From sequence record PQ821640: a stretch of DNA of 64,000 nt, one strand, 5' to 3'. Positions 1 through 64,000 of this stretch are shown piece after piece. The translations under genes were made by a program, and so were the position numbers. The notes beneath the pieces were generated by a model that did not search any database, had not been told where the DNA came from, and saw only the letters and a list, made by a program, of their open reading frames with translations. Every line of letters begins with the position of its first letter. Position 1 is the first letter of the stretch. The DNA is from Escherichia phage SD2.

Positions 1-212
1 TAAAAGTCATCTAAATCAACAATAATCTTAACACCTTGTGCCTTCAGGCGTTTAACTTCGTCTGATCCACGAGAATACACTCTATTAAAAACTAAAACGT
101 CTTTCTTAGGCTTAAACGTATTTCCCGCAAATGGCATTACAATACGATGGTAATCACAACCACTGCCTAACTTATTATCACACTTAAGTACAGGAGTATT
201 AGGATTTACCAT
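1..212 (-). CDS. hypothetical protein, N-terminal part only (gene runs off window start)
   Basis: Reverse-strand ATG near 210-212 preceded by GGAGG; frame open to position 1; absent from ORF track because there is no in-window stop. Confidence 0.4.
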   Translation of the reverse strand, partial: MVNPNTPVLKCDNKLGSGCDYHRIVMPFAGNTFKPKKDVLVFNRVYSRGSDEVKRLKAQGVKIIVDLDDF

Positions 213-885
213 ATTTTTGAGCCTCCTCATAAGAGATAAAAGTTTTACCATTGCGAAGATCCTCCAGTGATTGTTTATATTGTTCCCAGTTTACACCAAT
301 CCCCTGTTCTTTCTCTTCTTTTGACAGATTTGCAAAAGGTAAAGGATTATCTCCAAACACATCGTCAGGATGGATAAACGCCATAATTCGAATAGGACAT
401 GGTACGCCGTGAATACCTCGGTTCAAACCTGCCAGTGGAACGCGCTGAATCCACTCTGCATCTTCATATCCATAACCGTGGGTGTATGAACGGAAATAGC
501 CAGCTTTCTCAATAACTGCACGGGAATACATACCGAACTGGCACATACCTAGTTCCCAAATAACCACTTCACCTTCAATACCTTTTACTTTATCTTTAAA
601 GTATTCAGGCATACCAAAGAAATCCCAACCATTTTCCTTAGCCTGTTTTACAAAATATGTTTCCCAACCTGGCACAACCGGATAACAATCATCATCAAAA
701 ATAAACCAGTAATCATACCCTTCATCATAAAACTTTTTCATCAGTTCATTACGGGCATATGCAACACCTTTTCGTTCCCGATCATACTGTACAACAAAAG
801 TAGCATTAGGATCAGTCACAAGATAATCTTTAAGAGGACGCTTACCTACAGTAATAACACCAACACCAATTTTTGTATTTTCCAA
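199..885 (-). CDS. putative glycosyltransferase (GT-A-like, DxD motif)
   Basis: ORF track 228 aa; motifs WFIFDDDCYP and YGYEDAEW. Confidence 0.45.
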   Translation of the reverse strand: MENTKIGVGVITVGKRPLKDYLVTDPNATFVVQYDRERKGVAYARNELMKKFYDEGYDYWFIFDDDCYPVVPGWETYFVKQAKENGWDFFGMPEYFKDKVKGIEGEVVIWELGMCQFGMYSRAVIEKAGYFRSYTHGYGYEDAEWIQRVPLAGLNRGIHGVPCPIRIMAFIHPDDVFGDNPLPFANLSKEEKEQGIGVNWEQYKQSLEDLRNGKTFISYEEAQKYGKS

Positions 886-894
886 AATAACTCC

Positions 895-1458
895 TTAAAT
901 AATTTTATTCATGTCTTGACAATGTAAAAGGTGTGAAACAGCTTTCCTAGGATCATCACTACCTAAACGGTATGTGTGAAATAAATATAGCCCACGTAAT
1001 AAACCTAGCCTTTTATTGTTAGCGTGTAATGCTTTAGAGAAAATTATATCAAACTGTATTGATCTTTCCTCAAAAGGGATTTCATTCCACAGACTCTTAC
1101 GAAAGAGAAGAAAGAATCCTGCTAAGATAGCATCTGTAGGTACTTCCTCTATTGAGTTTCCCCATTCTAGATGTGCTCTTTTTGCAATCTCAATGTGGTG
1201 TAATATATTTGGATCTTCACTTCTTTCATTATTAAATAATTGATATGTTGATCCCAATCTATTACAAGATGCACCAAGAACATCAAAATCAGGATTTGAA
1301 CGGACTATTGATTCCAACCAAGCAGGTTGTTCTGGAAGAAGAAACATTGTATCAATGTCTCTTAGGCAAATCCAACTATCTTCTGGTAAGACACTTATTG
1401 TGTCATTGATACCTTTTCCAATATCTCCAGAAAGATAGGGAGTTATGTGAAATATCAT
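895..1458 (-). CDS. hypothetical protein (possibly glycosyltransferase-associated)
   Basis: ORF track 187 aa; compact spacing with flanking genes. Confidence 0.45.
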   Translation of the reverse strand: MIFHITPYLSGDIGKGINDTISVLPEDSWICLRDIDTMFLLPEQPAWLESIVRSNPDFDVLGASCNRLGSTYQLFNNERSEDPNILHHIEIAKRAHLEWGNSIEEVPTDAILAGFFLLFRKSLWNEIPFEERSIQFDIIFSKALHANNKRLGLLRGLYLFHTYRLGSDDPRKAVSHLLHCQDMNKII

Positions 1459-1515
1459 ACTCCCTCCGTATTATTACTTTAGCATTTTTAGACTAAAAAG
1501 TCCAAATGGTTTTAC

Positions 1516-1710
1516 CTATTGATTACGTTTTGCGAGTTCCATCTGGATAGCTAAACTGTGATCTCGTGCTTCCATATACTCTTTATATGTTTCATTAAGA
1601 TGATCACGACAAACATCACGCAGTTTAATCAGTTTATCTGTAGGGATACCACTAAGATCATCCCAAGACTTTACAACTTCACCAGTATCATTGATCCCAA
1701 TGGTTTTCAT
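1516..1710 (-). CDS. hypothetical protein
   Basis: ORF track 64 aa. Confidence 0.4.
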   Translation of the reverse strand: MKTIGINDTGEVVKSWDDLSGIPTDKLIKLRDVCRDHLNETYKEYMEARDHSLAIQMELAKRNQ

Positions 1711-1918
1711 CTACAACCTCCTTAATTGCTACAGCACAGTTTTTGCAGATACACTGCCCTTTACCTTTAGAAATCTGGATGTAAGGTTCATTTTCATTTT
1801 CGCCCTTACGTGAGTCATATATTACAGAATTGAAGCACACAACGCAAATATTTTTTAAGATTGTATACTTATCAACTTTCTTTTTTGTTTTAAAGTTAAC
1901 TTCAATAACATCAGCCAT
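1688..1918 (-). CDS. hypothetical Cys-rich small protein (CxxC...CxxC)
   Basis: ORF track frame; start moved to internal Met that abuts the upstream stop; CVVCFN and CICKNC motifs. Confidence 0.4.
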   Translation of the reverse strand: MADVIEVNFKTKKKVDKYTILKNICVVCFNSVIYDSRKGENENEPYIQISKGKGQCICKNCAVAIKEVVDENHWDQ

Positions 1919-2196
1919 TAGTGTAACACTCCCAGTATGTTGTTTTGTGACATAACCATAGAACATTCAACATTATCGTGACTACGTGAAAAACGTTCCC
2001 AAACATCTTCATCGACTCGTAAAGCTATACAAGGATAGACGTTATCATTGATCATTTCAATTGAATAAACATCCACATTGTCTTCGTCTTCGATGAACAT
2101 CATTGCAAACTGTTCTAAATGTTTCCTAATGTAATGTACATCCTCTTCTGTAAGACCAATAACAAGATAACTTGCAACGATAACGCCATCTTTCAT
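1918..2196 (-). CDS. hypothetical protein
   Basis: ORF track 92 aa. Confidence 0.45.
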   Translation of the reverse strand: MKDGVIVASYLVIGLTEEDVHYIRKHLEQFAMMFIEDEDNVDVYSIEMINDNVYPCIALRVDEDVWERFSRSHDNVECSMVMSQNNILGVLH

Positions 2197-2206
2197 CTAT
2201 ATCTCC

Positions 2207-2716
2207 TTAGCGATAGAATTGATGTTCTTTGTAGCGGTACACTAGAACCATATCTTTTTCCCAGTGTGCTCTTATTGTAGATTTTTTAAAGTATAATGCT
2301 CCTTTTGTAATATCTAATGCAATTCGTAATTCTGGAAAATGGTTATCGAGATAAAGTAGACGTTCTGCTATAGCTTTAGCGTCTTTCCACTTATCGTGTT
2401 CCATAACGTTGAATGTCTTCGTGTAAGAGAATTGTCCTTTCTGAAACAAAACTTCTTTTATAGTATCAGGGAAATATGAATCTCTAGCCCTATTCAATAC
2501 TACATTACCAACAGCAGACATACCGCGCTTTCCTTGATTACGACTTTCTGCATAGATTGCACAAGCTAATAGATTTTCTTTACTATCACGCTTTGTACAC
2601 TTGTGAACTACTTTAGCAGTTTTTACGTTTGCAGCTTCGGCTTGCGCCACAACAGGTGTAAATGTAAAAGCAGTTAAGGATAGTAACGCAATTGCGACAA
2701 AGGTTTTTATTGACAA
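2207..2716 (-). CDS. secreted SleB/CwlJ-like cell wall hydrolase
   Basis: N-terminal signal peptide (AQAEAA cleavage region); motifs CAIYAESRNQG and VGNVVLNR typical of SleB/CwlJ family. Confidence 0.55.
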   Translation of the reverse strand: MSIKTFVAIALLSLTAFTFTPVVAQAEAANVKTAKVVHKCTKRDSKENLLACAIYAESRNQGKRGMSAVGNVVLNRARDSYFPDTIKEVLFQKGQFSYTKTFNVMEHDKWKDAKAIAERLLYLDNHFPELRIALDITKGALYFKKSTIRAHWEKDMVLVYRYKEHQFYR

Positions 2717-2768
2717 ACTTGCCTCCTATTTTGTTAAACGAACTTTTATTGTAACACAGAAGAGGCTA

Positions 2769-2790
2769 TTTTGCAAGTGGAGGGGGATTA
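2769..2790 (-). terminator. GC hairpin downstream of gene 2810-3412 (weak U-tract)
   Basis: GGAGGGGGATTATCCCCCCTC palindrome. Confidence 0.3.
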
Positions 2791-2809
2791 TCCCCCCTCT
2801 TACACTCTG

Positions 2810-3412
2810 TTAGATATTGTAAACCTTTGTATGAGTTACTACACCATCTTCTACAAAATCAATACGTTCTTGATCCGTGACTAGTGCAGACAACACTTTA
2901 AATTTAATTTTTACACGTTCAAAAGCTGGTTGACCATCTTTAAGATAATTATGTTCAGTTGTCACTGTCTTGTTTACAAAATCAACTTTTGCTTTACCGT
3001 TTTCGCGTAAGTGGAATGTTTTTCCTGCTTTATACACAATTTCAACATTACCTTCGAGAGTAATTCCTTCAAAAAGTTCACCATCTTCTTCATTTTCTTC
3101 ACTTTTGAACAGACGACGAAACTCTTCCATATCAAGATAAACAACATCTTCAGAATAACTATCAGTAAGATATGTCTTACCCTCCATTAACCCGAAATAT
3201 TGCCAGATTGCCGAATAAACATCACTAGATGATCCAAGGGTTTCTCTGAGTTTAGTTCCACGGATTACTTCATAAACTTCAAAATTGAAACCAGACTGCA
3301 AAGCATCAAACAGCACATCACTAACTTCTAAAGCATAATCTTCATTGTTGTCAATATCTACAAGAAAATTGCCGCTACGAATAAGTTTTTGACCTTCTAA
3401 AGTAATACCCAT
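2810..3412 (-). CDS. hypothetical protein
   Basis: ORF track 200 aa. Confidence 0.5.
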   Translation of the reverse strand: MGITLEGQKLIRSGNFLVDIDNNEDYALEVSDVLFDALQSGFNFEVYEVIRGTKLRETLGSSSDVYSAIWQYFGLMEGKTYLTDSYSEDVVYLDMEEFRRLFKSEENEEDGELFEGITLEGNVEIVYKAGKTFHLRENGKAKVDFVNKTVTTEHNYLKDGQPAFERVKIKFKVLSALVTDQERIDFVEDGVVTHTKVYNI

Positions 3413-3425
3413 TGTTTTCTCCTCT

Positions 3426-3455
3426 TTTATTTAAAATATGCGCCCCGAAGGGCGC
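3426..3455 (-). terminator. rho-independent terminator (bidirectional-looking)
   Basis: GCGCCCCGAAGGGCGC hairpin flanked by A/T runs. Confidence 0.6.
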
Positions 3456-3476
3456 TATGATTTATTACTTGACGTA

Positions 3477-4073
3477 TTACTCGAACCAATCGTCGCCAGC
3501 GCCAAACGCTTTAACTACATCGTAAATGTCAAGCCCAGCTTTACCGACACCATACGCTTTCAGTTTCCATTCGCTATCTTCTCGCACCAGGGAGGCAACG
3601 TGGCAAATGGTGTTACCTGCAAGTTCTGGAGCCAAGAAGTCAAAGTCCAGCAGTTCAACATTACGTTCATCATCGAAGATTTTAAGGAAACCTTCGGTAG
3701 CGTGACCAAGGCGTTTCTTACCCGTTTCGTCATCAATAGTAATTACGAATGCAATTTCTTGTGCTTCAGCAGAGATATTATCCAGAGTAACATCAATCTG
3801 CTCCATCTGTCCTACACCATCACGAACATCTTCACCTGCAAAAGTAGAACGTTCAGGATCAAATTTCTGCGCGTAGCACACCAGGTGACGAGGAGACAAC
3901 AGTTCCGGCAGACCAGATGCATTGTGTCGGCAAATCAGAGCACTAACATCCAGATCCAGTTTTTCGTTAGATTTCCAAGAGAATTCCAGACGAATGCGTT
4001 TCAGTGCTGGTGCGATCTTTTTCAGAGAAACTTTTTCGCTAGAACCTTTTTTCAGGGAAATTTTCTGAGTCAT
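3477..4073 (-). CDS. terD: TerD-family stress protein
   Basis: 198 aa; N-terminal ISLKKG..KVSLKK, LDLDVSAL, C-terminal EWKLKAYG typical of the TerD domain. Confidence 0.8.
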   Translation of the reverse strand: MTQKISLKKGSSEKVSLKKIAPALKRIRLEFSWKSNEKLDLDVSALICRHNASGLPELLSPRHLVCYAQKFDPERSTFAGEDVRDGVGQMEQIDVTLDNISAEAQEIAFVITIDDETGKKRLGHATEGFLKIFDDERNVELLDFDFLAPELAGNTICHVASLVREDSEWKLKAYGVGKAGLDIYDVVKAFGAGDDWFE

Positions 4074-4145
4074 AATTTATTATCTCCTTTGTTATTAATT
4101 TACGTTGTCTATTTTACTAATCTTTTCTACAAAGTCAAGCGTTTT

Positions 4146-4940
4146 TTACGCTTTTGCTCCGAATTTTTTAACCCACTCACCAAACTCTTCGGATAACAGT
4201 TTATCGTAAAGTTCTTCATCAGACAAGGACAAATCTGCAATACCGATAAAATCAACATTATCGTACTCTTTTGCCAAGTCTTTCAGGAATTTAAAGTTTG
4301 CATTACCTACACCAACCATAAACCAGTAAACAGGCGTATTGCGGTGTTTGTTCAGTAAGCTACGTACTGCTGAAGTATCCATGTTTTCCCCGTCAGTCTG
4401 GAAGAAAATCATTGCAGGAGTACGATCAACTTGTGCATTAGTATCTACAACCTGTTCTACAACAGTACGTGTTACTTCTACAAGTTCTTTTTTACCAGTT
4501 AGTTTAGCAAGGAAACCCTTAGCTGGGACTTCTTCATACTCAACGACTTCGCGTGTAATATTTTTCATAGGTACACTACCGAAGTATGTATCATAGATCT
4601 CCTGCATTACTGGAGCATAAGCAGTACCACCGTTGATGCAAACATTAGACATGCAAGAGCCGACATAATCATCATACACATCAGCCGTTGCAGGGGGCAG
4701 TTCAAAAGAAGAACTATTGAAAGCCCACATGTCAATCTGTGCATTGTCATCAAACTTCATACCAAACGGCAGCAGTTTACCTACAAAATCACTAACAGTG
4801 CCATCACGATACAGCTCACACATACTACCCGAAATATCTAAGGCGCTACCGACACGAAGAACAACATCGTTAATCTTTTTCTTACGCAGAGATACAGTAA
4901 GAGTTTCTTGACGTTTTTTAAGACTGATTTTATTGGACAT
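4146..4940 (-). CDS. vWA-domain protein (TerY/TerF-like, MIDAS motif)
   Basis: 264 aa; DISGSM MIDAS-like motif; N-terminal ISLKK repeat; sits between TerD and TelA-like genes. Confidence 0.6.
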   Translation of the reverse strand: MSNKISLKKRQETLTVSLRKKKINDVVLRVGSALDISGSMCELYRDGTVSDFVGKLLPFGMKFDDNAQIDMWAFNSSSFELPPATADVYDDYVGSCMSNVCINGGTAYAPVMQEIYDTYFGSVPMKNITREVVEYEEVPAKGFLAKLTGKKELVEVTRTVVEQVVDTNAQVDRTPAMIFFQTDGENMDTSAVRSLLNKHRNTPVYWFMVGVGNANFKFLKDLAKEYDNVDFIGIADLSLSDEELYDKLLSEEFGEWVKKFGAKA

Positions 4941-4941
4941 A

Positions 4942-5211
4942 TTATTTCTCCTTTCTGAGTGTAATGTTAGTAACTTCTAAATCCACTTCGACTACTTCTG
5001 TATCATATAAAATACAGTTAAGTTGACCTCTTTGTGAACCGTTCAGACACATTGCTTGGTTTGTATTAACCTTAATAAACACTAAGTTTCTGAACGTATC
5101 TAAACCAGAATCTTGATAGGCAACATAATATACGAATGTATCACCTGCGTCAAGTTCTCCAAAACATTTAGGTTCATCTGATTTGTCGTCTTTGATATTA
5201 AATTTAAGCAC
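4942..5211 (-). CDS. hypothetical protein
   Basis: ORF track 89 aa. Confidence 0.45.
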   Translation of the reverse strand: MLKFNIKDDKSDEPKCFGELDAGDTFVYYVAYQDSGLDTFRNLVFIKVNTNQAMCLNGSQRGQLNCILYDTEVVEVDLEVTNITLRKEK

Positions 5212-5767
5212 TGTCTTCTCCTTTACCTGCCCTCCAGCCTAAATAGAAAGCCTCTCTGGTGATCTTTTGCAACTCGTTTAAAGAGATAGTTACAACTAAA
5301 TCATCTTCAATCTCTAGCTTTGAGTCTTCTTCTGTCTCAATGCAAGTATTATGCACTTTGTGGTAAGGTTTGTCAACACGTTTAAATTTATTATTTTCAA
5401 TACTGAAGAAGCAATCTGGATCTTCTTCTCCATCACCCCAGCCCTGGTTAGGGTCTTCTTCAGATCTTTCTGTTGGGATCTCACCTGTAAAGTGCTCTTC
5501 TAATATCATAGCGATACCATCTCCAAGATCGGAAGAGAACATCAAGTTACAAACTTCTTCCCAAGGCATAGACCACTTAAATCTTTTACGATTGCCATGT
5601 TTATCTTCTTCGTTAGAGAAAACACTACCATAGCTATCATAATTGCCATACATCTCTTCAACAACTTTACCACCTTTCAAAAGAAATAGGTAGCAAGGAG
5701 AGCCATCGAAAGAGGTAGAAAGAGCAGCATTACCAGACTCTTTGCACAAGAAACTAAAACACCCCAT
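5204..5767 (-). CDS. hypothetical acidic protein
   Basis: ORF track 187 aa. Confidence 0.45.
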   Translation of the reverse strand: MGCFSFLCKESGNAALSTSFDGSPCYLFLLKGGKVVEEMYGNYDSYGSVFSNEEDKHGNRKRFKWSMPWEEVCNLMFSSDLGDGIAMILEEHFTGEIPTERSEEDPNQGWGDGEEDPDCFFSIENNKFKRVDKPYHKVHNTCIETEEDSKLEIEDDLVVTISLNELQKITREAFYLGWRAGKGEDSA

Positions 5768-5967
5768 TATACACCAGCCTTAAGATCAATTAAGGCCAAA
5801 GTTGTTTCAGAATGTGTTGGCTCGTCTACAGGTGCAGTCATATGATAATACAAAAAGTTTTCGGCATCATACCAATTTGACTCTTGACATTGTTTCCAAC
5901 CATCAATGAAAGCATCTTCCATAATGGTTTGTAATTCTTCACGAGTTAAGTGAATATCTTTATTCAT
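5767..5967 (-). CDS. hypothetical protein
   Basis: ORF track 66 aa; start/stop overlap with neighbours. Confidence 0.4.
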   Translation of the reverse strand: MNKDIHLTREELQTIMEDAFIDGWKQCQESNWYDAENFLYYHMTAPVDEPTHSETTLALIDLKAGV

Positions 5968-6200
5968 TACACATTCTCCTCTTTTACCAAATCCATCGTT
6001 GAACTATCAAAACCATCTTTAGAAGAATAGGTATAGACAGAACGTAGTTCTCGCAGGACAGTAAATACATTAGGATCATCTAACCAAGCATCCTGGAGGA
6101 GAACATAACGATCTTCATTGTCGTACTGGACAGCGATCATAGAACCAGACAGTTTGTAAATTTTAATATTCATAATATATTTCTCCTTAAAGTAGACCAC
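5967..6200 (-). CDS. hypothetical protein
   Basis: ORF track 77 aa. Confidence 0.4.
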   Translation of the reverse strand: MVYFKEKYIMNIKIYKLSGSMIAVQYDNEDRYVLLQDAWLDDPNVFTVLRELRSVYTYSSKDGFDSSTMDLVKEENV

Positions 6201-7290
6201 GTTTAACAGTTTGAATCATACCATCTTCAAGAGATTGTACTTCTTGAATGTAATCAATACGAGCAGCACGGGCTTCAGTGTTGATCCGATTAGTTTCTTC
6301 CAACATTTTAACTAAGTTTTCTTGATCGCGACGTAATGTCTCAATATCCAATACTTGACGATTAGCAAGTTGTGTAGCTTCAATTTGGTTTTGTGCAGCC
6401 AGATCACTACCCATTGCAATAGCAGCATTAAATTCATTCAGTACATTGTTCTGTGTATCGGCTGCTTTCTTCTGGCGTAGACTTTCAATATACATAGAAA
6501 AGTTTGCAGAGTAAGCAGGAATAACATTATTCACAATATTACGGGCTGATCGCATCAAACTTGCAGATACTTTCTGCATACTTTGTACACGTGGCCCCAT
6601 CTGAACACACAGTAAACGCAAGGCTTTCAGGTCTGCAATACGAATTTCAAGCAGATCCATAGTATCACGAGTACGTTGACGCTCTTCTACTTCATTTTCA
6701 GGTAGTGTATTAAGGCGAACTTCTTCTTTTTCATAAGTAGCTGTTAGAAGCTCTATATCCCTGTTTAAGCTAAGAGCATATTTTGCAATAGCCTCTTCTA
6801 AACGTTGCAGATATCGTAAAGAATCTTCTTCTTTTTTCAAGTCTGTTTGGAGTGTCTTTACCAAACCTTCAATACGATTATTGATGGTGTCAAATTCACC
6901 AAACAAATCTTCTTTCATACCTAATACTTTCTTAACTAGTTTACCTAAGCCTTTAGATTGTTTAATAGAATTAGGATCAAGTTGCTTTGCTTGCTTAATA
7001 AGTGCAGTTAAACGCTCACTCATTTCATCTCCCTGAGATGAACGCTGGTGTTTAAGCACTTCCGCATTAAGGTTACGAAGAGTAAGTCCTGCATCAGCAC
7101 CAACCTGTTCAATCTCTTCACGAGACATTGGAGGCAGCATTTGTACAGGTCGTGCAACAGCAGGGGCATATACAGGGCTTGCATCCATAGCAGTTGGAGC
7201 AAACAAAGACTTACTTTTTTCTGTTGTTGCCGTGAATACACTCATTTCAGACGGTTTGCTTTTTACGGCACTGATAAAAGGACTGGACAT
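6187..7290 (-). CDS. TelA-like (toxic anion resistance) coiled-coil protein
   Basis: 367 aa, long helical/coiled-coil region, size and composition like TelA/KlaA; Ter-gene context. Confidence 0.5.
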   Translation of the reverse strand: MSSPFISAVKSKPSEMSVFTATTEKSKSLFAPTAMDASPVYAPAVARPVQMLPPMSREEIEQVGADAGLTLRNLNAEVLKHQRSSQGDEMSERLTALIKQAKQLDPNSIKQSKGLGKLVKKVLGMKEDLFGEFDTINNRIEGLVKTLQTDLKKEEDSLRYLQRLEEAIAKYALSLNRDIELLTATYEKEEVRLNTLPENEVEERQRTRDTMDLLEIRIADLKALRLLCVQMGPRVQSMQKVSASLMRSARNIVNNVIPAYSANFSMYIESLRQKKAADTQNNVLNEFNAAIAMGSDLAAQNQIEATQLANRQVLDIETLRRDQENLVKMLEETNRINTEARAARIDYIQEVQSLEDGMIQTVKRGLL

Positions 7291-7358
7291 TCAATTTCCT
7301 CCATATTCTTTAGTAGATGGTGATACCTCTGTACCACCATCATAACACAAATTAAGTA

Positions 7359-8210
7359 TTAAACAAACATATCTAAATAATTTGTAGTAATAAATGCTCC
7401 ATCTGCTTCCAGATTAACATAACCAGTAGCATTAGTGGTTAAGAAATCCAGATCGAAGGACTCTTTAACACCCCGTACCTCAACACGAGAGATATCGAAT
7501 ACAGGTAGTGTAACAGCCTCTTCGTGCAATACCGTACCTTTGTAGGTTGCCTTAATGATAAACTTGATATTACCCGTTCCCGCATCATACAAAACACTTT
7601 CAAACCCTTTGAGAGTATATTTATCACCAGAAGTGAAGTGCAAAGTTGCTTTGTTTACAGTACGTTTTTTACGAGGAGTTCCTTTCACACGTTTATGATC
7701 ACTACGTTTTTTGCATTTAGGAATGAATACAAACGATACACTCTCAAGAAAGGTATCAACATCAAGGATTTTAATATCCTCTGTTGCAGCAAATTTTGAA
7801 GTCGTTGCATCAAAATGCTTTCCCCTGCGATCATACATAAAGATATCAAACCGATCTTCTAAATCAAACAAATTGTGTATCTTAATTTCAGAATGCTTGC
7901 ACATTGCAGCAACCTTAAACTCTTCAAAACGTGGGTGTTCTACAAGCTCTTCAAGTTTTACACCAAAGACAGTATATTGTTTCGAAGTTTTTTCTGGCGT
8001 TGGCATTACAGAAGCATAATCACCGATTGCGCTTTTAAAGCAAAATTGTTCTTGACCTGTATTTTTACCAACGAATTTACAGTATTCATCATCGTGCATA
8101 CTTTCCTGGGTAGTACCAACAAACTCAAAACCATCCTTATTCTTCTCAAGAATTTCTTGATTAAAGATCCAACCTTCCAGGCGATACACTTTACCAACTT
8201 CTAGTTTCAT
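7359..8210 (-). CDS. hypothetical protein
   Basis: ORF track 283 aa; N-terminal GKVYR motif also seen in product of 45116-45568. Confidence 0.5.
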   Translation of the reverse strand: MKLEVGKVYRLEGWIFNQEILEKNKDGFEFVGTTQESMHDDEYCKFVGKNTGQEQFCFKSAIGDYASVMPTPEKTSKQYTVFGVKLEELVEHPRFEEFKVAAMCKHSEIKIHNLFDLEDRFDIFMYDRRGKHFDATTSKFAATEDIKILDVDTFLESVSFVFIPKCKKRSDHKRVKGTPRKKRTVNKATLHFTSGDKYTLKGFESVLYDAGTGNIKFIIKATYKGTVLHEEAVTLPVFDISRVEVRGVKESFDLDFLTTNATGYVNLEADGAFITTNYLDMFV

Positions 8211-8245
8211 CTGTTTCTCCTTCTTATTTAATCTGTATTAAATTA

Positions 8246-8836
8246 TTAACGACGACGTGAGCTACTAAAACTACGTTTCGATGAAGAATAACTTTTCGAA
8301 GACTTACTATAAGAGCTAATAGGGCTTGAGTAAGACTTACGAGCAGAGTAATTACTATTCACTTTTGTTGTTGATGGGCGTGAATACGTTTGTACACTTT
8401 GCTGCTTAATTGTGTTTTGTTTAGTGGTTGTATATGTATTCCCTTGTTTATCATAAAAACTATGCTTTTGTGTTGTATATGCTTTACTATTAGTTGTAGG
8501 AGCAGCGTTGTTATTAATAATTGTTGTATTGCTACCGCCATCTCTATAACCACCACCGCCACTATTACCACTCAACATATGACCAAGAAGCATACCTGTA
8601 GCAAATTCACCTACACCAGAAGAACCACTGCCGCCTCCTTGCACAACAACTGTTGAAGGTTGTGCAGGTGCTGCTTGAACAACTTGAGGCGCAGGTTGAT
8701 TTACATATTGTTCATCTACCATCTGATTTGGTGTTTGTTGGTAACGTTGGTTTTGTACACTTTCAGAATCATCACAACCTACCAGCAATGCACTGCCTAA
8801 AACAACTGCAACAATAAAAGATTTAATGTTTTTCAT
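8246..8836 (-). CDS. lipoprotein with Gly-rich and Ser/Tyr/Lys-rich low-complexity tail
   Basis: Start moved to second Met (RBS GAGAGGG); signal peptide with lipobox LLVGC. Confidence 0.55.
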   Translation of the reverse strand: MKNIKSFIVAVVLGSALLVGCDDSESVQNQRYQQTPNQMVDEQYVNQPAPQVVQAAPAQPSTVVVQGGGSGSSGVGEFATGMLLGHMLSGNSGGGGYRDGGSNTTIINNNAAPTTNSKAYTTQKHSFYDKQGNTYTTTKQNTIKQQSVQTYSRPSTTKVNSNYSARKSYSSPISSYSKSSKSYSSSKRSFSSSRRR

Positions 8837-9029
8837 CTGTAACCCTCTCATTTAAAGTCTCGACACAATTTTTAAAATCTCTAGAGAAACAATACATCTG
8901 TTCTCCGTTCCTGTTGATAGTAATTGTATGGTTATCAACATATGTTGTCAAGATAAAAATCAAACAAAATAACCCTAAAGCAAAACAAATATTTTCAAAC
9001 AGAATCCAAAGAACACGTAAAACCACCAT
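8823..9029 (-). CDS. small hydrophobic protein
   Basis: ORF track 68 aa; predicted TM segment; RBS-like GAGGTGA. Confidence 0.35.
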   Translation of the reverse strand: MVVLRVLWILFENICFALGLFCLIFILTTYVDNHTITINRNGEQMYCFSRDFKNCVETLNERVTDEKH

Positions 9030-9040
9030 CAGATCACCTC

Positions 9041-9061
9041 AATAAAGCCCCCGAAGGGGCT
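9041..9061 (-). terminator. rho-independent terminator after TerC gene
   Basis: GCCCCCGAAGGGGC hairpin followed on minus strand by TTTATT. Confidence 0.6.
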
Positions 9062-9068
9062 TAATGAA

Positions 9069-10046
9069 TTAAGCAACAGCCTGGTCTTCTTTTTCAGGGA
9101 AGATTAAACTTGCAATAACACCCAGTCCCAGAGTACCTAACACAATATACATACTGATCGTCGGATCAATGTGTGCTGGCAGGAAACTCACTTTTGCGTG
9201 CAGAGTTTCTGCAAACGGGTGATACATCAGTTTTACACCCACAAATACCAGGACTACGATAACTGCTTTCTCCAGATGAACCAAATATTTCAGTGCAACA
9301 CTAAGGACAAAGAACAGAGCACGTAGACCTAAAATTGCACACAGCATTGAAGAAAATACAAGCAGAGGTTCTTGTGTCACTGCAATTACTGCTGGAACAG
9401 AGTCTACTGCAAAGATTACGTCAACCATTTCCATTACAAACACACAAACCAATGCAGGAGTTGCTACACGAACACCATTTTTGATTGTGAAGAACTTCTC
9501 ACCATCCATCTGATCAGATACAGGGAACAGCTTACGAACAATGCGAGTAGCCCAGTGTTTAGAGTAATCAACTTCTGCGTCATTATCTCCAGCGAATACC
9601 ATTTTAGCGGCGCAGAAAAGGATGACCGCACCGAAGAAGATATTAACATACCAGCCCAAACTCAACAAGTAAGTACCTACTGCTACAAACACACCTCGGA
9701 AGACAATCGCACCTGCAATACCCCAAAGTAGAATCTTGTGCTGCAAGTGTGTGCTTTTAATACCAAAACTTGCGAATACTGCCACAAATACTACTAAGTT
9801 ATCTACAGAAAGAGATTTCTCCAACACATACCCACTCAAGAACAAGCTCGCAAAATCAGCACCGTGTTGGAAGTATACAAAACCATAGTAGGCTAACGAT
9901 ACCCCAATCCAGAAAATTGACCAGCCAATTGCAGATTTAAATGAAATTTCTTTGTTTTCTCTGTGTCCAAAGAAATCAATACAAATCGACAAGACTAAAA
10001 TACCCACTAAAACAACCACATCAATAATTGGGAAACCCAGTTGCAT
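9069..10046 (-). CDS. terC: TerC-family integral membrane protein
   Basis: 325 aa polytopic membrane protein with EKSLSVDN motif characteristic of TerC family. Confidence 0.75.
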   Translation of the reverse strand: MQLGFPIIDVVVLVGILVLSICIDFFGHRENKEISFKSAIGWSIFWIGVSLAYYGFVYFQHGADFASLFLSGYVLEKSLSVDNLVVFVAVFASFGIKSTHLQHKILLWGIAGAIVFRGVFVAVGTYLLSLGWYVNIFFGAVILFCAAKMVFAGDNDAEVDYSKHWATRIVRKLFPVSDQMDGEKFFTIKNGVRVATPALVCVFVMEMVDVIFAVDSVPAVIAVTQEPLLVFSSMLCAILGLRALFFVLSVALKYLVHLEKAVIVVLVFVGVKLMYHPFAETLHAKVSFLPAHIDPTISMYIVLGTLGLGVIASLIFPEKEDQAVA

Positions 10047-10123
10047 TCTTTTCTCCTCTTTAATGCGGAGGACAATCCTCCGCTCTATGTCGTATACTAT
10101 AAACTGTTTTTAAAGAAAGTCAA

Positions 10124-10372
10124 CTAGTTCAGTTCTGTAATTTTAAGTTTATCTTCTTTGTTAATGATAGGGAAAGCTACAGCATCACCTACATCATCAA
10201 TAAAGCAAACAGCAAGACCACCTTCCACTTTGCTAACCTGACCATTAAAGGCGTGATACGGGGCAGGAACAATATCTCCATCTTCAAGGAGAATAGCCTC
10301 ATAAACCTTACCAACAGTACAATCACGAGTGTTTATAAATTTTTCAAGCACTTCAACATTTACTTTACGCAT
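10124..10372 (-). CDS. hypothetical protein
   Basis: ORF track 82 aa. Confidence 0.45.
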   Translation of the reverse strand: MRKVNVEVLEKFINTRDCTVGKVYEAILLEDGDIVPAPYHAFNGQVSKVEGGLAVCFIDDVGDAVAFPIINKEDKLKITELN

Positions 10373-10386
10373 ATAAAAATCCTCTC

Positions 10387-10593
10387 TTATTTGTTAGATT
10401 GAAAGATACCACGAAGTACCGCAAGAATGAACGTCACACAGACTACACTCCAAAACGTTACAGGAACATGATGCCAGTCTAAACCGATAATGTCAATCAT
10501 ATAGTTGTATGCTAAAAGCAGTAGCCAACTAGGGATTAACACAATCAAGAACACAACAATAAAACAACCTAATACTGCTAAAACACCTGCCAT
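10387..10593 (-). CDS. small membrane protein
   Basis: ORF track 68 aa, two hydrophobic segments. Confidence 0.45.
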   Translation of the reverse strand: MAGVLAVLGCFIVVFLIVLIPSWLLLLAYNYMIDIIGLDWHHVPVTFWSVVCVTFILAVLRGIFQSNK

Positions 10594-10602
10594 ACTTTCT
10601 CC

Positions 10603-11319
10603 TTATTTCAGTTTGTAAACAATTACATTTAAACCTTTGTTTACTAGAGTTTCTTCGATCATAAGTTTTACAATATTCCAAGAACCTCCAGCCAAACCAC
10701 AACCAAGCATTGGTAAACCTACAATTTTACCGCCTGAAGATACAACATCGTCTCCCATACTATCTAACGCATTGTAGATAGCTTCATAATTCAGGTCACG
10801 CTTACCTTCCTCACGACGACTATAACCATATTGTCCATATAAATTATAAATTGTCAAATTGTTTTCTGTATACTTAGTAAACGTACCTAATTTTTTATAA
10901 TCACCACGCTTAGTGGCACAGTCTGCTTTAAACGCACCAGGCCACTTGCTTTTAATTTTTGGTGCAATACCACTACCCATAGTGCAAAAACAGTTACAGC
11001 AGTGTGCTATAGCGTCTATATCGCCTCTCTCTGCTGCTGCTAAAAGATCACCGTATACCTCAATGATACCTGCTGGATAACTTGTTACAATTTCATCTTC
11101 CCAGTACATTTTCTCTACACCACCGATCAGTGCAAAGTTTTGTGTGATGCGATCATCAATATAATTAAGACCTGAAACATACACAGCATATTCATCCTGT
11201 GCTGTAATGCCTTGTACACGAATTCTTAAGACACCATCTTTATCTGTTGCTACACGCCCAAAATCTTTTTCTGTAATATTGGTGATAGGATCTCCGAAAG
11301 TCGTCACTTTATTAGACAT
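10603..11319 (-). CDS. Macro-domain-like protein (putative ADP-ribose binding/processing)
   Basis: Start at internal Met with RBS AAAGGGG; DAIAHCCN...MGSGIA resembles macro-domain DAIVNAAN...GGGVA signature. Confidence 0.45.
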   Translation of the reverse strand: MSNKVTTFGDPITNITEKDFGRVATDKDGVLRIRVQGITAQDEYAVYVSGLNYIDDRITQNFALIGGVEKMYWEDEIVTSYPAGIIEVYGDLLAAAERGDIDAIAHCCNCFCTMGSGIAPKIKSKWPGAFKADCATKRGDYKKLGTFTKYTENNLTIYNLYGQYGYSRREEGKRDLNYEAIYNALDSMGDDVVSSGGKIVGLPMLGCGLAGGSWNIVKLMIEETLVNKGLNVIVYKLK

Positions 11320-12169
11320 AATAATCCCCTTTAACATTAGATTTGTTGATAATGTTGCTTTCAAAAAATTGATGCAGGAAATCAAAGTTCTTTTTGTATT
11401 TTTCAATATTATTGTAACCTTCTGCAAGGCAACCAAAGAACAGTTGTTCTACATAATACAAAGGAAGTTGTGAAAGTGCAATTTTAAAATCAACTTCGCT
11501 TTGACTCATTAGATACTTAATAGGACGAACCAAACATTTAGCATCAGTTTCTTGCTTAATCATTTTAATAAAAGCTGCCAGGTTATTGATATAGTTGAAG
11601 TTAAGTGCAGCTTCGGTGTTGGCTTCTGTACCTTCATACTTTGCAAAGTACAGGAAAAACGTATCGTTTTCAACACCTTCTTTGTCTAAAATTTCAATAA
11701 GTTTTTCTTCGTGTGTTCCTGTAATATTAACATCATCAATGAAAATCAGAGTTTTATTACCCCAGAAATCACGATTGATAGAGAAAGTGTCACCATCGAT
11801 CAAAGCCTTACGATCTTCTTTGCTAAGAAATCCATAATCATTGATATAACTCACTTTACGATGAACGATATCCCACTCTACTGCTTTACCTCCTTTGATA
11901 GAGATTAGGTAGTTGAGGTGATCTACAAAATGTTCAGATAACACTGTAGCTGCATTTTTCACATAGTTATATGGAGATGGAATAACAACAAAACTTTCAT
12001 TTACTAGTCGTTCTTCATATTTAGAAAAGAAACTTTCAGCCAGAATGCGTCCCATTCTTTTTGCTGCCTGGTTACTACCAAACTTTAGTTTGGAATAATC
12101 TGCAATGTTAAATTTTGCTTCCTTCAGGTTAGTAAAAGTATTAGCAAAATGTTGAATTTGATTACGCAT
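11312..12169 (-). CDS. phosphoribosyltransferase-like protein
   Basis: 285 aa; PRPP-binding-like motif LIFIDDVNITGTH. Confidence 0.5.
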   Translation of the reverse strand: MRNQIQHFANTFTNLKEAKFNIADYSKLKFGSNQAAKRMGRILAESFFSKYEERLVNESFVVIPSPYNYVKNAATVLSEHFVDHLNYLISIKGGKAVEWDIVHRKVSYINDYGFLSKEDRKALIDGDTFSINRDFWGNKTLIFIDDVNITGTHEEKLIEILDKEGVENDTFFLYFAKYEGTEANTEAALNFNYINNLAAFIKMIKQETDAKCLVRPIKYLMSQSEVDFKIALSQLPLYYVEQLFFGCLAEGYNNIEKYKKNFDFLHQFFESNIINKSNVKGDYYV

Positions 12170-12818
12170 TAATAAGTTCCTCTTTTTTAAGTTTAGCCAA
12201 CAAGTCTTCTGGATTAATAATATGACAGAACTTCATCCCTATGTCAACAGCTTTTCCATCATAAATCAAACTATCTCCAACGTGTAAAATCTCCTCTGGT
12301 GCGAGATCAAACGTTACCATTTCATCAAAAGAGAGTTTAAAAAACCTAGGATCTGGTTTACACAAGCAAAACTCATCAGAAAAATGCATAAAGTCAAATG
12401 GTAATTTTGTTAAGCCAGAATATACAGCTAAGAAACTACCTGGTACAAAATTAGTATTGCTCTTAATACTCAAAGAATAGATTGAACTTAGCTCTTCCAA
12501 CTTCTTGCAAAGCTCAGGGTTCAATATTGGAGGATGTTTTATAAACATTGCTAAACAGTCTCTTTTTAACCCATCTACTTTATCAAGATCAATGTTCAAA
12601 CGAGTAGAAAGTGTTTCCCAAGCATTCCTAGACGTTCCACAAATGCCTTTTTCTGCTTTTAAATCCAGGAGAGTTTTTACCTCTTTATATACAGTAGCTG
12701 CTTCTGCCTCAGAACAAGAGGCATACTCGGCAATAACCTTGTTGCGTTCTTCTGCATACAAAGGATTAGCAGTAATAAGAGTATTCCATACATCAAAAGA
12801 AATATGCTTAACAGTCAT
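12162..12818 (-). CDS. HAD-superfamily hydrolase
   Basis: Start moved to Met with GGAGG RBS; motif I FDVWNTL (DxD-type), C-terminal GDS..D. Confidence 0.55.
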   Translation of the reverse strand: MTVKHISFDVWNTLITANPLYAEERNKVIAEYASCSEAEAATVYKEVKTLLDLKAEKGICGTSRNAWETLSTRLNIDLDKVDGLKRDCLAMFIKHPPILNPELCKKLEELSSIYSLSIKSNTNFVPGSFLAVYSGLTKLPFDFMHFSDEFCLCKPDPRFFKLSFDEMVTFDLAPEEILHVGDSLIYDGKAVDIGMKFCHIINPEDLLAKLKKEELINA

Positions 12819-12821
12819 TTT

Positions 12822-12976
12822 TAATCCTCCGTCCAAAAGAATATCATCTGCTTAATTTTATTGATCTCTTGATGTAGTAACTTTCCAGCATGTGATTGAT
12901 CTTTAATATTGACAGCAAGAATTTCAAGCTCCGTTAGTTTTTCTTGGATAGCTTTATATTCATCATCTGTAAGCAT
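12822..12976 (-). CDS. small hypothetical protein
   Basis: Manually found ~51 aa ORF with RBS AAAGGGGAAG; coordinates approximate. Confidence 0.3.
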
Positions 12977-12987
12977 TTTCTTCCCCT

Positions 12988-13179
12988 TTAGAATGGTAAT
13001 CTTTGTATGTCACTTATCCCCACACCCAGAAGTCTAGCAATATCCTTATCTAAAAGCAACTCTTTTTGTTCTAAAATGTTAATCAAATCTCCTAATACTT
13101 CTTTAATGTCACGATCATTTTTAGCAACGTGACCACCTGCGGTATCAACTTTATCTTTAAAAACAAAATAATGATCCAT
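12988..13179 (-). CDS. hypothetical protein
   Basis: ORF track frame; second Met preferred (GAGGG RBS). Confidence 0.4.
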   Translation of the reverse strand: MDHYFVFKDKVDTAGGHVAKNDRDIKEVLGDLINILEQKELLLDKDIARLLGVGISDIQRLPF

Positions 13180-13189
13180 AATACCCTCC

Positions 13190-13222
13190 ATATAAATAAA
13201 GGAGGCTTTCGCCTCCTTTTAT
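13190..13222 (-). terminator. rho-independent terminator after AAA ATPase gene
   Basis: GGAGGCTTTCGCCTCC hairpin with flanking T/A runs. Confidence 0.6.
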
Positions 13223-13225
13223 CAC

Positions 13226-14386
13226 TTAGTAAGAACGACCACCAAACACATACTCTGTGTAGTTTTTACGTTCTTTGTTTTTAATAACAACTTCAATGTT
13301 GTTACCTTTATCATCGGTGAACATAAAGTGATAGCCGTCACCACCCATTGTACGAATGTGTTTTTCATCATACGTTAGCAAGATACGGTCTACACCCCAG
13401 TAGTAGTCACCTTCTTCATCTTTATCTTCTACGGTAACAATCCCTTCCATTTCAGGAAGATGCTCTTCACCTAGTTTATGGTCTACAGCTACAACATAAC
13501 GATTACCGCTAAACAAACCTTGTGCTGTCATACCGTCAATATCGGTATCTGACGAAACATCTCCTGTACGATCTACACCGTTAACTTTCAGAAGTTTAAC
13601 CTCTTTTGCAGCATAGCTGTGTTCAGTAATACTGATACCCATCAATGCAAGTGCATCAGAGAATTTGTCATTAGGGTAACGGTTAAGTTCTTCTACTAAT
13701 GACTGAACAATATCAAAGTTCAAATCCACGGAGAGATTGTAAAGCGTTTCAAAATCTGGTAAGAAGGCTTTGTTCTCCAGATTTTTAGCCAGATAATCAT
13801 CCATAGTAGCTTTAGGTAGTTTCTTATAGCTAAAACTGTAGAAAATACGGCTAGGACGATTACGCAAAAATTCTGATACATAACCATCATTTTTAGTCAA
13901 TACAAACAGTTTGTCGTAGCCACCAACACCATCCAGCAGGGTAAGCAAACCATCTTGTGCATCTTTTTCAGCATACAATTTATCAAATTCATCGATCATA
14001 ATCATCACAGGTTGTGTGATTTTAGACATAAAATTGATAAAGCCTTCACCATTAAAAGCACTACCGATAGAAATAGTAGGAATACCCATTTCACGAAGAG
14101 CAGAAGACAGCATTTTAGCTTGCAAAGTTTTACCGCTACCTTTCGTACCCTCAAGGAGAACACCTGTGTTTTTACCTTTACGGCTAAGGAACGTCTTGAT
14201 AATACGTTCTGATTTATCATCAGTATCACCGTATGTTACTGAAGGGACTTCCATATCGTTTTTAGGATACAAGAAGAACTCGCCACTTTGAGTAACACCT
14301 ACACCAAAAGTTCCTGCTGGAATTTCTTCAATATCTGTACCAGATTTCTGACGCAGGAAGATTTGATTGCCGAATACTGTAAACAT
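13226..14386 (-). CDS. AAA-type ATPase (paralog A)
   Basis: 386 aa; Walker A GTKGSGKT, Walker B IMIDEFDK; paralog of 30172-31299 product. Confidence 0.7.
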   Translation of the reverse strand: MFTVFGNQIFLRQKSGTDIEEIPAGTFGVGVTQSGEFFLYPKNDMEVPSVTYGDTDDKSERIIKTFLSRKGKNTGVLLEGTKGSGKTLQAKMLSSALREMGIPTISIGSAFNGEGFINFMSKITQPVMIMIDEFDKLYAEKDAQDGLLTLLDGVGGYDKLFVLTKNDGYVSEFLRNRPSRIFYSFSYKKLPKATMDDYLAKNLENKAFLPDFETLYNLSVDLNFDIVQSLVEELNRYPNDKFSDALALMGISITEHSYAAKEVKLLKVNGVDRTGDVSSDTDIDGMTAQGLFSGNRYVVAVDHKLGEEHLPEMEGIVTVEDKDEEGDYYWGVDRILLTYDEKHIRTMGGDGYHFMFTDDKGNNIEVVIKNKERKNYTEYVFGGRSY

Positions 14387-14406
14387 AGTTTTCTCCTCTA
14401 TTTAAT

Positions 14407-14877
14407 TTAGTCAGATTCCCAAATGTTGTCTTTCTTAACCCACATTCGTTGATTATCTGAACCTCTATAACGTTTCGTTGTTGGTTGATTCATATCATAC
14501 TTACCATCTATCACTATGTCAACCAGTTTTTTAATTTTCTCTGGAATTTCTTCAAAAAGATATCCTGTATATAAGACAATATCTTTTTTGTTTCCAAAAC
14601 AATCTCTTACCTTCTCAAGAACATACTCTACAGTGTCAATGTTCTCTTTGTCAAGAGGTTCACCACCTAAAACTGTTAATCCTTTAATGAAAGGTCGAGA
14701 TAAATCTTCCAAGATAAGATCTAATGTTTCAGTAGTGAACTCTTGTCCGTAGTTATACGACCAGGCTTTCTGGTTAAAGCAGCCACGGCAACCGTGGCTA
14801 CAACCGCTCACCCACAAAGAGCATCTTACACCGTCACCGTTGAGCATGTCAACAGGTTCATATCCGGCGTAATTCAA
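14407..14877 (-). CDS. nrdG: anaerobic ribonucleotide reductase activating protein (radical SAM)
   Basis: 156 aa; CSHGCRGC radical-SAM cluster motif; 4-nt overlap with nrdD. Confidence 0.85.
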   Translation of the reverse strand: MNYAGYEPVDMLNGDGVRCSLWVSGCSHGCRGCFNQKAWSYNYGQEFTTETLDLILEDLSRPFIKGLTVLGGEPLDKENIDTVEYVLEKVRDCFGNKKDIVLYTGYLFEEIPEKIKKLVDIVIDGKYDMNQPTTKRYRGSDNQRMWVKKDNIWESD

Positions 14878-15845
14878 AAATGTTTCTCCCTTTCTAGTAC
14901 CTCTTGCATTTTACCTTTATTATAAGGGCGAGAGTTAGGGGCAGAAAGGTATCCTGACACTCTTCTGATCACAGATATGGATTCTTCTTCATGATTACCG
15001 CAACTTGGACACTCGAAGCCTTTAGCCGTTGCTTTAAATTCACCATGAAAACCACATTTGAAACACTGATCTACAGGTTGGTTCACGCCAAAATAAGGAA
15101 TTTTATTGTAGGCATAATCTACAAGAGTTTCCAGTGCTTGCAAGTTATTTTTAAGGTTTGGTGTTTCTACATAACCTATGTTCCCACCATTACTAATTTG
15201 TGCAAAACCTTCCTCATAATCCCACTTTTGGAACGGGGTAGTGTGCATCCATACAGGTTGATGGAAAGAGTTTGTCAAGTAGTCACGATCAATAGAGCCA
15301 GGATAGCGATCATTTAACGCTTTGGCAAATTTATAGCACAAGGATTCTGCTGGTGTTCCATACAAACTAAAAGCTAAACCAGAACGTTCTTTAAATGTGC
15401 AACAGATATCCTTCATATATTGAAGGATGTTTTTACCCATTGCTTTTGGATTGGTGTTGTTTGGGTATAAAATCTCCATAGCTTCTGCTAAACCTACATA
15501 ACCGATACTAATAGAGGCATAACCACCTTCAAATAGTTTACCAATCTCTTCATTAGCTTCTAGTCGAGCTAAAGCCCCTTCCATAAACAATGTAGGGTTT
15601 TGAGATGCTTTGGTATGTCTAATACGGTTAACACGTAGCATATGTGCCTTATACGCCATCTCCATATGTTGTTCCAACAGTTCAGTAAATAAGATGCCCT
15701 TTTCACGGGACTCTGCTGCAATGATAGGTAAGTTTAAAGAAACTACGCCTAAGTTGAAACGACCATCATATTTTTCACCTTGCTCTGTTGCATAGTATGA
15801 CAAGAAACTTCTACACATTATGTTCAAAGTGGCTCGCAAGGCCAC
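14874..15845 (-). CDS. nrdD: anaerobic ribonucleoside-triphosphate reductase, 3' exon (C-terminal half)
   Basis: C-terminal glycyl-radical-like IRRVSGYL, zinc ribbon CFKCGF...CPSCGN; 5' limit is a splice junction not resolved here (track start is GTG). Confidence 0.8.
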   Translation of the reverse strand: MALRATLNIMCRSFLSYYATEQGEKYDGRFNLGVVSLNLPIIAAESREKGILFTELLEQHMEMAYKAHMLRVNRIRHTKASQNPTLFMEGALARLEANEEIGKLFEGGYASISIGYVGLAEAMEILYPNNTNPKAMGKNILQYMKDICCTFKERSGLAFSLYGTPAESLCYKFAKALNDRYPGSIDRDYLTNSFHQPVWMHTTPFQKWDYEEGFAQISNGGNIGYVETPNLKNNLQALETLVDYAYNKIPYFGVNQPVDQCFKCGFHGEFKATAKGFECPSCGNHEEESISVIRRVSGYLSAPNSRPYNKGKMQEVLEREKHF

Positions 15846-16575
15846 TCCCGCACCATTACGTGCTGCTGCATGTCACCATGCAGATCAGACTATATCTTCA
15901 TGCTTAAAGCATGTCTACCATTTGGGGTGTCATAGGCTTACACCCTACGCTGCTACATTCATCACAGCTAGTCGTTAGGCATTTCGTAACAGAACTCATA
16001 ATCATAATTATTTGGTGCTCCGCGCTTTAAGATTGCAGATATTCTTTTTCTGTCCAACCCTAAAGCGTCAGCACAACATCTCAGACTTTTAAAGTAAAAA
16101 ACTTCACCAGTAGCCTTATGAGTAGCTTTTACACTGTGACACCTTGTGTAGAAAGCATAACAGTTATTATCGTAACCCTCTTGCGTGTTGTCTGGACAAG
16201 ATCCCCACTCAAGATTGTATACACTGTTGTCTTTCCTATTGTCACCTTTATGCTTCACATAAGATAAATTGTCTGGATTGGGTAAAAACGCTTCAGCTAC
16301 AAGTCTGTGCACCCGAAAGCAAACAGTTTTCTTGTTTTTACGTATTCTGACAAGTTGGTATCCTGTGTTTATTTCTTCCCACAAGCGAAGGATTCTTTCA
16401 TCCTTATACCTAGTACAATAAACATTTCCAAGCTCGTCAATTTCATACCCTTCAAAATCACGAATTTGTTTTCTCATATCAGTACCCCCTTCTTCTGTGT
16501 TGGGAGTTCTGTTACGTTTAGCACGGGATTGTCTCGTTGAGAGTTCCCCCGTTTAGGCAGATTTTACATGAGCAG
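15846..16575 (-). mobile_element. putative group I intron interrupting nrdD, carrying HNH homing endonuclease ORF
   Basis: nrdD reading frame broken between 16576 and 15845; intervening ~730 nt contains a free-standing HNH ORF and GC-rich structured flanks; boundaries approximate. Confidence 0.6.
15968..16477 (-). CDS. HNH-family homing endonuclease (intron-encoded)
   Basis: 169 aa; YEIDELGNVY, VHRLVAEAF, DNSVYNLEW motifs; RBS AAGGGGG. Confidence 0.75.
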   Translation of the reverse strand: MRKQIRDFEGYEIDELGNVYCTRYKDERILRLWEEINTGYQLVRIRKNKKTVCFRVHRLVAEAFLPNPDNLSYVKHKGDNRKDNSVYNLEWGSCPDNTQEGYDNNCYAFYTRCHSVKATHKATGEVFYFKSLRCCADALGLDRKRISAILKRGAPNNYDYEFCYEMPND

Positions 16576-17442
16576 TTATAGTTTACCCATGCTTGTGACG
16601 CGACCATCTGAAGATCCTGTAACTTCTTTGTTTAAAGGTACAGAGATAAAATCAGGATAAATGCGTTCAGCACAACACTCCATTGCCAGTTGCTTCAAAT
16701 CATAGTTTGGATCACCAGCTTTCATGTTAACACCATCTTCCAAGAAGAAGATAACTTTAGGAAACACAGGAGTTACCCTATCTTTTCCTAATCCTTGTTT
16801 GTGCACCATTAGGTAGTTTTTAGTGATCATTCTACCAAAAGCAGAGGTATCCAAACCTAAACTAATTGTTATAAAAGGTGACTGACCATTTACACTCATT
16901 AGGGTGTTCACCTGGTAGATTAAAGTTTGCATTGCATCATAGACCTGTTTATCTACCATACGCATAGCAATATCATAATCACCAACGTCAGCATAGATTT
17001 TATTAAAACTTGCTTTAACGTATTGACTAAGCCCAGTATCAATATGTGCACAAGTTTGTCCACCATATTGGCTAGAAGCTACTGCTTGAATAATTTGAGT
17101 TAGGACAGTAGTTGCTACACCGATAGATTTTGGTTTTTCAATATGTGCATTACCAATACGGAAACCGTTCTCAAGCATATCTTGGTAATTTACCAGGCAA
17201 CAGTTAGTTAGAGGTGAGAGTAAATAATCTAAATCGTGAATGTGACCATACCCGCTTTTATGCCATTCTGCCAGATCTTCCGGTAAAATATGGGTCATTG
17301 CCATGTGCTTGCTTAGGATACCTGCTAGTAAGTCTCGGTGAGTATTAACAATCATTGCAGGTTTGTTTGCATTTTCACGAGTAAATTCTTCGGATGTTTG
17401 TTCGAGGAATCCGATTACATCCTCATATAGTTTTTGGGTCAT
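16576..17442 (-). CDS. nrdD: anaerobic ribonucleoside-triphosphate reductase, 5' exon (N-terminal half)
   Basis: Start at Met11 of track ORF with GGAGG RBS; class III RNR-like sequence; in-frame stop at 16576 lies in the presumed intron, true exon end slightly upstream. Confidence 0.7.
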   Translation of the reverse strand: MTQKLYEDVIGFLEQTSEEFTRENANKPAMIVNTHRDLLAGILSKHMAMTHILPEDLAEWHKSGYGHIHDLDYLLSPLTNCCLVNYQDMLENGFRIGNAHIEKPKSIGVATTVLTQIIQAVASSQYGGQTCAHIDTGLSQYVKASFNKIYADVGDYDIAMRMVDKQVYDAMQTLIYQVNTLMSVNGQSPFITISLGLDTSAFGRMITKNYLMVHKQGLGKDRVTPVFPKVIFFLEDGVNMKAGDPNYDLKQLAMECCAERIYPDFISVPLNKEVTGSSDGRVTSMGKL

Positions 17443-17460
17443 TAATCCTCCGTGGAAAAT

Positions 17461-17487
17461 AAAAGCCAGCATTAAGCTGGCTTTAGG
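17461..17487 (-). terminator. rho-independent terminator upstream of nrdD
   Basis: AGCCAGCATTAAGCTGGCT hairpin followed on minus strand by TTTTATTTT. Confidence 0.55.
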
Positions 17488-17531
17488 GTGGATCTTTATT
17501 TTAAATCTTTTTCGTAAGATTATCCTTGATC

Positions 17532-18482
17532 TTAGTCAAGGTTTTTGGTAATACGTGTACAACCATCAGAAGTCAAACCGTCAACTTGAGTTTCCCAAGT
17601 ACCATGAATATTTCGGAACAATGTTGTTACACCTTTTGGTTCATTAATAATGATTGCCATAACAAGTTTAGGATCGATAACAGACATAATCTTTTCCTCA
17701 ATACCCTCTGTAATAACATTATTGCGCACAATATTAATTGCATCTTCTTGTACAGTAAGAACACTTACGTTCTTAAGAGTATATACCTGCTGTGTAGTGT
17801 AAATGATACGAACATAACTTACAGAACGAGTAGGCACAGGTTTACGCGGTCGGCGAAAACGTGGTTTTGGTGAAGATTCAGTTTTACTTTCATCTTTTGA
17901 ATAATACTCCTCAAACAGTTTAGTAAATGTTTTTACATCAACTACAAACCGATCTTTCCGATATGGAGAATTCTTATGTGCACCATTAATACCACTGTTT
18001 TCATCGAAGAAAGTAATGTTTTCTTCATTTGAATACATTAGATAATGATCTGCATTTTTCCAATGTGGTTGTGGACAACGAGGATTACAAACGGAAAGCA
18101 GATAACTAATATCTTCTTCCGTGGCATCAGTATCCACGAAACACGTATTATGCACAGTCAGTTGTACTTTTTCAGCCATATCTTTTTCTTTATCCTCTTT
18201 AGCAAGATATTCAGTACGAATAATCTCCAGAAAATTTTCAGGTGTTACTTCCATAAATGTATATTCAGGATGAAGTTCCATATATTCAAATCCACAACCA
18301 TCTAACTGCTGTAGAAAGTTAGGGTAGAAGAACAAATCATTAACACTGTGAATCAGATTATTGATTTCTGCTTCAGTTGTGTAACCAAAACTCTTGTGAA
18401 TTGCTTCGTTAAGAATATGCAGGATACCCATCTCTTCTGCTGCTTTTTTAACTTCCAGTTTATTAGCGTAAAATGCAATCAT
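17532..18482 (-). CDS. hypothetical protein
   Basis: ORF track 316 aa. Confidence 0.5.
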   Translation of the reverse strand: MIAFYANKLEVKKAAEEMGILHILNEAIHKSFGYTTEAEINNLIHSVNDLFFYPNFLQQLDGCGFEYMELHPEYTFMEVTPENFLEIIRTEYLAKEDKEKDMAEKVQLTVHNTCFVDTDATEEDISYLLSVCNPRCPQPHWKNADHYLMYSNEENITFFDENSGINGAHKNSPYRKDRFVVDVKTFTKLFEEYYSKDESKTESSPKPRFRRPRKPVPTRSVSYVRIIYTTQQVYTLKNVSVLTVQEDAINIVRNNVITEGIEEKIMSVIDPKLVMAIIINEPKGVTTLFRNIHGTWETQVDGLTSDGCTRITKNLD

Positions 18483-18499
18483 TATGTTCTCCTTCTAAA

Positions 18500-18934
18500 T
18501 TAGTTTAAAATTTCTTTTGCAATGGTAGAAGCAAGTTTTCCATCATATTGATTCGGATACTCTGCTTTAAGGTGTTTCATCATATCTGGCATTTTCTTGC
18601 CTGTCAAGGCAAATTCTTCAGCAATAGCGCGAAGGTCATCTTCAGATAGCATTTCTGGTAAATATTTTTCCAGAGTGGTGATATCACGCATAGCTCGCTC
18701 ACATTTGCTAAGGGAAGCATTAACTTTCTTAAGTGAGTCTAGTTCCTCTTTAGCGTGTGCAATACCAATCTTAACAATGTTAATCATAATATCGTCTTCT
18801 GATTTGTTTAGATTTGCCTTTTGAGTACGAGCAAGGTCAAACTCACCAATAATATTAGTTAACAAAGCAAAAGCACCCTTATCGGTTGTACGTGCTAAGA
18901 TACGATCTGCTTTCATTTGTGTCACAATAGACAT
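18500..18934 (-). CDS. GatB/YqeY-domain protein
   Basis: 144 aa; C-terminal YLPEMLSEDDL...DGKLAS pattern resembles the YqeY family. Confidence 0.5.
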   Translation of the reverse strand: MSIVTQMKADRILARTTDKGAFALLTNIIGEFDLARTQKANLNKSEDDIMINIVKIGIAHAKEELDSLKKVNASLSKCERAMRDITTLEKYLPEMLSEDDLRAIAEEFALTGKKMPDMMKHLKAEYPNQYDGKLASTIAKEILN

Positions 18935-18946
18935 TCTATTCTCCTC

Positions 18947-19519
18947 TTATTTGCTAATGCTTTGAATGTTATTTACAACACGGTTTATTGCCAGTGAAGC
19001 CCTAGGCTCTGCAATACCTGTTGCATAGATATAAGGATGACCTTTTGGAGACTCCCTCATACCGAATGAACCTAATTCTAAACCATATTCATCCTCTACG
19101 TCAACCCCAATATTAGTGGGTACTAAATATGTTTTAACTCCATAATAAGTAGAGAAGAAACAACGCATAGCGTTAGCATACTCTTCAATTGTAGCATCAG
19201 GGTAGAACTCAATCAACTCCAATTTCAAGAAAATATTAAAATGGGTATCATCTAAATTTTCTTCTGTACGGTAACATGGCGTTAGTGCCATATATGGATT
19301 ACCTGCTGCAAATTCAAAACCATCCTTCTCCATTTGCAGGAAAGATTGTTCTGCACTAGCTACATAGTATTTACCGTTAGGATGCCCTAATGGGCGATCC
19401 TCTTTATTTTCTGGTAGTGTGTACGCCAGTATATCAGCATCCACGAGATATGGAACTTCTAACATTTGTGCAAATCGACCATAGTAATCAATAGCTTGAG
19501 CTATTACTGCAACATTCAT
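18947..19519 (-). CDS. hypothetical protein
   Basis: ORF track 190 aa. Confidence 0.5.
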   Translation of the reverse strand: MNVAVIAQAIDYYGRFAQMLEVPYLVDADILAYTLPENKEDRPLGHPNGKYYVASAEQSFLQMEKDGFEFAAGNPYMALTPCYRTEENLDDTHFNIFLKLELIEFYPDATIEEYANAMRCFFSTYYGVKTYLVPTNIGVDVEDEYGLELGSFGMRESPKGHPYIYATGIAEPRASLAINRVVNNIQSISK

Positions 19520-19767
19520 GATCGACCTCCATTGCGGAATGCACGTTTAGTAATGTTTGACATAGTGATCAAATCTTGAAGCGTCATAGCAGGAAAATGC
19601 TGTTCAAGAACACCTTCAACAGCGCCTACAATATCTGATAACTCAATAAGTTGCATCAGCTTGCAATCTTGATCAATAGCATCTTGAAGTTCATAAAGCT
19701 CTTCTTGAATCTTAGCAACAGAACCATATTCCTCTTTGCTAATCTCCTTCAAATGATACCCTGCCAC
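19516..19767 (-). CDS. hypothetical protein (weak MazG-like pattern)
   Basis: 83 aa; EELYELQDAI resembles MazG EExGEL motif; tentative. Confidence 0.35.
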   Translation of the reverse strand: MAGYHLKEISKEEYGSVAKIQEELYELQDAIDQDCKLMQLIELSDIVGAVEGVLEQHFPAMTLQDLITMSNITKRAFRNGGRS

Positions 19768-19777
19768 TTTAACCCCC

Positions 19778-22552
19778 TTAGTTTACCAGTTTATTTATGT
19801 CTGGTAAAAGATTTATTTCACCTAAGAAATCACCTTCACCTTCCTCTAGCCAACTTTCATATGCTTGTGCATGATTATAGTTACCATCAAAAGAATCTGC
19901 AACAAATTTTTCTACAGTTTTTCGAGATGTGCCAGCGCCAAATACACCAAGTTTAATACCATTGATCGGTAAAGTGGTGCTTGTGGGTACTTTCTCTGTT
20001 GCAACACGGTTGATATCTATAATCTCCTGTACGGTTGTATTCCATTGTAAGCATTTAACACAACGGGTGTGCGCTACATACAGTAGGTTTCGCTCTGCCT
20101 CTTCTAGTCCTACCCATTCACCAGTCTTTTTATCATAGTTGGAAGGAAAATCATTAGCAACAATAACCTGATCCCACTCCAAACCTTTAGACTTATGTGC
20201 TGTAGTCAGTGTGACTTTTGCTGTAGGAGAATTTCTATGCGTTCTAAGTGTATGTGCTATAGTGTTTGCCTTACCAGAAACTACAATGTTTAACAAGCGT
20301 TTAGCATCTGGATCAGCCTCTGCACACTCAACAAATTCATTCCAGTCTGCGTAAGGTAATACAGTTTCATGTTTTACTTTCTCAATATCTCCTCTTCGAA
20401 GAGCATTAACACTATCTACCATAGAGATAAAATCCCTGGTATCTACGTTAATAATAATTTCTTCCCCATCTGCAATACGATCCATTGCCTCCATAAGCAA
20501 GGTTAAATTCTTGCGAAAGATGATAGTGTAAGGTTTTGTATAGTCTACAACATCTGATTTGTAGCTACCTACTACAGTATCAAAGCCTTTACCAACCAAA
20601 GGATGACGCAAAGGTTCTTTATCACTTAAAATCATATTCGCAATGTTTGCCACTTTGGGGCCAAAACGGAAGCAAGCAGTTAATGGAAGCTCTGCCCCAT
20701 ACTTAGCTGTTTCAATCATCATATTAGAGCTACCTCTAAATTGATAAATGCAGTTATGGCTAAGAATTTCATTGCCAAAGAAGTTAGCAGTATCCTCTAC
20801 TTCAATATCATAATAGATACCATCACTATCTACAATGTCCACAATTTCTTCTGCCGTTACAGTATCACCATCTTTTACCAATACAGACATGCCTTTAAAC
20901 AAACCCGCTGCCGGAATTAAATTATATTTGGCGGTGTTCACAGAGGACATGCATTCTTTTAAAGATGCAAACGGAACTATTTCAAGGATCTTTTGTGCAA
21001 AACTCAATGCTTCACGATAAGAGTTGAAATATTTACGTACACGGTAACGACCTTCCAATTTAGCAACACTCACGCTTACACCTGCTTCAATGAGTGAAGC
21101 ATAGATTGGCATTTCACTTTCTGTCCACTCAAAGCTAACTTGTGTTCCTTTACAACTTTGTGCTCGCAAAGTCACTGTTAACATTTTTCTTTCATCTACT
21201 GCACAATTGATGCTGTGCCAGTGTGGATAAGCAAAATGATAATCTTTATCCTCTAAAAGTTTAAAACCATTTTGTCCGAATTGTTCAAAGATGTTGTTGA
21301 TTCTTTCTTGATTAATACCGCGTGAACTTGCTTCAAATACACAAGTAGGAATGCCATATTGTAAACTGTATGCCATTTCTTTTTCCATAGCAGCTTCACG
21401 GTTTTCAACAATATCCAACACCCATAACTTCTGTGCTTTTTCAGAACGTGTACGTTGCCCCAGTTTAGAAAAACCTTCTTTATCATCGAATTTGTTAGTG
21501 ATCCCTACTCGGAAGCCTAAATCTTTTCTCCACATTAGGTATACCACCATCTGATCATCTTTCAGAACATAAGGTGAAGCCCAAATACGATGGTTATGTG
21601 TCATATCTAAAGTCTTACCTTTAGCAGTAATAACATTCCTACCTTTTGTACGTGTAGATAAAGTCTTATTTGTTACTTTTCTAAATGTAACTTTACCGTT
21701 AGAATAAGACTCTACCTTATCACCTATTTGCAGGTCTTTCATTGTAACCTGACCATTTTCGGTATTAAGTACCGTGTTTTCTGACACACATTGGAATTCA
21801 TCACCAACTACCACAATTTGTTTTGCAGATTTAGCATTTCGCAGAATAGACAAGAATGCAGGGTTAACATCCTGGAATTCATCCCCAAAAATAATGTCAT
21901 AACCAAGATCAGCACCAGACAATTCAAACAATTTTACATAGGTGTCGTGCGTCATCAAAGTATCTGTGTTAGGGTCAATGCGCTCTCGCCACAATTGTTT
22001 TGCATACTTAACTACTTCTGTAATTAGTTTGTGTTCGTTAATACCTTTTCTTTTAATATCTGCAAGATGTACACTAGGAAAATGTTTACGGCTGATAAAA
22101 GGATCATCCGAAAATTCAAACTTACCTACGGTTTGCTTGATCATTAAACCAATCATAGCACGAGTTAAAAGTGTTTTCCCTCGTTTATCAATAAGATTAT
22201 TAATCTTAAATTTCTTTGCTATCTCACTACCTGTACCTGCAACGTTAACATACTGTCCTTCTGGTCGGGACAGTTTTGCACGTAAACGATGATCCAGGAA
22301 TTGATAGCAAATGGAATGCAATGTACGGCATTCTACATTTGGTGGCATCTTACGCCGTGCTTCTTCTGCCATGCTTTTATTGAAAGCTAAGTAAAGAATG
22401 CGATCTTCTGTACTGTTAGCCAGCAAATAAAGTGTTGACGTTTTTCCTGATCCAGATTTAGCTTGGATAGTTAAAAACCGATGATCTGGAAAAGCCTCCT
22501 TAATAGCTGTTTGCTCTTCTGTTGGAGTAAAACTCAACTCTTTCTTAGCCAT
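19778..22552 (-). CDS. UvrD-like SF1 DNA helicase interrupted by an intein
   Basis: Start at MAKKELSF (RBS AAGAGAGG); Walker A AKSGSGKTS, motif II IIFGDEFQDV; motif III GDEFQ / CIYQFRG is split by a 346-aa insertion. Confidence 0.8.
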   Translation of the reverse strand: MAKKELSFTPTEEQTAIKEAFPDHRFLTIQAKSGSGKTSTLYLLANSTEDRILYLAFNKSMAEEARRKMPPNVECRTLHSICYQFLDHRLRAKLSRPEGQYVNVAGTGSEIAKKFKINNLIDKRGKTLLTRAMIGLMIKQTVGKFEFSDDPFISRKHFPSVHLADIKRKGINEHKLITEVVKYAKQLWRERIDPNTDTLMTHDTYVKLFELSGADLGYDIIFGDEFQDVNPAFLSILRNAKSAKQIVVVGDEFQCVSENTVLNTENGQVTMKDLQIGDKVESYSNGKVTFRKVTNKTLSTRTKGRNVITAKGKTLDMTHNHRIWASPYVLKDDQMVVYLMWRKDLGFRVGITNKFDDKEGFSKLGQRTRSEKAQKLWVLDIVENREAAMEKEMAYSLQYGIPTCVFEASSRGINQERINNIFEQFGQNGFKLLEDKDYHFAYPHWHSINCAVDERKMLTVTLRAQSCKGTQVSFEWTESEMPIYASLIEAGVSVSVAKLEGRYRVRKYFNSYREALSFAQKILEIVPFASLKECMSSVNTAKYNLIPAAGLFKGMSVLVKDGDTVTAEEIVDIVDSDGIYYDIEVEDTANFFGNEILSHNCIYQFRGSSNMMIETAKYGAELPLTACFRFGPKVANIANMILSDKEPLRHPLVGKGFDTVVGSYKSDVVDYTKPYTIIFRKNLTLLMEAMDRIADGEEIIINVDTRDFISMVDSVNALRRGDIEKVKHETVLPYADWNEFVECAEADPDAKRLLNIVVSGKANTIAHTLRTHRNSPTAKVTLTTAHKSKGLEWDQVIVANDFPSNYDKKTGEWVGLEEAERNLLYVAHTRCVKCLQWNTTVQEIIDINRVATEKVPTSTTLPINGIKLGVFGAGTSRKTVEKFVADSFDGNYNHAQAYESWLEEGEGDFLGEINLLPDINKLVN
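20753..21790 (-). mobile_element. intein (about 346 aa) inside helicase motif III
   Basis: Insertion begins with Cys (CVSENTVL, Hint block A-like) and ends SHN followed by Cys (+1); flanking exteins reconstitute GDEFQCIYQFRG. Confidence 0.75.
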
Positions 22553-22553
22553 T

Positions 22554-23030
22554 TCAACCTCTCTTAATTTGTTTAACAAGCATAGGAACAAAATCTCGTT
22601 TTAAAATTTGTTCAATAATATGATCAGGTAGCTGTTGGAAATTATAATTAAACGCTACTGTCTCACCTTTAGGTGTTTCTACCCGCACATATAGCATGTT
22701 ACGAAGTTTATCCACTTGTGCTGTATATTCTAAACCATGTAATTGATGCATTGCAAACATCAAATCATCAGTTTCAGTTTGGAATCTATCCCTTGTTTGC
22801 ATCAAGGATAAGGTAAAAGGTAGATTTTCCCTAAGAGCCACCTTCTTAGGAATTAGTGAAGGGAAATACTCCCCAATAACTTCCTGTGTAAGCTGAATAC
22901 ACTCTTTTTCAAGTTGGTTTTGTTCCTTAAGTTCACAAACACTTTTTTGTAAAGTGTTAACCTCTTTTTGCAAAGCTGCTAGTTGAGCACTTAACTTTCT
23001 TTTTTGATTACGACCAAAACGTTTAGACAT
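22554..23030 (-). CDS. hypothetical coiled-coil protein
   Basis: ORF track 158 aa. Confidence 0.5.
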   Translation of the reverse strand: MSKRFGRNQKRKLSAQLAALQKEVNTLQKSVCELKEQNQLEKECIQLTQEVIGEYFPSLIPKKVALRENLPFTLSLMQTRDRFQTETDDLMFAMHQLHGLEYTAQVDKLRNMLYVRVETPKGETVAFNYNFQQLPDHIIEQILKRDFVPMLVKQIKRG

Positions 23031-23038
23031 ATTTCCCC

Positions 23039-23554
23039 CTAGTAAAACCCCTTAACAATTTGTATTAACTCGGCACAACGGTTGACCAACTTTTCATCGT
23101 ACAATACACGTTGTGGCATATGTTGTATAATATACTCCATTTGCTCATGCCATGTCCACTTTTCTTTTTTGTCCGGGATAACATCACTAGCACGAGAATT
23201 ATCTTTTAATGTTTGTATAATCCAATTGCTTGGAAAGTGCTCTCCACCTTTTTTAAATGGTTTATAGTGGCCTAGAGTGAATTGAGAATCCCCTGTTAGA
23301 GCACCCAATTTATTTAGATGGATAATCAAACTACGAAACACGTAGTATTCATAGATGTTATCCACCGTATAGCAAGCATAATATTTCAAGATGCCCTTAT
23401 CTCGCGGATACTTACCAACATCCAGATTACACCAGTTGACATTTTCTGGATCATAGTTGTGTTCCTTAAGCCATATTTCTCTTTCATCAAAGTCTGGGTA
23501 TATTACCGCCCTGCTTACAGAGTCAACAAGTGGAGATTGAGCATCAAAAAACAT
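23039..23554 (-). CDS. hypothetical protein
   Basis: ORF track 171 aa. Confidence 0.5.
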   Translation of the reverse strand: MFFDAQSPLVDSVSRAVIYPDFDEREIWLKEHNYDPENVNWCNLDVGKYPRDKGILKYYACYTVDNIYEYYVFRSLIIHLNKLGALTGDSQFTLGHYKPFKKGGEHFPSNWIIQTLKDNSRASDVIPDKKEKWTWHEQMEYIIQHMPQRVLYDEKLVNRCAELIQIVKGFY

Positions 23555-23575
23555 TATATTTTCCTTATTGGTTTA

Positions 23576-23941
23576 TTAAACGTTTTCTAAATCTTTTAAG
23601 GCATTACCCAACGTTAGAACAATAACATCGTTTGCTGCCTCTTCCCCATTGATATTGGTGAAATTTGGTGTGACAAAAGTAACCATATAAAACTCGTCCA
23701 CCTGGAAGACAGCAATAACACCGTCCATCTTAACATCTTGACGAAAGGAAAAACCAATCATCTTCTCTTGCAAAGGCATATCCCCTTCCTTCATTACTGC
23801 CAGGGAGTTTTCAGGAATGTTATATTTATCTGCTCCGATGTAGATGTACGTAATGTTATCTTTATCGTGATGATACAGGGTTGCTTTTTCCATATCTAAA
23901 CCTGACAGATCAAATACGTTAATTTCTTGTGTAGTCTTCAT
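23576..23941 (-). CDS. hypothetical protein
   Basis: Track ORF with start moved to internal Met (GGGAGG RBS). Confidence 0.45.
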   Translation of the reverse strand: MKTTQEINVFDLSGLDMEKATLYHHDKDNITYIYIGADKYNIPENSLAVMKEGDMPLQEKMIGFSFRQDVKMDGVIAVFQVDEFYMVTFVTPNFTNINGEEAANDVIVLTLGNALKDLENV

Positions 23942-24305
23942 AAATATCCTCCCAAATCCAATAATCATCTGTGTAAGTAGGATGCCTTTTATCCCACTCT
24001 GTTCTAGCCCAAGCAACCGCTGCTACCAATACATCACCATGACAAGGTTGAGGTGAGCAGAAGCAAACTAAGTCTTTCCCTTCTAATTCTAACAAATCCT
24101 CAAGAGTGATTTTACCACAACGAATTTGTTCCCACAACCACTCTTTATATCTTTGTATAGTTGATCCTCGTGGTTCATCATCCTTTAACTTAAAAGGATT
24201 TGCAAACTTTGAGGCTTTTAACCCCATATGAGGCATAGCTCTGCCAATGTACACTGCACCTTCAGGTATTACTTTACCTAAATGGTAGAAATTTAATACT
24301 TTCAT
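23919..24305 (-). CDS. hypothetical protein (DUF4326-like C-terminal motif)
   Basis: LVCFCSPQPCHGDVL motif; start coupled to upstream stop. Confidence 0.4.
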   Translation of the reverse strand: MKVLNFYHLGKVIPEGAVYIGRAMPHMGLKASKFANPFKLKDDEPRGSTIQRYKEWLWEQIRCGKITLEDLLELEGKDLVCFCSPQPCHGDVLVAAVAWARTEWDKRHPTYTDDYWIWEDIYEDYTRN

Positions 24306-24306
24306 A

Positions 24307-24657
24307 TTAACCCAAACACATCTGTGCAATCAAGCCCTGTATAAATTTATTAGCTTCTTTACTGTCGTAATCAGTTTCTTCTGGATATCCATCTCCATCG
24401 TACACAACTGTACCTTCAATATACCCTGCCTCAATTAAGGCACGGATCATATCAAATTGCCAGCATGAGTTACCAAATGGACGTTTACCATTAAAACACT
24501 CTTCTTCTCTCCATAACGTAGAGAGTAGTTGTCGGAAATATTCCCGTACAGTGACAGTACCAAGATCTGAATCCTCAAACATAACATCCAGGGCATCAGG
24601 ATTGCTTTTCTCTACATAAGGAATATATTTAACACCATTAATAGTTACATCAAGCAT
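24307..24657 (-). CDS. hypothetical protein
   Basis: ORF track 116 aa. Confidence 0.5.
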   Translation of the reverse strand: MLDVTINGVKYIPYVEKSNPDALDVMFEDSDLGTVTVREYFRQLLSTLWREEECFNGKRPFGNSCWQFDMIRALIEAGYIEGTVVYDGDGYPEETDYDSKEANKFIQGLIAQMCLG

Positions 24658-25020
24658 TTATTTCTCCTTATCATCATATTCTAGGAACATATCTGCACGA
24701 TATGCTTTACGCTCTTCAAACTTAGCAGGATCTACAACAATAAGCAATACAAGGTTAACATCTAAATACTTCTTAACAAATAGAAATAAATCTTTTCCAC
24801 AGTTAAAACCTACACCAGTATAGGCATCCCCATATTGATCTACTGATTTAATCTTCTTACTAACCGTACACTCTATGCTATTCTTTTCTTCTTGGTATAA
24901 GGCTTTCCCACCCCAATATGTAAAGAATTTAGTACCGTCAGCACCAAGTTTAAAACCTTCTGTTGCATGTCCAGCAAATGAAAGTAAACATAACCAAGTG
25001 ATCATCAGGTACTTTAGCAT
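24658..25020 (-). CDS. secreted/periplasmic hypothetical protein
   Basis: Start at MLKYLMITWLCLLSFAGHA signal peptide. Confidence 0.45.
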   Translation of the reverse strand: MLKYLMITWLCLLSFAGHATEGFKLGADGTKFFTYWGGKALYQEEKNSIECTVSKKIKSVDQYGDAYTGVGFNCGKDLFLFVKKYLDVNLVLLIVVDPAKFEERKAYRADMFLEYDDKEK

Positions 25021-25021
25021 T

Positions 25022-25504
25022 TTAACCACCCAATTGCAAATGTTTAGAAAGAACAATATCCCACTGATCACCACAACCGTTATCTATGCGGAACATAATG
25101 TACGTATCATCTTCTTCTACAACATATAACACCTCATAGGAATTACAACAGCCTTCCCAATTTTTAACAGCCTCTGGTGTATCATGTGTAAAAATTTCAT
25201 TACCATCATACGACCAAAACAAAGGGGTGAGGTTTTCGAACGTCAGTAAAGTAGGGTTTACTTCATCTTTAACTGCTTCCTCATATTCTTTATGTGTTTG
25301 TACTGCTTTAGTTAGTGTACTCATGTCTATCTCCTTTTCTCCTTCTTGACTATGAAGGATAGCGAACTCTCTAAACTCCACCTCACGCCATGTTTTCAGG
25401 TAGTGCTTTATAATTTGATCAACATCTGCCTGTTCAACGTTACTTTTCAAGCAATAGTAGTCATGGTCTTCACCCATTCTACCCCATATGCTATACATTG
25501 TCAT
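25022..25504 (-). CDS. hypothetical protein
   Basis: ORF track 160 aa. Confidence 0.5.
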   Translation of the reverse strand: MTMYSIWGRMGEDHDYYCLKSNVEQADVDQIIKHYLKTWREVEFREFAILHSQEGEKEIDMSTLTKAVQTHKEYEEAVKDEVNPTLLTFENLTPLFWSYDGNEIFTHDTPEAVKNWEGCCNSYEVLYVVEEDDTYIMFRIDNGCGDQWDIVLSKHLQLGG

Positions 25505-25772
25505 CTGATTGATCCTTCACATTGTTCTTGGCATACACAGGAATAACATCATGGTGATCTTTATTACTTTCGTCTGTTAAAGCCCAAAACAACTTACCTG
25601 CCGGATGTTTAAAGATGTAAGCAATAGGTTCCTCTTCCTGTGCTTCTTTGCTACGGATGCCATCCCGCCAGGCAAGCCAAGTGTAGATCATCATCTCTTG
25701 ACGTTCTTCTTCATTAGGCCACAGATGGGGTAGAAAGTTTTTATCAAACCATTGCTTAAATTCTTCAGTCAT
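25491..25772 (-). CDS. hypothetical protein
   Basis: ORF track 93 aa. Confidence 0.45.
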   Translation of the reverse strand: MTEEFKQWFDKNFLPHLWPNEEERQEMMIYTWLAWRDGIRSKEAQEEEPIAYIFKHPAGKLFWALTDESNKDHHDVIPVYAKNNVKDQSDDNV

Positions 25773-25782
25773 AGTCTACTCC

Positions 25783-25947
25783 TTAGCGTACAAAGTTAAC
25801 TTCTGCTTCTTTCAACTTTGACACTTCTACATAACCACCATGATCATCTTTAATCCATTCTTTTCCTTTACGGATGATAACAGGGTAGGTAGAGTGAGTA
25901 AGTTTAGGTACAGATCTTTTTGTTTTAGTGATAGAAATGTTTTGCAT
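25783..25947 (-). CDS. small hypothetical protein
   Basis: Manually found ~54 aa ORF with AAGGAG RBS; coordinates approximate. Confidence 0.35.
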   Translation of the reverse strand: MQNISITKTKRSVPKLTHSTYPVIIRKGKEWIKDDHGGYVEVSKLKEAEVNFVR

Positions 25948-26007
25948 AGTAGTCTCCTTAGTAAATTTTACATAGAGTCTAGATTATTTAGTAGGTAGAG
26001 TCAATAA

Positions 26008-26274
26008 CTAATTACTGTTAGATCTGTACTCTGTCTTCCATTCACAATGGTAAACTTCAACAGGTTCTAACTTCCAGTGTTCAGGAACTAGTTCAGGACA
26101 ATATCTACAAAAGAGAAATAGATAGATAACTAAGACAGGTATTAAATAGTAAAATGGTATACGATCATAACCATACTTACGAGATAACATGTAGACATAT
26201 AGATAGGGTATAACAATTAATCCTATAACTATAAGTAAGAAGAGAAGTATAAACCTTAGTGTAGTAACATCCAT
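26008..26274 (-). CDS. small membrane protein
   Basis: ORF track 88 aa, two TM segments. Confidence 0.45.
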   Translation of the reverse strand: MDVTTLRFILLFLLIVIGLIVIPYLYVYMLSRKYGYDRIPFYYLIPVLVIYLFLFCRYCPELVPEHWKLEPVEVYHCEWKTEYRSNSN

Positions 26275-26293
26275 AGTATTCTCCTATACAGTA

Positions 26294-26413
26294 ATATACT
26301 CTGTTCCTGCCCCTCCATGAGTGACAGGAACAATATCTATAGAGAATACTAACTCGCTTCGCTCGTCACCTTTCAGGTTTAGGGTAGCATGTTTTTCTGA
26401 AAAAGTCAATACT
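26294..26413 (+). repeat. conserved noncoding element, copy A (hairpin + CTCGCTNTCGCTCG + TTAGGGTAGCATGTTTTT + GAAAAGT)
   Basis: About 70-120 bp shared with 51664-51760 in the same orientation; intergenic. Confidence 0.5.
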
Positions 26414-26438
26414 CTCCACAAAACTTTACAAAATACTT

Positions 26439-26711
26439 TTACATAGGTACAACAGAGTCTGTTTTGAAGTCGTACATATGATTTACACCTGTGATTTTTG
26501 ACATAGAGATTGCACGTTTAGCACCTGCAATTACCTGGTCTGTCTTCTTAATCTCTTCACGGAACTTACGTACAGTTAGAGAGAAGAAACGATGATCCAT
26601 CCATTGACGATTCACACGATCACGCTTGAAGTGACGGAAATCTTCAATCTGTTTATTGCGCAATCGGCGCAGTACATGCAATAATTTATAGTAAGGGTGT
26701 TTATTTTTCAT
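26439..26711 (-). CDS. hypothetical basic protein
   Basis: ORF track 90 aa. Confidence 0.45.
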   Translation of the reverse strand: MKNKHPYYKLLHVLRRLRNKQIEDFRHFKRDRVNRQWMDHRFFSLTVRKFREEIKKTDQVIAGAKRAISMSKITGVNHMYDFKTDSVVPM

Positions 26712-26714
26712 AAT

Positions 26715-27143
26715 TTATTCTCCAAATCGAAAATCGTCAATATCATCAAACCATACACAATGGCGAGTCCTTTCTTTTTCTGTTGCAGACATTGTTTCAA
26801 CAGCTTTAGGACTAAGCACAACAGGAATGTAACGAACAGGTCGTTCATAATAGTAGCCATACTTTTCTGTATTAGCTGCCTCAAAGACTTTACGGCGTTC
26901 TTCAAGATCTTCTATGGTGAATCCTACCATATAACCATCATGTTTGCTACCCCATCCTTCCTCACTTTCAACAATCGGGATATAAAAGCCGTTACGCGTC
27001 CCTGACGCTGGTTCCTCTTGAGCCTGAAGGCAAGCCTCCCATCCTGCTTTAAAGACGTTATAGAGCGATTTACGCACGTTATGAGTGCCGCTTTCGCTTG
27101 CTGGATAGAGTTCATTAAACTTGTCTTGGATTTGTTGTGTCAT
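26715..27143 (-). CDS. hypothetical protein
   Basis: ORF track 142 aa. Confidence 0.5.
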   Translation of the reverse strand: MTQQIQDKFNELYPASESGTHNVRKSLYNVFKAGWEACLQAQEEPASGTRNGFYIPIVESEEGWGSKHDGYMVGFTIEDLEERRKVFEAANTEKYGYYYERPVRYIPVVLSPKAVETMSATEKERTRHCVWFDDIDDFRFGE

Positions 27144-27286
27144 ACTCGCCCCTTAGTGATTATTTGACCAGCTAAACAAATAGCTTGTAGTACAATAAAG
27201 AAGTAGCCTAATTTTACACTACCCAATACCCAGAATGCAATGTTTGCAAACAAACAAAAAGTAATATTAAGTCTAAAGAATAACAT

Positions 27287-27487
27287 TTAATCCCCTTCAT
27301 ATTTAGGTAAAGGCATATATGCCACAATGGGAGGGTAATCAAAGTGAAAATGATGGTTCACCACAATAATCTTACCAGACATACTTTTATGCACTTCACA
27401 ATACCCTTTTCCACCATCTTCCATTACCACCACATACTCACCTAGTGGGATATCGTATGGATCTTCTACTTTTACCCATTCTGTCAT
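27287..27487 (-). CDS. hypothetical protein
   Basis: Track frame, start at internal Met overlapping upstream stop (ATGA). Confidence 0.4.
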   Translation of the reverse strand: MTEWVKVEDPYDIPLGEYVVVMEDGGKGYCEVHKSMSGKIIVVNHHFHFDYPPIVAYMPLPKYEGD

Positions 27488-27639
27488 TTTGTAGACTCCT
27501 CGTAGTAAGGTAAAGCCCTGATCAGTTGTTCTGAAGTGCCATTTTGCACCCACGTAACACCATTGTCAACAGAAACATACCCTTTTTTGTCAATAAATTT
27601 ACGCAGACAGCCAGTGAACTTATTTTTGTAGATAACCAT
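27484..27639 (-). CDS. small hypothetical protein
   Basis: Manually found ~51 aa ORF with AAGGAG RBS; approximate. Confidence 0.35.
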   Translation of the reverse strand: MVIYKNKFTGCLRKFIDKKGYVSVDNGVTWVQNGTSEQLIRALPYYEESTK

Positions 27640-27651
27640 CTTTACTCCTTG

Positions 27652-28005
27652 TTACATCCACAGGTTATGAAAATACTTAGCAAACAAAATACGACCTTCT
27701 AAACGATCTTGCCGTTGTTTTTCATTAACTTCTTCTGGTGGAGTTGAGTCCTTAAAAGAAGACTCCATTTTTTCAAGAATTTCTAACCAGTGTTCTGCTG
27801 CTCGTTCTTCCATATAAGGTAGATAGTCACCTTTAGCGTGTGGGTACATCCGACGAAGTAACCCACTAGGAATTTTAACATTGTTTGTGGCTATCACTTT
27901 TGCACGATACGCAGAAAGTGCATTGTAGATCAGTTTACTTAGTGTCACATCCAGATCAAGAAGATCACTCTCTTCAAATTGAATTTCATCGTGTACAATT
28001 TTCAT
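27652..28005 (-). CDS. hypothetical protein
   Basis: ORF track 117 aa. Confidence 0.5.
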   Translation of the reverse strand: MKIVHDEIQFEESDLLDLDVTLSKLIYNALSAYRAKVIATNNVKIPSGLLRRMYPHAKGDYLPYMEERAAEHWLEILEKMESSFKDSTPPEEVNEKQRQDRLEGRILFAKYFHNLWM

Positions 28006-28289
28006 CGTGCCTTCTCCCGATCTGCATCTAATTTCAACAAGAAATCTGTATACTCTTCCGAACCTTGGTGTAAAAACATGTGATAAGAGCTTACCAGTTT
28101 CTTCGTTGTCGTATAACGTTCCATTTCCCCAACAACACCTCCACCTAGTGTGTAGAGCACAATACCTTCAACTCCAACATAGGTTACTACTTCAACCAAG
28201 TCTGTGTTATCCCAATAGTAGTTAGGTGACACAATAAGATCGCCCACTGCCAGTTTAATGTTTGCTACTTCGTCTTGTGAATAATACAT
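28002..28289 (-). CDS. hypothetical protein
   Basis: ORF track 95 aa. Confidence 0.45.
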   Translation of the reverse strand: MYYSQDEVANIKLAVGDLIVSPNYYWDNTDLVEVVTYVGVEGIVLYTLGGGVVGEMERYTTTKKLVSSYHMFLHQGSEEYTDFLLKLDADREKAR

Positions 28290-28301
28290 TTGGTTCTCCT
28301 C

Positions 28302-28595
28302 TCACATTAAGACACGTTTTGTGTTGATGGGAGCATCATCAAACATGTTAAGAACATTGTCAAGCAGTTTTACTAATTCATTTGTAATTTGTTCCCTTGA
28401 ACGGGAGGAAGTGAGCACTTTGCTTTCACCAACAATATGCATAACTTTTATAGGAGCATCTAAAATGATGTTGTGCTGACGATCCTCTTCAAAAGAAGCC
28501 AACCATTTCTCATTGTTACCGTGCAAGGCTACAATCACACCAAAACCGTTAATTGTTTCAGAAATATTCTTAGTTGCTAAAGTAATGTTCATCAT
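28302..28595 (-). CDS. hypothetical protein
   Basis: ORF track 97 aa; first gene of the minus-strand block. Confidence 0.5.
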   Translation of the reverse strand: MMNITLATKNISETINGFGVIVALHGNNEKWLASFEEDRQHNIILDAPIKVMHIVGESKVLTSSRSREQITNELVKLLDNVLNMFDDAPINTKRVLM

Positions 28596-28711
28596 CTACC
28601 TCTTTTGTTACGATACACACAGAGTACCAGAAACTAATTTCAGATCAAGTATTGACATACTGTTTTATTGTGCTAATCTTAATGCATACACAAATGAGAG
28701 GAGATAAACGA

Positions 28712-29263
28712 ATGCAAAACACCGATCTGACTTGGGTAGAAGCCAAAGAAGCAATGTTAAAAGGCAAACGTGTTAAACATAAATACTTTTGCGAAGGGGA
28801 ATGGTTTGAAATGCGTAACCAATCCCTTGTAGACGAAAAAGGAAATAACATGGAACAATGGTTCAAAAATGAAATTTGGCAGGGAACAGGTTGGTCTATA
28901 GTTGAAGATCAGCCTAACTCAAGCGCACTGTTTAGCCCTATTATGTATCGCGTCATCGGTGCTTTAGTTGTTGATCACGGGATTGCAGTGGAAAAAGAAT
29001 GCTGGGAAGAGGTATCTTTTTTCAACCTGGCTTCTTATGCAAAAAGCCATATGCACTTGTTTGAAGAAGGGGGTGAATTTGTTCTTCGTATGCGCTATGG
29101 CAAAGAATTCAGATTACCACTTGATAATGATGTAGACACTGTTGTAAAATGGTTAGCAGAGCATTATGCTTACGATGCAATTTGTGGTCGCAGCTTCGGT
29201 AACGAACGCTGGGACATGATTTGTGAAAAATATGATTTTGAGCCGGAATACGGAGTTTTATAA
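28712..29263 (+). CDS. hypothetical protein
   Basis: Start at MQNTDL with RBS GAGAGGAG; track ORF trimmed. Confidence 0.5.
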   Translation: MQNTDLTWVEAKEAMLKGKRVKHKYFCEGEWFEMRNQSLVDEKGNNMEQWFKNEIWQGTGWSIVEDQPNSSALFSPIMYRVIGALVVDHGIAVEKECWEEVSFFNLASYAKSHMHLFEEGGEFVLRMRYGKEFRLPLDNDVDTVVKWLAEHYAYDAICGRSFGNERWDMICEKYDFEPEYGVL

Positions 29264-29514
29264 TGTTAAGTATCAAACCTAAAATGATAACAGCAGATGA
29301 AGCAGACTTTATTTTCAAATGTGGACGTGTATGGAGAGAATTCACAAAAGGGAATGAAGTGGTTGTTGTTGTCGAACACAAGATATCTATCCAGGATCTG
29401 TTTGGACAATATGTTGATGTTATTAAATTAGGTATTGACAAGGGTTTAGTTGAGGTGTTAACATTAGATCAAGTTGAAGCAGAGCACCTCGATAAAGTGG
29501 TGGTTGAATTTTAA
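29263..29514 (+). CDS. hypothetical protein
   Basis: ORF track 83 aa. Confidence 0.45.
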   Translation: MLSIKPKMITADEADFIFKCGRVWREFTKGNEVVVVVEHKISIQDLFGQYVDVIKLGIDKGLVEVLTLDQVEAEHLDKVVVEF

Positions 29515-29534
29515 AATACAGACGGGAGAAAGGT

Positions 29535-29708
29535 ATGAGTTTCTTTGTTACAGTATTTATGGCTATCTGGATTGTAGTCTCACTCGTTCTTTTCCTGGTG
29601 GGTTGTCTGGAAGAGATTAAGAAAGCAGTTATTTGCGGTTTCTTTGGCTTTATTATCTCTCCTGCCTGGATGTGGTTCTTCATTATGATTGGTTTCCTTA
29701 AAAGGTAA
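29535..29708 (+). CDS. small membrane protein
   Basis: Manually found ~57 aa hydrophobic ORF, RBS GGGAGAAAGG; approximate. Confidence 0.35.
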   Translation: MSFFVTVFMAIWIVVSLVLFLVGCLEEIKKAVICGFFGFIISPAWMWFFIMIGFLKR

Positions 29709-29722
29709 GTGAGGAATAAAGA

Positions 29723-30160
29723 ATGAGTAAAACAAACGCAATCGCAGATAAAGCAACGGATGTACTTCTGAACATGGTTAACGTCACTATTCAAACAATG
29801 AGTGATGTTGTGGAGTTTGGAAAACAACAAATTCCAGAAGTAATCCATCAATTACTAGTGTGGAAAGCAGTATCCGCAGGTTTATGGCAACTTTTTAGTA
29901 TTTGCTTTATGTTTATTACTTTTATTGCTGTGCGGAACCTCGTAAAAGCAATTAAAGATAAAGAATGCCTGTGGTCACGAGATCGCTATGGTGAAGTATC
30001 TGCTTTACCTATTGTTGGTCTTGTTGTCTGTGCTTTCTTTTTCTTTTTAGGATTTGTTATTTTCTTTTCGAATTTTGATTGGCTAAAAATCATTATTGCA
30101 CCAAAAGTGTATCTGATTGAATTTGCTGCTGATTTAATTCGTTCATCTCAACAAAAATAA
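29723..30160 (+). CDS. membrane protein
   Basis: ORF track 145 aa, multiple TM segments. Confidence 0.5.
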   Translation: MSKTNAIADKATDVLLNMVNVTIQTMSDVVEFGKQQIPEVIHQLLVWKAVSAGLWQLFSICFMFITFIAVRNLVKAIKDKECLWSRDRYGEVSALPIVGLVVCAFFFFLGFVIFFSNFDWLKIIIAPKVYLIEFAADLIRSSQQK

Positions 30161-30171
30161 AAGGGGTTAAA

Positions 30172-31299
30172 ATGAAATACACGATTTATGGTGATATTGT
30201 AAGTGTAAATAAAGATATGGGTGTGGAATCTAATTATCTTCCACCTGGATTCTATACTGTTAGTCGTGATCCCCTTGGCAATTATTTTTTAAGCCGTGGT
30301 AATCTAACAGGTGTACCGGATGTTCTGTATGGTGAAACAGAAAAACGAGCAAATCACGTTATCCGTACATTCCATCGCCGGAGTGCACAAGGTAAAAATA
30401 CAGGTTTGCTTCTGACAGGAACTAAGGGCAGTGGTAAAACTATGTTAGCCAAGCTCATTAGTCGTGACCTTGTAGAAGAAGGTATTCCAACTATTATGGT
30501 TACTCAAGCCTACAGTGATGCTAATTTCATTGAACTTATTAGCAAGATCACCGACAAAGCAGTGATTATTTTTGACGAGTTTGATAAAGTGTATGAGAAG
30601 AAACAAGATCAAGAAGCACTTCTCACTTTGTTAGATGGTACTGGCAGTGGTAATAAACTGTTTATTCTAACTAAAAACAGTGGCTTTATCTCTGAATTCT
30701 TTCTAAATCGTCCTAGTCGTGTGTTTTATAATTTTAATTATGATAAAATCTCACTAGAAACTATGATTGACTATTTAGATAAAAACCTGGATAACAAAGC
30801 ACACTTTGATAATTTCCAAAGACTTTGGGATGTAAGTTTAGAGTTGTCCTTTGATGTGATCCAAGGTATAGTAGAAGAACTTAATTTCTACCCTGATTTA
30901 TCCTTTAAAGAATGCATCTCTATGATGGGCGTTTCTTTGGGTGGTGGTAATAAATGGGATATCAGCAGCGTTGTTATTAATGGAAAACTTCAGAAAGTTA
31001 GCTGGGTATCTAGTTGGCATAACTTCACACCTGCAATCTTTTTAGGTGGTTCGTGCACACTAGACGTGTACTTGTCATCTCCAAGTGATGCAGACTCTAA
31101 AGAAGCCCTTGCTAATAGCTCTTACGTGGTTTTTGATGATGAAGGCGATGCTCGAATTCCATTGAATGCGACAAAAATGAAAGCAGATCTTATTACAGGC
31201 GGTAAAATCGTTGTGTTTAGTGATGATCCAGAAGATTCTTTCCGTATTGTTCTGGAACCAACTATCACCAATGGTGCAACTTTGGCAAGTGTGTTTTAA
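30172..31299 (+). CDS. AAA-type ATPase (paralog B)
   Basis: 375 aa; Walker A GTKGSGKT, Walker B IIFDEFDK; collinear similarity to 13226-14386 product. Confidence 0.7.
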   Translation: MKYTIYGDIVSVNKDMGVESNYLPPGFYTVSRDPLGNYFLSRGNLTGVPDVLYGETEKRANHVIRTFHRRSAQGKNTGLLLTGTKGSGKTMLAKLISRDLVEEGIPTIMVTQAYSDANFIELISKITDKAVIIFDEFDKVYEKKQDQEALLTLLDGTGSGNKLFILTKNSGFISEFFLNRPSRVFYNFNYDKISLETMIDYLDKNLDNKAHFDNFQRLWDVSLELSFDVIQGIVEELNFYPDLSFKECISMMGVSLGGGNKWDISSVVINGKLQKVSWVSSWHNFTPAIFLGGSCTLDVYLSSPSDADSKEALANSSYVVFDDEGDARIPLNATKMKADLITGGKIVVFSDDPEDSFRIVLEPTITNGATLASVF

Positions 31300-31304
31300 G
31301 TAAG

Positions 31305-31330
31305 CCAGCAAATAAAAACCCGCTTCGGCG
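31305..31330 (+). terminator. rho-independent terminator
   Basis: AAACCCGCTTCGGCGGGTTTTCTTG; same core as terminator at 55300-55324. Confidence 0.7.
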
Positions 31331-31373
31331 GGTTTTCTTGCATTAATGCCAGATTTAATAAGAGGAGTAGTAG

Positions 31374-32363
31374 ATGGCAGCACCAAAATCATGGGAACAA
31401 TATAAAGAAGAGTGTATACCAATAGCAGAGAGTAAGCAAATCCAAATCTTAGGATGGACGGGACAATGGAAAGGGGTCCACACAAAACTTGATTTGTTGT
31501 GCCATTGTGGTTATAAATGGGATACTACAAGTATTAACAGTTTTAAATGTGGTAGCGGTTGTCCACAATGTAGGAGGAAGAATATAAGGAAGTCACAAAC
31601 AATGTCCGACGATCAACATATTGCAGATTTCTTTTCTACAGGGGAATTTAAGGAAGGCACTATCTTCACTAACACAGGAACACGGGGTAAAGGATGTAGG
31701 AATATTATCTGGATGGTTGAATGTCCTGTTTGCTCTCATGATGAATATGTTCAAGCAGGTGTTTGTGATGGTAAATTTTACTCTGAAGGAGATAACCTTA
31801 AACGAGGGTATATTCCGTGTCGTTGTGGGAACTATCGGTATACAGAAGACCAGATCACCTATAGGGTAAAAAAGGAAGTAGAAGGGAAAGGGTATGTCTG
31901 GGTAGATTGGATTACCAAACCCTCTTCTATAGGTAAGTTTAAATATCTTTGTCTTGTGCATGGTGAGCAGATAGGGAGTGCTAATAATTTATTAAGCCTC
32001 GGTCGAGGTTGTCCTATGTGTGCTGGTCATAGTCAGCAGCAGTTATATATTAATATTGTTAAGGATGATAATATTATAGTTGCTCTTAAGTTTGGTATAG
32101 CTAAAGATAGTGATAGGCGATTAAACATTCAAAATAGCCGTAATCTGTTTTTTATGGAACGTATTTGTTTATATGATTTTAGCACAGTGAAACAGTGTAA
32201 GGCTGCTGAAAGAGCTATAAAGAAAAAATTAAAAACTGGTATTTTAACAGCAAGAGAGTTGAAAGACGGTCATACAGAAACAGTAAGTGTTTCTGATTTG
32301 GAAAATCTTCAAAAAATTATTACACAATATGGTGGCAAGTTAGTATACAATAAGGAGGTGTAA
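31374..32363 (+). CDS. zinc-ribbon repeat protein with C-terminal T5orf172/GIY-YIG-like region
   Basis: 329 aa; several CxxC...CxxC pairs; C-terminal VALKFGIAKDSDRRL resembles T5orf172 motif. Confidence 0.5.
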   Translation: MAAPKSWEQYKEECIPIAESKQIQILGWTGQWKGVHTKLDLLCHCGYKWDTTSINSFKCGSGCPQCRRKNIRKSQTMSDDQHIADFFSTGEFKEGTIFTNTGTRGKGCRNIIWMVECPVCSHDEYVQAGVCDGKFYSEGDNLKRGYIPCRCGNYRYTEDQITYRVKKEVEGKGYVWVDWITKPSSIGKFKYLCLVHGEQIGSANNLLSLGRGCPMCAGHSQQQLYINIVKDDNIIVALKFGIAKDSDRRLNIQNSRNLFFMERICLYDFSTVKQCKAAERAIKKKLKTGILTARELKDGHTETVSVSDLENLQKIITQYGGKLVYNKEV

Positions 32364-32915
32364 ATGCGGATTACTGATAAGTATGTGTTCTTCTTTTCAG
32401 CAAAAGATGAATTTAGCAACTGGTATCTATCATCTTTTATTGAACCTTTAGCACCCAAGTATAATAATTCTATTACAAGTTCTGTTGAATTTACTTGTGT
32501 GGAACAATATATGATGTGGAGAAAAGCATGTTTGTTTTATGATTACAGTATTGCATCTTCTATTTTAACCGGAGATCTAAGATATACAGGAGAAAAAGAA
32601 CAAGCATATTATAAGCGACTAGGCAGATTAGTTAAAGATTATGATGAAGATACCTGGACTTCTTTACGGGAGAAGATTGTCAAACGTGGTTTGTATCTTA
32701 AATACACACAAAATGAAGATCTCAAAAATAAACTTATAACCTACGCAGATAAGGAGTTCGTAGAGGCAAGCCCTTATGATTCTATTTATGGTATCAAAAT
32801 GGGGATGTGGGATCGTGACGTGGAAAATAAGGACTGTTGGAAAGGACAAAATCTTTTAGGAAAATGGCATACAGACCTTGCTGTTTATCTAAAAGCACAA
32901 TCTGATATTTCCTGA
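32364..32915 (+). CDS. NADAR (YbiA-like) domain protein
   Basis: 183 aa; EFSNW, EQYMMWRKACLF, LGRLV, KFTQNEDLKNKLITY..EFVEAS..D..YGIKMG pattern of the NADAR/DUF1768 family. Confidence 0.7.
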   Translation: MRITDKYVFFFSAKDEFSNWYLSSFIEPLAPKYNNSITSSVEFTCVEQYMMWRKACLFYDYSIASSILTGDLRYTGEKEQAYYKRLGRLVKDYDEDTWTSLREKIVKRGLYLKYTQNEDLKNKLITYADKEFVEASPYDSIYGIKMGMWDRDVENKDCWKGQNLLGKWHTDLAVYLKAQSDIS

Positions 32916-32940
32916 TATTTTGAAAATTTTTATTTTTATA

Positions 32941-32955
32941 AAAAGGGGTGTGGGT
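32941..32955 (+). promoter_or_regulatory. AAAGGGGTGTG motif, copy 1
   Basis: Recurs at 44180 and 44259 at the borders of the cassette array. Confidence 0.3.
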
Positions 32956-33129
32956 TTCATGTACGGAAATTCACCCTCTGAATAATATATTCAGAGTAAA
33001 TATTATTTTGTACTCTGTTAATAAATTATTTAATTTGTTTGTTGGATTATGATATCTGGTTTTTAAAAGGCATACTATCTCTTAACTACTACTTATAACA
33101 GAACAGTAAAATCATTTTTATAAAAAGGA

Positions 33130-33340
33130 CAAAATTATTTAAAGTTTTTACAGATTTTTGGATACAAATTTTGAAAATGAAAAGTTCAAGTTTGGTCAAA
33201 ATTATTTAAAGTTTTTGTATGTATTTCTATCCAGATTTTGAAAATGAAAACTTCAATTTTTTAAAAATTCCCCAGTTTATTTAAAGTTTTTTTACCTTTT
33301 TCCGTAGAAAAATCAAAAATGAAAAGTTCAATTTCGTGTT
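33130..33340 (+). repeat. three tandem ~68-70 bp repeats (ATTTAAAGTTTTT ... ATTTTGAAAATGAAAAGTTCAA)
   Basis: Direct repeat units at about 33130, 33198 and 33266; each contains the inverted repeat TTGAA..TTCAA. Confidence 0.6.
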
Positions 33341-33349
33341 TTTATGGGT

Positions 33350-33470
33350 ATGCGTATGATAATCATTCTCATTTGTAAATGAGAATCATTATCATTTAAT
33401 TATGTAAATGATAAGCATTCTCACTAAGAGAATGAGAATCATTAGCAAATGAGAATTTTTCTCATTTGCA
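33350..33470. promoter_or_regulatory. cluster of at least 4 Fur-box-like palindromes
   Basis: ATGATAATCATTCTCATT, AATGAGAATCATTATCATT, AATGATAAGCATTCTC, AATGAGAATCATTAGCAAATGAGAA versus Fur consensus GATAATGATAATCATTATC. Confidence 0.45.
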
Positions 33471-33479
33471 GAATAACGC

Positions 33480-34100
33480 GCAGGGGCGGTGTTTGTCTCG
33501 CGCTCCCGTGTCCCCTCGCCATACAATAAGAATAGCATAACCAACAACAAAAGCAAGCGATTATTTTTATCTTTACATTTCTTTACAAATTTATTTTAGA
33601 CGAGCTACCGGCGATCAACCTTCCAACCAGTGCCCCTGGTATGTTAGCCCCGCCTTTACGCCGTGGGGGTGGCGCTTCCTCTTCTGTATGTAAAACAGTA
33701 TAAGCCCGATCCCTGGGCTTGTCAAGATTATTTTTTGTTTTCTTGCCAGGATAGGACACCTAACCAAAAATACATGTCGCCCCGTGCCCCTGGCGGGATC
33801 TTGCTTTCCCCGCCGCCACTGCAAGCCCATAAATAACCATTTACGAACGTATCAAAGTGATCTATCTCTTCCACCTTATGATCGCCCAGGTTGAGAACGG
33901 TTTCAACCTTTAAGCCCGTTGCGCTTGCTACCTGGTGCACCGTGCCGCCTTGCCAGCCCAATGAGTGCATGAGATGTAAAGGAGTATTTGTCATGGTATC
34001 GCCCTTTCTTTGATGTGCGCCCTGGTTGGCGCGGTAGAAAGATAATAGCCGTTTCCTTTATAGATAGCAAGCAAAAAAGAAATGAAAAAAGATTAAAAAA
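33480..34100. other. GC-rich compositional island
   Basis: Visibly higher GC than the flanking AT-rich sequence. Confidence 0.5.
33728..33994 (-). CDS. hypothetical protein encoded in the GC-rich island
   Basis: ORF track 88 aa; overlapping alternative frames present. Confidence 0.3.
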   Translation of the reverse strand: MTNTPLHLMHSLGWQGGTVHQVASATGLKVETVLNLGDHKVEEIDHFDTFVNGYLWACSGGGESKIPPGARGDMYFWLGVLSWQENKK

Positions 34101-34104
34101 ATGG

Positions 34105-34166
34105 TTGACGTTCCTCACCTGGTAGCGTAGTATTCATCTTGTCGAGGGGCGGCAATAGTGCCGCTC
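34105..34166 (+). promoter_or_regulatory. cassette 1: promoter (TTGACG-17-TAGTAT) + 5' hairpin GGGCGGCAATAGTGCCGCTC
   Basis: Sigma70-like boxes; hairpin starts ~8 nt after the -10. Confidence 0.6.
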
Positions 34167-34188
34167 ATAACAGAAGAGAGAAATAATC

Positions 34189-34461
34189 ATGGCATCATAT
34201 AGCGCATCAATGATCGTAGCTGGCATCACTGGTAAACCTATGCGCGGTGGCGGATCTTTCGCTAACATCAATATTGATGGACGTTTATCCCTGGACGCAG
34301 CGATCACAGTGGCACGGGAAACGTTTAAAAAAGAATGTAATTTCAATAAACAAGATTATCTCGGTTTCGCTATTGAAAAAACCGCGCGATTTGTGGATTA
34401 TAAAAGCCCGAAAATGATCGACACTACACTAAAAGCGCAAGATGTAGCGTTTTTGCTTTAA
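34189..34461 (+). CDS. hypothetical protein (cassette 1)
   Basis: ORF track 90 aa. Confidence 0.55.
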   Translation: MASYSASMIVAGITGKPMRGGGSFANINIDGRLSLDAAITVARETFKKECNFNKQDYLGFAIEKTARFVDYKSPKMIDTTLKAQDVAFLL

Positions 34462-34464
34462 GTC

Positions 34465-34524
34465 TTGACACTGAAAAATAATTTGGTAATATATACTCCA
34501 TAAGGCGGGAAATGGTTTCCCGCC
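34465..34524 (+). promoter_or_regulatory. cassette 2: promoter TTGACA + hairpin GGCGGGAAATGGTTTCCCGCC
   Basis: Consensus -35, TG-extended -10; canonical hairpin core. Confidence 0.65.
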
Positions 34525-34546
34525 AAAACAAAGAAAGGGTAACACA

Positions 34547-34909
34547 ATGAGCAAGCAAATCAATACTATCATGTTAAACCTGGTATCTTTCCGCGATGAC
34601 GTGAAAAACCTTTCGCGTGATGCAGTGGATGCACGGATCGAAAGCTATCGCACACAGATCGCAACGTTACCGCTGAAACGTGATCAACATGCCGCTAATA
34701 TGATGCTTGATGCTATGATTAAAAAGATGATTCAATGTGATCTTACCCTGGCTTATGAATATGCTGGCGATCTCTTTGTAACATATAGCAAGCCCGTTCC
34801 AGGTATGAGCACCACGGAAGAATTGCATGCCTTAAATCTGCGACAAGATGCATGGGATAACATGCGCCGTGTTATGGTATGGGTAGAAAGCGGTAAAATT
34901 TACGAATAA
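34547..34909 (+). CDS. hypothetical protein (cassette 2)
   Basis: ORF track 120 aa; RBS AAGAAAGGG. Confidence 0.55.
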   Translation: MSKQINTIMLNLVSFRDDVKNLSRDAVDARIESYRTQIATLPLKRDQHAANMMLDAMIKKMIQCDLTLAYEYAGDLFVTYSKPVPGMSTTEELHALNLRQDAWDNMRRVMVWVESGKIYE

Positions 34910-34915
34910 AAACGG

Positions 34916-34969
34916 TTGACATTGCACTAAAACCTGATAAGCTATCTTAAAGCGGGAATTGTTCCCGCT
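34916..34969 (+). promoter_or_regulatory. cassette 3: promoter TTGACA + hairpin AGCGGGAATTGTTCCCGCT
   Basis: Hairpin variant preserves pairing. Confidence 0.55.
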
Positions 34970-34987
34970 TACATAGGATAAAACTTT

Positions 34988-35134
34988 ATGAAACAATATG
35001 TAATGAGTATTCATACCAAAAACGGCGCTACTGTTACGACTCCGGCACGGTTTGCACTTGTAAACCGTTGCAAGAGACTAAAACGAGAGTTAAAAAATAA
35101 CCGTGCAACGGGCTTTAAACGCTGGGGAGGATAA
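34988..35134 (+). CDS. small basic protein (cassette 3, ~48 aa)
   Basis: Manual ORF; stop is followed by GGAGG and the TTG start of the next gene; approximate. Confidence 0.4.
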   Translation: MKQYVMSIHTKNGATVTTPARFALVNRCKRLKRELKNNRATGFKRWGG

Positions 35135-35136
35135 TC

Positions 35137-35397
35137 TTGTTTTTTCTAAAAGTTTTTGATAATGTGATCGCTTTTGAACATGCTACAACGTTCGACCTGG
35201 CGAGATACGCTATCAGGTTTAAAGATAATGTTTATCCCCGTGCTGGCGGCGGTTACACTATTTTTAATCATCGCAACGCGCAACTGACTGATGTAACTAA
35301 TCCAGATCCTGGAGTGTATCGCATAGGCTGGCTACCGTCAAAAGACGCGGCAAGCATGTTTAAGTTATGTAAACTACTAACAGAAGAGGCGAACTAA
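35137..35397 (+). CDS. hypothetical protein (TTG start)
   Basis: ORF track 86 aa; TTG start 6 nt after GGGGAGGA. Confidence 0.5.
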   Translation: MFFLKVFDNVIAFEHATTFDLARYAIRFKDNVYPRAGGGYTIFNHRNAQLTDVTNPDPGVYRIGWLPSKDAASMFKLCKLLTEEAN

Positions 35398-35398
35398 C

Positions 35399-35953
35399 AT
35401 GGGGCGTGAATATGTGATCCAGTCCTGGGTAAAGCATGACGCAAATGATCCGCGCATAATACCAGATGACATGATCGATCACATGGTGGGGTATAGCGGG
35501 GAGCAGATAGGAAATCGAGCGGCAAAGAGCAACGGCAACACCAGAACGAGATCCGTTCGCCCTGGATGGCTGGCAAATGGTAACGCTGACATTGCAAGCG
35601 CCGCAGATCCAAGCGATGACGCTAAAAATAATCCCTTGTATAACATTGATCCGGCTTTTAAGGTGTTGGAAGAGTATCCCGCTAAATTAGCCGCACTAGA
35701 TAAAGCATACGAAGAAAAACGGGTGGCATGGACTGTATACAACACCGCTAAAATGGTGCTAGATGCAAAATTGATTAAAGCCCAGGAGAAGATCAATAAA
35801 CTTGTTACCATAGCGCAAGAGGAAGACCAGGACGACCAGGAGGAAGAGGAAGAAATCATGCCTATCCTGGAAGAGGAAGAGATCCAGCCATACATGCCGA
35901 CGGAAGAGGAAAAAAGACAAGCCTTAAAAAATTATAAAAATTGTATTGTGTAA
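35399..35953 (+). CDS. hypothetical protein with acidic D/E-rich C-terminal region
   Basis: ORF track 184 aa; RBS GAAGAGG. Confidence 0.55.
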   Translation: MGREYVIQSWVKHDANDPRIIPDDMIDHMVGYSGEQIGNRAAKSNGNTRTRSVRPGWLANGNADIASAADPSDDAKNNPLYNIDPAFKVLEEYPAKLAALDKAYEEKRVAWTVYNTAKMVLDAKLIKAQEKINKLVTIAQEEDQDDQEEEEEIMPILEEEEIQPYMPTEEEKRQALKNYKNCIV

Positions 35954-35956
35954 GGC

Positions 35957-36013
35957 TTGACATATGCAAACAAGCCCCGTAATATGTACCACATAGAGCG
36001 GGGCAACGCCCCA
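35957..36013 (+). promoter_or_regulatory. cassette 4a: promoter TTGACA-17-TAATAT + hairpin GAGCGGGGCAACGCCCC, no ORF directly after
   Basis: Followed ~20 nt later by a second promoter; possible short leader or small RNA. Confidence 0.5.
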
Positions 36014-36034
36014 TAAGGTGAAATAAAAAATCAC

Positions 36035-36062
36035 TTGACACCTGAAATCAGTAAGCTATAAT
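36035..36062 (+). promoter_or_regulatory. cassette 4b: consensus promoter TTGACA-16-TATAAT
   Basis: Exact -35 and -10 hexamers. Confidence 0.65.
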
Positions 36063-36099
36063 GCTTATATAAATTAAAGCGTTACTAAGGAATAAAATC

Positions 36100-36465
36100 A
36101 TGGCTAAAAATATTAATGTTTCTGCTTATGCTACCCTGGCTAATACTGCTAAAATTGAACTATCCAGCATTGAAGCGGTACATATTAGCGCCCGTCGCTG
36201 GTTTCAAAAGTCTTATGGTAATACTTATTTCTCTTTGATGGTTGACGTTGAGATCGGCGGTAAACTGATTGAAGTCGTTAACGTTCCGTTTCATTATGGT
36301 TATGGTGATCATTTTGATACCGTTGCCCTGGAAGAGTTTAGCAAGGTTATCAACCTGGAAGGTAAAGAGTTTTCAAATTATGCTTATCTTTCCCGTTTTT
36401 GCCGTGATAATGGGATCGCTGTATACAGTCATGCAAGCGATGTTAAACGTAAAAAAGATTTATAA
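36100..36465 (+). CDS. hypothetical protein
   Basis: ORF track 121 aa. Confidence 0.55.
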   Translation: MAKNINVSAYATLANTAKIELSSIEAVHISARRWFQKSYGNTYFSLMVDVEIGGKLIEVVNVPFHYGYGDHFDTVALEEFSKVINLEGKEFSNYAYLSRFCRDNGIAVYSHASDVKRKKDL

Positions 36466-36469
36466 AAAG

Positions 36470-36535
36470 CATTGACAGCACGAATAAAAAGAGTAAAATG
36501 TTTCATATCAGGACGGGGGAACGGTTTCCCCTCCT
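36470..36535 (+). promoter_or_regulatory. cassette 5: promoter TTGACA + hairpin GGACGGGGGAACGGTTTCCCCTCC
   Basis: Hairpin variant with altered stem that still pairs. Confidence 0.55.
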
Positions 36536-36554
36536 AACAAAGAGAGAAATAAAA

Positions 36555-36737
36555 ATGGCTAAATGCACTATTTGTAAGAAAGAAATAGTATTAGTTCCAA
36601 GCGCCCGTGAACGTGCCGCTAAGTTCGGTGGCAAACCGTCAGACTATACGAAAATGTTTACTACCCATGCAGCTTGTCAAGTAGCAAAACGTTCACAAGA
36701 AAGCGTAGAATTAATGCGTAAACTTTCCAAAAAATAA
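36555..36737 (+). CDS. small protein MAKCTICKKE... (cassette 5)
   Basis: Start at Met20 of track ORF, after hairpin and RBS AAGAGAGAAA. Confidence 0.5.
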   Translation: MAKCTICKKEIVLVPSARERAAKFGGKPSDYTKMFTTHAACQVAKRSQESVELMRKLSKK

Positions 36738-36741
36738 GTAT

Positions 36742-36803
36742 TGACAAAGTATTTTATTACTATATAATGGTTTACATCGAGAGCGGGAATAGTTCCCGCC
36801 TCA
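36742..36803 (+). promoter_or_regulatory. cassette 6: promoter TTGACA-16-TATAAT + hairpin GAGCGGGAATAGTTCCCGCCTC
   Basis: Consensus boxes. Confidence 0.65.
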
Positions 36804-36823
36804 CTGAAAAAGAGATTAACATC

Positions 36824-37063
36824 ATGGCTAAATCTAAAATGTACAACGGTCACAAAAATAAAACTCATTGGAATGTAAGCCTTTGGATTAATAACGATCC
36901 AGGTTTTTATAATATGGCAAAAGAATTTATAGCCGTGAACAACAATAAAGATAACGCCGCGCGTGAAATGATGTCATTACTTAACGAAATGGGCCAAAAT
37001 ACTACGCCAGATGGCTATAAATTCAGTAAAACCAGTATCCGCGCCGCTATGGTAGGAATGTAA
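36824..37063 (+). CDS. hypothetical protein (cassette 6)
   Basis: Start at MAKSK, Met20 of track ORF. Confidence 0.5.
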   Translation: MAKSKMYNGHKNKTHWNVSLWINNDPGFYNMAKEFIAVNNNKDNAAREMMSLLNEMGQNTTPDGYKFSKTSIRAAMVGM

Positions 37064-37072
37064 TAAAAGCAG

Positions 37073-37132
37073 TTGACAACGTTTTTTAATCTGGTATAGT
37101 TTATCACATAGGGCGGGAAATGGTTTCCCGCC
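37073..37132 (+). promoter_or_regulatory. cassette 7: promoter TTGACA + TGgTATAGT extended -10 + hairpin GGGCGGGAAATGGTTTCCCGCC
   Basis: Canonical hairpin. Confidence 0.65.
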
Positions 37133-37154
37133 AAATGAAAGAAAGGTTATCATT

Positions 37155-37382
37155 ATGGCTATCGTTATTGTTCGCGTATCCGGCACGGTTGGAATCTCCC
37201 AGGTAGTAGCAGTTATCACCGAGAAGAAAGGGGATGATCTTCACTCCTCCTTGAATAGCTGGGCGGTCGCTAATTTCGGGCAATGGTCGAGCGTTGAGTA
37301 TATCGAATCCTACCAGGTGCCAACGATTAGCCTAACCGATCTGAATGTTGATCGCTTATTGTGCCTGGATGGATTAAACTAA
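37155..37382 (+). CDS. hypothetical protein (cassette 7)
   Basis: ORF track 75 aa. Confidence 0.55.
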   Translation: MAIVIVRVSGTVGISQVVAVITEKKGDDLHSSLNSWAVANFGQWSSVEYIESYQVPTISLTDLNVDRLLCLDGLN

Positions 37383-37390
37383 AAATAATC

Positions 37391-37448
37391 TTGACAAGAT
37401 AACTAAAATCAGTAAAATGTAATGCATAGGGCGGCAATAGTGCCGCTC
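37391..37448 (+). promoter_or_regulatory. cassette 8: promoter TTGACA + hairpin GGGCGGCAATAGTGCCGCTC
   Basis: Hairpin identical to cassette 1. Confidence 0.6.
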
Positions 37449-37469
37449 ATAGTAAGAGAGATTATCAAA

Positions 37470-37685
37470 ATGGCTAATATCCGCACACTGTTAAAAAATG
37501 CAAGTCAAGTTTTATTTTCAGATGACGAGTATTTCAACAAAGACATTACAGGCGTGAAAAATTTAAAAGACGTGAAGGATGTTATCGGTATCCGTGGATC
37601 TTTACGTAAAGGTGACATATACGGTAACAAGGTGCAATATAAACTATCAAAAGATTATGATTTTACTTTGACAATTATTTCATAA
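37470..37685 (+). CDS. hypothetical protein (cassette 8)
   Basis: Start at MANIRT, Met17 of track ORF. Confidence 0.5.
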   Translation: MANIRTLLKNASQVLFSDDEYFNKDITGVKNLKDVKDVIGIRGSLRKGDIYGNKVQYKLSKDYDFTLTIIS

Positions 37686-37691
37686 AACTAC

Positions 37692-37752
37692 TTGCAAACC
37701 TGGTAAAATAAAGTAAACTATATTCATTAAGGCGGTGGAATAGCCCACCGCC
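37692..37752 (+). promoter_or_regulatory. cassette 9: promoter-like TTGCAA + hairpin GGCGGTGGAATAGCCCACCGCC
   Basis: Stem differs from canonical copy on both arms (GGTGG / CCACC) and still pairs. Confidence 0.5.
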
Positions 37753-37775
37753 TAACAAAGAGAAGAGGAAACATC

Positions 37776-37946
37776 ATGATCACTTTCGCTACCCGTGAAG
37801 CCGCTCGCAACGTTGCACGTAAAGTTAACGCCGCCAACCTGGGCGCTACGCTTAAAGCCCCGGTGAAAGATGAATCAGGAAAATGGATCTTTCCTGGTCT
37901 GCGTCACGCTGATAAGCTGGGGACATTAACGTTAAAAAATAAATAA
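37776..37946 (+). CDS. small protein ~56 aa (cassette 9)
   Basis: Manual ORF, RBS AAGAGGAAA; approximate. Confidence 0.4.
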   Translation: MITFATREAARNVARKVNAANLGATLKAPVKDESGKWIFPGLRHADKLGTLTLKNK

Positions 37947-37953
37947 TATCCGC

Positions 37954-38020
37954 TTGACAGTAGCATCATTTATAAGTAAAGTAACAACAACGGCGGGAAA
38001 ATTATTGGTTATATATTGCA
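37954..38020 (+). promoter_or_regulatory. cassette 10: promoter TTGACA + degenerate hairpin remnant (GGCGGGAAAATTATTGG)
   Basis: Hairpin 3' arm lost. Confidence 0.4.
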
Positions 38021-38076
38021 AGCATGATCATAACTTTGGCAAAATATCATAACGTAGCGTAATCGAGAGGAAAAAC

Positions 38077-38214
38077 ATGAACGCATCACAGCAGATCGAA
38101 AAATTCAACCGCAGCAAGGCGCGTAAAAATTGGAACGAAGAGATCACCAAGAAAGGCGATAAGCGGAACAAAACAAAAAGAGATCGCAGCACAAAAAGAC
38201 ACTGGAACGAATAA
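38077..38214 (+). CDS. very basic 45-aa protein (K/R-rich)
   Basis: Manual ORF MNASQQIEKFNRSKARKNW...; RBS GAGAGGAAAAA; followed by terminator; approximate. Confidence 0.4.
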   Translation: MNASQQIEKFNRSKARKNWNEEITKKGDKRNKTKRDRSTKRHWNE

Positions 38215-38216
38215 CA

Positions 38217-38245
38217 AAAAGGGCGCAATAAGCGCCCTTTTAGCT
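38217..38245 (+). terminator. rho-independent terminator
   Basis: AAAAGGGCGCAATAAGCGCCCTTTT. Confidence 0.7.
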
Positions 38246-38332
38246 TATATAGAGGCTTGTTACCCATAGGCAATGGTAACGCCAGGGCAAGCCTATAAAT
38301 CAACGTTAGACGGCTTTACAGGAGCTTTAAAA

Positions 38333-38515
38333 ATGAGATTAGAAGAAATAAGCAAGGCACTAGCCCAGGGGCAAAGGTTATGCGCCCGATATCGTGATCA
38401 ATATGGCTTTATAACTAGCGGCGTGATCCTGGGGATTGAAGGCAATAAAATTTTTATTGACACGTTGAAAAACGTTGTATATAGTGACAATATAATCTCA
38501 ATAAAACATATATGA
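38333..38515 (+). CDS. hypothetical protein
   Basis: Start at MRLEEISK after AGGAG RBS, within track ORF 38273-38515. Confidence 0.45.
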   Translation: MRLEEISKALAQGQRLCARYRDQYGFITSGVILGIEGNKIFIDTLKNVVYSDNIISIKHI

Positions 38516-38523
38516 GGCAAGAA

Positions 38524-38925
38524 ATGAAAAAATTATTGATCGCTGGTTTAATCTCTTTTGGCATGGTTGGAACATCTAGCGCGGCGATATCCTCCACAGT
38601 AGCAGAATTAAGCGCCGTTGATGCAATGGAAAACGTCATGATCATTAATAACGCGATCCCCGATGAAATCATGGAGGATTCACACATGATCGCTTATGGT
38701 GCTGTTACACAATTAACGGCAAAAATAGATAAATCTATTGTTAATGGCTTAAATGAAGATGTACCATGTGAAATTATTACCAGTGTGCTAACGACTCAAA
38801 ATTTTACGCCGTGGCTAAAAAGTATTCAAAAGGTACACAGCACCGCCGCAGATCGTAGCAATGAAAAACTAGTGTCAGCACTTGCAACGTATACCCTAGC
38901 AAAATGTACCGAGATAAAAGGTTGA
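38524..38925 (+). CDS. secreted protein with signal peptide
   Basis: MKKLLIAGLISFGMVGTSSAA signal peptide; RBS GAGG. Confidence 0.5.
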   Translation: MKKLLIAGLISFGMVGTSSAAISSTVAELSAVDAMENVMIINNAIPDEIMEDSHMIAYGAVTQLTAKIDKSIVNGLNEDVPCEIITSVLTTQNFTPWLKSIQKVHSTAADRSNEKLVSALATYTLAKCTEIKG

Positions 38926-38949
38926 CAATATAGAAAGCACGTTATAAGA
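38922..38949 (+). promoter_or_regulatory. promoter TTGACA-16-TATAAG (no hairpin)
   Basis: Sigma70-like boxes upstream of 38971 ORF. Confidence 0.5.
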
Positions 38950-38970
38950 TACACAACAAAGGAGAACCAC

Positions 38971-39273
38971 ATGAACGGCATAGCTAAAACGTTTTTTCTT
39001 TTTTCTGGTGTAAATGATCCATCAATAAAAGTCGATAGTGTAAAAGAAAACAATACTATCACCGCTAAATTGTTTCAAGATGAAACAAATAACGTGCTAA
39101 TCATTAATCTTAAAGAAATAACGAAAGGTTATTATACTATTGCTTACCATGCGATCTATCATGCGGGTACTAGTGAGGAAGTGCAAACAAGCAACAACGA
39201 AAGCGCGGCGCTACCTGGTGATCTGGTGCTGGGCGTTATCAGTTTAATTGTCAATGATTTTTTTAAGGAGTAA
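38971..39273 (+). CDS. hypothetical protein
   Basis: ORF track 100 aa; RBS AAGGAGAA. Confidence 0.55.
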   Translation: MNGIAKTFFLFSGVNDPSIKVDSVKENNTITAKLFQDETNNVLIINLKEITKGYYTIAYHAIYHAGTSEEVQTSNNESAALPGDLVLGVISLIVNDFFKE

Positions 39274-39277
39274 AACC

Positions 39278-39373
39278 ATGCCCTATTTACATTTATTTTT
39301 CGGTATCTTATTGACAGGATCTTTTTTCTTCTGTATGCTTGTTTCTATTGTAAACCACGTTTTAAGACATTAA
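39278..39373 (+). CDS. tiny hydrophobic peptide (~31 aa)
   Basis: Manual ORF MPYLHLFFGILLTG...; approximate. Confidence 0.25.
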   Translation: MPYLHLFFGILLTGSFFFCMLVSIVNHVLRH

Positions 39374-39382
39374 GGAAACAGC

Positions 39383-39502
39383 ATGAAAATTATTCCCGTA
39401 CAGTATAGCGTAATAAATCCAGCATATGAGGAAGGAAGGAAAACAAGCATGGCTTTATGTTGTATTACTACTATAGCCATGTTATTATATATTGTGTTTT
39501 AA
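39383..39502 (+). CDS. tiny hydrophobic peptide (~39 aa)
   Basis: Manual ORF MKIIPVQYSV...CCITTIAMLLYIVF; approximate. Confidence 0.25.
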   Translation: MKIIPVQYSVINPAYEEGRKTSMALCCITTIAMLLYIVF

Positions 39503-39531
39503 TAGGTTTTATAGTTGTACGCTTTAAAGGC

Positions 39532-39560
39532 TTGACAATTTTTTGTTATGCTTTAAAATA
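39532..39560 (+). promoter_or_regulatory. promoter TTGACA + TAAAAT
   Basis: Followed by mini-hairpin CGGCAAAGGCCG. Confidence 0.45.
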
Positions 39561-39602
39561 TATCTTGAAAACGGCAAAGGCCGCAAACAAAAGGGTAAAA
39601 TT

Positions 39603-39926
39603 ATGAAATCTGTGATCGGTGTTTATTTGGATAACTCTGATTTTTTCTATCATCGTGCGCGTTTCCTTGATGCGATTGAAATGATAGAATCAGGCTTTAA
39701 AGAGTATCGCCTTGCACATGATGACCTGGAAGCATTACAGGGCAATAGTGTTTTTACATTGCAAGCTAAAGCACTATGTAAAAGCCGGATCGACATTGCG
39801 AGCAAAAAGATAGAACGCGGCATGTCCTGGTTACGCACCGCAGAAATTAACATGGGGCAATGGTACGGCGAAAACTTAGAAAATAAACTCACTTTTGTAA
39901 ATGTAGAAAATCTTAAAGATTATTGA
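39603..39926 (+). CDS. hypothetical protein
   Basis: Start at MKSVIG, Met21 of track ORF. Confidence 0.5.
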   Translation: MKSVIGVYLDNSDFFYHRARFLDAIEMIESGFKEYRLAHDDLEALQGNSVFTLQAKALCKSRIDIASKKIERGMSWLRTAEINMGQWYGENLENKLTFVNVENLKDY

Positions 39927-39989
39927 TTGACAGCACGCCTGATAAGGAGTATATTGTATCTCATAGAGCGGGGAAATGGTTTCCCCGCC
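39927..39989 (+). promoter_or_regulatory. cassette 11: promoter TTGACA + hairpin AGCGGGGAAATGGTTTCCCCGCC
   Basis: Hairpin variant with one extra G-C pair. Confidence 0.6.
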
Positions 39990-40008
39990 TTAACAGAAGA
40001 GATAAGAT

Positions 40009-40293
40009 ATGAAAATCACAAAAGCACTTTTCAACTATGCAGCACGTCGCGGATTATGCTTATCCGTTGAAAATTTAGGAAAAGAAGATTTTTTGTGCTT
40101 TTGGGAGCTTGAGAATGATAATGAGTGGATCTTCTCTTATTCTATCTGCAAAGATCAAAATGGTTGCTTGTTAACCTGGCACGGTAATATCTATTTGCCG
40201 GAAGAAATAAAACAAGAATTACCAGGCACGATCATGACTGAGAAACAGCTTAAGGAAGTGATCAATTTTGTAAGGCAAAACATTAAAAAATAA
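40009..40293 (+). CDS. hypothetical protein (cassette 11)
   Basis: ORF track 94 aa. Confidence 0.55.
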   Translation: MKITKALFNYAARRGLCLSVENLGKEDFLCFWELENDNEWIFSYSICKDQNGCLLTWHGNIYLPEEIKQELPGTIMTEKQLKEVINFVRQNIKK

Positions 40294-40294
40294 T

Positions 40295-40355
40295 TTGACA
40301 GTAGGCAAACAACGTAGTAAAGTTTACCACATAGGGCGGGAAATGGTTTCCCGCC
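40295..40355 (+). promoter_or_regulatory. cassette 12: promoter TTGACA + hairpin GGGCGGGAAATGGTTTCCCGCC
   Basis: Canonical hairpin. Confidence 0.65.
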
Positions 40356-40373
40356 AGAATAGAGAGAACTAAA

Positions 40374-40478
40374 ATGATTATTCTTACCATGATGTGCGCG
40401 GCGGTTATTATTCCTTTGATAACGCTTATTGTTTCTGAGATCGATGATCTTCTCTTTGAAAGAAGTTTAAAAAAGTAA
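40374..40478 (+). CDS. tiny membrane peptide (~34 aa, cassette 12)
   Basis: Manual ORF MIILTMMCAAVIIPLITLIVSE...; approximate. Confidence 0.35.
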   Translation: MIILTMMCAAVIIPLITLIVSEIDDLLFERSLKK

Positions 40479-40540
40479 TTGACAACGGCTAATAAGCTGA
40501 TAATATGTATCACATAGGGCGGGGCAATAAGGCAACGCCC
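40479..40540 (+). promoter_or_regulatory. cassette 13: promoter TTGACA-TAATAT + hairpin GGGCGGGGCAATAAGGCAACGCCC
   Basis: Hairpin variant with enlarged loop. Confidence 0.55.
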
Positions 40541-40558
40541 ACTAATGAGGGTAGCATC

Positions 40559-40663
40559 ATGTTAGAGAAAATTTTCACGGTTGTAATAGTGGGCCTGGCG
40601 TTATCGGTTGGAGTGATTGCAACTATGGCTAACATGATCCTATCTTCCCACGGTATCGGCTAA
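40559..40663 (+). CDS. tiny membrane peptide (~34 aa, cassette 13)
   Basis: Manual ORF MLEKIFTVVIVGLALSVGVIATMANMI...; approximate. Confidence 0.35.
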   Translation: MLEKIFTVVIVGLALSVGVIATMANMILSSHGIG

Positions 40664-40677
40664 AAGAGAAACACAAC

Positions 40678-41064
40678 ATGAAAACAGAAATCATTATTGA
40701 AATCATCAACGGTTATAAAGAAGCCTTTATTTTTGCTGAATCAGCAAGGGATCATGAAGGTAATTTTATTGATAACTTAGACGATTATGATTTTTCAGAT
40801 CAAGCCCATCAACGGATCATTAATGACGTAGCGGCTTATTGTGATGCCAATGATGCTGCTATCTCTGAGGCAATGAGCGACGGCGCAACAGCAAACCAGA
40901 TCGGGAATGATTTACATTTTACCCGTAACGGTCACGGCGTAGGTTTTTGGGATCGCCCTGAAATATACACTACTAACACCGCCAACCGCCTAACAAATGC
41001 AGCTAGATTAATGCCATCGGTGCATGCTTACATTGGTGAAGATAATTTGATTTATATTGAATAA
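40678..41064 (+). CDS. hypothetical acidic protein
   Basis: ORF track 128 aa. Confidence 0.55.
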   Translation: MKTEIIIEIINGYKEAFIFAESARDHEGNFIDNLDDYDFSDQAHQRIINDVAAYCDANDAAISEAMSDGATANQIGNDLHFTRNGHGVGFWDRPEIYTTNTANRLTNAARLMPSVHAYIGEDNLIYIE

Positions 41065-41070
41065 AAAGTG

Positions 41071-41129
41071 TTGACACCGATCCCCAATATGGTATTATTT
41101 ACCACGTAGGCGGGAAATGGTTTCCCGCC
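41071..41129 (+). promoter_or_regulatory. cassette 14: promoter TTGACA + hairpin GGCGGGAAATGGTTTCCCGCC
   Basis: Canonical hairpin. Confidence 0.65.
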
Positions 41130-41153
41130 AGGTAATCAAAAAAGGTAAACATT

Positions 41154-41543
41154 ATGCGCAACCTGATTTCTGTTTCTAACGTTGAAAAATTTCAATCCTT
41201 GCAGGGTATCATTAACAACGTAGCGCCTTTTTTAGTCAATGGCTTGATTGCAAAGATGAAAAATAAACATCATGCGGCATGGTCTGCTTATTGCTTTGAT
41301 AATGATGAAAAAGCGGCTGAAATGATGTTAAATATGCTTTTGGATAGTGTAGAATCATCTTTACCGGAAAACATCGCAGAAGAGATCACCTATCGTTATA
41401 ATATGGCGATCACTTACCAGGAGGTTGCGCAATTCAACATGATGGATGATGACGAACAACAGGATCAAGAAATGTTCTGGGAGTATGCAGATCGTCAATC
41501 GGCTTTTGATGAAAAGTTAGCGATGTATTATAACGAATATTAA
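41154..41543 (+). CDS. hypothetical protein (cassette 14)
   Basis: ORF track 129 aa. Confidence 0.55.
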   Translation: MRNLISVSNVEKFQSLQGIINNVAPFLVNGLIAKMKNKHHAAWSAYCFDNDEKAAEMMLNMLLDSVESSLPENIAEEITYRYNMAITYQEVAQFNMMDDDEQQDQEMFWEYADRQSAFDEKLAMYYNEY

Positions 41544-41557
41544 TACACGGTAAAAGA

Positions 41558-41585
41558 AAGGGGCGCACTAAGCGCCCTTTTTTGT
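41558..41585 (+). terminator. rho-independent terminator
   Basis: AAAGGGGCGCACTAAGCGCCCTTTTTTTG. Confidence 0.7.
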
Positions 41586-41861
41586 ATTCTTTTTTCACGA
41601 TGGAAACAACACGTAAAGAATAGGCGTAAAGGTGGCGTAAAACAGCCTAAAACCGATTATAACCGCTTAAACAAGGTAGGGATGATTAATCACCTTACCA
41701 GGATGAAAAAGCCGTTATAAAGCTATCTAGAGCGTTTAAAGCACATAGGAAATAATTTGCTTTTTATCTTGCCTTTTATTCTGCTTTTGATTATTATTAT
41801 GGAACGGGCGGCACCTGGGAGCAGGGGAAGATAATCACCGGACGATCTTATTATATATTGA

Positions 41862-41880
41862 TAGCTTCCACCTATCAAAC
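41862..41880. promoter_or_regulatory. inverted repeat TGATAGCTTCCACCTATCA
   Basis: 6-bp arms TGATAG/CTATCA; second copy at 42753. Confidence 0.4.
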
Positions 41881-41928
41881 AACAAAACATTAAAGAAATA
41901 AACTATCAAATCTTTACAATCTCACCTA

Positions 41929-41987
41929 TTGACACCGGATCGCCCTTATACTAAGATGTATCACGTAGGCGGGAAGTGGTTTCCCGC
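41929..41987 (+). promoter_or_regulatory. cassette 15: promoter TTGACA-TATACT + hairpin GGCGGGAAGTGGTTTCCCGC
   Basis: Hairpin variant. Confidence 0.6.
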
Positions 41988-42006
41988 TCAATATAGGAAT
42001 CATATC

Positions 42007-42237
42007 ATGATCGAACAAATTAAACGCGCTGAGGCTATTAACGGCAATGTGATCTACTCTGTCAGCAATAACGAAAAAGGCGTACCTTATGCAGCGGTGA
42101 TAGTACAGCCTGACGGTGATTATTGGTTTACTGTATACGGATCTTATTCTTTTGGGCGTCCAGTACATGATAAAATTTTGAAAGTAGCTAATCCCACTGG
42201 GAAGAATATCACAGTAGAAAAATTCTTTGAAAAATAA
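42007..42237 (+). CDS. hypothetical protein (cassette 15)
   Basis: Start at MIEQIK, Met27 of track ORF. Confidence 0.5.
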   Translation: MIEQIKRAEAINGNVIYSVSNNEKGVPYAAVIVQPDGDYWFTVYGSYSFGRPVHDKILKVANPTGKNITVEKFFEK

Positions 42238-42312
42238 CTTGCTTTATAGCCTCTGTTAATTTATAGTTATCGTGTAGGGCAAGCAATTTTAAACGGTAAA
42301 CGAGGAATCTCC

Positions 42313-42696
42313 ATGAGCAATATCATCAACCTGGCGGCTACTGTAAACGGTAAAGATTTTAACGGCGCTGTAGATCGTGATCCTATGTGGTACTTGTCAG
42401 TATTTAAAGGCGATCTGGTTGAAGTTAGAACAACCGAAGGGTATAGCGATGATTATAAATGCGAGATCCATTTACATAACTGGTACACGGGGAAAACTTA
42501 TGCGCTAAACCATGCGTTTATCGGGAAAATTGAATATCGCGAGATGATCGACGAAGAAACGGGGCAAGATTTTAGCGATTATGTTTATATTCGTTCAGAA
42601 ACATTAGCCGAACGTTTGATCGAGAAAATGAAAGCAAAAAATAAAATTAATTTAGCTCATTGGCTTGATATAACAAACGATCCGGCTTATAAGTAA
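42313..42696 (+). CDS. hypothetical protein
   Basis: ORF track 127 aa; RBS ACGAGGAA. Confidence 0.55.
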   Translation: MSNIINLAATVNGKDFNGAVDRDPMWYLSVFKGDLVEVRTTEGYSDDYKCEIHLHNWYTGKTYALNHAFIGKIEYREMIDEETGQDFSDYVYIRSETLAERLIEKMKAKNKINLAHWLDITNDPAYK

Positions 42697-42711
42697 ATAA
42701 CATTTCACACC

Positions 42712-42740
42712 AGGGCGCACAAAGCGCCCTTTCTTTTTTA
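42712..42740 (+). terminator. rho-independent terminator
   Basis: AGGGCGCACAAAGCGCCCTTTCTTTTTT. Confidence 0.7.
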
Positions 42741-42752
42741 CCTAAATAAAGA

Positions 42753-42772
42753 TGATAGCTTTTACCTATCAA
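42753..42772. promoter_or_regulatory. inverted repeat TGATAGCTTTTACCTATCA
   Basis: Second copy of TGATAG-N-CTATCA site, again just downstream of a terminator. Confidence 0.4.
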
Positions 42773-42939
42773 AAACGTTCACCGAAAAAAGTGAATAGAT
42801 CGCGGTATCGAGCTAATCAAGGAGCAGATGAACAACCATACCATGAAGATCATAAGGCGCTTACAACGTGTTTTAGACCGCTTATTTTTAATTTCTTCAT
42901 GTAACTATCTGGCAAAAACAGCCTTTTTCTTGTCTTTCC

Positions 42940-43020
42940 TCTTAAATGATAATCATTCTTATTTATAGCTGATTATTTATGCAATAAACTGAATAATGTA
43001 ATAATGATAATCATTCTTAA
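42940..43020. promoter_or_regulatory. two Fur-box-like sites (AAATGATAATCATTCTTAT; ATAATGATAATCATTCTTAA)
   Basis: 14-16 of 16-18 positions match Fur consensus. Confidence 0.45.
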
Positions 43021-43844
43021 CTTAAGACCATCTAACCTATAAAATAATAAGTTATCTAACTAAATTAAAACTAATTATCTCACCTTTATTTATAACTTAC
43101 TGTTACTATCTCATTGATAACCTTATATTAAACAACAATAACTAATATAAATTATTACTAAGCTAAATATAATCTATCTAACCTTTAAAACTATAATTAT
43201 AATCTATCGAATTGTTGCACAAAGTAACTATTAAATTGTTAGTAACATTACTAAATAATTAATATCCTATCTATTTATGATCTAATCTTTACCTTCCTAT
43301 TTATTACCTAAATAATCATTTCATACCGTAATCATTTCATACAATAATTATAACAAGAAATATAATTAACAAGCGTATCATTAGCAGCCTATGCCGGACA
43401 CATAGGCGGCTAATAATAACGCAACTACACACCCCACATAATAACCATCACCGATAGTTATTATTTGTGCTTATGTAGCTTGCAACAACTGCAAGCGCAA
43501 CAATATACATGGTATATTGTATTCCCTTACATTGTTGCGGTGCGTTATTATTAGCTAATGTTTGGAACATTGGCTATAATATAAGCTATCCAATAATAAA
43601 CATAGTGAATAATAACCCTGATGATCATAATGCGCCACCTTCCAGGGGGCGCTATGTGAACACAAAGAAATCTTTCTTGTCAAGAAAAATATTACCATTA
43701 TTGCGCAAAATTATTTACATCTGAATAGATGGTTTTTCATACTATTGCCCCATATAGCCTATCATTTGTTGAGCCTACTTTCTTAAAAGCGCAATAAATT
43801 AGAATTATCTTGATTTTTAGGGCGTTTTATAGTATAGAAAATAT

Positions 43845-43865
43845 GCAAATGATAATCATTATCAG
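43845..43865. promoter_or_regulatory. Fur-box-like site GCAAATGATAATCATTATCAG
   Basis: 16/17 match to GATAATGATAATCATTATC. Confidence 0.5.
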
Positions 43866-44029
43866 TTATCTTCCACGGGTGGCACTATTTCACGCAGGAT
43901 CATTTCATTTGGCAAGGTGTATATAGATGTTTAGACTTGCCAAGCCATTGATTTGCTTAGAATTTATCTGTTTTGTTGTGAGTAATGCCTTTCTTGCTCA
44001 GAAAATAATCAAAAGTCTTATAAGTCATT

Positions 44030-44062
44030 GAATGATAATGCAAATGATAATAATTCTCATTG
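44030..44062. promoter_or_regulatory. Fur-box-like tandem site GAATGATAATGCAAATGATAATAATTCTCATTG
   Basis: Overlapping GATAAT hexamer repeats. Confidence 0.4.
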
Positions 44063-44179
44063 ATATTTGAGGGGGACGGTCAGCAGAAATCGGGGGGCGC
44101 TGAAAATCGCGTTAAGCACCTCTCGCAAGCGAGCAGTATTTTGCGGCAAGTTATTGATATTATTGACTTTACGCTTATG

Positions 44180-44290
44180 AAAAGGGGGTGTGTCGAAATA
44201 AATCGGGTATACCGGAAAATTTTTGTGGCATAGATATTTATTTGTCTATATTATGTACAAAGGGGTGTGTTAAAAATATTAGGTATATAT
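44180..44290 (+). promoter_or_regulatory. two copies of AAAGGGGTGTG-N-AAATA-N-T(C/T)(G/A)GGTATA motif
   Basis: 44180-44210 and 44259-44290; upstream of the 44468 operon. Confidence 0.35.
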
Positions 44291-44467
44291 AGAATAATTG
44301 ATAGGGAAATCCTATACTAAATCCTTCATTATTGCAGCGGGTGAAAGACAGAATCGAAGATGCAAATAATGCTTGCATTGGATAGAAATGTCTGTATAGT
44401 GGTTTGCATACCGCGCACGACGCGTTTCCATTTTCAATAAAATGTTAGCATTATGGGGAGGTAGAAA

Positions 44468-44935
44468 ATGAGCGAAAAACCAGTGAGAGCTTCCACAATA
44501 TTGGAAGCATACCTGCAATGCGTTGTAGATTACGTCAAGAGAAACTCCAGCCTACTGGACGTCTACCGTGCAGATGATGGCGATGTTGGTATTGTCTATG
44601 TGAAACACACTTTATCCGCGCGTAATGAGGTTTTCCGTGCAAGTATGTTAGGGTGTGATCGTGTTCGTGTGAACTATTTAGACCCGAACTATCGCCATGC
44701 TCTTGAAGATATTGAAGATTATCTTCCTCGCTGCCCGACAGGTAATGCAAAAGTGGCAGAAGAAGCCCCACAAGGTGTTGATTATCGTGTAGCCTTGTGG
44801 AAAAAGGCACGTCAACTACAAGTGCTGAATGAAATGAAAGAAGAGATTGAAAAAGAACTGAAAGAAGATTTTGGTATGCTTCCAAAAGACGCTTTGAAAT
44901 GGTATGATGAACTAGGAGGAGAAAGTTATGAATAA
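44468..44935 (+). CDS. hypothetical protein (first gene of small-gene operon)
   Basis: ORF track 155 aa; RBS GGGGAGG. Confidence 0.6.
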   Translation: MSEKPVRASTILEAYLQCVVDYVKRNSSLLDVYRADDGDVGIVYVKHTLSARNEVFRASMLGCDRVRVNYLDPNYRHALEDIEDYLPRCPTGNAKVAEEAPQGVDYRVALWKKARQLQVLNEMKEEIEKELKEDFGMLPKDALKWYDELGGESYE

Positions 44936-45104
44936 AGGAACTACTGTATATTTAGTGACTAAGAACACCCCAGGTTGGAATCAGTGCACAACAACTCCGT
45001 ATAAGATTTGTGCAACATTGGAACTAGCACGACGTGCAGAAGCAGAAGTTGATGCTATGCGATACAGCTATGGTGAAATCATTCCTTTTACTCTTCAACA
45101 ATAA
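44928..45104 (+). CDS. small hypothetical protein (~58 aa)
   Basis: Manual ORF overlapping upstream stop (ATGAATAA); approximate. Confidence 0.4.
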   Translation: MNKGTTVYLVTKNTPGWNQCTTTPYKICATLELARRAEAEVDAMRYSYGEIIPFTLQQ

Positions 45105-45115
45105 GGATTTGTGTA

Positions 45116-45568
45116 ATGTTTGAAATTGGTAAAGTGTATCGTTTTAAGAACGCATCTTATATCCGTAAGTTTGCTAATATGTCTGAGTGCAATAGCAGGA
45201 TTGCTTCTTTCTTAGGTGATTCCTATTTTCGTGTATTAGATGTGGATGACTGGTATGGTGTCACTGCTTTGCAATCCTTAGCAGGAGAACAAGAAATTAT
45301 CGCTCAAAATGAAGGAGACTTTCTTCAGTGTTACACGTTGCTTGCAAAAAGTGAGTTTGAATACTTTGTAGAAGTATTAGAAGAAGCACCAAAAAGTAAA
45401 CACGAAGAGAAATACCTGCTTGTAGTGGATGGAGTTCCGATCATGGAAACCATCTCCCGTGAGGAAGTTGAAAAAGAGGCAAAACGTTACAAACTGGATC
45501 GTACACAGAGTGTAGTCGAAGTCTATTCTCTTGTTGGTGTTGCAGATATTAATGTGACCATTGTATAA
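45116..45568 (+). CDS. hypothetical protein
   Basis: ORF track 150 aa. Confidence 0.55.
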   Translation: MFEIGKVYRFKNASYIRKFANMSECNSRIASFLGDSYFRVLDVDDWYGVTALQSLAGEQEIIAQNEGDFLQCYTLLAKSEFEYFVEVLEEAPKSKHEEKYLLVVDGVPIMETISREEVEKEAKRYKLDRTQSVVEVYSLVGVADINVTIV

Positions 45569-45616
45569 TATATATGTAATGACAGATACATTCTTCGTGT
45601 ATCTGATAAGTCTCCT

Positions 45617-45784
45617 ATGTTTGACTGGCGGGGCTGGTGGCTACTGGCTCCGATGCAAGGTCTGACTGACGTGGAAAAGGAGGCTTATGTGTATACAAAA
45701 GAAGAGATAGAAGATAGCCTTTATTTGACAGATAATATTAAGAATGGTATCTTTGAGTGTAAATTGAAAGGAGAGGAAGAATGA
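45617..45784 (+). CDS. small hypothetical protein (~55 aa)
   Basis: Manual ORF ending in ATGA overlap with next gene; no clear RBS; approximate. Confidence 0.3.
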   Translation: MFDWRGWWLLAPMQGLTDVEKEAYVYTKEEIEDSLYLTDNIKNGIFECKLKGEEE

Positions 45785-46080
45785 CTGTTACAGAAAAACT
45801 GCGCTGTATTGCAAAGCAAAGTGGGGAAGGCTTATGGTTTCCTATTGATGAAGTTATTCAAGACTGTTATGATCAGGCAAAAACTGGCAAATACTCCAAG
45901 GCATTTAAACCATCTGTTTTCGGTTTGGATGACTACCCGACAAATGAACAAGCAAAGAAACGTCAAGTTGATTTGATTGATCTTGCTATGGAAGCACTAC
46001 GAGAGCGTGGACTTAGTAAGGTGTATGCTTTAAACACCAAAGAAGGTTTTGTAGATTCAGTGATCGTAGACTGGCATTAA
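45781..46080 (+). CDS. hypothetical protein
   Basis: ORF track 99 aa; RBS AAAGGAGAGG. Confidence 0.55.
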   Translation: MTVTEKLRCIAKQSGEGLWFPIDEVIQDCYDQAKTGKYSKAFKPSVFGLDDYPTNEQAKKRQVDLIDLAMEALRERGLSKVYALNTKEGFVDSVIVDWH

Positions 46081-46089
46081 GGAGAAGCC

Positions 46090-46458
46090 ATGCAAGAGAA
46101 TAATAAAGTGTGTAACATGAAAAGCAGCCCCTATTTGCTACAATTTTATGAGTGGTGGTTGGAACAAGAAGATACAAACTTTAGCAAAAAGCATTATGGT
46201 CTTTGCACGTGTCTTGTAGACTTCTTATACAACATTGCTTGGATAAAAGATGTTGAGAATGTAGCAAACCTTCAAGCCTCTGTACGAGAGGAAATGAAGG
46301 AACAGTTTAAGAAAGCAGGTTTGAACCATTTACATCCATTTAATACAGATTTCTCACATTACTTTACAGAAACAGAGTTAGGCATTGCACACCTTAACAA
46401 AGAACGTGTACAATGGGTGATTGATCGTATTCGTGATATGGAGAAATACAATGGTTAA
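46090..46458 (+). CDS. hypothetical protein (paralog of 47082 product N-terminal domain)
   Basis: Shared LLQFY, LHPFN, HLNKERVQWV motifs. Confidence 0.55.
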   Translation: MQENNKVCNMKSSPYLLQFYEWWLEQEDTNFSKKHYGLCTCLVDFLYNIAWIKDVENVANLQASVREEMKEQFKKAGLNHLHPFNTDFSHYFTETELGIAHLNKERVQWVIDRIRDMEKYNG

Positions 46459-46669
46459 GTTTAAAACTTTCTGTGCAATCTCTGTTTGTCTTATTCTTGC
46501 ATACGTGTTATTCTCTGGTATCATTCGTTTAGGTGATCATATGGCAAGAGAAGCTCGTGAAAGTGAAGCTAAAAAAGAACAGTGTATTGTGTTCAAGCAT
46601 CAAAGAAATGCTGAAAAGTTTCTCGCACTTGATTGCAATCGTTATGTATCTTATCAAATGTATGAGTAA
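46451..46669 (+). CDS. small membrane protein (paralog of 51160 product)
   Basis: Start at MVKFKTF; TM segment plus C..KH...AE.FL...C..Y pattern shared with 51160-51384. Confidence 0.45.
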   Translation: MVKFKTFCAISVCLILAYVLFSGIIRLGDHMAREARESEAKKEQCIVFKHQRNAEKFLALDCNRYVSYQMYE

Positions 46670-46678
46670 GGAGGATTT

Positions 46679-46903
46679 ATGGTAAAACGTCTGGAATGGG
46701 ATGCGTGTACTGCTCACGCTTGTCACTGCGATATTGTGGAAGATCCTAATGGAGAAATGGTGTATTATGAGAACTACGAAGCATTGCACAATGCTGTGAT
46801 TGCTTTGCTGGATGATATTAGCTCACGCTACCCAGGACAACAATTCACGTGTCCACATATTCAACTGTTAGCCAAACTTACGGAGTATCCAAGTGTTCCA
46901 TAA
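46679..46903 (+). CDS. hypothetical protein
   Basis: ORF track 74 aa; RBS AAGGAGGA. Confidence 0.55.
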   Translation: MVKRLEWDACTAHACHCDIVEDPNGEMVYYENYEALHNAVIALLDDISSRYPGQQFTCPHIQLLAKLTEYPSVP

Positions 46904-46904
46904 T

Positions 46905-47072
46905 ATGGGTGTCCCTGAACAACTACTCTTTATTGTAGGACTAGTAGGCTTATTGGCGGCTGGAGCTAAAGCCGCTTCTCACACGCGTCACATAATGTTA
47001 AGATTTCTATTCCTGCTCCCTTCTATCCTCGTACTACTAGTCATACTGATCGATAACATTTTTCACAATTAA
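46905..47072 (+). CDS. small membrane protein (~55 aa)
   Basis: Manual ORF MGVPEQLLFIVGLVGLLAAG...; approximate. Confidence 0.35.
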   Translation: MGVPEQLLFIVGLVGLLAAGAKAASHTRHIMLRFLFLLPSILVLLVILIDNIFHN

Positions 47073-47081
47073 GGAGAGGTC

Positions 47082-47666
47082 ATGAGTAAAATTATACCAA
47101 GCAGTTATGAATTATTGCAGTTTTATGTATATTATATAGACTGGGTTACTAGATCGAATGTTAAAGACAATGCGATGTTTAGTAAAAGCATCTGTTTAAC
47201 GGAAAGTATCTTCCGTTATTGGCACACAGGCAGAAAGTGTACACACAGTGAAGCTATGCGCATTGTAGGTGAATACCTGGAGCAATTGCAAAAAGCAGAA
47301 CTTCCTGTCCTTCACCCATTCAACGAATCTAAAGAAGAATTAGAACAAGAGTGTAGGGAAGGTAAGTGCCATTTGAATAAAAAACGTATTGAATGGGTAA
47401 GGCAACGTTTAGCCGATGCAGGAAAGACTCCTAGTGACTCTGACTATACGTGGTACGATGTAGAGGGTTTAGTTCAAGGTTTTGAGGCTTGTGCTATAGA
47501 TAATACCAACTTTGCCAAAATTTTATGCGAGGTTTATGATCTGGCAGATAAAATCCGAAATCAAGGATGGAAACAAGAGCATAAAGAATCATATGAACGT
47601 CTTGACAAGATTTTCAAACAGATCTATTCTAACCACAAAGAGATGTTCCAAATGGAGGATGTGTAA
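47082..47666 (+). CDS. hypothetical protein
   Basis: ORF track 194 aa; RBS AAGGAGAGG. Confidence 0.55.
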   Translation: MSKIIPSSYELLQFYVYYIDWVTRSNVKDNAMFSKSICLTESIFRYWHTGRKCTHSEAMRIVGEYLEQLQKAELPVLHPFNESKEELEQECREGKCHLNKKRIEWVRQRLADAGKTPSDSDYTWYDVEGLVQGFEACAIDNTNFAKILCEVYDLADKIRNQGWKQEHKESYERLDKIFKQIYSNHKEMFQMEDV

Positions 47667-48349
47667 TGAAAGAGATTATGTTTGAAGGTCATCGTTACGA
47701 AGTCCCAGACAATGCAAATTTCATGGCTCGTGATATCACTGGAGATGTGTTCTGGTTTGAAGATGAACCTGTGTTTTCGAACAAACACTGGTTTTCACAA
47801 CAATCTTCTTCTGAAAATATGACTTTTGGCTACGTAGAACCTAAAGTCTGTTGCAGAGCAGCTTCTTCTTTGGTAAAAATTTCCCAGGATGATCAAGAAA
47901 ATACTCCAGATGTTGTTAGTGCACTACTGAAGTACATTGCAGAACTTGAGAAGAAAATTAAAGAAGCAGAAACTAAGGTGAAAGCACGATCAGCAATCAT
48001 TGAAGCTATGTCTGAACGTATTTTAGAACTAGAAGATTTGTGTGGAGAGGCTTATCAAGTGGTTGGTGCACTGGCTTGTGAAGCACAAATGTTTGAAACT
48101 TCAGAGCAAGTTTCACATATGTTAGATAATTTAAGTGAATGTAAAATGATTCATGATGATGTATTGCCATTCTGTTGCAATGTTAACAAAACAGAGCAAA
48201 CAGAAGATTCAGAAACAGTTTATGTTCCGCTAATGTGTGTTCCAGATCATCTAAAAGGTGTATTCTCTTGTAAATGGTCACTGTTGAGCGTTACTAATTG
48301 TGGTGAAAACTATTCTGCTAACATTGAATTGCTAAAACACGTTAAATAA
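47666..48349 (+). CDS. hypothetical protein
   Basis: ORF track 227 aa. Confidence 0.55.
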   Translation: MKEIMFEGHRYEVPDNANFMARDITGDVFWFEDEPVFSNKHWFSQQSSSENMTFGYVEPKVCCRAASSLVKISQDDQENTPDVVSALLKYIAELEKKIKEAETKVKARSAIIEAMSERILELEDLCGEAYQVVGALACEAQMFETSEQVSHMLDNLSECKMIHDDVLPFCCNVNKTEQTEDSETVYVPLMCVPDHLKGVFSCKWSLLSVTNCGENYSANIELLKHVK

Positions 48350-48359
48350 GGAGAGTAAG

Positions 48360-48764
48360 ATGTGGTCTGTTAAAATCAAATATAATGCGCAGTATTATGG
48401 TGGAAAACCTTACGAAGTTGTTATTTGTGATTGTATCTCTAAAGACGTTGCACAGCTTTGTGGCGCTGGTGTTAGTGAAGCTATGAACAAAATGCATAAT
48501 TCTACTGTGCGTTTCCTGGATCGGGATATTCCAGAAGATGTAAATGACTATGGTTACGAAGTTATTTACAGTGAAGGTAAGAAGCTCTCTATTGAAGATG
48601 CACTTAAAGCACTACCTGCTATGTGCAACCCGACACCAGAAGCAGTTAAAGAGATTTTACCAGAATCCAACCCCGATGAATATGCTTCTATGGTTGCTTC
48701 AGATATGTGGAATCTCTGTCGAGAAACTATGATTAAAAATCTTGTGGAGATGGCACATGAGTAA
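48360..48764 (+). CDS. hypothetical protein
   Basis: ORF track 134 aa; RBS AAGGAGAG. Confidence 0.55.
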   Translation: MWSVKIKYNAQYYGGKPYEVVICDCISKDVAQLCGAGVSEAMNKMHNSTVRFLDRDIPEDVNDYGYEVIYSEGKKLSIEDALKALPAMCNPTPEAVKEILPESNPDEYASMVASDMWNLCRETMIKNLVEMAHE

Positions 48765-48975
48765 AACGCACTTTATACATCCGTTTGATCCAAAGAACAA
48801 GGCGGTCATACACCGCCGTTGGACTGAAACGCGCATTACAAAATGTCCTGTGCCAGCAGCACAGGAATATAACAAAACATATAAAGCAGAATTCGTGGAG
48901 TACACCTTTGTGAATAACAAAGGGAAGGAGGTTTATGTTCCAGAATACTGCCTTTGGATAAAATGGGAGGAATAA
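48757..48975 (+). CDS. hypothetical protein
   Basis: Track frame, start at MSKTHF. Confidence 0.45.
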   Translation: MSKTHFIHPFDPKNKAVIHRRWTETRITKCPVPAAQEYNKTYKAEFVEYTFVNNKGKEVYVPEYCLWIKWEE

Positions 48976-49142
48976 TGCAAACATTTTTTATCGACAAGTT
49001 CAACAAAAATATGAACACGTGGATGGCAACATTCACTATGCAATTTGCGTCATTTAAAGAGGCTCAAGAATGGTGCGATCAACACAAGGATTTTGATTTT
49101 TACTATCAAATTAATCCAAATCTCTCTCCAGAGGAGAAATAA
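48975..49142 (+). CDS. small hypothetical protein
   Basis: Track frame, start at MQTFFID after GGAGG. Confidence 0.45.
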   Translation: MQTFFIDKFNKNMNTWMATFTMQFASFKEAQEWCDQHKDFDFYYQINPNLSPEEK

Positions 49143-49143
49143 T

Positions 49144-49488
49144 ATGTTGGCTGATATTGAAATCCTTATGTACCGACAAGGTATGATCAAGATGTGGCTG
49201 GATTCTTTTAGCAACATATACTGCACAGTGCGATCAGCAGAGGAGCGTAAAACGCTTATTTTATCTGCTATTATTGATAAACAACGTTTCTTCAAAGAAG
49301 TTTTGCAAACAGGATTCTCCGATGCAGGAGTAGAGATTGCAACTCTTAGTCTTGGGGTGCTGTCTTACTTGGAGTCCGTTGTTTTATATGTCTTCTCTTT
49401 AGAAGAAGACTTGCAATTGGAAGCATTAAAACTTATTCTAAATGCTGCAATTGACATAGAACAAAATCGAATTGATTCTTTTGAATAA
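49144..49488 (+). CDS. hypothetical protein
   Basis: Track frame, start at MLADIE. Confidence 0.5.
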   Translation: MLADIEILMYRQGMIKMWLDSFSNIYCTVRSAEERKTLILSAIIDKQRFFKEVLQTGFSDAGVEIATLSLGVLSYLESVVLYVFSLEEDLQLEALKLILNAAIDIEQNRIDSFE

Positions 49489-49504
49489 AAATAAGGAGAA
49501 AACT

Positions 49505-49963
49505 ATGCAAGAGGTTAAACATTATCCACATGGTCGTAGTTTTGTAGCTGTATGGCATGTTCCTGCTCGTAATGAACTGTTTTGTGCATCTTTTCATTAT
49601 AAAGATGGACAATATTTCACCTATGACGAAACGATGGATGATTTTATCCCAGAGTGCGATCATGGGTATACACCAATGTTCTTTAAACGTATGAAAGCTC
49701 GTTTCTTCGTTACAGATGTTGATGGTGAACCTACTTGGCACATCGAAGAAGATTGGCAATATTCTGTGGATATTAAAGAAGCCCCAGAATGGGCTACACT
49801 GCTGGTACACGTCAAAACCCCTACCCTTGACGTTATGGCGTGGGTTAATCATGATGATACCCATTTCCAATACATAAATAGTAGCACAGAAATTTCTGGT
49901 GAGATTATTGGTCGTTGGAAACCTACGAATCAGGTTGCTATTGTTGGATATAAGACAGTATAA
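49505..49963 (+). CDS. hypothetical protein
   Basis: Track frame, start at MQEVKH after AAGGAGAA. Confidence 0.55.
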   Translation: MQEVKHYPHGRSFVAVWHVPARNELFCASFHYKDGQYFTYDETMDDFIPECDHGYTPMFFKRMKARFFVTDVDGEPTWHIEEDWQYSVDIKEAPEWATLLVHVKTPTLDVMAWVNHDDTHFQYINSSTEISGEIIGRWKPTNQVAIVGYKTV

Positions 49964-49964
49964 T

Positions 49965-50159
49965 ATGAAAAATAGCGTAGACTGGGATGATTTATCCGAT
50001 TTTGAAAAATGGTTCTTAGGTAGTGGTTGTTATGCAGATGGGGATCTCGAAAGAGATCCTTCTGGAAACTACACTATGCCATTAACCCAAGGTTTTTATG
50101 AGTGCTGGTGCGCAGCACAAGACAACGTACTGAATAAGGAGACAACACAATGCAATTAA
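49965..50159 (+). CDS. hypothetical protein
   Basis: Track frame, start at MKNSVD. Confidence 0.45.
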   Translation: MKNSVDWDDLSDFEKWFLGSGCYADGDLERDPSGNYTMPLTQGFYECWCAAQDNVLNKETTQCN

Positions 50160-50389
50160 ACATCGGACAACCAATTTTTGATGCAGATACTGGTCAATAT
50201 GCAGTAATTGTTGCTCGTATGAGCGGTGATGATTTTATTGTTTCAGAACTACTTGAATCAGATCCGCAACTGCGCGTAGTATGTGACCTATATCTTCGAG
50301 ACGAAAGTGATCGCATTGCACTGAAAGAAGATGGTATGCTCTACTACACCTGGACTAGAGATCCTGGGGTAACGGAGGTAGAGGTATAA
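50150..50389 (+). CDS. hypothetical protein
   Basis: ORF track 79 aa. Confidence 0.5.
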   Translation: MQLNIGQPIFDADTGQYAVIVARMSGDDFIVSELLESDPQLRVVCDLYLRDESDRIALKEDGMLYYTWTRDPGVTEVEV

Positions 50390-50688
50390 TGGTAAGGAAC
50401 AGGGGTTTACATAAAAGAAGACACCTTACTTACTGGCATCGTAAAGTACATGAACCTGTATCAAAGAAAGAATGGCAATACCTGCCTTATGGAAAGGAGC
50501 GAAGAAAGTATTTGTTAGCTCATTTAAGGGTACATGGTTCGCTTCCTGTTAACAGTAAGTGGCAATTGCAAACAGCTTATGACGAAGATATGAAATATTT
50601 GTTAAAGAGAGGCATTATTTGCCTTGTTAAGATAGGGCGATGGAAATCTCGTCAATCCTATATCGTACTTAAACAGGAGAAACCATGA
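50389..50688 (+). CDS. hypothetical basic protein
   Basis: ORF track 99 aa. Confidence 0.5.
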   Translation: MVRNRGLHKRRHLTYWHRKVHEPVSKKEWQYLPYGKERRKYLLAHLRVHGSLPVNSKWQLQTAYDEDMKYLLKRGIICLVKIGRWKSRQSYIVLKQEKP

Positions 50689-50936
50689 ATATCAAAGATG
50701 TTGTAGCATACGTAGCAGATGAAGTTAAAAACCATACAAGTTTACTGAAAGTAATGGTTGTGGTTAAAAATGGCATTGGACAAGTAAACGTACAACATGT
50801 CTTATCTGATACTGTATATAATGTGTTTGAATGTAAAGACACACCTCATGGAGTACGTGTGGTGTATATTGATAACAATTTCAAAGAGTGTGTGAGACAT
50901 ACCTTAAAAAATGAGCTAAGGATCACAACCTTATGA
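50685..50936 (+). CDS. hypothetical protein
   Basis: ORF track 83 aa. Confidence 0.5.
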   Translation: MNIKDVVAYVADEVKNHTSLLKVMVVVKNGIGQVNVQHVLSDTVYNVFECKDTPHGVRVVYIDNNFKECVRHTLKNELRITTL

Positions 50937-51106
50937 GTTATTATGTTGTACCTTATGCCAATAAGTGGAGAGTAAGAGAAACTTGTTTTCTATTCTCCTG
51001 GTGGGCTACATTCGGAGATGGTTGTGGAAATGATACAGGAAAGCCTGTAGAGTATGACACAAAAGAAGAATGTGAACAGTGGATAAAATTAACACAAAGA
51101 TGTTGA
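50933..51106 (+). CDS. small Cys-containing protein (~57 aa)
   Basis: Manual ORF MSYYVVPYANKW...; approximate. Confidence 0.35.
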   Translation: MSYYVVPYANKWRVRETCFLFSWWATFGDGCGNDTGKPVEYDTKEECEQWIKLTQRC

Positions 51107-51159
51107 CACGATCTTAACTTCTTGTTAGTATCAATGTGTACTAACGATAAGGAGGGTTT

Positions 51160-51384
51160 ATGAAGTCTGTAAACAAGTTGCAACAATTTTTGTTATCAAC
51201 AGCAATCTTTTTGCTTTTGTTAATTGGTATTCTGTATGGTGCATCTAACTTATACAATCTACACAACAATGTAGAACATAACATAGAGAAGTGCACCATT
51301 CTAAAACACAATAAACAAGCAGAAGATTTCTTAAAGAATAAATGTTACAACTACATTGATTATGAGGAGACAAATAATGATTAA
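51160..51384 (+). CDS. small membrane protein (paralog of 46451 product)
   Basis: ORF track 74 aa; RBS AAGGAGGG. Confidence 0.5.
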   Translation: MKSVNKLQQFLLSTAIFLLLLIGILYGASNLYNLHNNVEHNIEKCTILKHNKQAEDFLKNKCYNYIDYEETNND

Positions 51385-51619
51385 AGAATTAGGCATGCGA
51401 GTATACAGTGAGTGGACTCCAAGCAATGGCCCAGGAGTTGTTGCAGCTAAGTGTATCAATGGTCGTATTGAGTACCTGGAAGGTTATGAAGATAATGAAG
51501 AGTTAGTAGATTATGCTAAATCTTTTATTGAAGATGATACAGACTTTATTGTATTATATGATACAGGAGAGTTAGAGTATGGATATGATGGAGATGGGGA
51601 TATCTTTGAACTTCAATAA
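51377..51619 (+). CDS. hypothetical acidic protein
   Basis: Start at MIKELG after GAGGAG. Confidence 0.5.
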   Translation: MIKELGMRVYSEWTPSNGPGVVAAKCINGRIEYLEGYEDNEELVDYAKSFIEDDTDFIVLYDTGELEYGYDGDGDIFELQ

Positions 51620-51663
51620 GAGTAGTAAGTAAGATATAAAGAGTGTATAGTTAGTAACATTAC

Positions 51664-51760
51664 ATATACTCTTTCCATGTATAACATGGAATATTCTCTA
51701 CCTCGCTATCGCTCGGTATATAAGATTAGGGTAGCATGTTTTTTACGAAAAGTAAAACTG
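51664..51760 (+). repeat. conserved noncoding element, copy B
   Basis: Shares hairpin + CTCGCTATCGCTCGG + TTAGGGTAGCATGTTTTTT + GAAAAGT with 26294-26413. Confidence 0.5.
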
Positions 51761-51814
51761 TTTGTACCGATTGATAGCAGGTTTTTAATAGATTTTATCT
51801 ATGAGGAGTAGAAA

Positions 51815-52033
51815 TTGTACAAATTATATAAAGCAAAAGATAAGTTTACGGGTAATACATCTGGTTTCTATGTAACACCTCGTGGTGTTGCTGTGTTCGA
51901 TTGGATCTCTGGTACTCCAGATCGTGAAATGATCTCTCTTGTAAAACTGTCGGAACAAGAGTACACTTACGGTGACATTACAACATTCTATTCTCGTGCA
52001 GAAAATCCAAAACTGATCGCGGAGTGGGAATAA
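51815..52033 (+). CDS. hypothetical protein (TTG start)
   Basis: ORF track 72 aa; TTG start after GAGGAG. Confidence 0.45.
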   Translation: MYKLYKAKDKFTGNTSGFYVTPRGVAVFDWISGTPDREMISLVKLSEQEYTYGDITTFYSRAENPKLIAEWE

Positions 52034-52296
52034 TGGTTACACGATATGGCTTAGAGGTGTACAGCCAAGGTGCTGCTGGTCAGTGTGATATTGTACCAGA
52101 TCCAGAAGGGGATTATGTTCTTCTTGCTGATTACAATAAGCTAGAAGAAAGACTTCTGGCTGTGTATGCTAAAGAAAACAAAACAATCTGCCCTTATTGC
52201 AGTGGAATGGGTTGGGTGGTTGCAGATGTTGGACAAATGTACGAATGTGTGCCTTGTAAAACCACAGGATTTATTGAAAAGGATACTGACAAATGA
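52024..52296 (+). CDS. hypothetical protein with C-terminal CxxC...CxxC
   Basis: ORF track 90 aa. Confidence 0.5.
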   Translation: MGIMVTRYGLEVYSQGAAGQCDIVPDPEGDYVLLADYNKLEERLLAVYAKENKTICPYCSGMGWVVADVGQMYECVPCKTTGFIEKDTDK

Positions 52297-52541
52297 CTGT
52301 AGCAGATAAAATGAGAGAACTGGCAGAAAACGCAGAACTTAACAAAGCAAAGGATAGTCTACAAAATATCTACTCGTATATTGAGAGAGCAGCTAAAGAT
52401 GGAGACAGAGAAGTTGCTATATATACGCTTTATCCAACTTTTGTAAAAGTTAACTTGGATGCTGAAGGTTTTTCAACTTTTATTGATACAGAAACATCTC
52501 ATTACGACGAAAACTTTACTCGAATAGTTATTCGATGGTAA
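52293..52541 (+). CDS. hypothetical protein
   Basis: ORF track 82 aa. Confidence 0.5.
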   Translation: MTVADKMRELAENAELNKAKDSLQNIYSYIERAAKDGDREVAIYTLYPTFVKVNLDAEGFSTFIDTETSHYDENFTRIVIRW

Positions 52542-52646
52542 ATTTCTGACATTTATACGCCCTGGCTACCTGGGCGTAATAAATTCAGCTTATATTTGAT
52601 CCGCGCCTTCGGCGCTTAGGCAAAGCCACGCCACACAGGAGGGTTT

Positions 52647-53057
52647 ATGTTCAAATGGTTAAAAGGGTTTCTAACATCTTTGGCAGAACCTAAGCAAGAT
52701 GTTATTAAAAGCTCTATCACAGGAAAACCGCTTGTTATAGTCACAGGCGGCTTTGGTCATGGGTTTTCTCTTAAACAAACAGATATAGGTTTACAGGGGT
52801 GTCTGATTAGCTTTAGAATCACTCAATTAGGAGATAATAGACAAACAATCTTAGATCTTTTCAATGGGGAGTTTGATGATTATTTATCTAAGAGGGATAA
52901 AGAACGTCTGATCGAGCATATAAAACACCGCTATGAGCGTGGTGGTTACTATTTAGAGACAAAACGTAATTCACAAGGTGATCTTGACATAGTTAGCATA
53001 GCGTGGGATAATGAATTTAAAACTAAACTTGGTAAACTTCTGGAGGAGTTATGGTAA
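52647..53057 (+). CDS. hypothetical protein
   Basis: ORF track 136 aa; RBS CAGGAGGG. Confidence 0.55.
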   Translation: MFKWLKGFLTSLAEPKQDVIKSSITGKPLVIVTGGFGHGFSLKQTDIGLQGCLISFRITQLGDNRQTILDLFNGEFDDYLSKRDKERLIEHIKHRYERGGYYLETKRNSQGDLDIVSIAWDNEFKTKLGKLLEELW

Positions 53058-53233
53058 ATATTAAAACAGGTGATATTGTACGTCTTGCCAGCGAAGAAAT
53101 GTTAATGACTGTAATGGTATCTACTTACGATACTTGCGAAGTGGTGTGGTTTGATGTTAATGAGCAACTACAGAAAGCTACATTTGATAAACGTATGCTT
53201 CGTAAAGTTGAAGAAGTGAAGGAGGAAGAATAA
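53051..53233 (+). CDS. hypothetical protein
   Basis: ORF track 60 aa. Confidence 0.45.
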   Translation: MVNIKTGDIVRLASEEMLMTVMVSTYDTCEVVWFDVNEQLQKATFDKRMLRKVEEVKEEE

Positions 53234-53234
53234 T

Positions 53235-53447
53235 ATGGGAATGTTGCTTCGTGTTTTTGTGTTTCTTATGTTCTGGATTATCGTTGGTAACGGTATTGTA
53301 TTTTTGATTTTTCCTGAAGTGATGACAGGTAATGAAAATAAGGCAGTGCCTTACATTATGCTTATCGGTTACGGTATTGGTACACTTGGACTACTGTTTG
53401 CTGATTGGTTAATCAATACTTTGTTCTCTAAGTACAGGAACAACTAA
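53235..53447 (+). CDS. small membrane protein
   Basis: ORF track 70 aa, two TM segments. Confidence 0.5.
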   Translation: MGMLLRVFVFLMFWIIVGNGIVFLIFPEVMTGNENKAVPYIMLIGYGIGTLGLLFADWLINTLFSKYRNN

Positions 53448-53448
53448 T

Positions 53449-53721
53449 ATGTCGGAAAACTTACCTAATGTTTTCTTTTGTTTTGTAGATGGTGTTACAC
53501 AAGAAATTATAGTTGACGAAGAAGGTATGTTTACTTATTTTGCATCTGAAGAAGAGGCAAAACTATCAGCTATGAAATGTATAAGCCAAATGTCAGTACC
53601 TGCTGTCAACAGGTTCGGTATTGCCCAGGTGTATAAAACAGTAACAGAGTTTACACCAGATCGAAAACTAACTTTTCTTAACGTTCACTTTGTTTGTAAG
53701 TTTAGTGAACTACGACATTAA
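53449..53721 (+). CDS. hypothetical protein
   Basis: ORF track 90 aa. Confidence 0.5.
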   Translation: MSENLPNVFFCFVDGVTQEIIVDEEGMFTYFASEEEAKLSAMKCISQMSVPAVNRFGIAQVYKTVTEFTPDRKLTFLNVHFVCKFSELRH

Positions 53722-53735
53722 AAGCAGGAGTAAAA

Positions 53736-54335
53736 ATGAAAGAATATTGGAGTGGTGAGAAGGGCTTGCTAAAGCCAGGGATGCTTTTGCGAGTAAAGAA
53801 CATGTTGATCACACAAGATTACATAATGCCTAATCCTGGAGCATTAGTAGAATTCCTTACTGCGCGAGATCAACCTGGGGTTGGTGAAATGTGGATTGTA
53901 ACGTGGATATCTCTCGATAGTAAATTGCGCGTTGCTCCTATTGACCCAAAACACTTGGAATCTCCTTACGCCAGCATTGATTCTCGGATCATAGATTTGG
54001 CTAGAGTTTATAAAGCTAGGACTGGTGTAGAATTAGATGTAGAAATTTTAAATCAATGTATTGACTTCTTACCTGAAAAAGTGCATAATGCACAACAAGA
54101 AGATAGCAGTTTAGAAGTTATTCTTCTGAATGATGGGATGTTCTCTGGTTTAGCATCTGTAGATTTTCCAATAACATTAAGATTGTTACCTGGAGAATAC
54201 GTACTGGATGAAGATACTATTGCTATATCCTCTAAAATTTTAGAACTCATTCCAGGTGCAAGGTGTGTTGGTGATACATCTTCCTTGCTGTTTACTCTGA
54301 ATGAAGAAGCCGTTATAGTTAAAAAGGAGAAGTAA
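53736..54335 (+). CDS. hypothetical protein
   Basis: ORF track 199 aa; RBS AGCAGGAG. Confidence 0.55.
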   Translation: MKEYWSGEKGLLKPGMLLRVKNMLITQDYIMPNPGALVEFLTARDQPGVGEMWIVTWISLDSKLRVAPIDPKHLESPYASIDSRIIDLARVYKARTGVELDVEILNQCIDFLPEKVHNAQQEDSSLEVILLNDGMFSGLASVDFPITLRLLPGEYVLDEDTIAISSKILELIPGARCVGDTSSLLFTLNEEAVIVKKEK

Positions 54336-54336
54336 A

Positions 54337-54441
54337 TGATGACGTTTATTGTTGGTGTTGTTGTTGGTTATTTTGGTCACAAGTATCAGGATGTTATCAT
54401 CGCTAAAGTTGACGAAGTAATCGAAAAATTTAAACACTAAT
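54337..54441 (+). CDS. tiny membrane peptide (~34 aa)
   Basis: Manual ORF MMTFIVGVVVGYFG...; approximate. Confidence 0.3.
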
Positions 54442-54491
54442 TTTCTAAAAGGCTGTACTATTGTGCAGCCTATCTTTCAAAGGAGAGTAAA

Positions 54492-54665
54492 ATGTTCAAA
54501 GATACCAATTATAAATGTGTACATTGTGGTAAATCTTTTGGTGATCACCAAGCTAAGACGTTCAATTGTCCACGAAAAGGGCGAGGTAGCTTTAAAGGTT
54601 TTAATCCATCCCACGTTTATTCTCCCAACTACGAGAAACCAGAAGAAGAAAAATTTGTAATCTGA
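54492..54665 (+). CDS. small zinc-ribbon-like protein (~57 aa)
   Basis: Manual ORF MFKDTNYKCVHCGK...CPRKG with RBS AAAGGAGAG; differs in frame from track ORF 54463-54660; approximate. Confidence 0.4.
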   Translation: MFKDTNYKCVHCGKSFGDHQAKTFNCPRKGRGSFKGFNPSHVYSPNYEKPEEEKFVI

Positions 54666-54674
54666 GGAGGCAAT

Positions 54675-54962
54675 ATGGAACTAGTACAAGAAGTTTATGA
54701 AAAACTAAAAGAAGAGAGTCTTGATTGGCCTGAACATGCTCTTATTGTCGTCAAAGATACTAATGGTGAAATAAAATTCTCAAGTGTGAGTGAAGACGAT
54801 GTTGTTTTAAGTCCTACAGGATATTATATGAGAGGTGTTACGTGTCTGTTCAACACCAAAGTGTATCCTGAAGTTAAACTTAGTTACGGTGAACCTGATC
54901 ATCCAGAAATCGTTACACGTAATGAATATGAAAATTATTATTTTGCTCGTGAAAGCAAATAA
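54675..54962 (+). CDS. hypothetical protein
   Basis: ORF track 95 aa; RBS GAGGAGG. Confidence 0.55.
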   Translation: MELVQEVYEKLKEESLDWPEHALIVVKDTNGEIKFSSVSEDDVVLSPTGYYMRGVTCLFNTKVYPEVKLSYGEPDHPEIVTRNEYENYYFARESK

Positions 54963-54970
54963 GGAAAACT

Positions 54971-55294
54971 ATGCAAAAAATAAATACTGGTTCTCGTCCT
55001 AAACAGAAGCAAACAAAAGCAAGGGTATCTTATGTTGATAACTCTTGTTATAATTTCAAAAATGTTAAAGAAGTTATCATTGATGAAAAAGAAGGTTTGA
55101 TTCACATTTCATCTGAACGTTTGAAAGGTAGTGTTACTCTTCGTGAGAATGTATCTATACCTATGAAAGTTGTGGTTACACTCTGTGTTGATAAGCCAGA
55201 TGTTGTTAACTACTATGTGTTCCGTGATAGTTGTATTTCATCACATAATAAGATTTTTAAATCTTCGCACGTTAAAACAAAACACATTGTATAA
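54971..55294 (+). CDS. hypothetical protein
   Basis: ORF track 107 aa. Confidence 0.55.
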   Translation: MQKINTGSRPKQKQTKARVSYVDNSCYNFKNVKEVIIDEKEGLIHISSERLKGSVTLRENVSIPMKVVVTLCVDKPDVVNYYVFRDSCISSHNKIFKSSHVKTKHIV

Positions 55295-55299
55295 CACAT

Positions 55300-55324
55300 A
55301 AACCCGCTTCGGCGGGTTTTCTTG
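55300..55324 (+). terminator. rho-independent terminator
   Basis: AAACCCGCTTCGGCGGGTTTTCTTG. Confidence 0.7.
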
Positions 55325-55379
55325 TATATACGCTCTTTATCTGTTATAAACACTTTTACCATAAACAATAGGAGGTATT

Positions 55380-55601
55380 ATGTCTGTAGTTGTAGAAGGT
55401 AGTATTGGTTTCTTAGTAGATAACCCTCACCCTTTCGTGGTTAAGGTTCATATTCAAGAAAAGGTAAGCAACAATACGTGGCTGTGCTTGTTAGATAGTA
55501 AGATACACTCTTATACAGAGGTTTATCTTCACACTTGGCAAATTGGTACAATAACAGCAGAGGATGAATTGATAATTGAACTATATGAACGAGATCTATA
55601 G
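55380..55601 (+). CDS. hypothetical protein
   Basis: ORF track 73 aa; RBS AGGAGG. Confidence 0.55.
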   Translation: MSVVVEGSIGFLVDNPHPFVVKVHIQEKVSNNTWLCLLDSKIHSYTEVYLHTWQIGTITAEDELIIELYERDL

Positions 55602-55668
55602 ATGACTTTATTAGAGAGTATAGTAGTGTTAATCATCTTTATCATTGTTGTCATAGGATATTTTACAG

Positions 55669-55705
55669 AAGACTAAAATAAAGCCCCTAGAATCGCTTCT
55701 AGGGG
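55669..55705 (+). terminator. rho-independent terminator at end of plus-strand block
   Basis: AAAGCCCCTAGAATCGCTTCTAGGGGCTTTTGTTTG. Confidence 0.7.
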
Positions 55706-55776
55706 CTTTTGTTTGTATTAGGTAGGGAAACGTATTACTAAAATAAAAAGTGCGTTAGAATGCGTTACAGGAGGTT

Positions 55777-56034
55777 TTAGGAATGCATAAAATCTTCTTC
55801 AGGGCAGGTTGAGAGATAAGAGATGCACGTTGGGACAACAACAACATTGTCTTTAAGGTTTTCAACCAAGCCTTTTGTAATCCCAGCCACTGCCCCGTTA
55901 ATATCTGCTTGACGGATACCAAAGCCTTGTTGTGCGGATAGATAACAAAATCCCTCACCTTTCTGTTGATTGTTATTGAAGTAATAAACGTAGTGCATCA
56001 TAAAATGGTCTTTAACGATTTGTTCTGTGGTCAT
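55777..56034 (-). CDS. hypothetical protein
   Basis: ORF track 85 aa. Confidence 0.5.
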   Translation of the reverse strand: MTTEQIVKDHFMMHYVYYFNNNQQKGEGFCYLSAQQGFGIRQADINGAVAGITKGLVENLKDNVVVVPTCISYLSTCPEEDFMHS

Positions 56035-56045
56035 AATATTCTCCT

Positions 56046-56072
56046 ATAAGAAAAGGGGCTTTCGCCCCCTTG
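56046..56072 (-). terminator. rho-independent terminator after Sir2-like gene
   Basis: GGGGGCGAAAGCCCC hairpin then TTTTCTTAT on minus strand. Confidence 0.6.
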
Positions 56073-56078
56073 GTTAAG

Positions 56079-56891
56079 TTATTTAGTCAAATGATCTTCT
56101 ATCATTTTTATGAAAGCAGGATTGCTAAAAGCATCTGCGGCCTTTTCTCGATAAACAAAGACTCCTCTATCTTCGTAAAGAAGAGTTTCTTCGTAATTAA
56201 TTCCTGGGTTAACAACAATCATTTTTGTACCCATATTAAGTGCAGGGAATAATTCCCAATTAAAATTGATAACTTGGTTTGAACATCCTACTACTACAAC
56301 CAAATCTTGCATGGTCAAAGTATCAAACAAGTGAGCCATATCTGCATACAAAGGTGCAGCCTCACCAAAAAATACAACATTAGGCTTCACCCAGTTGTAA
56401 TCATCTATGTTTATACTGTTGTAACCAATATCTACCAGTGTTTTGTAATCCCCAGGATGCATACGGTAAACTACTTCAGGAAGATATCCGTGCACGTGGA
56501 TAACAGAATCCCTGTCTACACCTGCTCGCTCTAGTAGATCATCAACGTTTGTTGTCAAGTTTACTACTTGGTTAGGATATTCCTTAAACCACTTTGCTAT
56601 TTGAATATGTGCAGCATTAGGTTGTACATCTTTAAGCTCAACACGTCTTTTGTTATAAAATTCGTGTGTTTTGGCATACAAATCCATACCGTTTTCGTCT
56701 ACACCACCAACCACTGGAAGATCTGGTGATGTTCTCACACGATAACCTGCTTGGAAAGCTCCAATATCGCAGATCTCTTCTAAATCCCATTCTTCCCATA
56801 AGGCACGACCACTATCTGTGTCTGTTCGGAATGTTCGAATCCCACTGTCTGCACTTAAACCAGCTCCACTAACAAAAATTACTCTTCGCAT
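56079..56891 (-). CDS. Sir2-family (sirtuin-like) NAD-dependent protein
   Basis: 270 aa; FVSGAGLSADSGIRTFR (GAGxS..SGIxTFR), TTNVDDLLERAG, HVHG motifs of the Sir2 fold. Confidence 0.75.
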   Translation of the reverse strand: MRRVIFVSGAGLSADSGIRTFRTDTDSGRALWEEWDLEEICDIGAFQAGYRVRTSPDLPVVGGVDENGMDLYAKTHEFYNKRRVELKDVQPNAAHIQIAKWFKEYPNQVVNLTTNVDDLLERAGVDRDSVIHVHGYLPEVVYRMHPGDYKTLVDIGYNSINIDDYNWVKPNVVFFGEAAPLYADMAHLFDTLTMQDLVVVVGCSNQVINFNWELFPALNMGTKMIVVNPGINYEETLLYEDRGVFVYREKAADAFSNPAFIKMIEDHLTK

Positions 56892-57448
56892 TCAATATCC
56901 TCTTCGTAATCATCATACCAAGAAGATGCGTCGTAACGCTCTTCCTCTTCAAAATCCCAATTAATTTCTACTCCAAAATCTAAAAACAATTTAACAATGT
57001 TTTCTGTAGAATAGTATTTATCATAAGCGTTAGCTAGTTCCCAATACTTATCACTCAATTTTTTATAATTAGGATCATTATAATCATGAGCTACTTTATC
57101 ACCATAATCATACATCTCTTGTTCAGCTTTAAGCATAGCTTCTGGTGTAAGAAGATTAGGGAACGGACGATTTCTTTCTTTTAACTTAGAAGCAATCCAG
57201 TTTGCAACATTCGCCACTTCACCATCTCGATTATCACCTAAACAACTTGCATAATCTCCATCTTCGTAAGTGCCTAAATCCCCACTGACTTCATGTACAA
57301 TAGATGAATACGATCCACACGTTTCACAATCTGAAAAAGTGTCTACTGTTGTAATATCAATAGATAAAACTGGTAAAGCCATAGCTTCTTTCACACAAGC
57401 CTCCTCATATAATAACATATCATCAAAACCCATATATCCTCCAGACAA
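56879..57448 (-). CDS. hypothetical acidic protein
   Basis: ORF track 189 aa. Confidence 0.5.
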   Translation of the reverse strand: MSGGYMGFDDMLLYEEACVKEAMALPVLSIDITTVDTFSDCETCGSYSSIVHEVSGDLGTYEDGDYASCLGDNRDGEVANVANWIASKLKERNRPFPNLLTPEAMLKAEQEMYDYGDKVAHDYNDPNYKKLSDKYWELANAYDKYYSTENIVKLFLDFGVEINWDFEEEERYDASSWYDDYEEDIECEE

Positions 57449-57452
57449 ATAA

Positions 57453-57472
57453 AGCCCCTGGTTGGGGGCTTT
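57453..57472 (-). terminator. terminator-like hairpin
   Basis: AGCCCCTGGTTGGGGGCT followed on minus strand by TTTATTTG. Confidence 0.5.
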
Positions 57473-57488
57473 GGTTAAGTTTTACGGA

Positions 57489-58100
57489 TTATACCAGACT
57501 TTTAAGGTAGTTGTCAAGTGCTTCTTGATCACCTTGACAAACATAGCAACGGAAGTCTTGAGCAGAAGGTTCTTTGTCCTCTTCCCAATCCCAATAGACA
57601 GTACCTTTGTAGCGTGAACCTGGGAACTCGAAGTACGCTACATGGGTAATATGGTGTGGGCCACCCCAAAACTCTGTAAAAGTAAATTGAGGATACGCTG
57701 CTTTAACTGTATTTTCAAACCAAGTTTTACGATCTAATGCTTCGTTTATAAAATAAGCATGGCGTTCCATTTCATCCCAATCTTTCCAAACGCATTTTTC
57801 ATCCAAAGAAAAAACAAAATTCTCACTGTTAAAATCGTCTGTATCTGATTCCAAAATATCATAATCATGTGCGCTAGGTATCCACCATCCAGCTTCTAAT
57901 AGTGCTTTCGCAGGTACAAAACCTTTTTCAGCGTATTGATCAAATTCTTTTACTCTACGTACAGTGCAGTATTCATCTTCACCACCAATGTCCAGTATAC
58001 AAGCGCCTTTGCGTCTTGCTGCAAGACCATGTGTATCAAAAACTACAACACTACCTTCACCATCTTCACGATCTACTTGATATGCAACTTTTTGAGTCAT
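57489..58100 (-). CDS. hypothetical protein
   Basis: ORF track 203 aa. Confidence 0.5.
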   Translation of the reverse strand: MTQKVAYQVDREDGEGSVVVFDTHGLAARRKGACILDIGGEDEYCTVRRVKEFDQYAEKGFVPAKALLEAGWWIPSAHDYDILESDTDDFNSENFVFSLDEKCVWKDWDEMERHAYFINEALDRKTWFENTVKAAYPQFTFTEFWGGPHHITHVAYFEFPGSRYKGTVYWDWEEDKEPSAQDFRCYVCQGDQEALDNYLKSLV

Positions 58101-58120
58101 ATTACCCCCAATGTATATGG

Positions 58121-58219
58121 GAAATTAACCAAAAGATAAATTCCCAAAAACACCAACCAAGAAAAGTTAATGGAATTATAAAAGCTATCAAAGCAGTCTT
58201 CCAGCCTTTCCACAATGTT
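58121..58219 (-). CDS. tiny membrane peptide (~32 aa)
   Basis: Manual ORF METLWKGWKTALIAFIIPLTF... with GGAGG RBS; approximate. Confidence 0.3.
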
Positions 58220-58223
58220 TCCA

Positions 58224-59213
58224 TCATTCCTCCATACACTTAAGAATATGTGCAATGACAGGTATAGTCCAACCATTACCTAACATCTTATATGCTTGTG
58301 TGTTACTACTTACTTTAAAGTAATCATCTGGAACACCTTGTAAGCGGCAACACTCTTTAACCGTTAACTTTCTATAATGCACACCTTCACTCAATTTTTC
58401 AAAGGCATCCAGATATCTTCCAGGTGGAATGTAAGCTAATAGTACGTCTTTCGGCACAGTCGTGAGGCAACGAGTTTTTTCACTGTCCTGAACTTCCAAG
58501 CAATGTACCAAACGATCAGTTTTAGATGTACTACGTTTGCCATTTTCATTAATTCTACGCCCATATATTGCCGCTGGATAAAAAACCAGTTGTCTGCGAC
58601 TCTTTTCAAAATACTGTTCTATATTACCACCTTTGGCATAATTTGCATCTATGCAATACGCCTTGTCCCTGTCTACAATACTATCATCTTCAATGATATC
58701 TTGCAACACTTCATTGGTAATATCCCAAGGCTTTATTTCCCAATTGCACCAGTATAAACGTTGTCTATTCTGTGCCGTGAAATCTGCGGAGTTAATGAAC
58801 ACAGGATCAACACCTAAGTAACTTGTGATCACGTTTTCCCACTCCACCTTCATCTTAACGTTTTCAAGCATGAACTTAACATTAGGGTTAAACTTTTTAA
58901 TATGTTCAAGGATTTCAACATATTCAAAGAACAGTTTAGATCGCGGATCTTGAAAGTTCAAACCCTTACCAGAAGAAGAGAAGCCTTGGCACGGACTACC
59001 ACCTAGCAAAAGATCAATTTCTCCCCACGGGATATCCCATTCTCTCCATTTTGTAACATCACCTAATTGAACAATATCTGGAAAATTGGCTTGGCTTTCA
59101 GCTATGGCAAATTTGTCCAACTCTGAAGCATAATACTTATCTACTTCAATACCTGCACTTTTTAGTGCAAGCATTCCTCCTGACATACCATCAAAAAGAC
59201 TTAAAACTTTCAT
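58224..59213 (-). CDS. DNA (cytosine-5)-methyltransferase
   Basis: 329 aa; motif I FDGMSGG, motif IV GGSPCQGFS, motif VI ENV, QNRQR. Confidence 0.85.
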   Translation of the reverse strand: MKVLSLFDGMSGGMLALKSAGIEVDKYYASELDKFAIAESQANFPDIVQLGDVTKWREWDIPWGEIDLLLGGSPCQGFSSSGKGLNFQDPRSKLFFEYVEILEHIKKFNPNVKFMLENVKMKVEWENVITSYLGVDPVFINSADFTAQNRQRLYWCNWEIKPWDITNEVLQDIIEDDSIVDRDKAYCIDANYAKGGNIEQYFEKSRRQLVFYPAAIYGRRINENGKRSTSKTDRLVHCLEVQDSEKTRCLTTVPKDVLLAYIPPGRYLDAFEKLSEGVHYRKLTVKECCRLQGVPDDYFKVSSNTQAYKMLGNGWTIPVIAHILKCMEE

Positions 59214-59626
59214 TATTGCTTCTTCTCCTTAACACTAGCTGGTAATTCTGCCTTAAGGCAGAAGTTTAAACGGTAAGCCTCATTTTCATTTAAAAGTACA
59301 GATTCACACGATAACCAGAACAAGAGATCCTCAATACTAGGACTGTGAAGCCAACAGTGCAGAAGAGAATGTTGTTCTATATCAATGTAATTTAGCAACA
59401 AGCCTTGTAAGGCGTAACTAGTTCCTGTCGTTTTTGCTTTTTCAAGGATGATATTGTGTTTACTAACAACCTTCTTTCTAAGACCAAACCATTTATTAAC
59501 AACAACAGTCTCTTCTTGTAGTTGTTTTCTTATTTTCTCACATTCTTTAACTACAATCTGCATCTTATCCACTGCTGATTGAAGTTGTTCTTTTGTTGGG
59601 TTTACAAAATAGTCACTATAATACAT
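59213..59626 (-). CDS. hypothetical protein
   Basis: ORF track 137 aa. Confidence 0.5.
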   Translation of the reverse strand: MYYSDYFVNPTKEQLQSAVDKMQIVVKECEKIRKQLQEETVVVNKWFGLRKKVVSKHNIILEKAKTTGTSYALQGLLLNYIDIEQHSLLHCWLHSPSIEDLLFWLSCESVLLNENEAYRLNFCLKAELPASVKEKKQ

Positions 59627-59683
59627 ACTAATCTCCTCTTCTGTTTTTGTGTAGTTTATTCGAAAAAACTGGTGTTGTCAACA

Positions 59684-59710
59684 AAAAACCCGCCGAAGCG
59701 GGTTTATATT
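59684..59710 (-). terminator. rho-independent terminator
   Basis: AACCCGCCGAAGCGGGTT with T-run on minus strand. Confidence 0.6.
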
Positions 59711-59966
59711 ATTCTACAGGAATTTCTTCACCAAGAGAAACTTCCAAACGGAATGCTTTACTTTCAATACATTCACTACCTTTTAAGAAATCGAATTGCA
59801 CTATAGACTGACTTAATAGAATAGATAGAATCACATCGCAATCTTCACTAGGAGCCAGATGTTTGTATTCTTCCTTCAAGGTAACATCATAAAAACATAA
59901 ATCCCCTACTCCTAGTTCATCCCATCCTTCCCACGCATCTACAAAGTTAAACTCTAAACCTTTCAT
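59709..59966 (-). CDS. hypothetical protein
   Basis: ORF track 85 aa. Confidence 0.45.
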   Translation of the reverse strand: MKGLEFNFVDAWEGWDELGVGDLCFYDVTLKEEYKHLAPSEDCDVILSILLSQSIVQFDFLKGSECIESKAFRLEVSLGEEIPVE

Positions 59967-60487
59967 ACAACCTCCTCGTAATTGTTATTGTGTTTTACTG
60001 TCTCAACATACAATAAAGATTCCATCTGTAAGACATTACCAGAAATAATAAATCCATAAGCCATTTCAGATGTGTCTATATCATACGCCCCGTCTTCCGG
60101 TTTAGCAAAGTGTAAAACTATTTCATCTGGGTTTTCTTCATCCCATATTTTAGAAATTTTCCGAACCAGAATATTAGCTAAAATAGTTGACATTCGGGAT
60201 AAAGCTGTATCCTCGTATCTTTTAAAACCTAACCAATAGAGGTTAAGAATTTCTACTTCTTCTTGTGTTAAGTTTTTGTCTAAAGTAATCAGATCTGTAG
60301 GATACATCGTTTTTGTTGAATCTACTATTACAAAACCTGGAGTGTTATGAAAAACAATCTTAACTTTATCACGTATGAAGTTTAAACCTTGTGCCTCAAC
60401 TATATATTGTATTGTAGGTACAATATCGTTTGTTACATCAATAAAGCTATCTTTAATGACGCTTATATTATTTCTGGACAAGACCAT
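59963..60487 (-). CDS. hypothetical protein
   Basis: ORF track 174 aa. Confidence 0.5.
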   Translation of the reverse strand: MVLSRNNISVIKDSFIDVTNDIVPTIQYIVEAQGLNFIRDKVKIVFHNTPGFVIVDSTKTMYPTDLITLDKNLTQEEVEILNLYWLGFKRYEDTALSRMSTILANILVRKISKIWDEENPDEIVLHFAKPEDGAYDIDTSEMAYGFIISGNVLQMESLLYVETVKHNNNYEEVV

Positions 60488-61046
60488 TCTCCTCTAAAAT
60501 AGGTTTAATAAATTCGAAGATTTGTTTTTTACTTTTACCTCGAATATTAAAACAAGGAACATTAAACTTTTTAGCCAACATCCAAGCTGTTCTTGTACCA
60601 CCTAAAGGATCTCCATTTTTATCTGTATTTGCACAAGCTAAAAGAAAACAAGATGGTTTTGGATTCTCAAGATCTCTGCCAAGAACTTGGTGGATATTCC
60701 TTTGATGTAATTTTTTAGCACCTTGAGATAATCTGTCCCAAGCAGGATGCAATTCTTTTGCATATTGCAAGGTTAGAGCATAGTTTACACTATCTGGTCT
60801 GTCAAGAACAATAACCTCTCCCTCTATCTCATTACCTTTAAACGAAGGCCAAGGAATGTATATTTCTTTCTTTGTATTGTTTCCACTATCATATACCCCG
60901 CATTCAAATGCGGAATCTGCGCCTTCTGCTTTACCAGATCGTAAAATGAACCATGTAGATAACCATTTGGCAACAGCTACCATAGTGTCCCATTCTTCGT
61001 CTGTAATATCTCTGCTACCAACACCTGTGTAGAATAAATCGCTCAT
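60468..61046 (-). CDS. hypothetical protein (possible DprA/SLOG-like Rossmann domain)
   Basis: Start at MSDLFYTGVGSR with AAGGAG RBS; GVGSR...SGKAEGADSA pattern; tentative. Confidence 0.4.
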   Translation of the reverse strand: MSDLFYTGVGSRDITDEEWDTMVAVAKWLSTWFILRSGKAEGADSAFECGVYDSGNNTKKEIYIPWPSFKGNEIEGEVIVLDRPDSVNYALTLQYAKELHPAWDRLSQGAKKLHQRNIHQVLGRDLENPKPSCFLLACANTDKNGDPLGGTRTAWMLAKKFNVPCFNIRGKSKKQIFEFIKPILEENGLVQK

Positions 61047-61056
61047 GGTTTTCTCC

Positions 61057-61377
61057 TTAACAAGTAATATTGGGAATAATACTGGGAGTAACAATTGGAG
61101 TAATAGGGTACGTAAACCAAGGGCTTCCAATTTCCCAAGGACTATAAGGTGTACGAGGATCAAATGGAGGCGTTACTTGAGGCTTTTTCCAAATCTCCGC
61201 TAGTTGTTTCTTCCATTTATCCCTTGCTGTATCGTTATCTTCATCCAACTGTTCGTCATTATCTTTTATTTCTGATTTTGGAAATAAAAGCTCTTTGACT
61301 AACTCAACGTCTTCCGTTTCAATAGTAGTTTCTTTCGTAATATTCCCTACCGTCTCTTTAATTGTGACTTTATACAT
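61057..61377 (-). CDS. hypothetical protein
   Basis: ORF track 106 aa. Confidence 0.45.
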   Translation of the reverse strand: MYKVTIKETVGNITKETTIETEDVELVKELLFPKSEIKDNDEQLDEDNDTARDKWKKQLAEIWKKPQVTPPFDPRTPYSPWEIGSPWFTYPITPIVTPSIIPNITC

Positions 61378-62123
61378 TAGTCCTCCTCTAAAGTAGAATA
61401 AAATTGTAACGTATTTGAATCATCAAAATATGCAAAGGTTAAATTACCATTGAACACAGATCCAGTATCCATATATACCCTATTACTGCTAATTACAGGT
61501 TTAGGAACATAAGAATGCCCGTGAAATACATAATCTACTCCTGAAACTCTAGGAAGAAGAATCCCTTCAAGGGCGCAATCTATCATATCACGATCCCACA
61601 TTAAAGATTCTGTGAATCGAGATACTTGTTCTTTATTCATATTCGAACAAAATGGCAAAACTTCCGTCACTGGTAGATGTTCCAAAACTGAAGGATATCC
61701 TCCGTGAATAAAGCCTAGTTTCATATTACGATAGTTGACAACAAGTACAACAGGTAAATCTTCTAGCATCAAAGCAAGAGCAGTTGCACCTTCTTCTCCA
61801 CACTCATTTAGAACTGTATGGCCTCCGTTCTGAAACCAACATTCGTAATATCGCCTATCACCTTCTAGCAACCCTTTAATCATCATATCTTCGTGATTTC
61901 CACGAATAGCATAGCGATTTAGCTTTCTGGTGAATTCAACGGTACAACGAAAATTCTGCTTGCCGCGATCTGTAAGATCTCCTAAAGATACAACAACATC
62001 TTGATCTCGAATACCTAAAGTATTAACACCTTTCTGGTATAAATCAAAGCAACCATGTAAATCACCAATAATAAACAGGTCTTGATCATCTTTTACACTA
62101 ATTTCTTGATATACTAGCATCAA
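61377..62123 (-). CDS. Ser/Thr protein phosphatase (calcineurin-like metallophosphoesterase)
   Basis: 248 aa; GDLHG, GDLTDRG, GNHE motifs. Confidence 0.85.
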   Translation of the reverse strand: MMLVYQEISVKDDQDLFIIGDLHGCFDLYQKGVNTLGIRDQDVVVSLGDLTDRGKQNFRCTVEFTRKLNRYAIRGNHEDMMIKGLLEGDRRYYECWFQNGGHTVLNECGEEGATALALMLEDLPVVLVVNYRNMKLGFIHGGYPSVLEHLPVTEVLPFCSNMNKEQVSRFTESLMWDRDMIDCALEGILLPRVSGVDYVFHGHSYVPKPVISSNRVYMDTGSVFNGNLTFAYFDDSNTLQFYSTLEED

Positions 62124-62446
62124 CTCTCCTCAAAATCCATAAGTATAAAGATATTAACTTTACCTTCTATATTATGTTCTACAACAAGATCTGCAAATTC
62201 TTTGTAGGCTTTTTCTTCTATTTGCTCAATGTGAGACGCTACATCTTTGTATATAGCGTCACCATCTACTTTAACAAGGAGGAATAGAGATCTTACCTCA
62301 ATCTCTTTATTTTTACGGGGTAGAAAATCGACGGCTTCTTGTATACGCCAGCCGAGATACCCTGGAGTCCTTTGAATATCCTCCAAATGACTTTCTAAGA
62401 TTTCCCTTCCTTTGTCTATTAAAGCCTGTTCTGTCGTTATTTTCAT
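62120..62446 (-). CDS. hypothetical protein
   Basis: ORF track 108 aa. Confidence 0.5.
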   Translation of the reverse strand: MKITTEQALIDKGREILESHLEDIQRTPGYLGWRIQEAVDFLPRKNKEIEVRSLFLLVKVDGDAIYKDVASHIEQIEEKAYKEFADLVVEHNIEGKVNIFILMDFEES

Positions 62447-62456
62447 CCCCTTCTCC

Positions 62457-63029
62457 TTAATGTGTTAATGAAACTGCGTAACTAAACACAGGTTCAGATA
62501 TTACATCGGCTACAGTAATAAAAACGTCCTCATCTTGCGTTGTTTCTACACGACATACAGTTACACCATTTACCACAAATTCAACGCAATGTGGAATATC
62601 TTCACAAACGAATGTAGTGTAAGTAACACCCAAAGCATCATACAAAGATTTAACAGTATTTGCAAGTGCCGCAGTTTCTTCTTTTTCTGAAACAATGAAT
62701 GCTGTAACAACAAGATTGTTTGCATAGTTTAGACTGTCCTCTATAGCCAATGATTTACAAGGTAGTAATGCAAAATATTTACCTGGTTTAATCAGACCTG
62801 CTTCCCATTGATTCAAAATTGCCTGGGATGGTTTAGTAATATAAAACAGATTTTCACTTGGGTTATCAATATTACTTCTGGCAATACAACGTGAAGGATT
62901 ATTAATATCAAACACATGATCAAAATCTACACAAACTGGTAAACTGAAAGGTGTAAATTTTTTACCTAATAATCCTACTGCTGACAATATGTTTGCTGTG
63001 CTTATCTTCCCGTTAAAAGCTAAACGCAT
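62457..63029 (-). CDS. hypothetical protein
   Basis: ORF track 190 aa. Confidence 0.5.
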   Translation of the reverse strand: MRLAFNGKISTANILSAVGLLGKKFTPFSLPVCVDFDHVFDINNPSRCIARSNIDNPSENLFYITKPSQAILNQWEAGLIKPGKYFALLPCKSLAIEDSLNYANNLVVTAFIVSEKEETAALANTVKSLYDALGVTYTTFVCEDIPHCVEFVVNGVTVCRVETTQDEDVFITVADVISEPVFSYAVSLTH

Positions 63030-63040
63030 ATTTAACTCCT

Positions 63041-63244
63041 TTAACTAGCAACCGTAACTTCCGAACTTTCTTCTTTCGTACTATCTACGATATGCCTGGT
63101 GGCAATATACGAGACTTGCCAGTTACCATCTGGTGTAGTCTCAATAAGTACCCTATCTACTTCGAGAAAATGCAAAAATTCAACCATCGCTCGCTTCGAT
63201 AGGAATTGTTTTTTAACAGTCTCCTCAAAAGATTGAACTGCCAT
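63041..63244 (-). CDS. hypothetical protein
   Basis: ORF track 67 aa. Confidence 0.45.
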   Translation of the reverse strand: MAVQSFEETVKKQFLSKRAMVEFLHFLEVDRVLIETTPDGNWQVSYIATRHIVDSTKEESSEVTVAS

Positions 63245-63253
63245 GTTTCCTCC

Positions 63254-63916
63254 TTATTTAATATCCAATTTTGCACAAAGACGTTGTACCGCTTTGGCAT
63301 CGAACAAACTCCCACGAATAGTTCTCTTTCCTGATTCATTCAGATGCTTTGCAATCGTCATATATGGCGTTTTACAAGCTCTGTATGCAACTAAAGAATC
63401 TTTTAAAGAAAGCGCAAACTCTTTTGAGCGTTTTGCTTCTTCTGTTTTCGTATAATCTGTTCTTTTGTATTTAGGGTTTGCTGCACCAAGAAGCGTTCCC
63501 TTCGCTTTTGCTACCTTAAGGCTCTTCTTAACACGATCAGATATTGCACGAGCCTCTTCTTCTGCCAGAACTGCTAAAATATTTATTATCATATTTTCAG
63601 CGGAGGGCATAGTTGCTATCCGTACATTAATCATCTCTAACAAGGTTGCAACAGAAGCTGTGTTACGTCCCAGACGGTCAACCTTAGCAACAACAAGTGT
63701 AGCACCTGTTTCTTTGCAAAGATTAACAGCTTTTACAAGCTCTCTACGTTGCTTCCAATCGCCTTTACCAGAATAAAACTCTGCAAAGCTACCTACAATA
63801 GTATAATTTTCTTGTGAATCCAGGAAGCGTTGGATATCTGCTTCCTGTGATTCTATACCATACTGGTTGCCTTGTTGTTTCTTCTTAGAAAGTCGATGAT
63901 ACAGTACAAACTTCAT
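63254..63916 (-). CDS. serine recombinase (resolvase/invertase family)
   Basis: 220 aa; N-terminal YHRLSKKKQ (catalytic Ser context), VVAKVDRLGRN, C-terminal HTH-like region. Confidence 0.75.
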   Translation of the reverse strand: MKFVLYHRLSKKKQQGNQYGIESQEADIQRFLDSQENYTIVGSFAEFYSGKGDWKQRRELVKAVNLCKETGATLVVAKVDRLGRNTASVATLLEMINVRIATMPSAENMIINILAVLAEEEARAISDRVKKSLKVAKAKGTLLGAANPKYKRTDYTKTEEAKRSKEFALSLKDSLVAYRACKTPYMTIAKHLNESGKRTIRGSLFDAKAVQRLCAKLDIK

Positions 63917-64000
63917 AACACCCTCCTGTTCTGTTGCAGGAAGTATGCACTACCTTAATGTTAAAGTCAACAGTTAAGTAGTGGTAATATCATCCTCTTG

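Follow-up and report, generated by a model that had tools for sequence, protein, structure and literature searches.

The DNA analysed here, called the window, is a 64,000-nt stretch of Escherichia phage SD2 (PQ821640), a phi92-like virulent myovirus of the genus Justusliebigvirus infecting E. coli. All eight principal ORFs between positions 3477 and 14386 are on the minus strand. A preliminary description had assigned their products to the TerD, vWA, TelA, TerC, Macro, PRTase, HAD and AAA families; Pfam profile searches confirmed all eight calls, each protein passing the curated cut-off, with the vWA protein identified as TerF-like and the PRTase as PRTase_3 (Table 1). The virulent-phage setting and the proximity to nrdDG given in that description were also correct, with nrdG (14407-14877) and nrdD lying immediately upstream of the AAA gene. 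A secreted cell-wall hydrolase is encoded near the cluster, at 2207-2716. The window shows 99 % identity to published genomes in which the cluster genes already carry labels, and GenBank records of phi92-like phages name them, for example as 'tellurite resistance'.

Table 1. Genes and candidate transcription signals of the SD2 Ter region, with positions in the window
Feature	Position	Strand	Details
Terminator-like hairpin directly 3' of TerD (downstream boundary)	3440..3455	-	GCGCCC-TTCG-GGGCGC, then ATATTTT; pattern match only
TerD-domain protein (core)	3477..4073	-	198 aa; Pfam TerD, E 5e-28
Sigma-70-like promoter 5' of TerD	4111..4138	-	TTGACT-16-TAAAAT; 72-nt intergenic spacer; consensus match only
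vWA-TerF-like protein (core)	4146..4940	-	264 aa; Pfam PF10138, E 7.5e-39
Four ORFs between vWA and TelA	4942..6200	-	89, 187, 66 and 77 aa; PHROGs of unknown function only
TelA-family all-helical protein (core)	6187..7290	-	367 aa; Pfam TelA, E 5e-34
Three lineage-specific ORFs between TelA and TerC	7359..9029	-	283-aa ORFan, 201-aa predicted lipoprotein, 68-aa single-TM protein
Hairpin with T-rich tail directly 3' of TerC	9047..9060	-	GCCCC-TTCG-GGGGC, then TTTATT
TerC-family integral membrane protein (core)	9069..10046	-	325 aa; Pfam TerC, E 1e-38
Sigma-70-like promoter 5' of TerC, then 5'-UTR hairpin	10096..10123	-	TTGACT-16-TATAGT; 77-nt intergenic spacer; consensus match only
Two small ORFs between Macro and TerC	10124..10593	-	82 aa; 68 aa with two TM segments
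Macro-domain protein	10603..11319	-	238 aa from ATG at 11319; Pfam Macro, E 3e-7
PRTase_3, ComF-like type I phosphoribosyltransferase (core)	11312..12169	-	285 aa; Pfam PF15610, E 9e-42, full-length match
HAD-superfamily hydrolase (core)	12162..12818	-	218 aa; Pfam HAD, 26.6 bits (cut-off 26.4)
Two small ORFs at head of HAD-PRTase-Macro unit	12821..13191	-	51 and 67 aa; read from sequence
Terminator-like hairpin at AAA/block (upstream) boundary	13198..13219	-	9-bp stem AAAGGAGGC/GCCTCCTTT, then ATTTAT; pattern match only
AAA+ ATPase, outside conserved set	13226..14386	-	386 aa; Pfam AAA, 29.5 bits (cut-off 21.2)

The phage TerD matched Klebsiella TerD (PDB 2kxt, E 8.6e-15) and retains the DLDxSA motif, with a partly degenerate acidic Ca-binding loop (GEDVRDGVGQME). 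The MIDAS of the vWA protein is intact (DISGS, D35-I-S-G-S39; GGT, 104-106; TDGE, 182-185), and the vWA gene adjoins Ter genes in eight lineages. TelA corresponded to phrog_5890 ('tellurite resistance'), and its AF2 model is all-alpha with helices of 74-96 residues, at low confidence (pLDDT 59). Nine hydrophobic segments were found in TerC, which keeps both signature motifs, EKSLSVDN at 76-83 and EMVDVIFAVDSVPA at 206-219.

The PRPP loop of the PRTase (DDVNITGT, 145-152) is invariant across 25 homologues, and the AF2 model of this protein (pLDDT 90.9) had 6-oxopurine PRTases, H. pylori ComF, PyrR and PurF as its top Foldseek matches. The HAD call was further backed by NCBIfam HAD-IA models and PDB 2om6 (E 1.3e-8). 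The HAD gene overlaps the PRTase gene by 8 nt and was directly upstream of it in all 18 lineages examined; its product is predicted to be an obligate partner of the PRTase. All four HAD motifs (I-IV) are kept. Motif I, D9-V-W11-N-T13, has no Asp+2 general acid (this position holds W in all but one of 20 homologues, the exception having Y), so that a simple nucleotide-phosphatase step is not assured.

The TerC gene is apparently its own transcription unit, and the Schickermooser annotation has a terminator at the same place 3' of TerC. The analysis points to several transcription units in the block, not one operon, with counts of promoter- and terminator-like patterns in the region not above shuffle expectation. 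Among the interspersed small ORFs, the four between vWA and TelA had no Pfam match and are kept in Justusliebigvirus and Phapecoctavirus but missing from divergent Ter loci; the 187-aa product has a widespread uncharacterised N-terminal domain. Between TelA and TerC, homologues of the 283-aa ORFan are confined to this phage group, the predicted lipoprotein combines an LVGC lipobox (23-26) with a body rich in S/T/Q, and the TM segment of the 68-aa protein is N-terminal. The two-TM 68-aa protein is labelled 'holin' in phage BME3, a label without supporting evidence. Both the 51- and 67-aa ORFs are annotated in BME3 and JohannJBalmer, and the 67-aa ORF is kept in Phapecoctavirus.

Comparison across phages defined a conserved set of six genes: TerD, vWA, TelA, TerC, HAD and PRTase. 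These families co-occur in divergent, unrelated large-phage lineages with varying gene order, which argues that their clustering is not due to chance. HAD-PRTase lies amid all four Ter genes in the window with lineages L003 and L011-12, and in L013, L017, L019 and L021, again in varying order, while L022 lacks only TelA. In CcrPW and XaC1 the pair and the Ter genes are non-adjacent yet in one genome, and no Ter gene was found within 10 kb of PRTase-HAD in 9 of the 18 lineages. TelA was present in 245 phage records and PRTase_3 in 156, and the coupling is not obligate because many phages have Ter genes without PRTase_3. The comparative analysis nonetheless upheld the tie between a Ter-type cluster and a PRTase/HAD module put forward in the preliminary description, an idea that agrees with the published reasoning of Anantharaman 2012 (summarised in PMC7824862, PMC12054061).

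The core genes are all intact, and many isolates share the identical (100 %) TerD. Estimates of dN/dS between two phage genera covered the four Ter genes, HAD and NrdG, that for PRTase not being obtainable. Values for the Ter genes were 0.08-0.16 (TelA 0.08; TerD 0.15, with 81 % aa identity to Phapecoctavirus), similar to NrdG (0.09), while HAD was under looser constraint (0.41). The four Ter genes are thus under purifying selection.

The Macro and AAA proteins had been listed as part of the cluster; for both, the family call stood and conserved membership did not. The AAA gene is restricted to Justusliebigvirus and ~80 % relatives (L011, L012), was not found in Phapecoctavirus or any divergent Ter locus, and is separated from the block by a terminator-like hairpin. 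Its product (phrog_2376) has a Walker A motif at G80-T87 and a Walker B motif at 128-133. Macro adjoins PRTase, with an 8-nt gene overlap, in the window, L003, L011/12 and L014 only, all Stephanstirmvirinae-type phages. The Macro domain spans residues ~85-237, with PDB matches to SCO6735 (5e3b), BT1257 and TARG1/OARD1 and partial matches to the DarG-macro models of NCBIfam and PADLOC. It aligns full length with SCO6735 and BT1257, sharing the HxCN, GQxG and GCGLAGGxW motifs, whereas an N-terminal region of ~85 residues is additional to SCO6735, BT1257, TARG1 and DarG. Unlike DarG, it has no DarT partner and, unlike TARG1, it lacks the catalytic Lys/Asp, having GQYG and GCGLAGG instead, as in SCO6735. 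The TARG1 pair, which we take to be Lys84/Asp125, has no equivalents in the phage protein. Judged by these features, Macro is a lineage-specific accessory of putative SCO6735/TARG1-like type.

Earlier publications, namely Iyer et al. 2021 and a number of phage genome papers, describe phage Ter clusters and tie them to PRTase/HAD. Acinetobacter phage vB_AbaM_ME3 has a Ter system with PRTase and HAD (Iyer, Anantharaman, Krishnan, Burroughs & Aravind 2021, Viruses 13:63; PMC7824862). The systems of that study share with SD2 their parts (TerD, TerC, TerF-type vWA, TelA and a PRTase + HAD 'signal biosynthesis' pair), their setting in large virulent phages and their proposed role in inter-phage competition, whereas the carrier here is a ~148-kb non-jumbo Stephanstirmvirinae phage. 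The ME3 PRTase is likened to that of SD2 by its description as PRTase + HAD, not by PF15610 assignment. Caulobacter jumbo phages, with TerD/TerC/TerF/TelA, were listed as 'abbreviated' systems (PMC7824862); HAD-PRTase was found here in these phages too, about 27 kb from their Ter genes. ZCKP1 (Phapecoctavirus), PhiPsa374-like Otagovirus and phiKp34 are, like SD2, virulent phages with a terC/terD/terF-vWA/telA subset, ZCKP1 belonging to the same subfamily with shared synteny, but the respective papers treat four Ter genes only, without connection to adjacent PRTase/HAD. Otagovirus and many jumbo phages, unlike SD2, are without PRTase_3.

Bacterial Ter stress loci (Anantharaman, Iyer & Aravind 2012) are represented by one on a Hymenobacter monticola plasmid, where PRTase_3-HAD adjoins TerD, vWA and TerC-like genes of the same Pfam families as in SD2. 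This plasmid locus combines three TerD paralogues with a TerY-P triad (two TerY-type vWA genes, PP2C phosphatase, kinase), whereas the phage has one TerD, one vWA, TelA and no phosphorylation module; ATP-grasp and TIM-barrel lyase genes are in neither of these two loci. TerB, ATP-grasp, PP2C and kinase are all absent from the phage cluster, which rules out both a terZABCDEF operon and a TerY-P system. PADLOC gave no TerY-P match and no defence-model match for any Ter protein. The terZABCDEF operon of IncHI2 plasmids and E. coli O157:H7 shares with SD2 TerC and TerD-domain proteins, whose genes have been tied experimentally to phage inhibition and colicin resistance; the phage has a single TerD-domain protein, only distantly related to Klebsiella TerD. 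Enterobacterial plasmids, among them IncHI2, gave no tblastn match to the phage PRTase.

The genes that bacteria need for inhibiting phages and resisting colicins are terC, terD and terZ, TerC-TerD is the minimal functional unit, and Klebsiella TerC contributes to resistance against phage, Zn and Mn (PMC12054061). Superinfection exclusion has been proposed for phage Ter systems (Iyer et al. 2021; PMC7824862) and likewise suggested for ZCKP1 (PMC6141743). Our tentative preference is that the SD2 cluster is a phage version of the bacterial Ter membrane-stress or 'phage-inhibition' system, the most likely role being, by analogy, envelope protection of the infected cell and exclusion of other phages. 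The ter operons of plasmids and chromosomes, from which this phenotype is extrapolated, have TerB and several TerD paralogues that are absent here. The reduced core would consist of TerC (inner-membrane cation handling), TerD, the TerF-type vWA/MIDAS protein and TelA, with the Ter-associated PRTase_3-HAD pair. Transcription would be early, probably by host RNA polymerase at the sigma-70-like promoters. The four Ter proteins may assemble at the inner membrane, on its cytoplasmic side, and change its cation and envelope state. The infected cell would then withstand insults that depolarise the membrane (injection of DNA by a superinfecting phage, pore-forming colicins, metal stress), and infection and lysis timing would be protected as a result. 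The PRTase may couple PRPP to a base-like acceptor and the HAD protein process the product into a nucleoside/nucleotide-like small molecule, a putative ligand or signal for the Ter proteins.

A credible but unlikely alternative is that TerC exports divalent cations (Mn/Zn/Ca) or serves as a metalation factor, TerD and vWA being its metal-binding partners, and that these proteins adjust host metal pools or metalate exported phage or host enzymes, with phage exclusion incidental. The TerC-family proteins MeeF/MeeY and Alx are Mn2+ exporters that metalate exoenzymes, which favours this explanation, as do the intact acidic intramembrane motifs of TerC, the intact MIDAS, the Ca-binding fold of TerD and the envelope-directed neighbours (the secreted hydrolase, the lipoprotein and small TM proteins). 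The effect of Klebsiella TerC on Zn and Mn resistance points the same way, but the study concerned judged this protein probably not itself a Zn/Mn efflux pump (PMC12054061). Several acidic Ca ligands are lost in phage TerD, and the recurrent link to PRTase-HAD or TelA would be left unexplained.

It is also rather improbable that HAD-PRTase(-Macro) is an independent nucleotide or ADP-ribose module (for counter-defence, salvage or reversing ADP-ribosylation) that merely has its early accessory location in common with the Ter genes. HAD-PRTase-Macro does form its own overlapping gene trio, TerC is flanked by separate promoter- and terminator-like signals, and the lineages with no Ter gene within 10 kb include Rhizobium phages and rhizobial plasmids. 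In Rhizobium phages the pair adjoins an NMN adenylyltransferase/Nudix gene, RNA-ligase, CCA-adding and Nudix genes recur near it in other phages, and Macro is of a de-ADP-ribosylating, SCO6735/TARG1/DarG-like type. However, Macro is not conserved with HAD-PRTase and lacks the TARG1 catalytic pair, and no pyrophosphokinase or NAMPT-type enzyme for rebuilding NAD+ is present. Ter sets enclose HAD-PRTase in five or more independent gene orders, the pair adjoins TerD/vWA genes in a bacterium, and even where it is 'solo' the genome has TerD or TelA at another site (XaC1, Caulobacter and Brevundimonas phages). In addition, Ter-associated loci were the source of the PF15610 definition. Finally, labels such as 'tellurite resistance' and the incompleteness of the set relative to terZABCDEF would fit carried-along 'morons' giving the host tellurite or xenobiotic resistance, or decaying remnants without a role in lytic infection, but this is very improbable, since a virulent phage leaves no lysogen to benefit, the core genes are intact, TerD is invariant among many isolates, Ter-gene purifying selection across genera is comparable to that on NrdG, and unrelated large phages also carry the six-gene set.

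All eight ORFs named in the preliminary description of a Ter-like stress cluster with a nucleotide-metabolite module are present and score above their Pfam curated thresholds. They lie within a stretch, from ~200 to 27,000 of the window, in which every gene is on the minus strand, and directly upstream of the AAA gene are nrdG and then a split nrdD.

Genes of the block and transcription signals around it (window coordinates)
Feature	Position	Strand	Evidence
TerD	3477-4073	minus	Pfam PF02342, E 5e-28, 98 bits (cut-off 25)
vWA, TerF-like	4146-4940	minus	Pfam PF10138, E 7.5e-39, 134 bits
TelA	6187-7290	minus	Pfam PF05816, E 5e-34, 118 bits, 13-330 of 332-position model
TerC	9069-10046	minus	Pfam PF03741, E 1e-38, 133 bits
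Macro	10603-11319	minus	Pfam, E 3e-7
PRTase_3, ComF-like	11312-12169	minus	Pfam PF15610, E 9e-42, 144 bits
HAD	12162-12818	minus	Pfam, 26.6 bits (cut-off 26.4); NCBIfam HAD-IA models and PDB 2om6 agree
AAA	13226-14386	minus	Pfam, 29.5 bits (cut-off 21.2); Walker A and Walker B readable
Terminator-like hairpin after AAA	13219-13198	minus	Pattern match only
Terminator-like hairpin after TerD	3455-3440	minus	Pattern match only
Sigma-70-like promoter of TerC	near 10096		TTGACT-16-TATAGT; a hairpin lies downstream of TerC too; pattern match only
Sigma-70-like promoter upstream of TerD	near 4111		TTGACT-16-TAAAAT; pattern match only

Megablast placed the window in Justusliebigvirus (phi92-like, Stephanstirmvirinae). 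The 11-kb region was 98-99 % identical to W22, PHB05, ECGD1, muut and the BASEL phage JohannJBalmer. In all, 53 phage records contain 80 % of it or more, and existing labels there include tellurite resistance, TerC, phosphoribosyltransferase, HAD, macrodomain protein and ATPase. Four 'Campylobacter phage' records (MG065639 and others, host C. jejuni) were 98 % identical across the 11 kb and are probably mislabelled or contaminant genomes. Ter systems have also been described in smaller tailed phages (Iyer et al. 2021, PMC7824862), four tellurite-resistance genes were noted in ZCKP1 of the same subfamily (PMC6141743), similar Ter subsets occur in phages PhiPsa374 and phiKp34, and gp172, gp173 and gp178 of phi92 were flagged by RAST. 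The existence of a phage Ter cluster, and the hypothesis attached to it, is thus already in the literature and not new; literature searches found no experimental study of any such cluster. Reading the region as a Ter cluster is reasonable, though already published, and the AAA and Macro genes fall outside its core. The present analysis contributes the definition of a six-gene core (TerD, vWA, TelA, TerC, HAD and PRTase), the exclusion of AAA, the recognition of Macro as a lineage-specific addition, the strict pairing of HAD with PRTase, an unusual HAD motif, and the location of this enzyme pair in Caulobacter phages with 'abbreviated' Ter systems.

The four Ter proteins show the defining features of the Ter network, namely TerD, TerC, TelA, a TerF-type vWA protein and conserved linkage. 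TerD aligned end to end with Klebsiella TerD (PDB 2kxt), keeping DLDxSA, and also matched PDB 3ibz. Its acidic loop reads GVGQME where 2kxt has GDGDDE, so calcium binding by the phage protein may be reduced. The MIDAS residues of the vWA protein (DISGS, T106 and D183) are present in the translation, and the two 'TerD' labels given by RAST to phi92 gp172 and gp173 correspond to TerD and this vWA-TerF protein. The N-terminus of the vWA protein (KISLKK...VSLRK) resembles the N-terminal strand of TerD (KISLKKGSSEKVSLKK) and, judged from this likeness, may be a remnant of a TerD-vWA fusion as in TerF. TerC has nine predicted transmembrane segments with paired acidic intramembrane motifs, EKSLSVDN and EMVDVIFAVDSVPA. 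The AF2 model of TelA consists of long helical hairpins at poor confidence (pLDDT 59), and Foldseek found no significant match to it, generic helical bundles (BAR domains, AhlC/ClyA) falling below significance. An ORF at 2810-3412 was rejected as a second TerD (BLASTP against TerD, E 0.64, without a Pfam match).

The cluster is neither a terZABCDEF operon nor a TerY-P triad. The terZABCDEF operon has TerB and several TerD paralogues (TerZ/A/D/E/F), whereas the phage has one TerD, and Pfam scans of 39 ORFs (199-18482, all block ORFs included) detected neither TerB nor an additional TerD. The TerY-P triad combines a vWA protein with a PP2C phosphatase and a Ser/Thr kinase, while the Pfam scans found no PP2C or kinase in the phage block; since PADLOC gave no defence-model match for the vWA or any other Ter protein, the block is not a TerY-P system. 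Fuller metabolite modules reportedly include ATP-grasp amidoligases and a TIM-barrel C-C lyase; no block ORF had a Pfam match to either. The phage PRTase, with its intact PRPP loop, fits the Ter-associated PRTase module of Anantharaman 2012. The remaining ORFs were discarded as candidates for the missing TerB, ATP-grasp or lyase, Pfam, NCBIfam, PHROGs and PADLOC all being blank, and one block protein of 283 aa is an ORFan. Recent gain from a host ter operon or an IncHI2 plasmid was also rejected: enterobacterial plasmids gave no PRTase match, and the relation of TerD to its Klebsiella counterpart is only distant.

The reading we tentatively favour, which we would place somewhat short of probable, is that the phage runs its own Ter system to shield the inner membrane and envelope of the infected cell. 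The Ter genes would be expressed early in infection; TerC, TerD, vWA and TelA would assemble at the membrane; the resulting complex would withstand depolarising insults such as injection by superinfecting phages, pore-forming colicins and metal stress; and the PRTase-HAD product would act as a small-molecule ligand or signal. We infer every functional step of this scheme from the conserved linkage, from bacterial ter genetics and from earlier role proposals for phage Ter genes (PMC7824862, PMC6141743). In bacteria, phage inhibition and colicin resistance depend on terC, terD and terZ, the smallest unit that still functions is TerC-TerD, and in Klebsiella TerC adds to the resistance against phages, Zn and Mn (PMC12054061). 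An auxiliary role of the phage genes in metal handling is the strongest of the alternatives, and is itself rather unlikely.

To follow the enzyme pair, matches to the PRTase were collected by tblastn (156 phage records), a protein search (306 homologues, all PF15610) and an IMG/VR scan (16 loci), and gene families were defined by local jackhmmer and blastp clustering over 18 non-redundant lineages. The HAD gene was immediately upstream of the PRTase gene, mostly overlapping it, in all 18. TerD, vWA, TelA and TerC were all found within 10 kb of the pair in the window, in Phapecoctavirus (loci L003 and L014), in relatives of ~80 % identity (L011/L012) and in four distant viral contigs (L013, L017, L019 and L021), and in locus L022 only TelA was missing from the set. 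The Ter families were co-located in 8-9 lineages with their order shuffled: TelA-vWA-...-TerC-HAD-PRT-TerD in L013 and L019, TelA-x-HAD-PRT-vWA-TerC-TerD in L021 and TerC-x-vWA-TerD-TerD-TelA-HAD-PRT in L017. No seventh co-occurring family was found across the compared loci of the 18 lineages clustered. On a Hymenobacter plasmid, HAD-PRT is oriented divergently to neighbours that comprise three TerD and two vWA genes, PP2C, a kinase and a DUF475 gene of TerC-like type.

Nine lineages have the pair without a Ter gene within 10 kb (XaC1, Rhizobium phages, CcrColossus, the rhizobial plasmid pRL10 and five metagenomic contigs). The Caulobacter jumbo phages, described as having an 'abbreviated' Ter operon (PMC7824862), do carry HAD-PRTase_3 (gp268/gp269 in CcrColossus; also CcrPW) ~27 kb from TerD; in CcrPW, TerD lies at 179 kb and PRTase at 207 kb. 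In XaC1 the positions are 293 kb for a TerD-like gene and 127 kb for the PRTase. TelA was present in 245 phage records, among them many jumbo phages and Otagovirus without PRTase_3, so Ter genes are commoner in phages than the enzyme pair. It is unlikely that the pair is a separate nucleotide or ADP-ribose module that just happens to lie beside Ter genes: solo HAD-PRT loci exist, as such a module would have it, but the pair is repeatedly embedded among Ter genes and co-occurs with them at the level of the genome.

Five unrelated phage lineages (L004, L015, L018, L019 and L021) have RNA-ligase-like genes 1-9 kb upstream of HAD-PRT, CCA-adding enzyme genes lie near the pair in L020 and L006, and NMN-adenylyltransferase/Nudix genes in L005 and L023, several of these identifications coming from motif reading and not from searches. 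This recurrence may merely reflect a shared accessory region.

The lineage comparison separated the two remaining named genes from the core. The AAA gene was confined to Justusliebigvirus and L011/L012, and in Phapecoctavirus, which lacks it, small ORFs and next HAD come after nrdG; AAA is a lineage-specific neighbour and not a cluster member as had been proposed. Macro, likewise assigned to the cluster before, was next to the pair in Stephanstirmvirinae-type phages only. It is closest to SCO6735, BT1257 and TARG1/OARD1, sharing GQxG and GCGLAGGxW with the first two, and partially matches the DarG macro domain. It differs from DarTG in that its score against NCBIfam DarG was 48.9 bits (cut-off 250), covering the macro domain alone, and Pfam scans of the block and neighbouring ORFs found no DarT-like ORF near it. 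An NAD+-reconstitution (NARP-like) role for PRTase and Macro was rejected, there being no pyrophosphokinase or NAMPT-type enzyme and Macro not being conserved with the pair.

Within the pair, the PRPP loop of the PRTase (DDVNITGT) is intact and invariant among the homologues compared. A confident AF2 model (pLDDT 90.9) shows a type I PRTase with a family-specific helical C-terminal domain. The nearest structures are 6-oxopurine PRTases (HGXPRT), ComF, PyrR and PurF, at TM scores of only 0.3-0.45; they do not point to an acceptor substrate, and the match in a profile search against PDB was confined to the PRPP loop. The HAD protein has the fold and motifs I-IV. Canonical HAD phosphatases use the Asp+2 residue as general acid/base; here motif I is D9-V-W11-N-T13, that is, Asp-x-Trp-x-Thr and not Asp-x-Asp-x-Thr, so the canonical phosphatase general acid is absent. 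The Asp+2 position was Trp in 19 of 20 family members, bacterial ones included, and Tyr in the other, and FDVWNTL also occurs in the nearest solved HAD structure, P. horikoshii 2om6. Because Asp+2 is missing, the label 'nucleotide phosphatase' is an assumption, and from the motif a phosphatase activity appears uncertain. A more specific proposal, which we consider doubtful, is that PRTase_3-HAD forms an obligate cassette with a non-phosphatase HAD and makes a non-canonical ribosylated small molecule that is the long-sought ligand by which the TerD/vWA/TelA/TerC membrane complex is controlled. If it were true, a virulent phage infecting K-12 would provide a minimal, host-independent Ter system in which to work out both this chemistry and a 'phage inhibition/colicin resistance' phenotype described 40 years ago.

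The block is bracketed by the two terminator-like hairpins. The internal promoter-like and terminator-like signals argue against a single operon and suggest several putative early transcription units instead, although these are pattern matches whose counts in the region were not above shuffle expectation. Riboswitch control is frequent among bacterial genes of the TerC family. In the phage, a strong hairpin, GCGGAGGA-TTG-TCCTCCGC, lies in the TerC 5' leader (10047-10095), downstream of the promoter-like site and ahead of the ribosome-binding site; the leader had no Rfam match and is too short for a yybP-ykoY element. Between Justusliebigvirus and Phapecoctavirus, dN/dS was 0.08-0.16 for the four Ter genes, similar to NrdG (0.09), and looser for HAD (0.41), all values being approximate because dS was near saturation throughout; saturation of synonymous sites (pN 0.24, pS 0.75) made the PRTase ratio not estimable. 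That these are passive 'moron' genes is highly improbable, being contradicted by purifying selection in a virulent phage.

Ter biochemistry has been a puzzle since the 1970s-90s, and the systems occur widely in pathogens and have been connected with phage inhibition, colicin resistance and virulence. E. coli K-12 itself is not known to carry a ter operon. A compact, TerB-free set in virulent phages growing on K-12, such as JohannJBalmer, is a convenient reduced system for studying Ter and PRTase-HAD function, and the value of the cluster lies in this tractable approach to an old question and not in its discovery.

Several other features of the window were recorded. The gene nrdD is split by a 769-nt insertion (15816-16584, minus strand), absent from JohannJBalmer and BME3, which encodes an HNH/NUMOD endonuclease ORF (15968-16477) and whose 3' part matched Rfam Intron_gpI at 39.3 bits (E 2.5e-8), under the gathering score of 50. 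The insertion resembles a mobile group I intron that encodes a homing endonuclease, as found in T4 nrdD. The 187-aa protein at 5204-5767 opens with a widespread uncharacterised domain of ~115 residues (MGCFSxxCxxCG...YDSYGRVF...DPNQGWG) that always starts at residue 1; its cluster representatives number 226, and Pfam has no family for it. In the window copy the second Cys of CxxC is missing, and no link of the domain to Ter genes was found in other lineages. Within 8246-9029, the gene for a predicted 201-aa lipoprotein (LVGC lipobox, body Q/P-rich and then S/T/K-rich low-complexity) shares 29 nt with the end of the gene for a 68-aa single-TM protein, a layout reminiscent of overlapped spanin pairs or of exclusion lipoproteins. 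Close by are also a secreted SleB/CwlJ-type cell-wall hydrolase (2207-2716) and, at 10387-10593, a two-TM protein of 68 aa that carries the label 'holin' in BME3. Downstream of the block (199-1458) are two glycosyltransferase-like genes, of a kind that others read as surface-polysaccharide modifiers, one with a sub-threshold match to a TET-associated glycosyltransferase (23.3 bits, cut-off 27.5).

What the first reader, a model, noticed from the sequence alone, without database searches (positions are those of the whole stretch)
8246..8836. Lipoprotein with a long Ser/Tyr/Lys-rich low-complexity tail inside the Ter cluster
The protein has a lipobox signal peptide (LLVGC), a Gly-rich segment and a C-terminal third made almost entirely of S, Y, K, T and R. 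Small phage lipoproteins often mediate superinfection exclusion by blocking outer-membrane receptors, and the unusual tail could be an envelope-interacting region.
Basis: inference. Interest (0 to 1): 0.4.

Follow-up and report, generated by a model that had tools for sequence, protein, structure and literature searches.

The report
Disordered inner-membrane lipoprotein of phi92-like phages
This is a real, conserved phage gene (phi92 gp180) for a small, mostly unstructured lipoprotein whose sorting signal points to the inner membrane, not the outer; its function is unknown, and it probably acts on the cell envelope alongside the phage's TerC/TelA stress genes.

Summary
Window 8246..8836 (minus strand) encodes a 196-aa protein with a canonical lipoprotein signal (LLVG-C21), a Gly-zipper helix and a basic Ser/Tyr/Lys/Arg tail. 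The window is a phi92-like coliphage (Justusliebigvirus) and the gene is Phi92_gp180, annotated hypothetical everywhere.

New here:
- **Sorting.** Cys21 is followed by Asp-Asp in 19 of the 20 aligned relatives (Asp-Ser in P0027). This is the E. coli LolCDE-avoidance signal, also seen in AcrA, so the protein should stay in the inner membrane.
- **Structure.** The mature chain is predicted disordered (pLDDT 54.6), acidic before the zipper (net -4) and very basic after it (+15).
- **Tail.** It is sequence-conserved, not just compositionally biased. [KR]S[YF]S motifs are 8-fold enriched over shuffles, and 144 of 174 relatives end in two basic residues.
- **Family.** A profile search finds about 250 relatives, all on phage-sized contigs, with no Pfam family.
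- **Context.** The order TerC, small membrane protein, lipoprotein, TelA is kept in six contigs besides the window (a seventh keeps the interval without the small protein). Other members sit after holin-endolysin-spanin cassettes or elsewhere.

Similarity to E. coli YgiB (DUF1190) is weak and indirect. Function is inferred only: a periplasmic envelope factor anchored in the inner membrane.

The parts
8246..8836 (-). CDS of the lipoprotein (196 aa plus stop), orthologue of Phi92_gp180
   Evidence: ORF and translation. RBS GAGAGGG 6 nt upstream of the ATG. 95-100% identical in 54 Justusliebigvirus records, and the phi92 record carries a SignalP note. PHROG 21570, unknown function, E 1e-121.
8774..8836 (-). 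Signal peptide with lipobox L-V-G-C (aa 1-21; Cys21 = codon 8774..8776)
   Evidence: Read from the sequence. Only lipobox ORF in the window. Cys in 99% of 175 family members. Weak NCBIfam/PDB hits fall only on lipoprotein signal regions.
8768..8773 (-). Asp22-Asp23 (+2/+3 of the mature protein): LolCDE-avoidance / inner-membrane retention signal
   Evidence: C-D-D in the target and 19 of 20 aligned relatives; C-D-S in P0027. D at +2 in 66 of 153 and DD in 43 of 153 of the wider family. Same C-D-D in E. coli AcrA. Rule from PMC5727369 and PMC8333309.
8627..8773 (-). Acidic Gln/Pro/Val-rich linker (aa 22-70), ending in the conserved P/T-V-[IV]-V-Q strand-like motif
   Evidence: Q 22%, V 16%, P 10%, with 5 acidic and 1 basic residue in aa 22-70; net -4 for the stretch before the hydrophobic 19-mer. 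pLDDT below 56. V63 84% and V65 83% conserved in the family.
8549..8626 (-). Gly-rich segment with the Gly-zipper helix GEFATGMLLGHMLS (aa 76-89)
   Evidence: AF2 helix 76-89. G81 98%, G85 97%, H86 69%. Kyte-Doolittle 19-residue maximum 0.64, so not a membrane-spanning helix. Hydrophobic moment 0.03-0.12.
8507..8530 (-). Conserved T-T-[IV]-[IV]-N-N motif (aa 103-110)
   Evidence: T105 91%, N108 75% in 175 sequences. Nearly invariant in A1.
8249..8446 (-). Basic Ser/Tyr/Lys/Arg tail (aa 131-196) with [KR]S[YF]SS repeats and C-terminal RRR
   Evidence: Composition. The part after the zipper carries net +15. Over aa 153-196, pairwise identity is 0.70, equal to the zipper and above the middle region at 0.45. 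[KR]S[YF]S: 105 observed against 13 +/- 3.5 in shuffles. 144 of 174 relatives end in two basic residues.
8823..9029 (-). gp181: 68-aa bitopic membrane protein whose stop overlaps the lipoprotein start by 14 nt; conserved partner
   Evidence: ORF. Homologues (40-62% identity) lie between TerC and the lipoprotein in L005, L011, L020, L021 and L033.
9069..10046 (-). TerC-family integral membrane protein, upstream neighbour
   Evidence: Pfam PF03741, E 1e-38. Synteny.
6187..7290 (-). TelA, downstream boundary of the conserved interval
   Evidence: Pfam PF05816, E 5e-34. Synteny.
7359..8210 (-). gp179, 283 aa, no known domain, immediately downstream; weakly conserved neighbour
   Evidence: No Pfam hit. 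PHROG 27504, unknown. tblastn 31-47% identity at the same position in relatives.
8923..8951 (-). Near-consensus sigma-70-like site TTGACA-17-TACAAT, 87 nt upstream of the lipoprotein ATG (function untested)
   Evidence: 11 of 12 matches. The total count of promoter-like sites in the region equals the shuffle expectation, so this is only a lead.

Best explanation
Phi92_gp180 is an exported lipoprotein tethered to the periplasmic face of the inner membrane. It works there as an intrinsically disordered envelope factor.

**Proposed path**
1. It is translated from the long minus-strand block of replication and host-takeover genes. It lies directly after TerC and the small membrane protein gp181, whose stop codon it overlaps. 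The gene arrangement is shown; co-expression is inferred.
2. It is exported by Sec and lipidated and cleaved at Cys21 by Lgt, LspA and Lnt. This is inferred from a canonical signal and lipobox.
3. Asp+2/Asp+3 prevents extraction by LolCDE, so it stays in the inner membrane. This is inferred from the E. coli sorting rule; conservation of the signal is shown.
4. The 175-residue mature chain has an acidic Gln/Pro spacer, one short Gly-zipper helix flanked by two strand-like motifs, and a +15 tail of [KR]S[YF]SS repeats ending in RRR. The anatomy is shown; disorder is predicted.
5. The zipper helix is too short and too polar to span the bilayer. I propose that it packs against itself or against membrane helices of a partner, with TerC or gp181 as the obvious candidates. 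I propose that the polycationic Tyr/Ser tail binds anionic envelope material such as phospholipid head groups, peptidoglycan, or nucleic acid in transit. This step is inference.

**Proposed role**
In phi92-like phages it would be the periplasmic arm of the TerC-gp181-gp180-TelA membrane module. That module would make the infected cell's envelope refractory to secondary insults, such as DNA entry by superinfecting phages or pore-formers. The action would be at the inner-membrane stage, not at outer-membrane receptors.
For: - **Real, selected gene.** 29 close and about 250 distant relatives. Zipper and tail regions are about 70% identical among relatives that are 42-60% identical to the target overall.
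- **Lipoprotein signal.**
- **Sorting signal.** C-D-D in the target and 19 of 20 aligned relatives, identical to AcrA. Rule from PMC5727369 and PMC8333309.
- **Not a membrane-spanning protein.** Kyte-Doolittle maximum 0.64 after the Cys.
- **Disorder.** pLDDT 54.6, pTM 0.19; only helix 76-89 and a small hairpin 126-136.
- **Charge segregation.** -4 before the zipper and +15 after it; family medians -3 and +10.
- **Ordered tail motifs.** 8-fold enrichment over shuffles, and only 0.6% Asp+Glu in family tails.
- **Synteny.** TerC, gp181-like, lipoprotein, TelA is kept in six contigs besides the window: L020, L021, L005, L011, L033 (Phapecoctavirus) and L035. L037 keeps the TerC-to-TelA interval without a detectable gp181-like gene. 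TelA identity to the window falls to 47-56% in the most distant of these.
- **Phage-restricted.** One motif scan of 185,579 species genomes gave two hits. One was a 420-nt contig that I did not examine; the other was a phage contig binned into a MAG. No hit in plasmids. Every member whose contig length I looked up lies on a contig of about 156 kb or less.
- **Published context.** Phage Ter clusters have been proposed to act against superinfecting phages (PMC7824862). Bacterial ter clusters give phage and colicin resistance (PMC11003894).
Against: - No experiment exists, and there is no homology to any protein of known function.
- The family is not tied to Ter. Members occur in phages without Ter genes: L007, L009, L010, L038 and a temperate lineage.
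- In L003 the gene is not next to TerC.
- Asp+2 is found in only 66 of 153 of the wider family, so inner-membrane retention may not be universal. The hosts of those members are unknown.
- The binding target of the tail is pure inference.
- Exporting a +15 tail through Sec is unusual, though not prohibited.
Confidence: 0.4

Rival explanations
1. It is a stand-alone accessory ('moron'-type) envelope lipoprotein whose job is independent of the Ter genes. One possibility is a phage version of the Gly/Met-zipper stress lipoproteins of the host (YgiB/DUF1190-like, OsmB/SlyB-like) that modulates envelope stress or membrane integrity. On this view the position between TerC and TelA is historical.
For: - Family members lie in unrelated phages without Ter genes and in a P22-like phage between an HTH gene and the tailspike gene.
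- A broad-family HMM scores E. coli YgiB at 30.9 bits. None of 500 window-shuffled controls reaches that (maximum 18.6).
- Pfam DUF1190 gives weak hits in 3 of 21 and 7 of 53 members.
- A YgiB-like lipoprotein has been noted in phage Moon (PMC4319498).
- The PDB profile search gives a weak SlyB hit, E 0.045.
Against: - The order TerC, gp181-like, lipoprotein, TelA is preserved while the lipoprotein itself has diverged to 37-50% identity.
- A profile of the close relatives alone does not detect YgiB, and YjfM is not detected at all.
- The Cys-rich N-terminal module of YgiB is absent.
- There is no YgiC/YjfC-like ligase in the window.
Confidence: 0.2
2. It is a lysis accessory: a periplasmic regulator anchored in the inner membrane (antiholin- or spanin-modulating), or a cationic factor that helps disrupt the envelope at the end of infection.
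For: - In ten contigs of one temperate lineage a family member is always the gene directly after holin, endolysin and Rz/Rz1, on the same strand.
- In phi92-like phages a secreted SleB-like hydrolase lies in the same gene block.
- The tail is strongly cationic.
Against: - phi92 and phAPEC8 already have a two-component spanin (PMC6139136).
- BME3, a close relative, has separate i- and o-spanin genes, and there the gp180 orthologue is annotated hypothetical (PMC12210895).
- In the window the gene sits among replication and nucleotide-metabolism genes, not with a holin.
- The temperate lineage is a single evolutionary sample (large terminase 81-94% identical), and the slot after Rz is a classic moron site.
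- The tail is not an amphipathic helix.
Confidence: 0.15
3. It is an outer-membrane lipoprotein that blocks the phage's own receptor, like T5 Llp or Cor.
For: - Small phage lipoprotein.
- Precedent of Llp (PMC9586334).
- One relative lies next to a tailspike gene.
Against: - Asp+2/Asp+3 in the target and 19 of 20 aligned relatives is the inner-membrane retention signal.
- No similarity to Llp, Cor or EexN families above noise.
- Predicted disordered.
- Not adjacent to receptor-binding genes here.
- phi92 uses several different receptors, which one small plug could not cover (own knowledge of Schwarzer et al. 2012, not checked here).
Confidence: 0.05
4. It is a periplasmic metal-handling partner or client of TerC. 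The conserved Asp/Glu-x4-Met-x3-His-Met-Met face of the zipper helix would bind a metal ion delivered by TerC.
For: - TerC proteins export Mn2+ and metalate exported proteins at the Sec translocon (PMC10550928).
- M82, H86, M87 and M/L88 are the commonest residues at their positions.
- The gene follows TerC directly.
Against: - His86 is only 69% conserved and Met82 only 47%, whereas the two glycines are 97-98%. That points to helix packing rather than ligation.
- Many family members have no TerC nearby.
- No match to any metal-binding family.
Confidence: 0.07

Closest known systems
E. coli YgiB (UPF0441 / DUF1190, PF06693), lipoprotein encoded in the tolC-ygiB-ygiC operon
   Same: - Lipobox signal.
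- Gln/Ala/Pro-rich spacer.
- A Met/Gly-rich helix (YgiB FWMPLMAGYMMGRLMGGG against phage FATGMLLGHMLSGNSGGGG).
- A short YxDxxGK-like hairpin motif.
- A Ser/Thr/Arg-rich C-terminal region.
- The broad-family HMM scores YgiB at 30.9 bits, above all 500 shuffles.
- Function also unknown (PMC11762307).
   Different: - No Pfam DUF1190 hit at threshold.
- Pairwise BLASTP E 0.06, over 20 residues only.
- The phage protein lacks YgiB's Cys-rich N-terminal module.
- Its tail is far more basic and repetitive.
- It has Asp at +2, where YgiB has Glu.
- It is not paired with a YgiC-type peptide-spermidine ligase.
Glycine-zipper stress lipoproteins (SlyB/PCP, OsmB; Pfam Gly-zipper_Omp, Rick_17kDa_Anti)
   Same: Small lipoproteins whose only ordered element is a GxxxG-type zipper helix that associates with membranes or with itself. 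Weak profile hits: SlyB E 0.045, Gly-zipper_Omp in 2 of 53 relatives.
   Different: - Those are outer-membrane proteins with two or more zipper helices and no long basic tail.
- The phage protein has a single 14-residue zipper, an inner-membrane sorting signal and about 100 residues of tail.
- The thresholds of those families are not met.
Phage superinfection-exclusion lipoproteins T5 Llp and Cor (phi80/N15)
   Same: Small, phage-encoded lipoproteins. An exclusion role is conceivable.
   Different: Llp is a folded protein in the inner leaflet of the outer membrane that binds FhuA (PMC9586334). gp180 has an inner-membrane signal, is predicted disordered, shows no sequence similarity and is not linked to receptor-binding genes.
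Ltp of Streptococcus phage TP-J34 (lipoprotein on the outer face of the cytoplasmic membrane that blocks DNA injection; own knowledge)
   Same: Lipid-anchored on the outer face of the cytoplasmic membrane. It is a precedent for exclusion at the DNA-entry step rather than at the receptor.
   Different: Ltp is from a Gram-positive system and has folded helix-turn-helix-like repeat domains. No sequence relationship was tested or seen here.
AcrA-type inner-membrane lipoproteins of E. coli
   Same: Identical sorting context: LTGC-DD in AcrA against LVGC-DD here.
   Different: Only the anchor is shared. AcrA is a folded membrane-fusion protein.

Membership tests
Bacterial lipoprotein (signal peptidase II substrate) | Basic n-region, hydrophobic h-region, lipobox [LVI][ASTVI][GAS]C with the Cys within about 15-35 residues of the start | tested here: met
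   MKNIK / SFIVAVVLGSALL / L-V-G-C21. Only such ORF in the window. Cys conserved in 99% of the family.
Bacterial lipoprotein (signal peptidase II substrate) | Actual lipid modification and globomycin-sensitive cleavage | not testable with these tools
   Needs labelling or mass spectrometry.
Inner-membrane-retained lipoprotein (LolCDE avoidance, Enterobacteriaceae) | Asp at +2, strongest with Asp/Glu/Gln/Asn at +3 | tested here: met
   C-D-D-S in the target. C-D-D in 19 of 20 aligned relatives and C-D-S in P0027. Same as AcrA. Rule from PMC5727369 and PMC8333309.
Inner-membrane-retained lipoprotein (LolCDE avoidance, Enterobacteriaceae) | Fractionates with the inner membrane | not testable with these tools
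   Experiment needed.
Receptor-blocking exclusion lipoproteins (T5 Llp, Cor) | Sequence membership in the Llp or Cor families | tested here: not met
   No hit in Pfam, NCBIfam, PHROGs (functionally annotated families) or PADLOC.
Receptor-blocking exclusion lipoproteins (T5 Llp, Cor) | Outer-membrane sorting (no Asp at +2) | tested here: not met
   Asp+2/Asp+3.
Receptor-blocking exclusion lipoproteins (T5 Llp, Cor) | Exclusion or adsorption phenotype | not testable with these tools
   Experiment needed.
DUF1190 / UPF0441 (YgiB, YjfM) | Pfam PF06693 at the gathering threshold | tested here: not met
   No hit for the target at E <= 0.1. Sub-threshold hits in 3 of 21 (best 0.38) and 7 of 53 (best 0.0029) relatives.
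DUF1190 / UPF0441 (YgiB, YjfM) | Profile-level similarity to YgiB beyond composition | tested here: inconclusive
   The broad-family HMM gives 30.9 bits, with 0 of 500 window shuffles reaching that. The close-relative HMM gives -1.9 bits, and YjfM is not matched.
DUF1190 / UPF0441 (YgiB, YjfM) | Cys-rich N-terminal module and pairing with a YgiC/YjfC ATP-grasp ligase gene | tested here: not met
   The mature phage protein has no Cys after Cys21. tblastn of YgiC and YjfC against the window gives a best E of 2.5.
Spanins (o-spanin / u-spanin) | o-spanin: short Pro-rich outer-membrane lipoprotein embedded in or adjacent to an i-spanin gene. u-spanin: outer-membrane lipobox plus a C-terminal transmembrane helix. 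| tested here: not met
   - Inner-membrane sorting signal.
- No C-terminal hydrophobic helix.
- No i-spanin-like neighbour; gp181 is only 68 aa.
- phi92/phAPEC8 spanins are already catalogued (PMC6139136).
- In L036 a complete Rz/Rz1 pair precedes the family member.
Glycine-zipper outer-membrane lipoproteins (SlyB/OsmB type) | Match to Gly-zipper_Omp / Rick_17kDa_Anti profiles, with two or more zipper helices | tested here: not met
   No hit for the target. 2 of 53 relatives at E 0.005. SlyB E 0.045. One zipper helix only.
Core component of bacterial Ter/Tel systems | Homologues in bacterial or plasmid ter/tel clusters | tested here: not met
   No tblastn match in 72,556 plasmids. The motif scan of 185,579 species genomes found two hits, one unexamined 420-nt contig and one phage contig. 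That scan used a single narrow motif, so distant bacterial relatives are not excluded.

The most novel reading that the evidence does not exclude
gp180 would define a phage-specific class of charge-segregated, intrinsically disordered periplasmic lipoproteins. The multivalent Tyr/Phe-Arg/Lys-Ser tail would act as a 'sticker-spacer' polymer that coats or gels anionic envelope material at the outer face of the inner membrane. Anchored through a Gly-zipper to TerC and gp181, it would be the long-missing periplasmic effector of a Ter-type system and would block entry of foreign DNA or pore-formers. The acidic mirror-image tails encoded next to family members in a temperate lineage hint that such tails work by complementary low-complexity pairing.
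Probability: 0.1. Interest if true: 0.7.

Novelty: new variant of a known kind. Interest (0 to 1): 0.35.

Why it matters
What Ter/Tel clusters do mechanistically has been unclear for decades, and their presence in virulent phages is unexplained. A conserved, exported component anchored in the inner membrane and wedged between TerC and TelA gives a small, genetically tractable handle on the periplasmic side of that system.

It is also a cautionary case. A lipobox alone does not imply an outer-membrane receptor blocker, because the +2/+3 residues change the predicted compartment and therefore the plausible mechanism.

More generally, the family of about 250 representatives, all seen so far on phage-sized contigs, is an example of a positionally conserved 'low-complexity' tail. 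Such tails are usually masked and ignored in phage annotation.

Tried and rejected
- **Domain libraries.** Pfam, NCBIfam, PHROGs and PADLOC scans of the target and its relatives gave no informative family. The only hits were signal-peptide-level matches, sub-threshold DUF1190, DUF2076, YjbE and LysC, and PHROGs of unknown function.
- **PDB profile search.** Only lipoprotein signal regions, with weak SlyB and LptM hits.
- **Structure.** AF2 with a 71-sequence alignment gave pLDDT 54.6 and pTM 0.19. I therefore did not run a fold search, which would be meaningless.
- **YgiB homology.** Pairwise BLASTP and the close-relative HMM were negative. Only a broad, possibly bridging profile was positive. 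I do not file the protein under DUF1190. The homologue search seeded with YgiB returned only relatives at least 82% identical, so it was no use for a diverse profile.
- **Membrane-spanning topology with a cytoplasmic basic tail.** Rejected, because the zipper's hydropathy (0.64) is far below that of a transmembrane helix.
- **DNA-level repeat as the origin of the tail.** Rejected.
- **Spanin.** Rejected (see the membership test).
- **The search for related loci.** It failed with the broad alignment, which had no conserved stretch. With A1 it gave only 4 loci, so I used a degenerate DNA motif instead.
- **Anantharaman et al. 2012 (PMC4104200).** Not held in the library.
- **Promoter scan.** One 11-of-12 site, but the overall count equals chance.
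Full report
**What is there.**
- The finding is a genuine gene on the minus strand, 8246..8836, encoding 196 residues.
- The ATG at 8836 has a GAGAGGG ribosome-binding site 6 nt upstream. The in-frame ATG at 8851 has none.
- The window is 98-99% identical to Escherichia phages of the genus Justusliebigvirus (phi92-like, Stephanstirmvirinae).
- The protein is the orthologue of Phi92_gp180. It is 'hypothetical' in all 54 records that carry it; the phi92 record adds only a SignalP note.
- All surrounding genes are on the same strand. In order along the window they are TerD, vWA-TerF-like, TelA, gp179, the lipoprotein, gp181, TerC, Macro, PRTase_3, HAD and an AAA ATPase.

**Checking the observation.**
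- The signal peptide and lipobox (LLVG-C21) are canonical.
- A lipobox regular expression applied to every possible ORF of the 64-kb window finds only this gene.
- The tail is 73% S/T/K/Y/R over residues 131-196 and 84% over residues 150-196. It is the most extreme such stretch in the window: 0.83 against 0.60 for the runner-up among 316 open frames.
- It is not a DNA repeat, and it uses both serine codon families. The bias is therefore selected at the protein level.

**Anatomy from comparison.**
- A word-indexed search found 29 relatives, all without Pfam domains.
- An alignment of 21 of them (42-60% identical to the target) shows which parts are conserved:
  - the lipidated Cys followed by Asp-Asp;
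  - a VDEQYVNQPAPQVVQ-type linker;
  - the zipper GVGDFATGMILGHMMSGG;
  - RTTIINNN;
  - an FYDxxGKQVY hairpin motif;
  - a tail SYSAKKSYSSPMSSYSKPSRSYSSSKSYSSSRSSFSSSRRR.
- By region, pairwise identity is 0.72 for the zipper and 0.70 for the tail, but 0.45 for the middle segment. The 'low-complexity' tail is one of the best conserved parts.
- A profile search of 1.84 billion representative proteins gave 250 hits at E <= 1e-3. The sequences I read share the same architecture.
- In the 174 listed:
  - the lipobox Cys is 99% conserved and the two zipper glycines 97-98%;
  - 144 of 174 end in two basic residues (RRR in 54);
  - acidic residues make up 0.6% of the last 50 positions;
  - [KR]S[YF]S occurs 105 times against 13 +/- 3.5 in shuffled tails.

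**Topology.**
- After the Cys, the most hydrophobic 19-residue window scores 0.64 on the Kyte-Doolittle scale. The family median is 0.86, and only 1 of 153 reaches 1.6. The zipper is therefore not a membrane-spanning helix, and the whole mature chain should be periplasmic.
- Charge is segregated: net -4 before the zipper and +15 after it.
- AlphaFold2 with 71 sequences gives mean pLDDT 54.6 and pTM 0.19. The only elements are the signal helix, helix 76-89 and a small hairpin at 126-136.
- The zipper helix has almost no hydrophobic moment (0.03-0.12). That fits a packing helix rather than a surface-seeking amphipathic helix.

**Which membrane.**
- In E. coli, Asp at +2 is the LolCDE-avoidance signal that keeps lipoproteins in the inner membrane (PMC5727369, PMC8333309). 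From my own knowledge of Terada et al. 2001, the signal is strongest with an acidic or amide residue at +3.
- The target and 19 of its 20 aligned relatives carry C-D-D. P0027 has C-D-S.
- The inner-membrane lipoprotein AcrA has the same LTGC-DD.
- In the wider family, Asp+2 occurs in 66 of 153 sequences. The hosts of those phages are unknown and sorting rules differ between bacteria.
- For this coliphage the prediction is an inner-membrane anchor.

**Genomic context.**
- The start codon overlaps the stop of gp181 by 14 nt. gp181 is a 68-residue protein with one N-terminal hydrophobic helix and two conserved cysteines. It follows TerC after 39 nt.
- The order TerC, gp181-like, lipoprotein, TelA recurs in six contigs besides the window:
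  - two 50%-identical relatives, L020 and L021;
  - P0027, where the short contig ends before any TelA;
  - P0030;
  - Phapecoctavirus, L033 and L035.
- P0034 (L037) keeps the lipoprotein in the TerC-to-TelA interval, but Band_7 and two small genes separate it from TerC and no gp181-like match was found.
- TelA identity to the window falls to 47-56% in the most distant of these.
- The lipoprotein evolves faster (37-52% identity) than TerC or TelA.
- The family is not confined to Ter clusters:
  - In P0026's phage it lies about 2 kb beyond the TelA-vWA-TerD-SleB block, with no TerC or gp181-like gene in 16.6 kb.
  - Other members are in a PolA-type lytic phage.
  - One is in a P22-like phage, between an HTH gene and the tailspike gene.
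  - Others lie beside ribonucleotide reductase and Thy1 genes.
  - In ten contigs of one temperate lineage the member comes directly after holin, endolysin and Rz with embedded Rz1.
- Every member whose contig length I looked up lies on a contig of about 156 kb or less.
- A motif scan of one genome from each of 185,579 species gave two hits. One was a 420-nt contig that I did not examine. The other was a Phapecoctavirus-like contig binned as a MAG.
- The plasmid collection gave no match. As far as these searches reach, the family is phage-borne.

**Relation to known proteins.**
- No library gives a significant functional match.
- The closest thing I could find is E. coli YgiB (DUF1190). It also has a lipobox, a Gln-rich spacer, a Met/Gly-rich helix and an S/T/R-rich end.
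- Pairwise BLASTP aligns only the helix (E 0.06). The profile of close relatives does not find YgiB.
- A profile of all 175 family sequences scores YgiB at 30.9 bits, against a maximum of 18.6 in 500 window shuffles. The paralogue YjfM is not matched.
- The phage protein lacks YgiB's cysteine-rich module. The window has no YgiC/YjfC-type ligase.
- I treat this as a resemblance, possibly distant homology of the zipper-plus-tail part, not as membership. YgiB's own function is unknown in any case (PMC11762307).

**Spanin rival.**
- phi92 and phAPEC8 have catalogued two-component spanins (PMC6139136).
- The close relative BME3 has separate i- and o-spanin genes, and there the gp180 orthologue is annotated hypothetical (PMC12210895).
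- o-spanins must reach the outer membrane.
- In the temperate lineage a complete Rz/Rz1 pair precedes the family member.

**Most likely mechanism.**
- Shown: a selected, exported lipoprotein gene; a conserved inner-membrane sorting signal; a disordered, charge-segregated chain with one zipper helix and an ordered repetitive basic tail; and conserved linkage to TerC, gp181 and TelA in phi92-like phages.
- Inferred: the protein sits on the periplasmic face of the inner membrane, uses the zipper to self-associate or dock on membrane helices (TerC or gp181), and uses the cationic Tyr/Ser tail to bind anionic envelope material.
- Ter clusters confer phage and colicin resistance in bacteria (PMC11003894). 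Aravind's group has proposed that phage-borne Ter genes act against superinfecting phages (PMC7824862).
- The best-supported role is therefore a contribution to envelope hardening or exclusion at the inner-membrane stage. I give this 0.4.
- Rivals:
  - a Ter-independent envelope moron, YgiB-like (0.2);
  - a lysis accessory (0.15);
  - a TerC-linked metal-handling protein (0.07), given that TerC proteins metalate exported proteins (PMC10550928);

**Verdict.**
- The finding is real and more structured than 'low complexity' suggests, but it is an uncharacterised accessory protein, not a new kind of system.
- It is already present in databases as a hypothetical protein (PHROG 21570; UniProt labels the Phapecoctavirus homologue 'Lipoprotein').
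- What this analysis adds:
  - the inner-membrane prediction, which redirects the mechanistic hypothesis;
  - a definition of the family signature;
  - the conserved TerC-gp181-gp180 arrangement;
  - the second recurrent context after lysis cassettes.
- Interest is moderate (0.35).

Noticed in passing
window 14874..17472 (minus strand): The anaerobic ribonucleotide reductase gene nrdD is split. 16576..17472 matches Pfam NRDD positions 1-263, and 14874..15845 matches positions 263-562 plus Gly_radical. Between them lie a 169-aa HNH / I-HmuI-like endonuclease ORF (15968..16477) and a group I intron match (RF00028, 15866..15973, 39.3 bits, below the gathering score of 50, E 3e-8). In phage W22 nrdD is one uninterrupted 1800-nt CDS. 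This looks like a mobile group I intron with a homing endonuclease.
   Followed up: partly
window 8823..9029 (minus strand); also L005 1156-1347, L011 3591-3809, L033 6814-7059: gp181 is a 63-81-aa protein with one N-terminal hydrophobic helix and a conserved GEQxxCFSxDFKxxC motif (two cysteines, probably periplasmic). It always sits between TerC and the lipoprotein in Ter-bearing relatives and is absent where the lipoprotein is not next to TerC. No known family; weak DUF6693 hit, E 3.5e-4.
   Followed up: partly
window 8923..8951 (minus strand): A near-consensus sigma-70-type site, TTGACA-17-TACAAT (11 of 12), lies inside the gp181 ORF, 87 nt upstream of the lipoprotein start. It could give the gene its own host-RNA-polymerase promoter. 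The total number of promoter-like sites in the region is no higher than in shuffles.
   Followed up: no
L036 6576..7022; L031 1581..2114; also L023, L030, L032: In the temperate lineage the family member (basic S/F/R tail) is followed, in 5 of 10 contigs, by a gene whose product has a highly basic N-terminus and an acidic 'mirror-image' tail (SHDYSSSHHSSHDSSSYDSGSSSYDSGSSSSGSDSSW). This could be a complementary low-complexity pair, but the partner has no signal peptide, so it may sit in a different compartment.
   Followed up: partly
L022-L026, L028, L030-L032, L036: Ten viral contigs of one lineage (large terminase 81-94% identical) carry a family member directly after holin, endolysin and Rz, on the same strand. 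In the three sequences read in full (P0042/L036, P0043/L031-L032, L028) the lipidated Cys is followed by D-R or D-Q. In L036 the Rz gene contains an embedded Rz1 (5669..5845, LLTGC-S, Pro-rich).
   Followed up: yes
window 2207..2716 (minus strand): A SleB-like cell-wall hydrolase (Pfam Hydrolase_2) with its own Sec-type signal peptide lies next to TerD. The TerD-SleB adjacency is kept in L021, L033 and L037; in L003 Band_7 and one more gene lie between. It is separate from the phage's lysis cassette (PMC12210895 describes two endolysins in BME3).
   Followed up: no
L011 520..1815: A distant Ter-bearing relative encodes a PARP-domain protein (WGR/PARP_reg/PARP) just upstream of TerC. The window encodes a Macro-domain protein (10603..11436) in the equivalent block. 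ADP-ribose chemistry seems to be a recurrent companion of phage Ter clusters.
   Followed up: no
records MG065639, MG065645, MG065656, MG065689 in the phage collection: Four records named 'Campylobacter phage' (host C. jejuni) are 98.6% identical to this E. coli phi92-like sequence over 6.2 kb. The host assignment looks doubtful, or the samples were contaminated.
   Followed up: no
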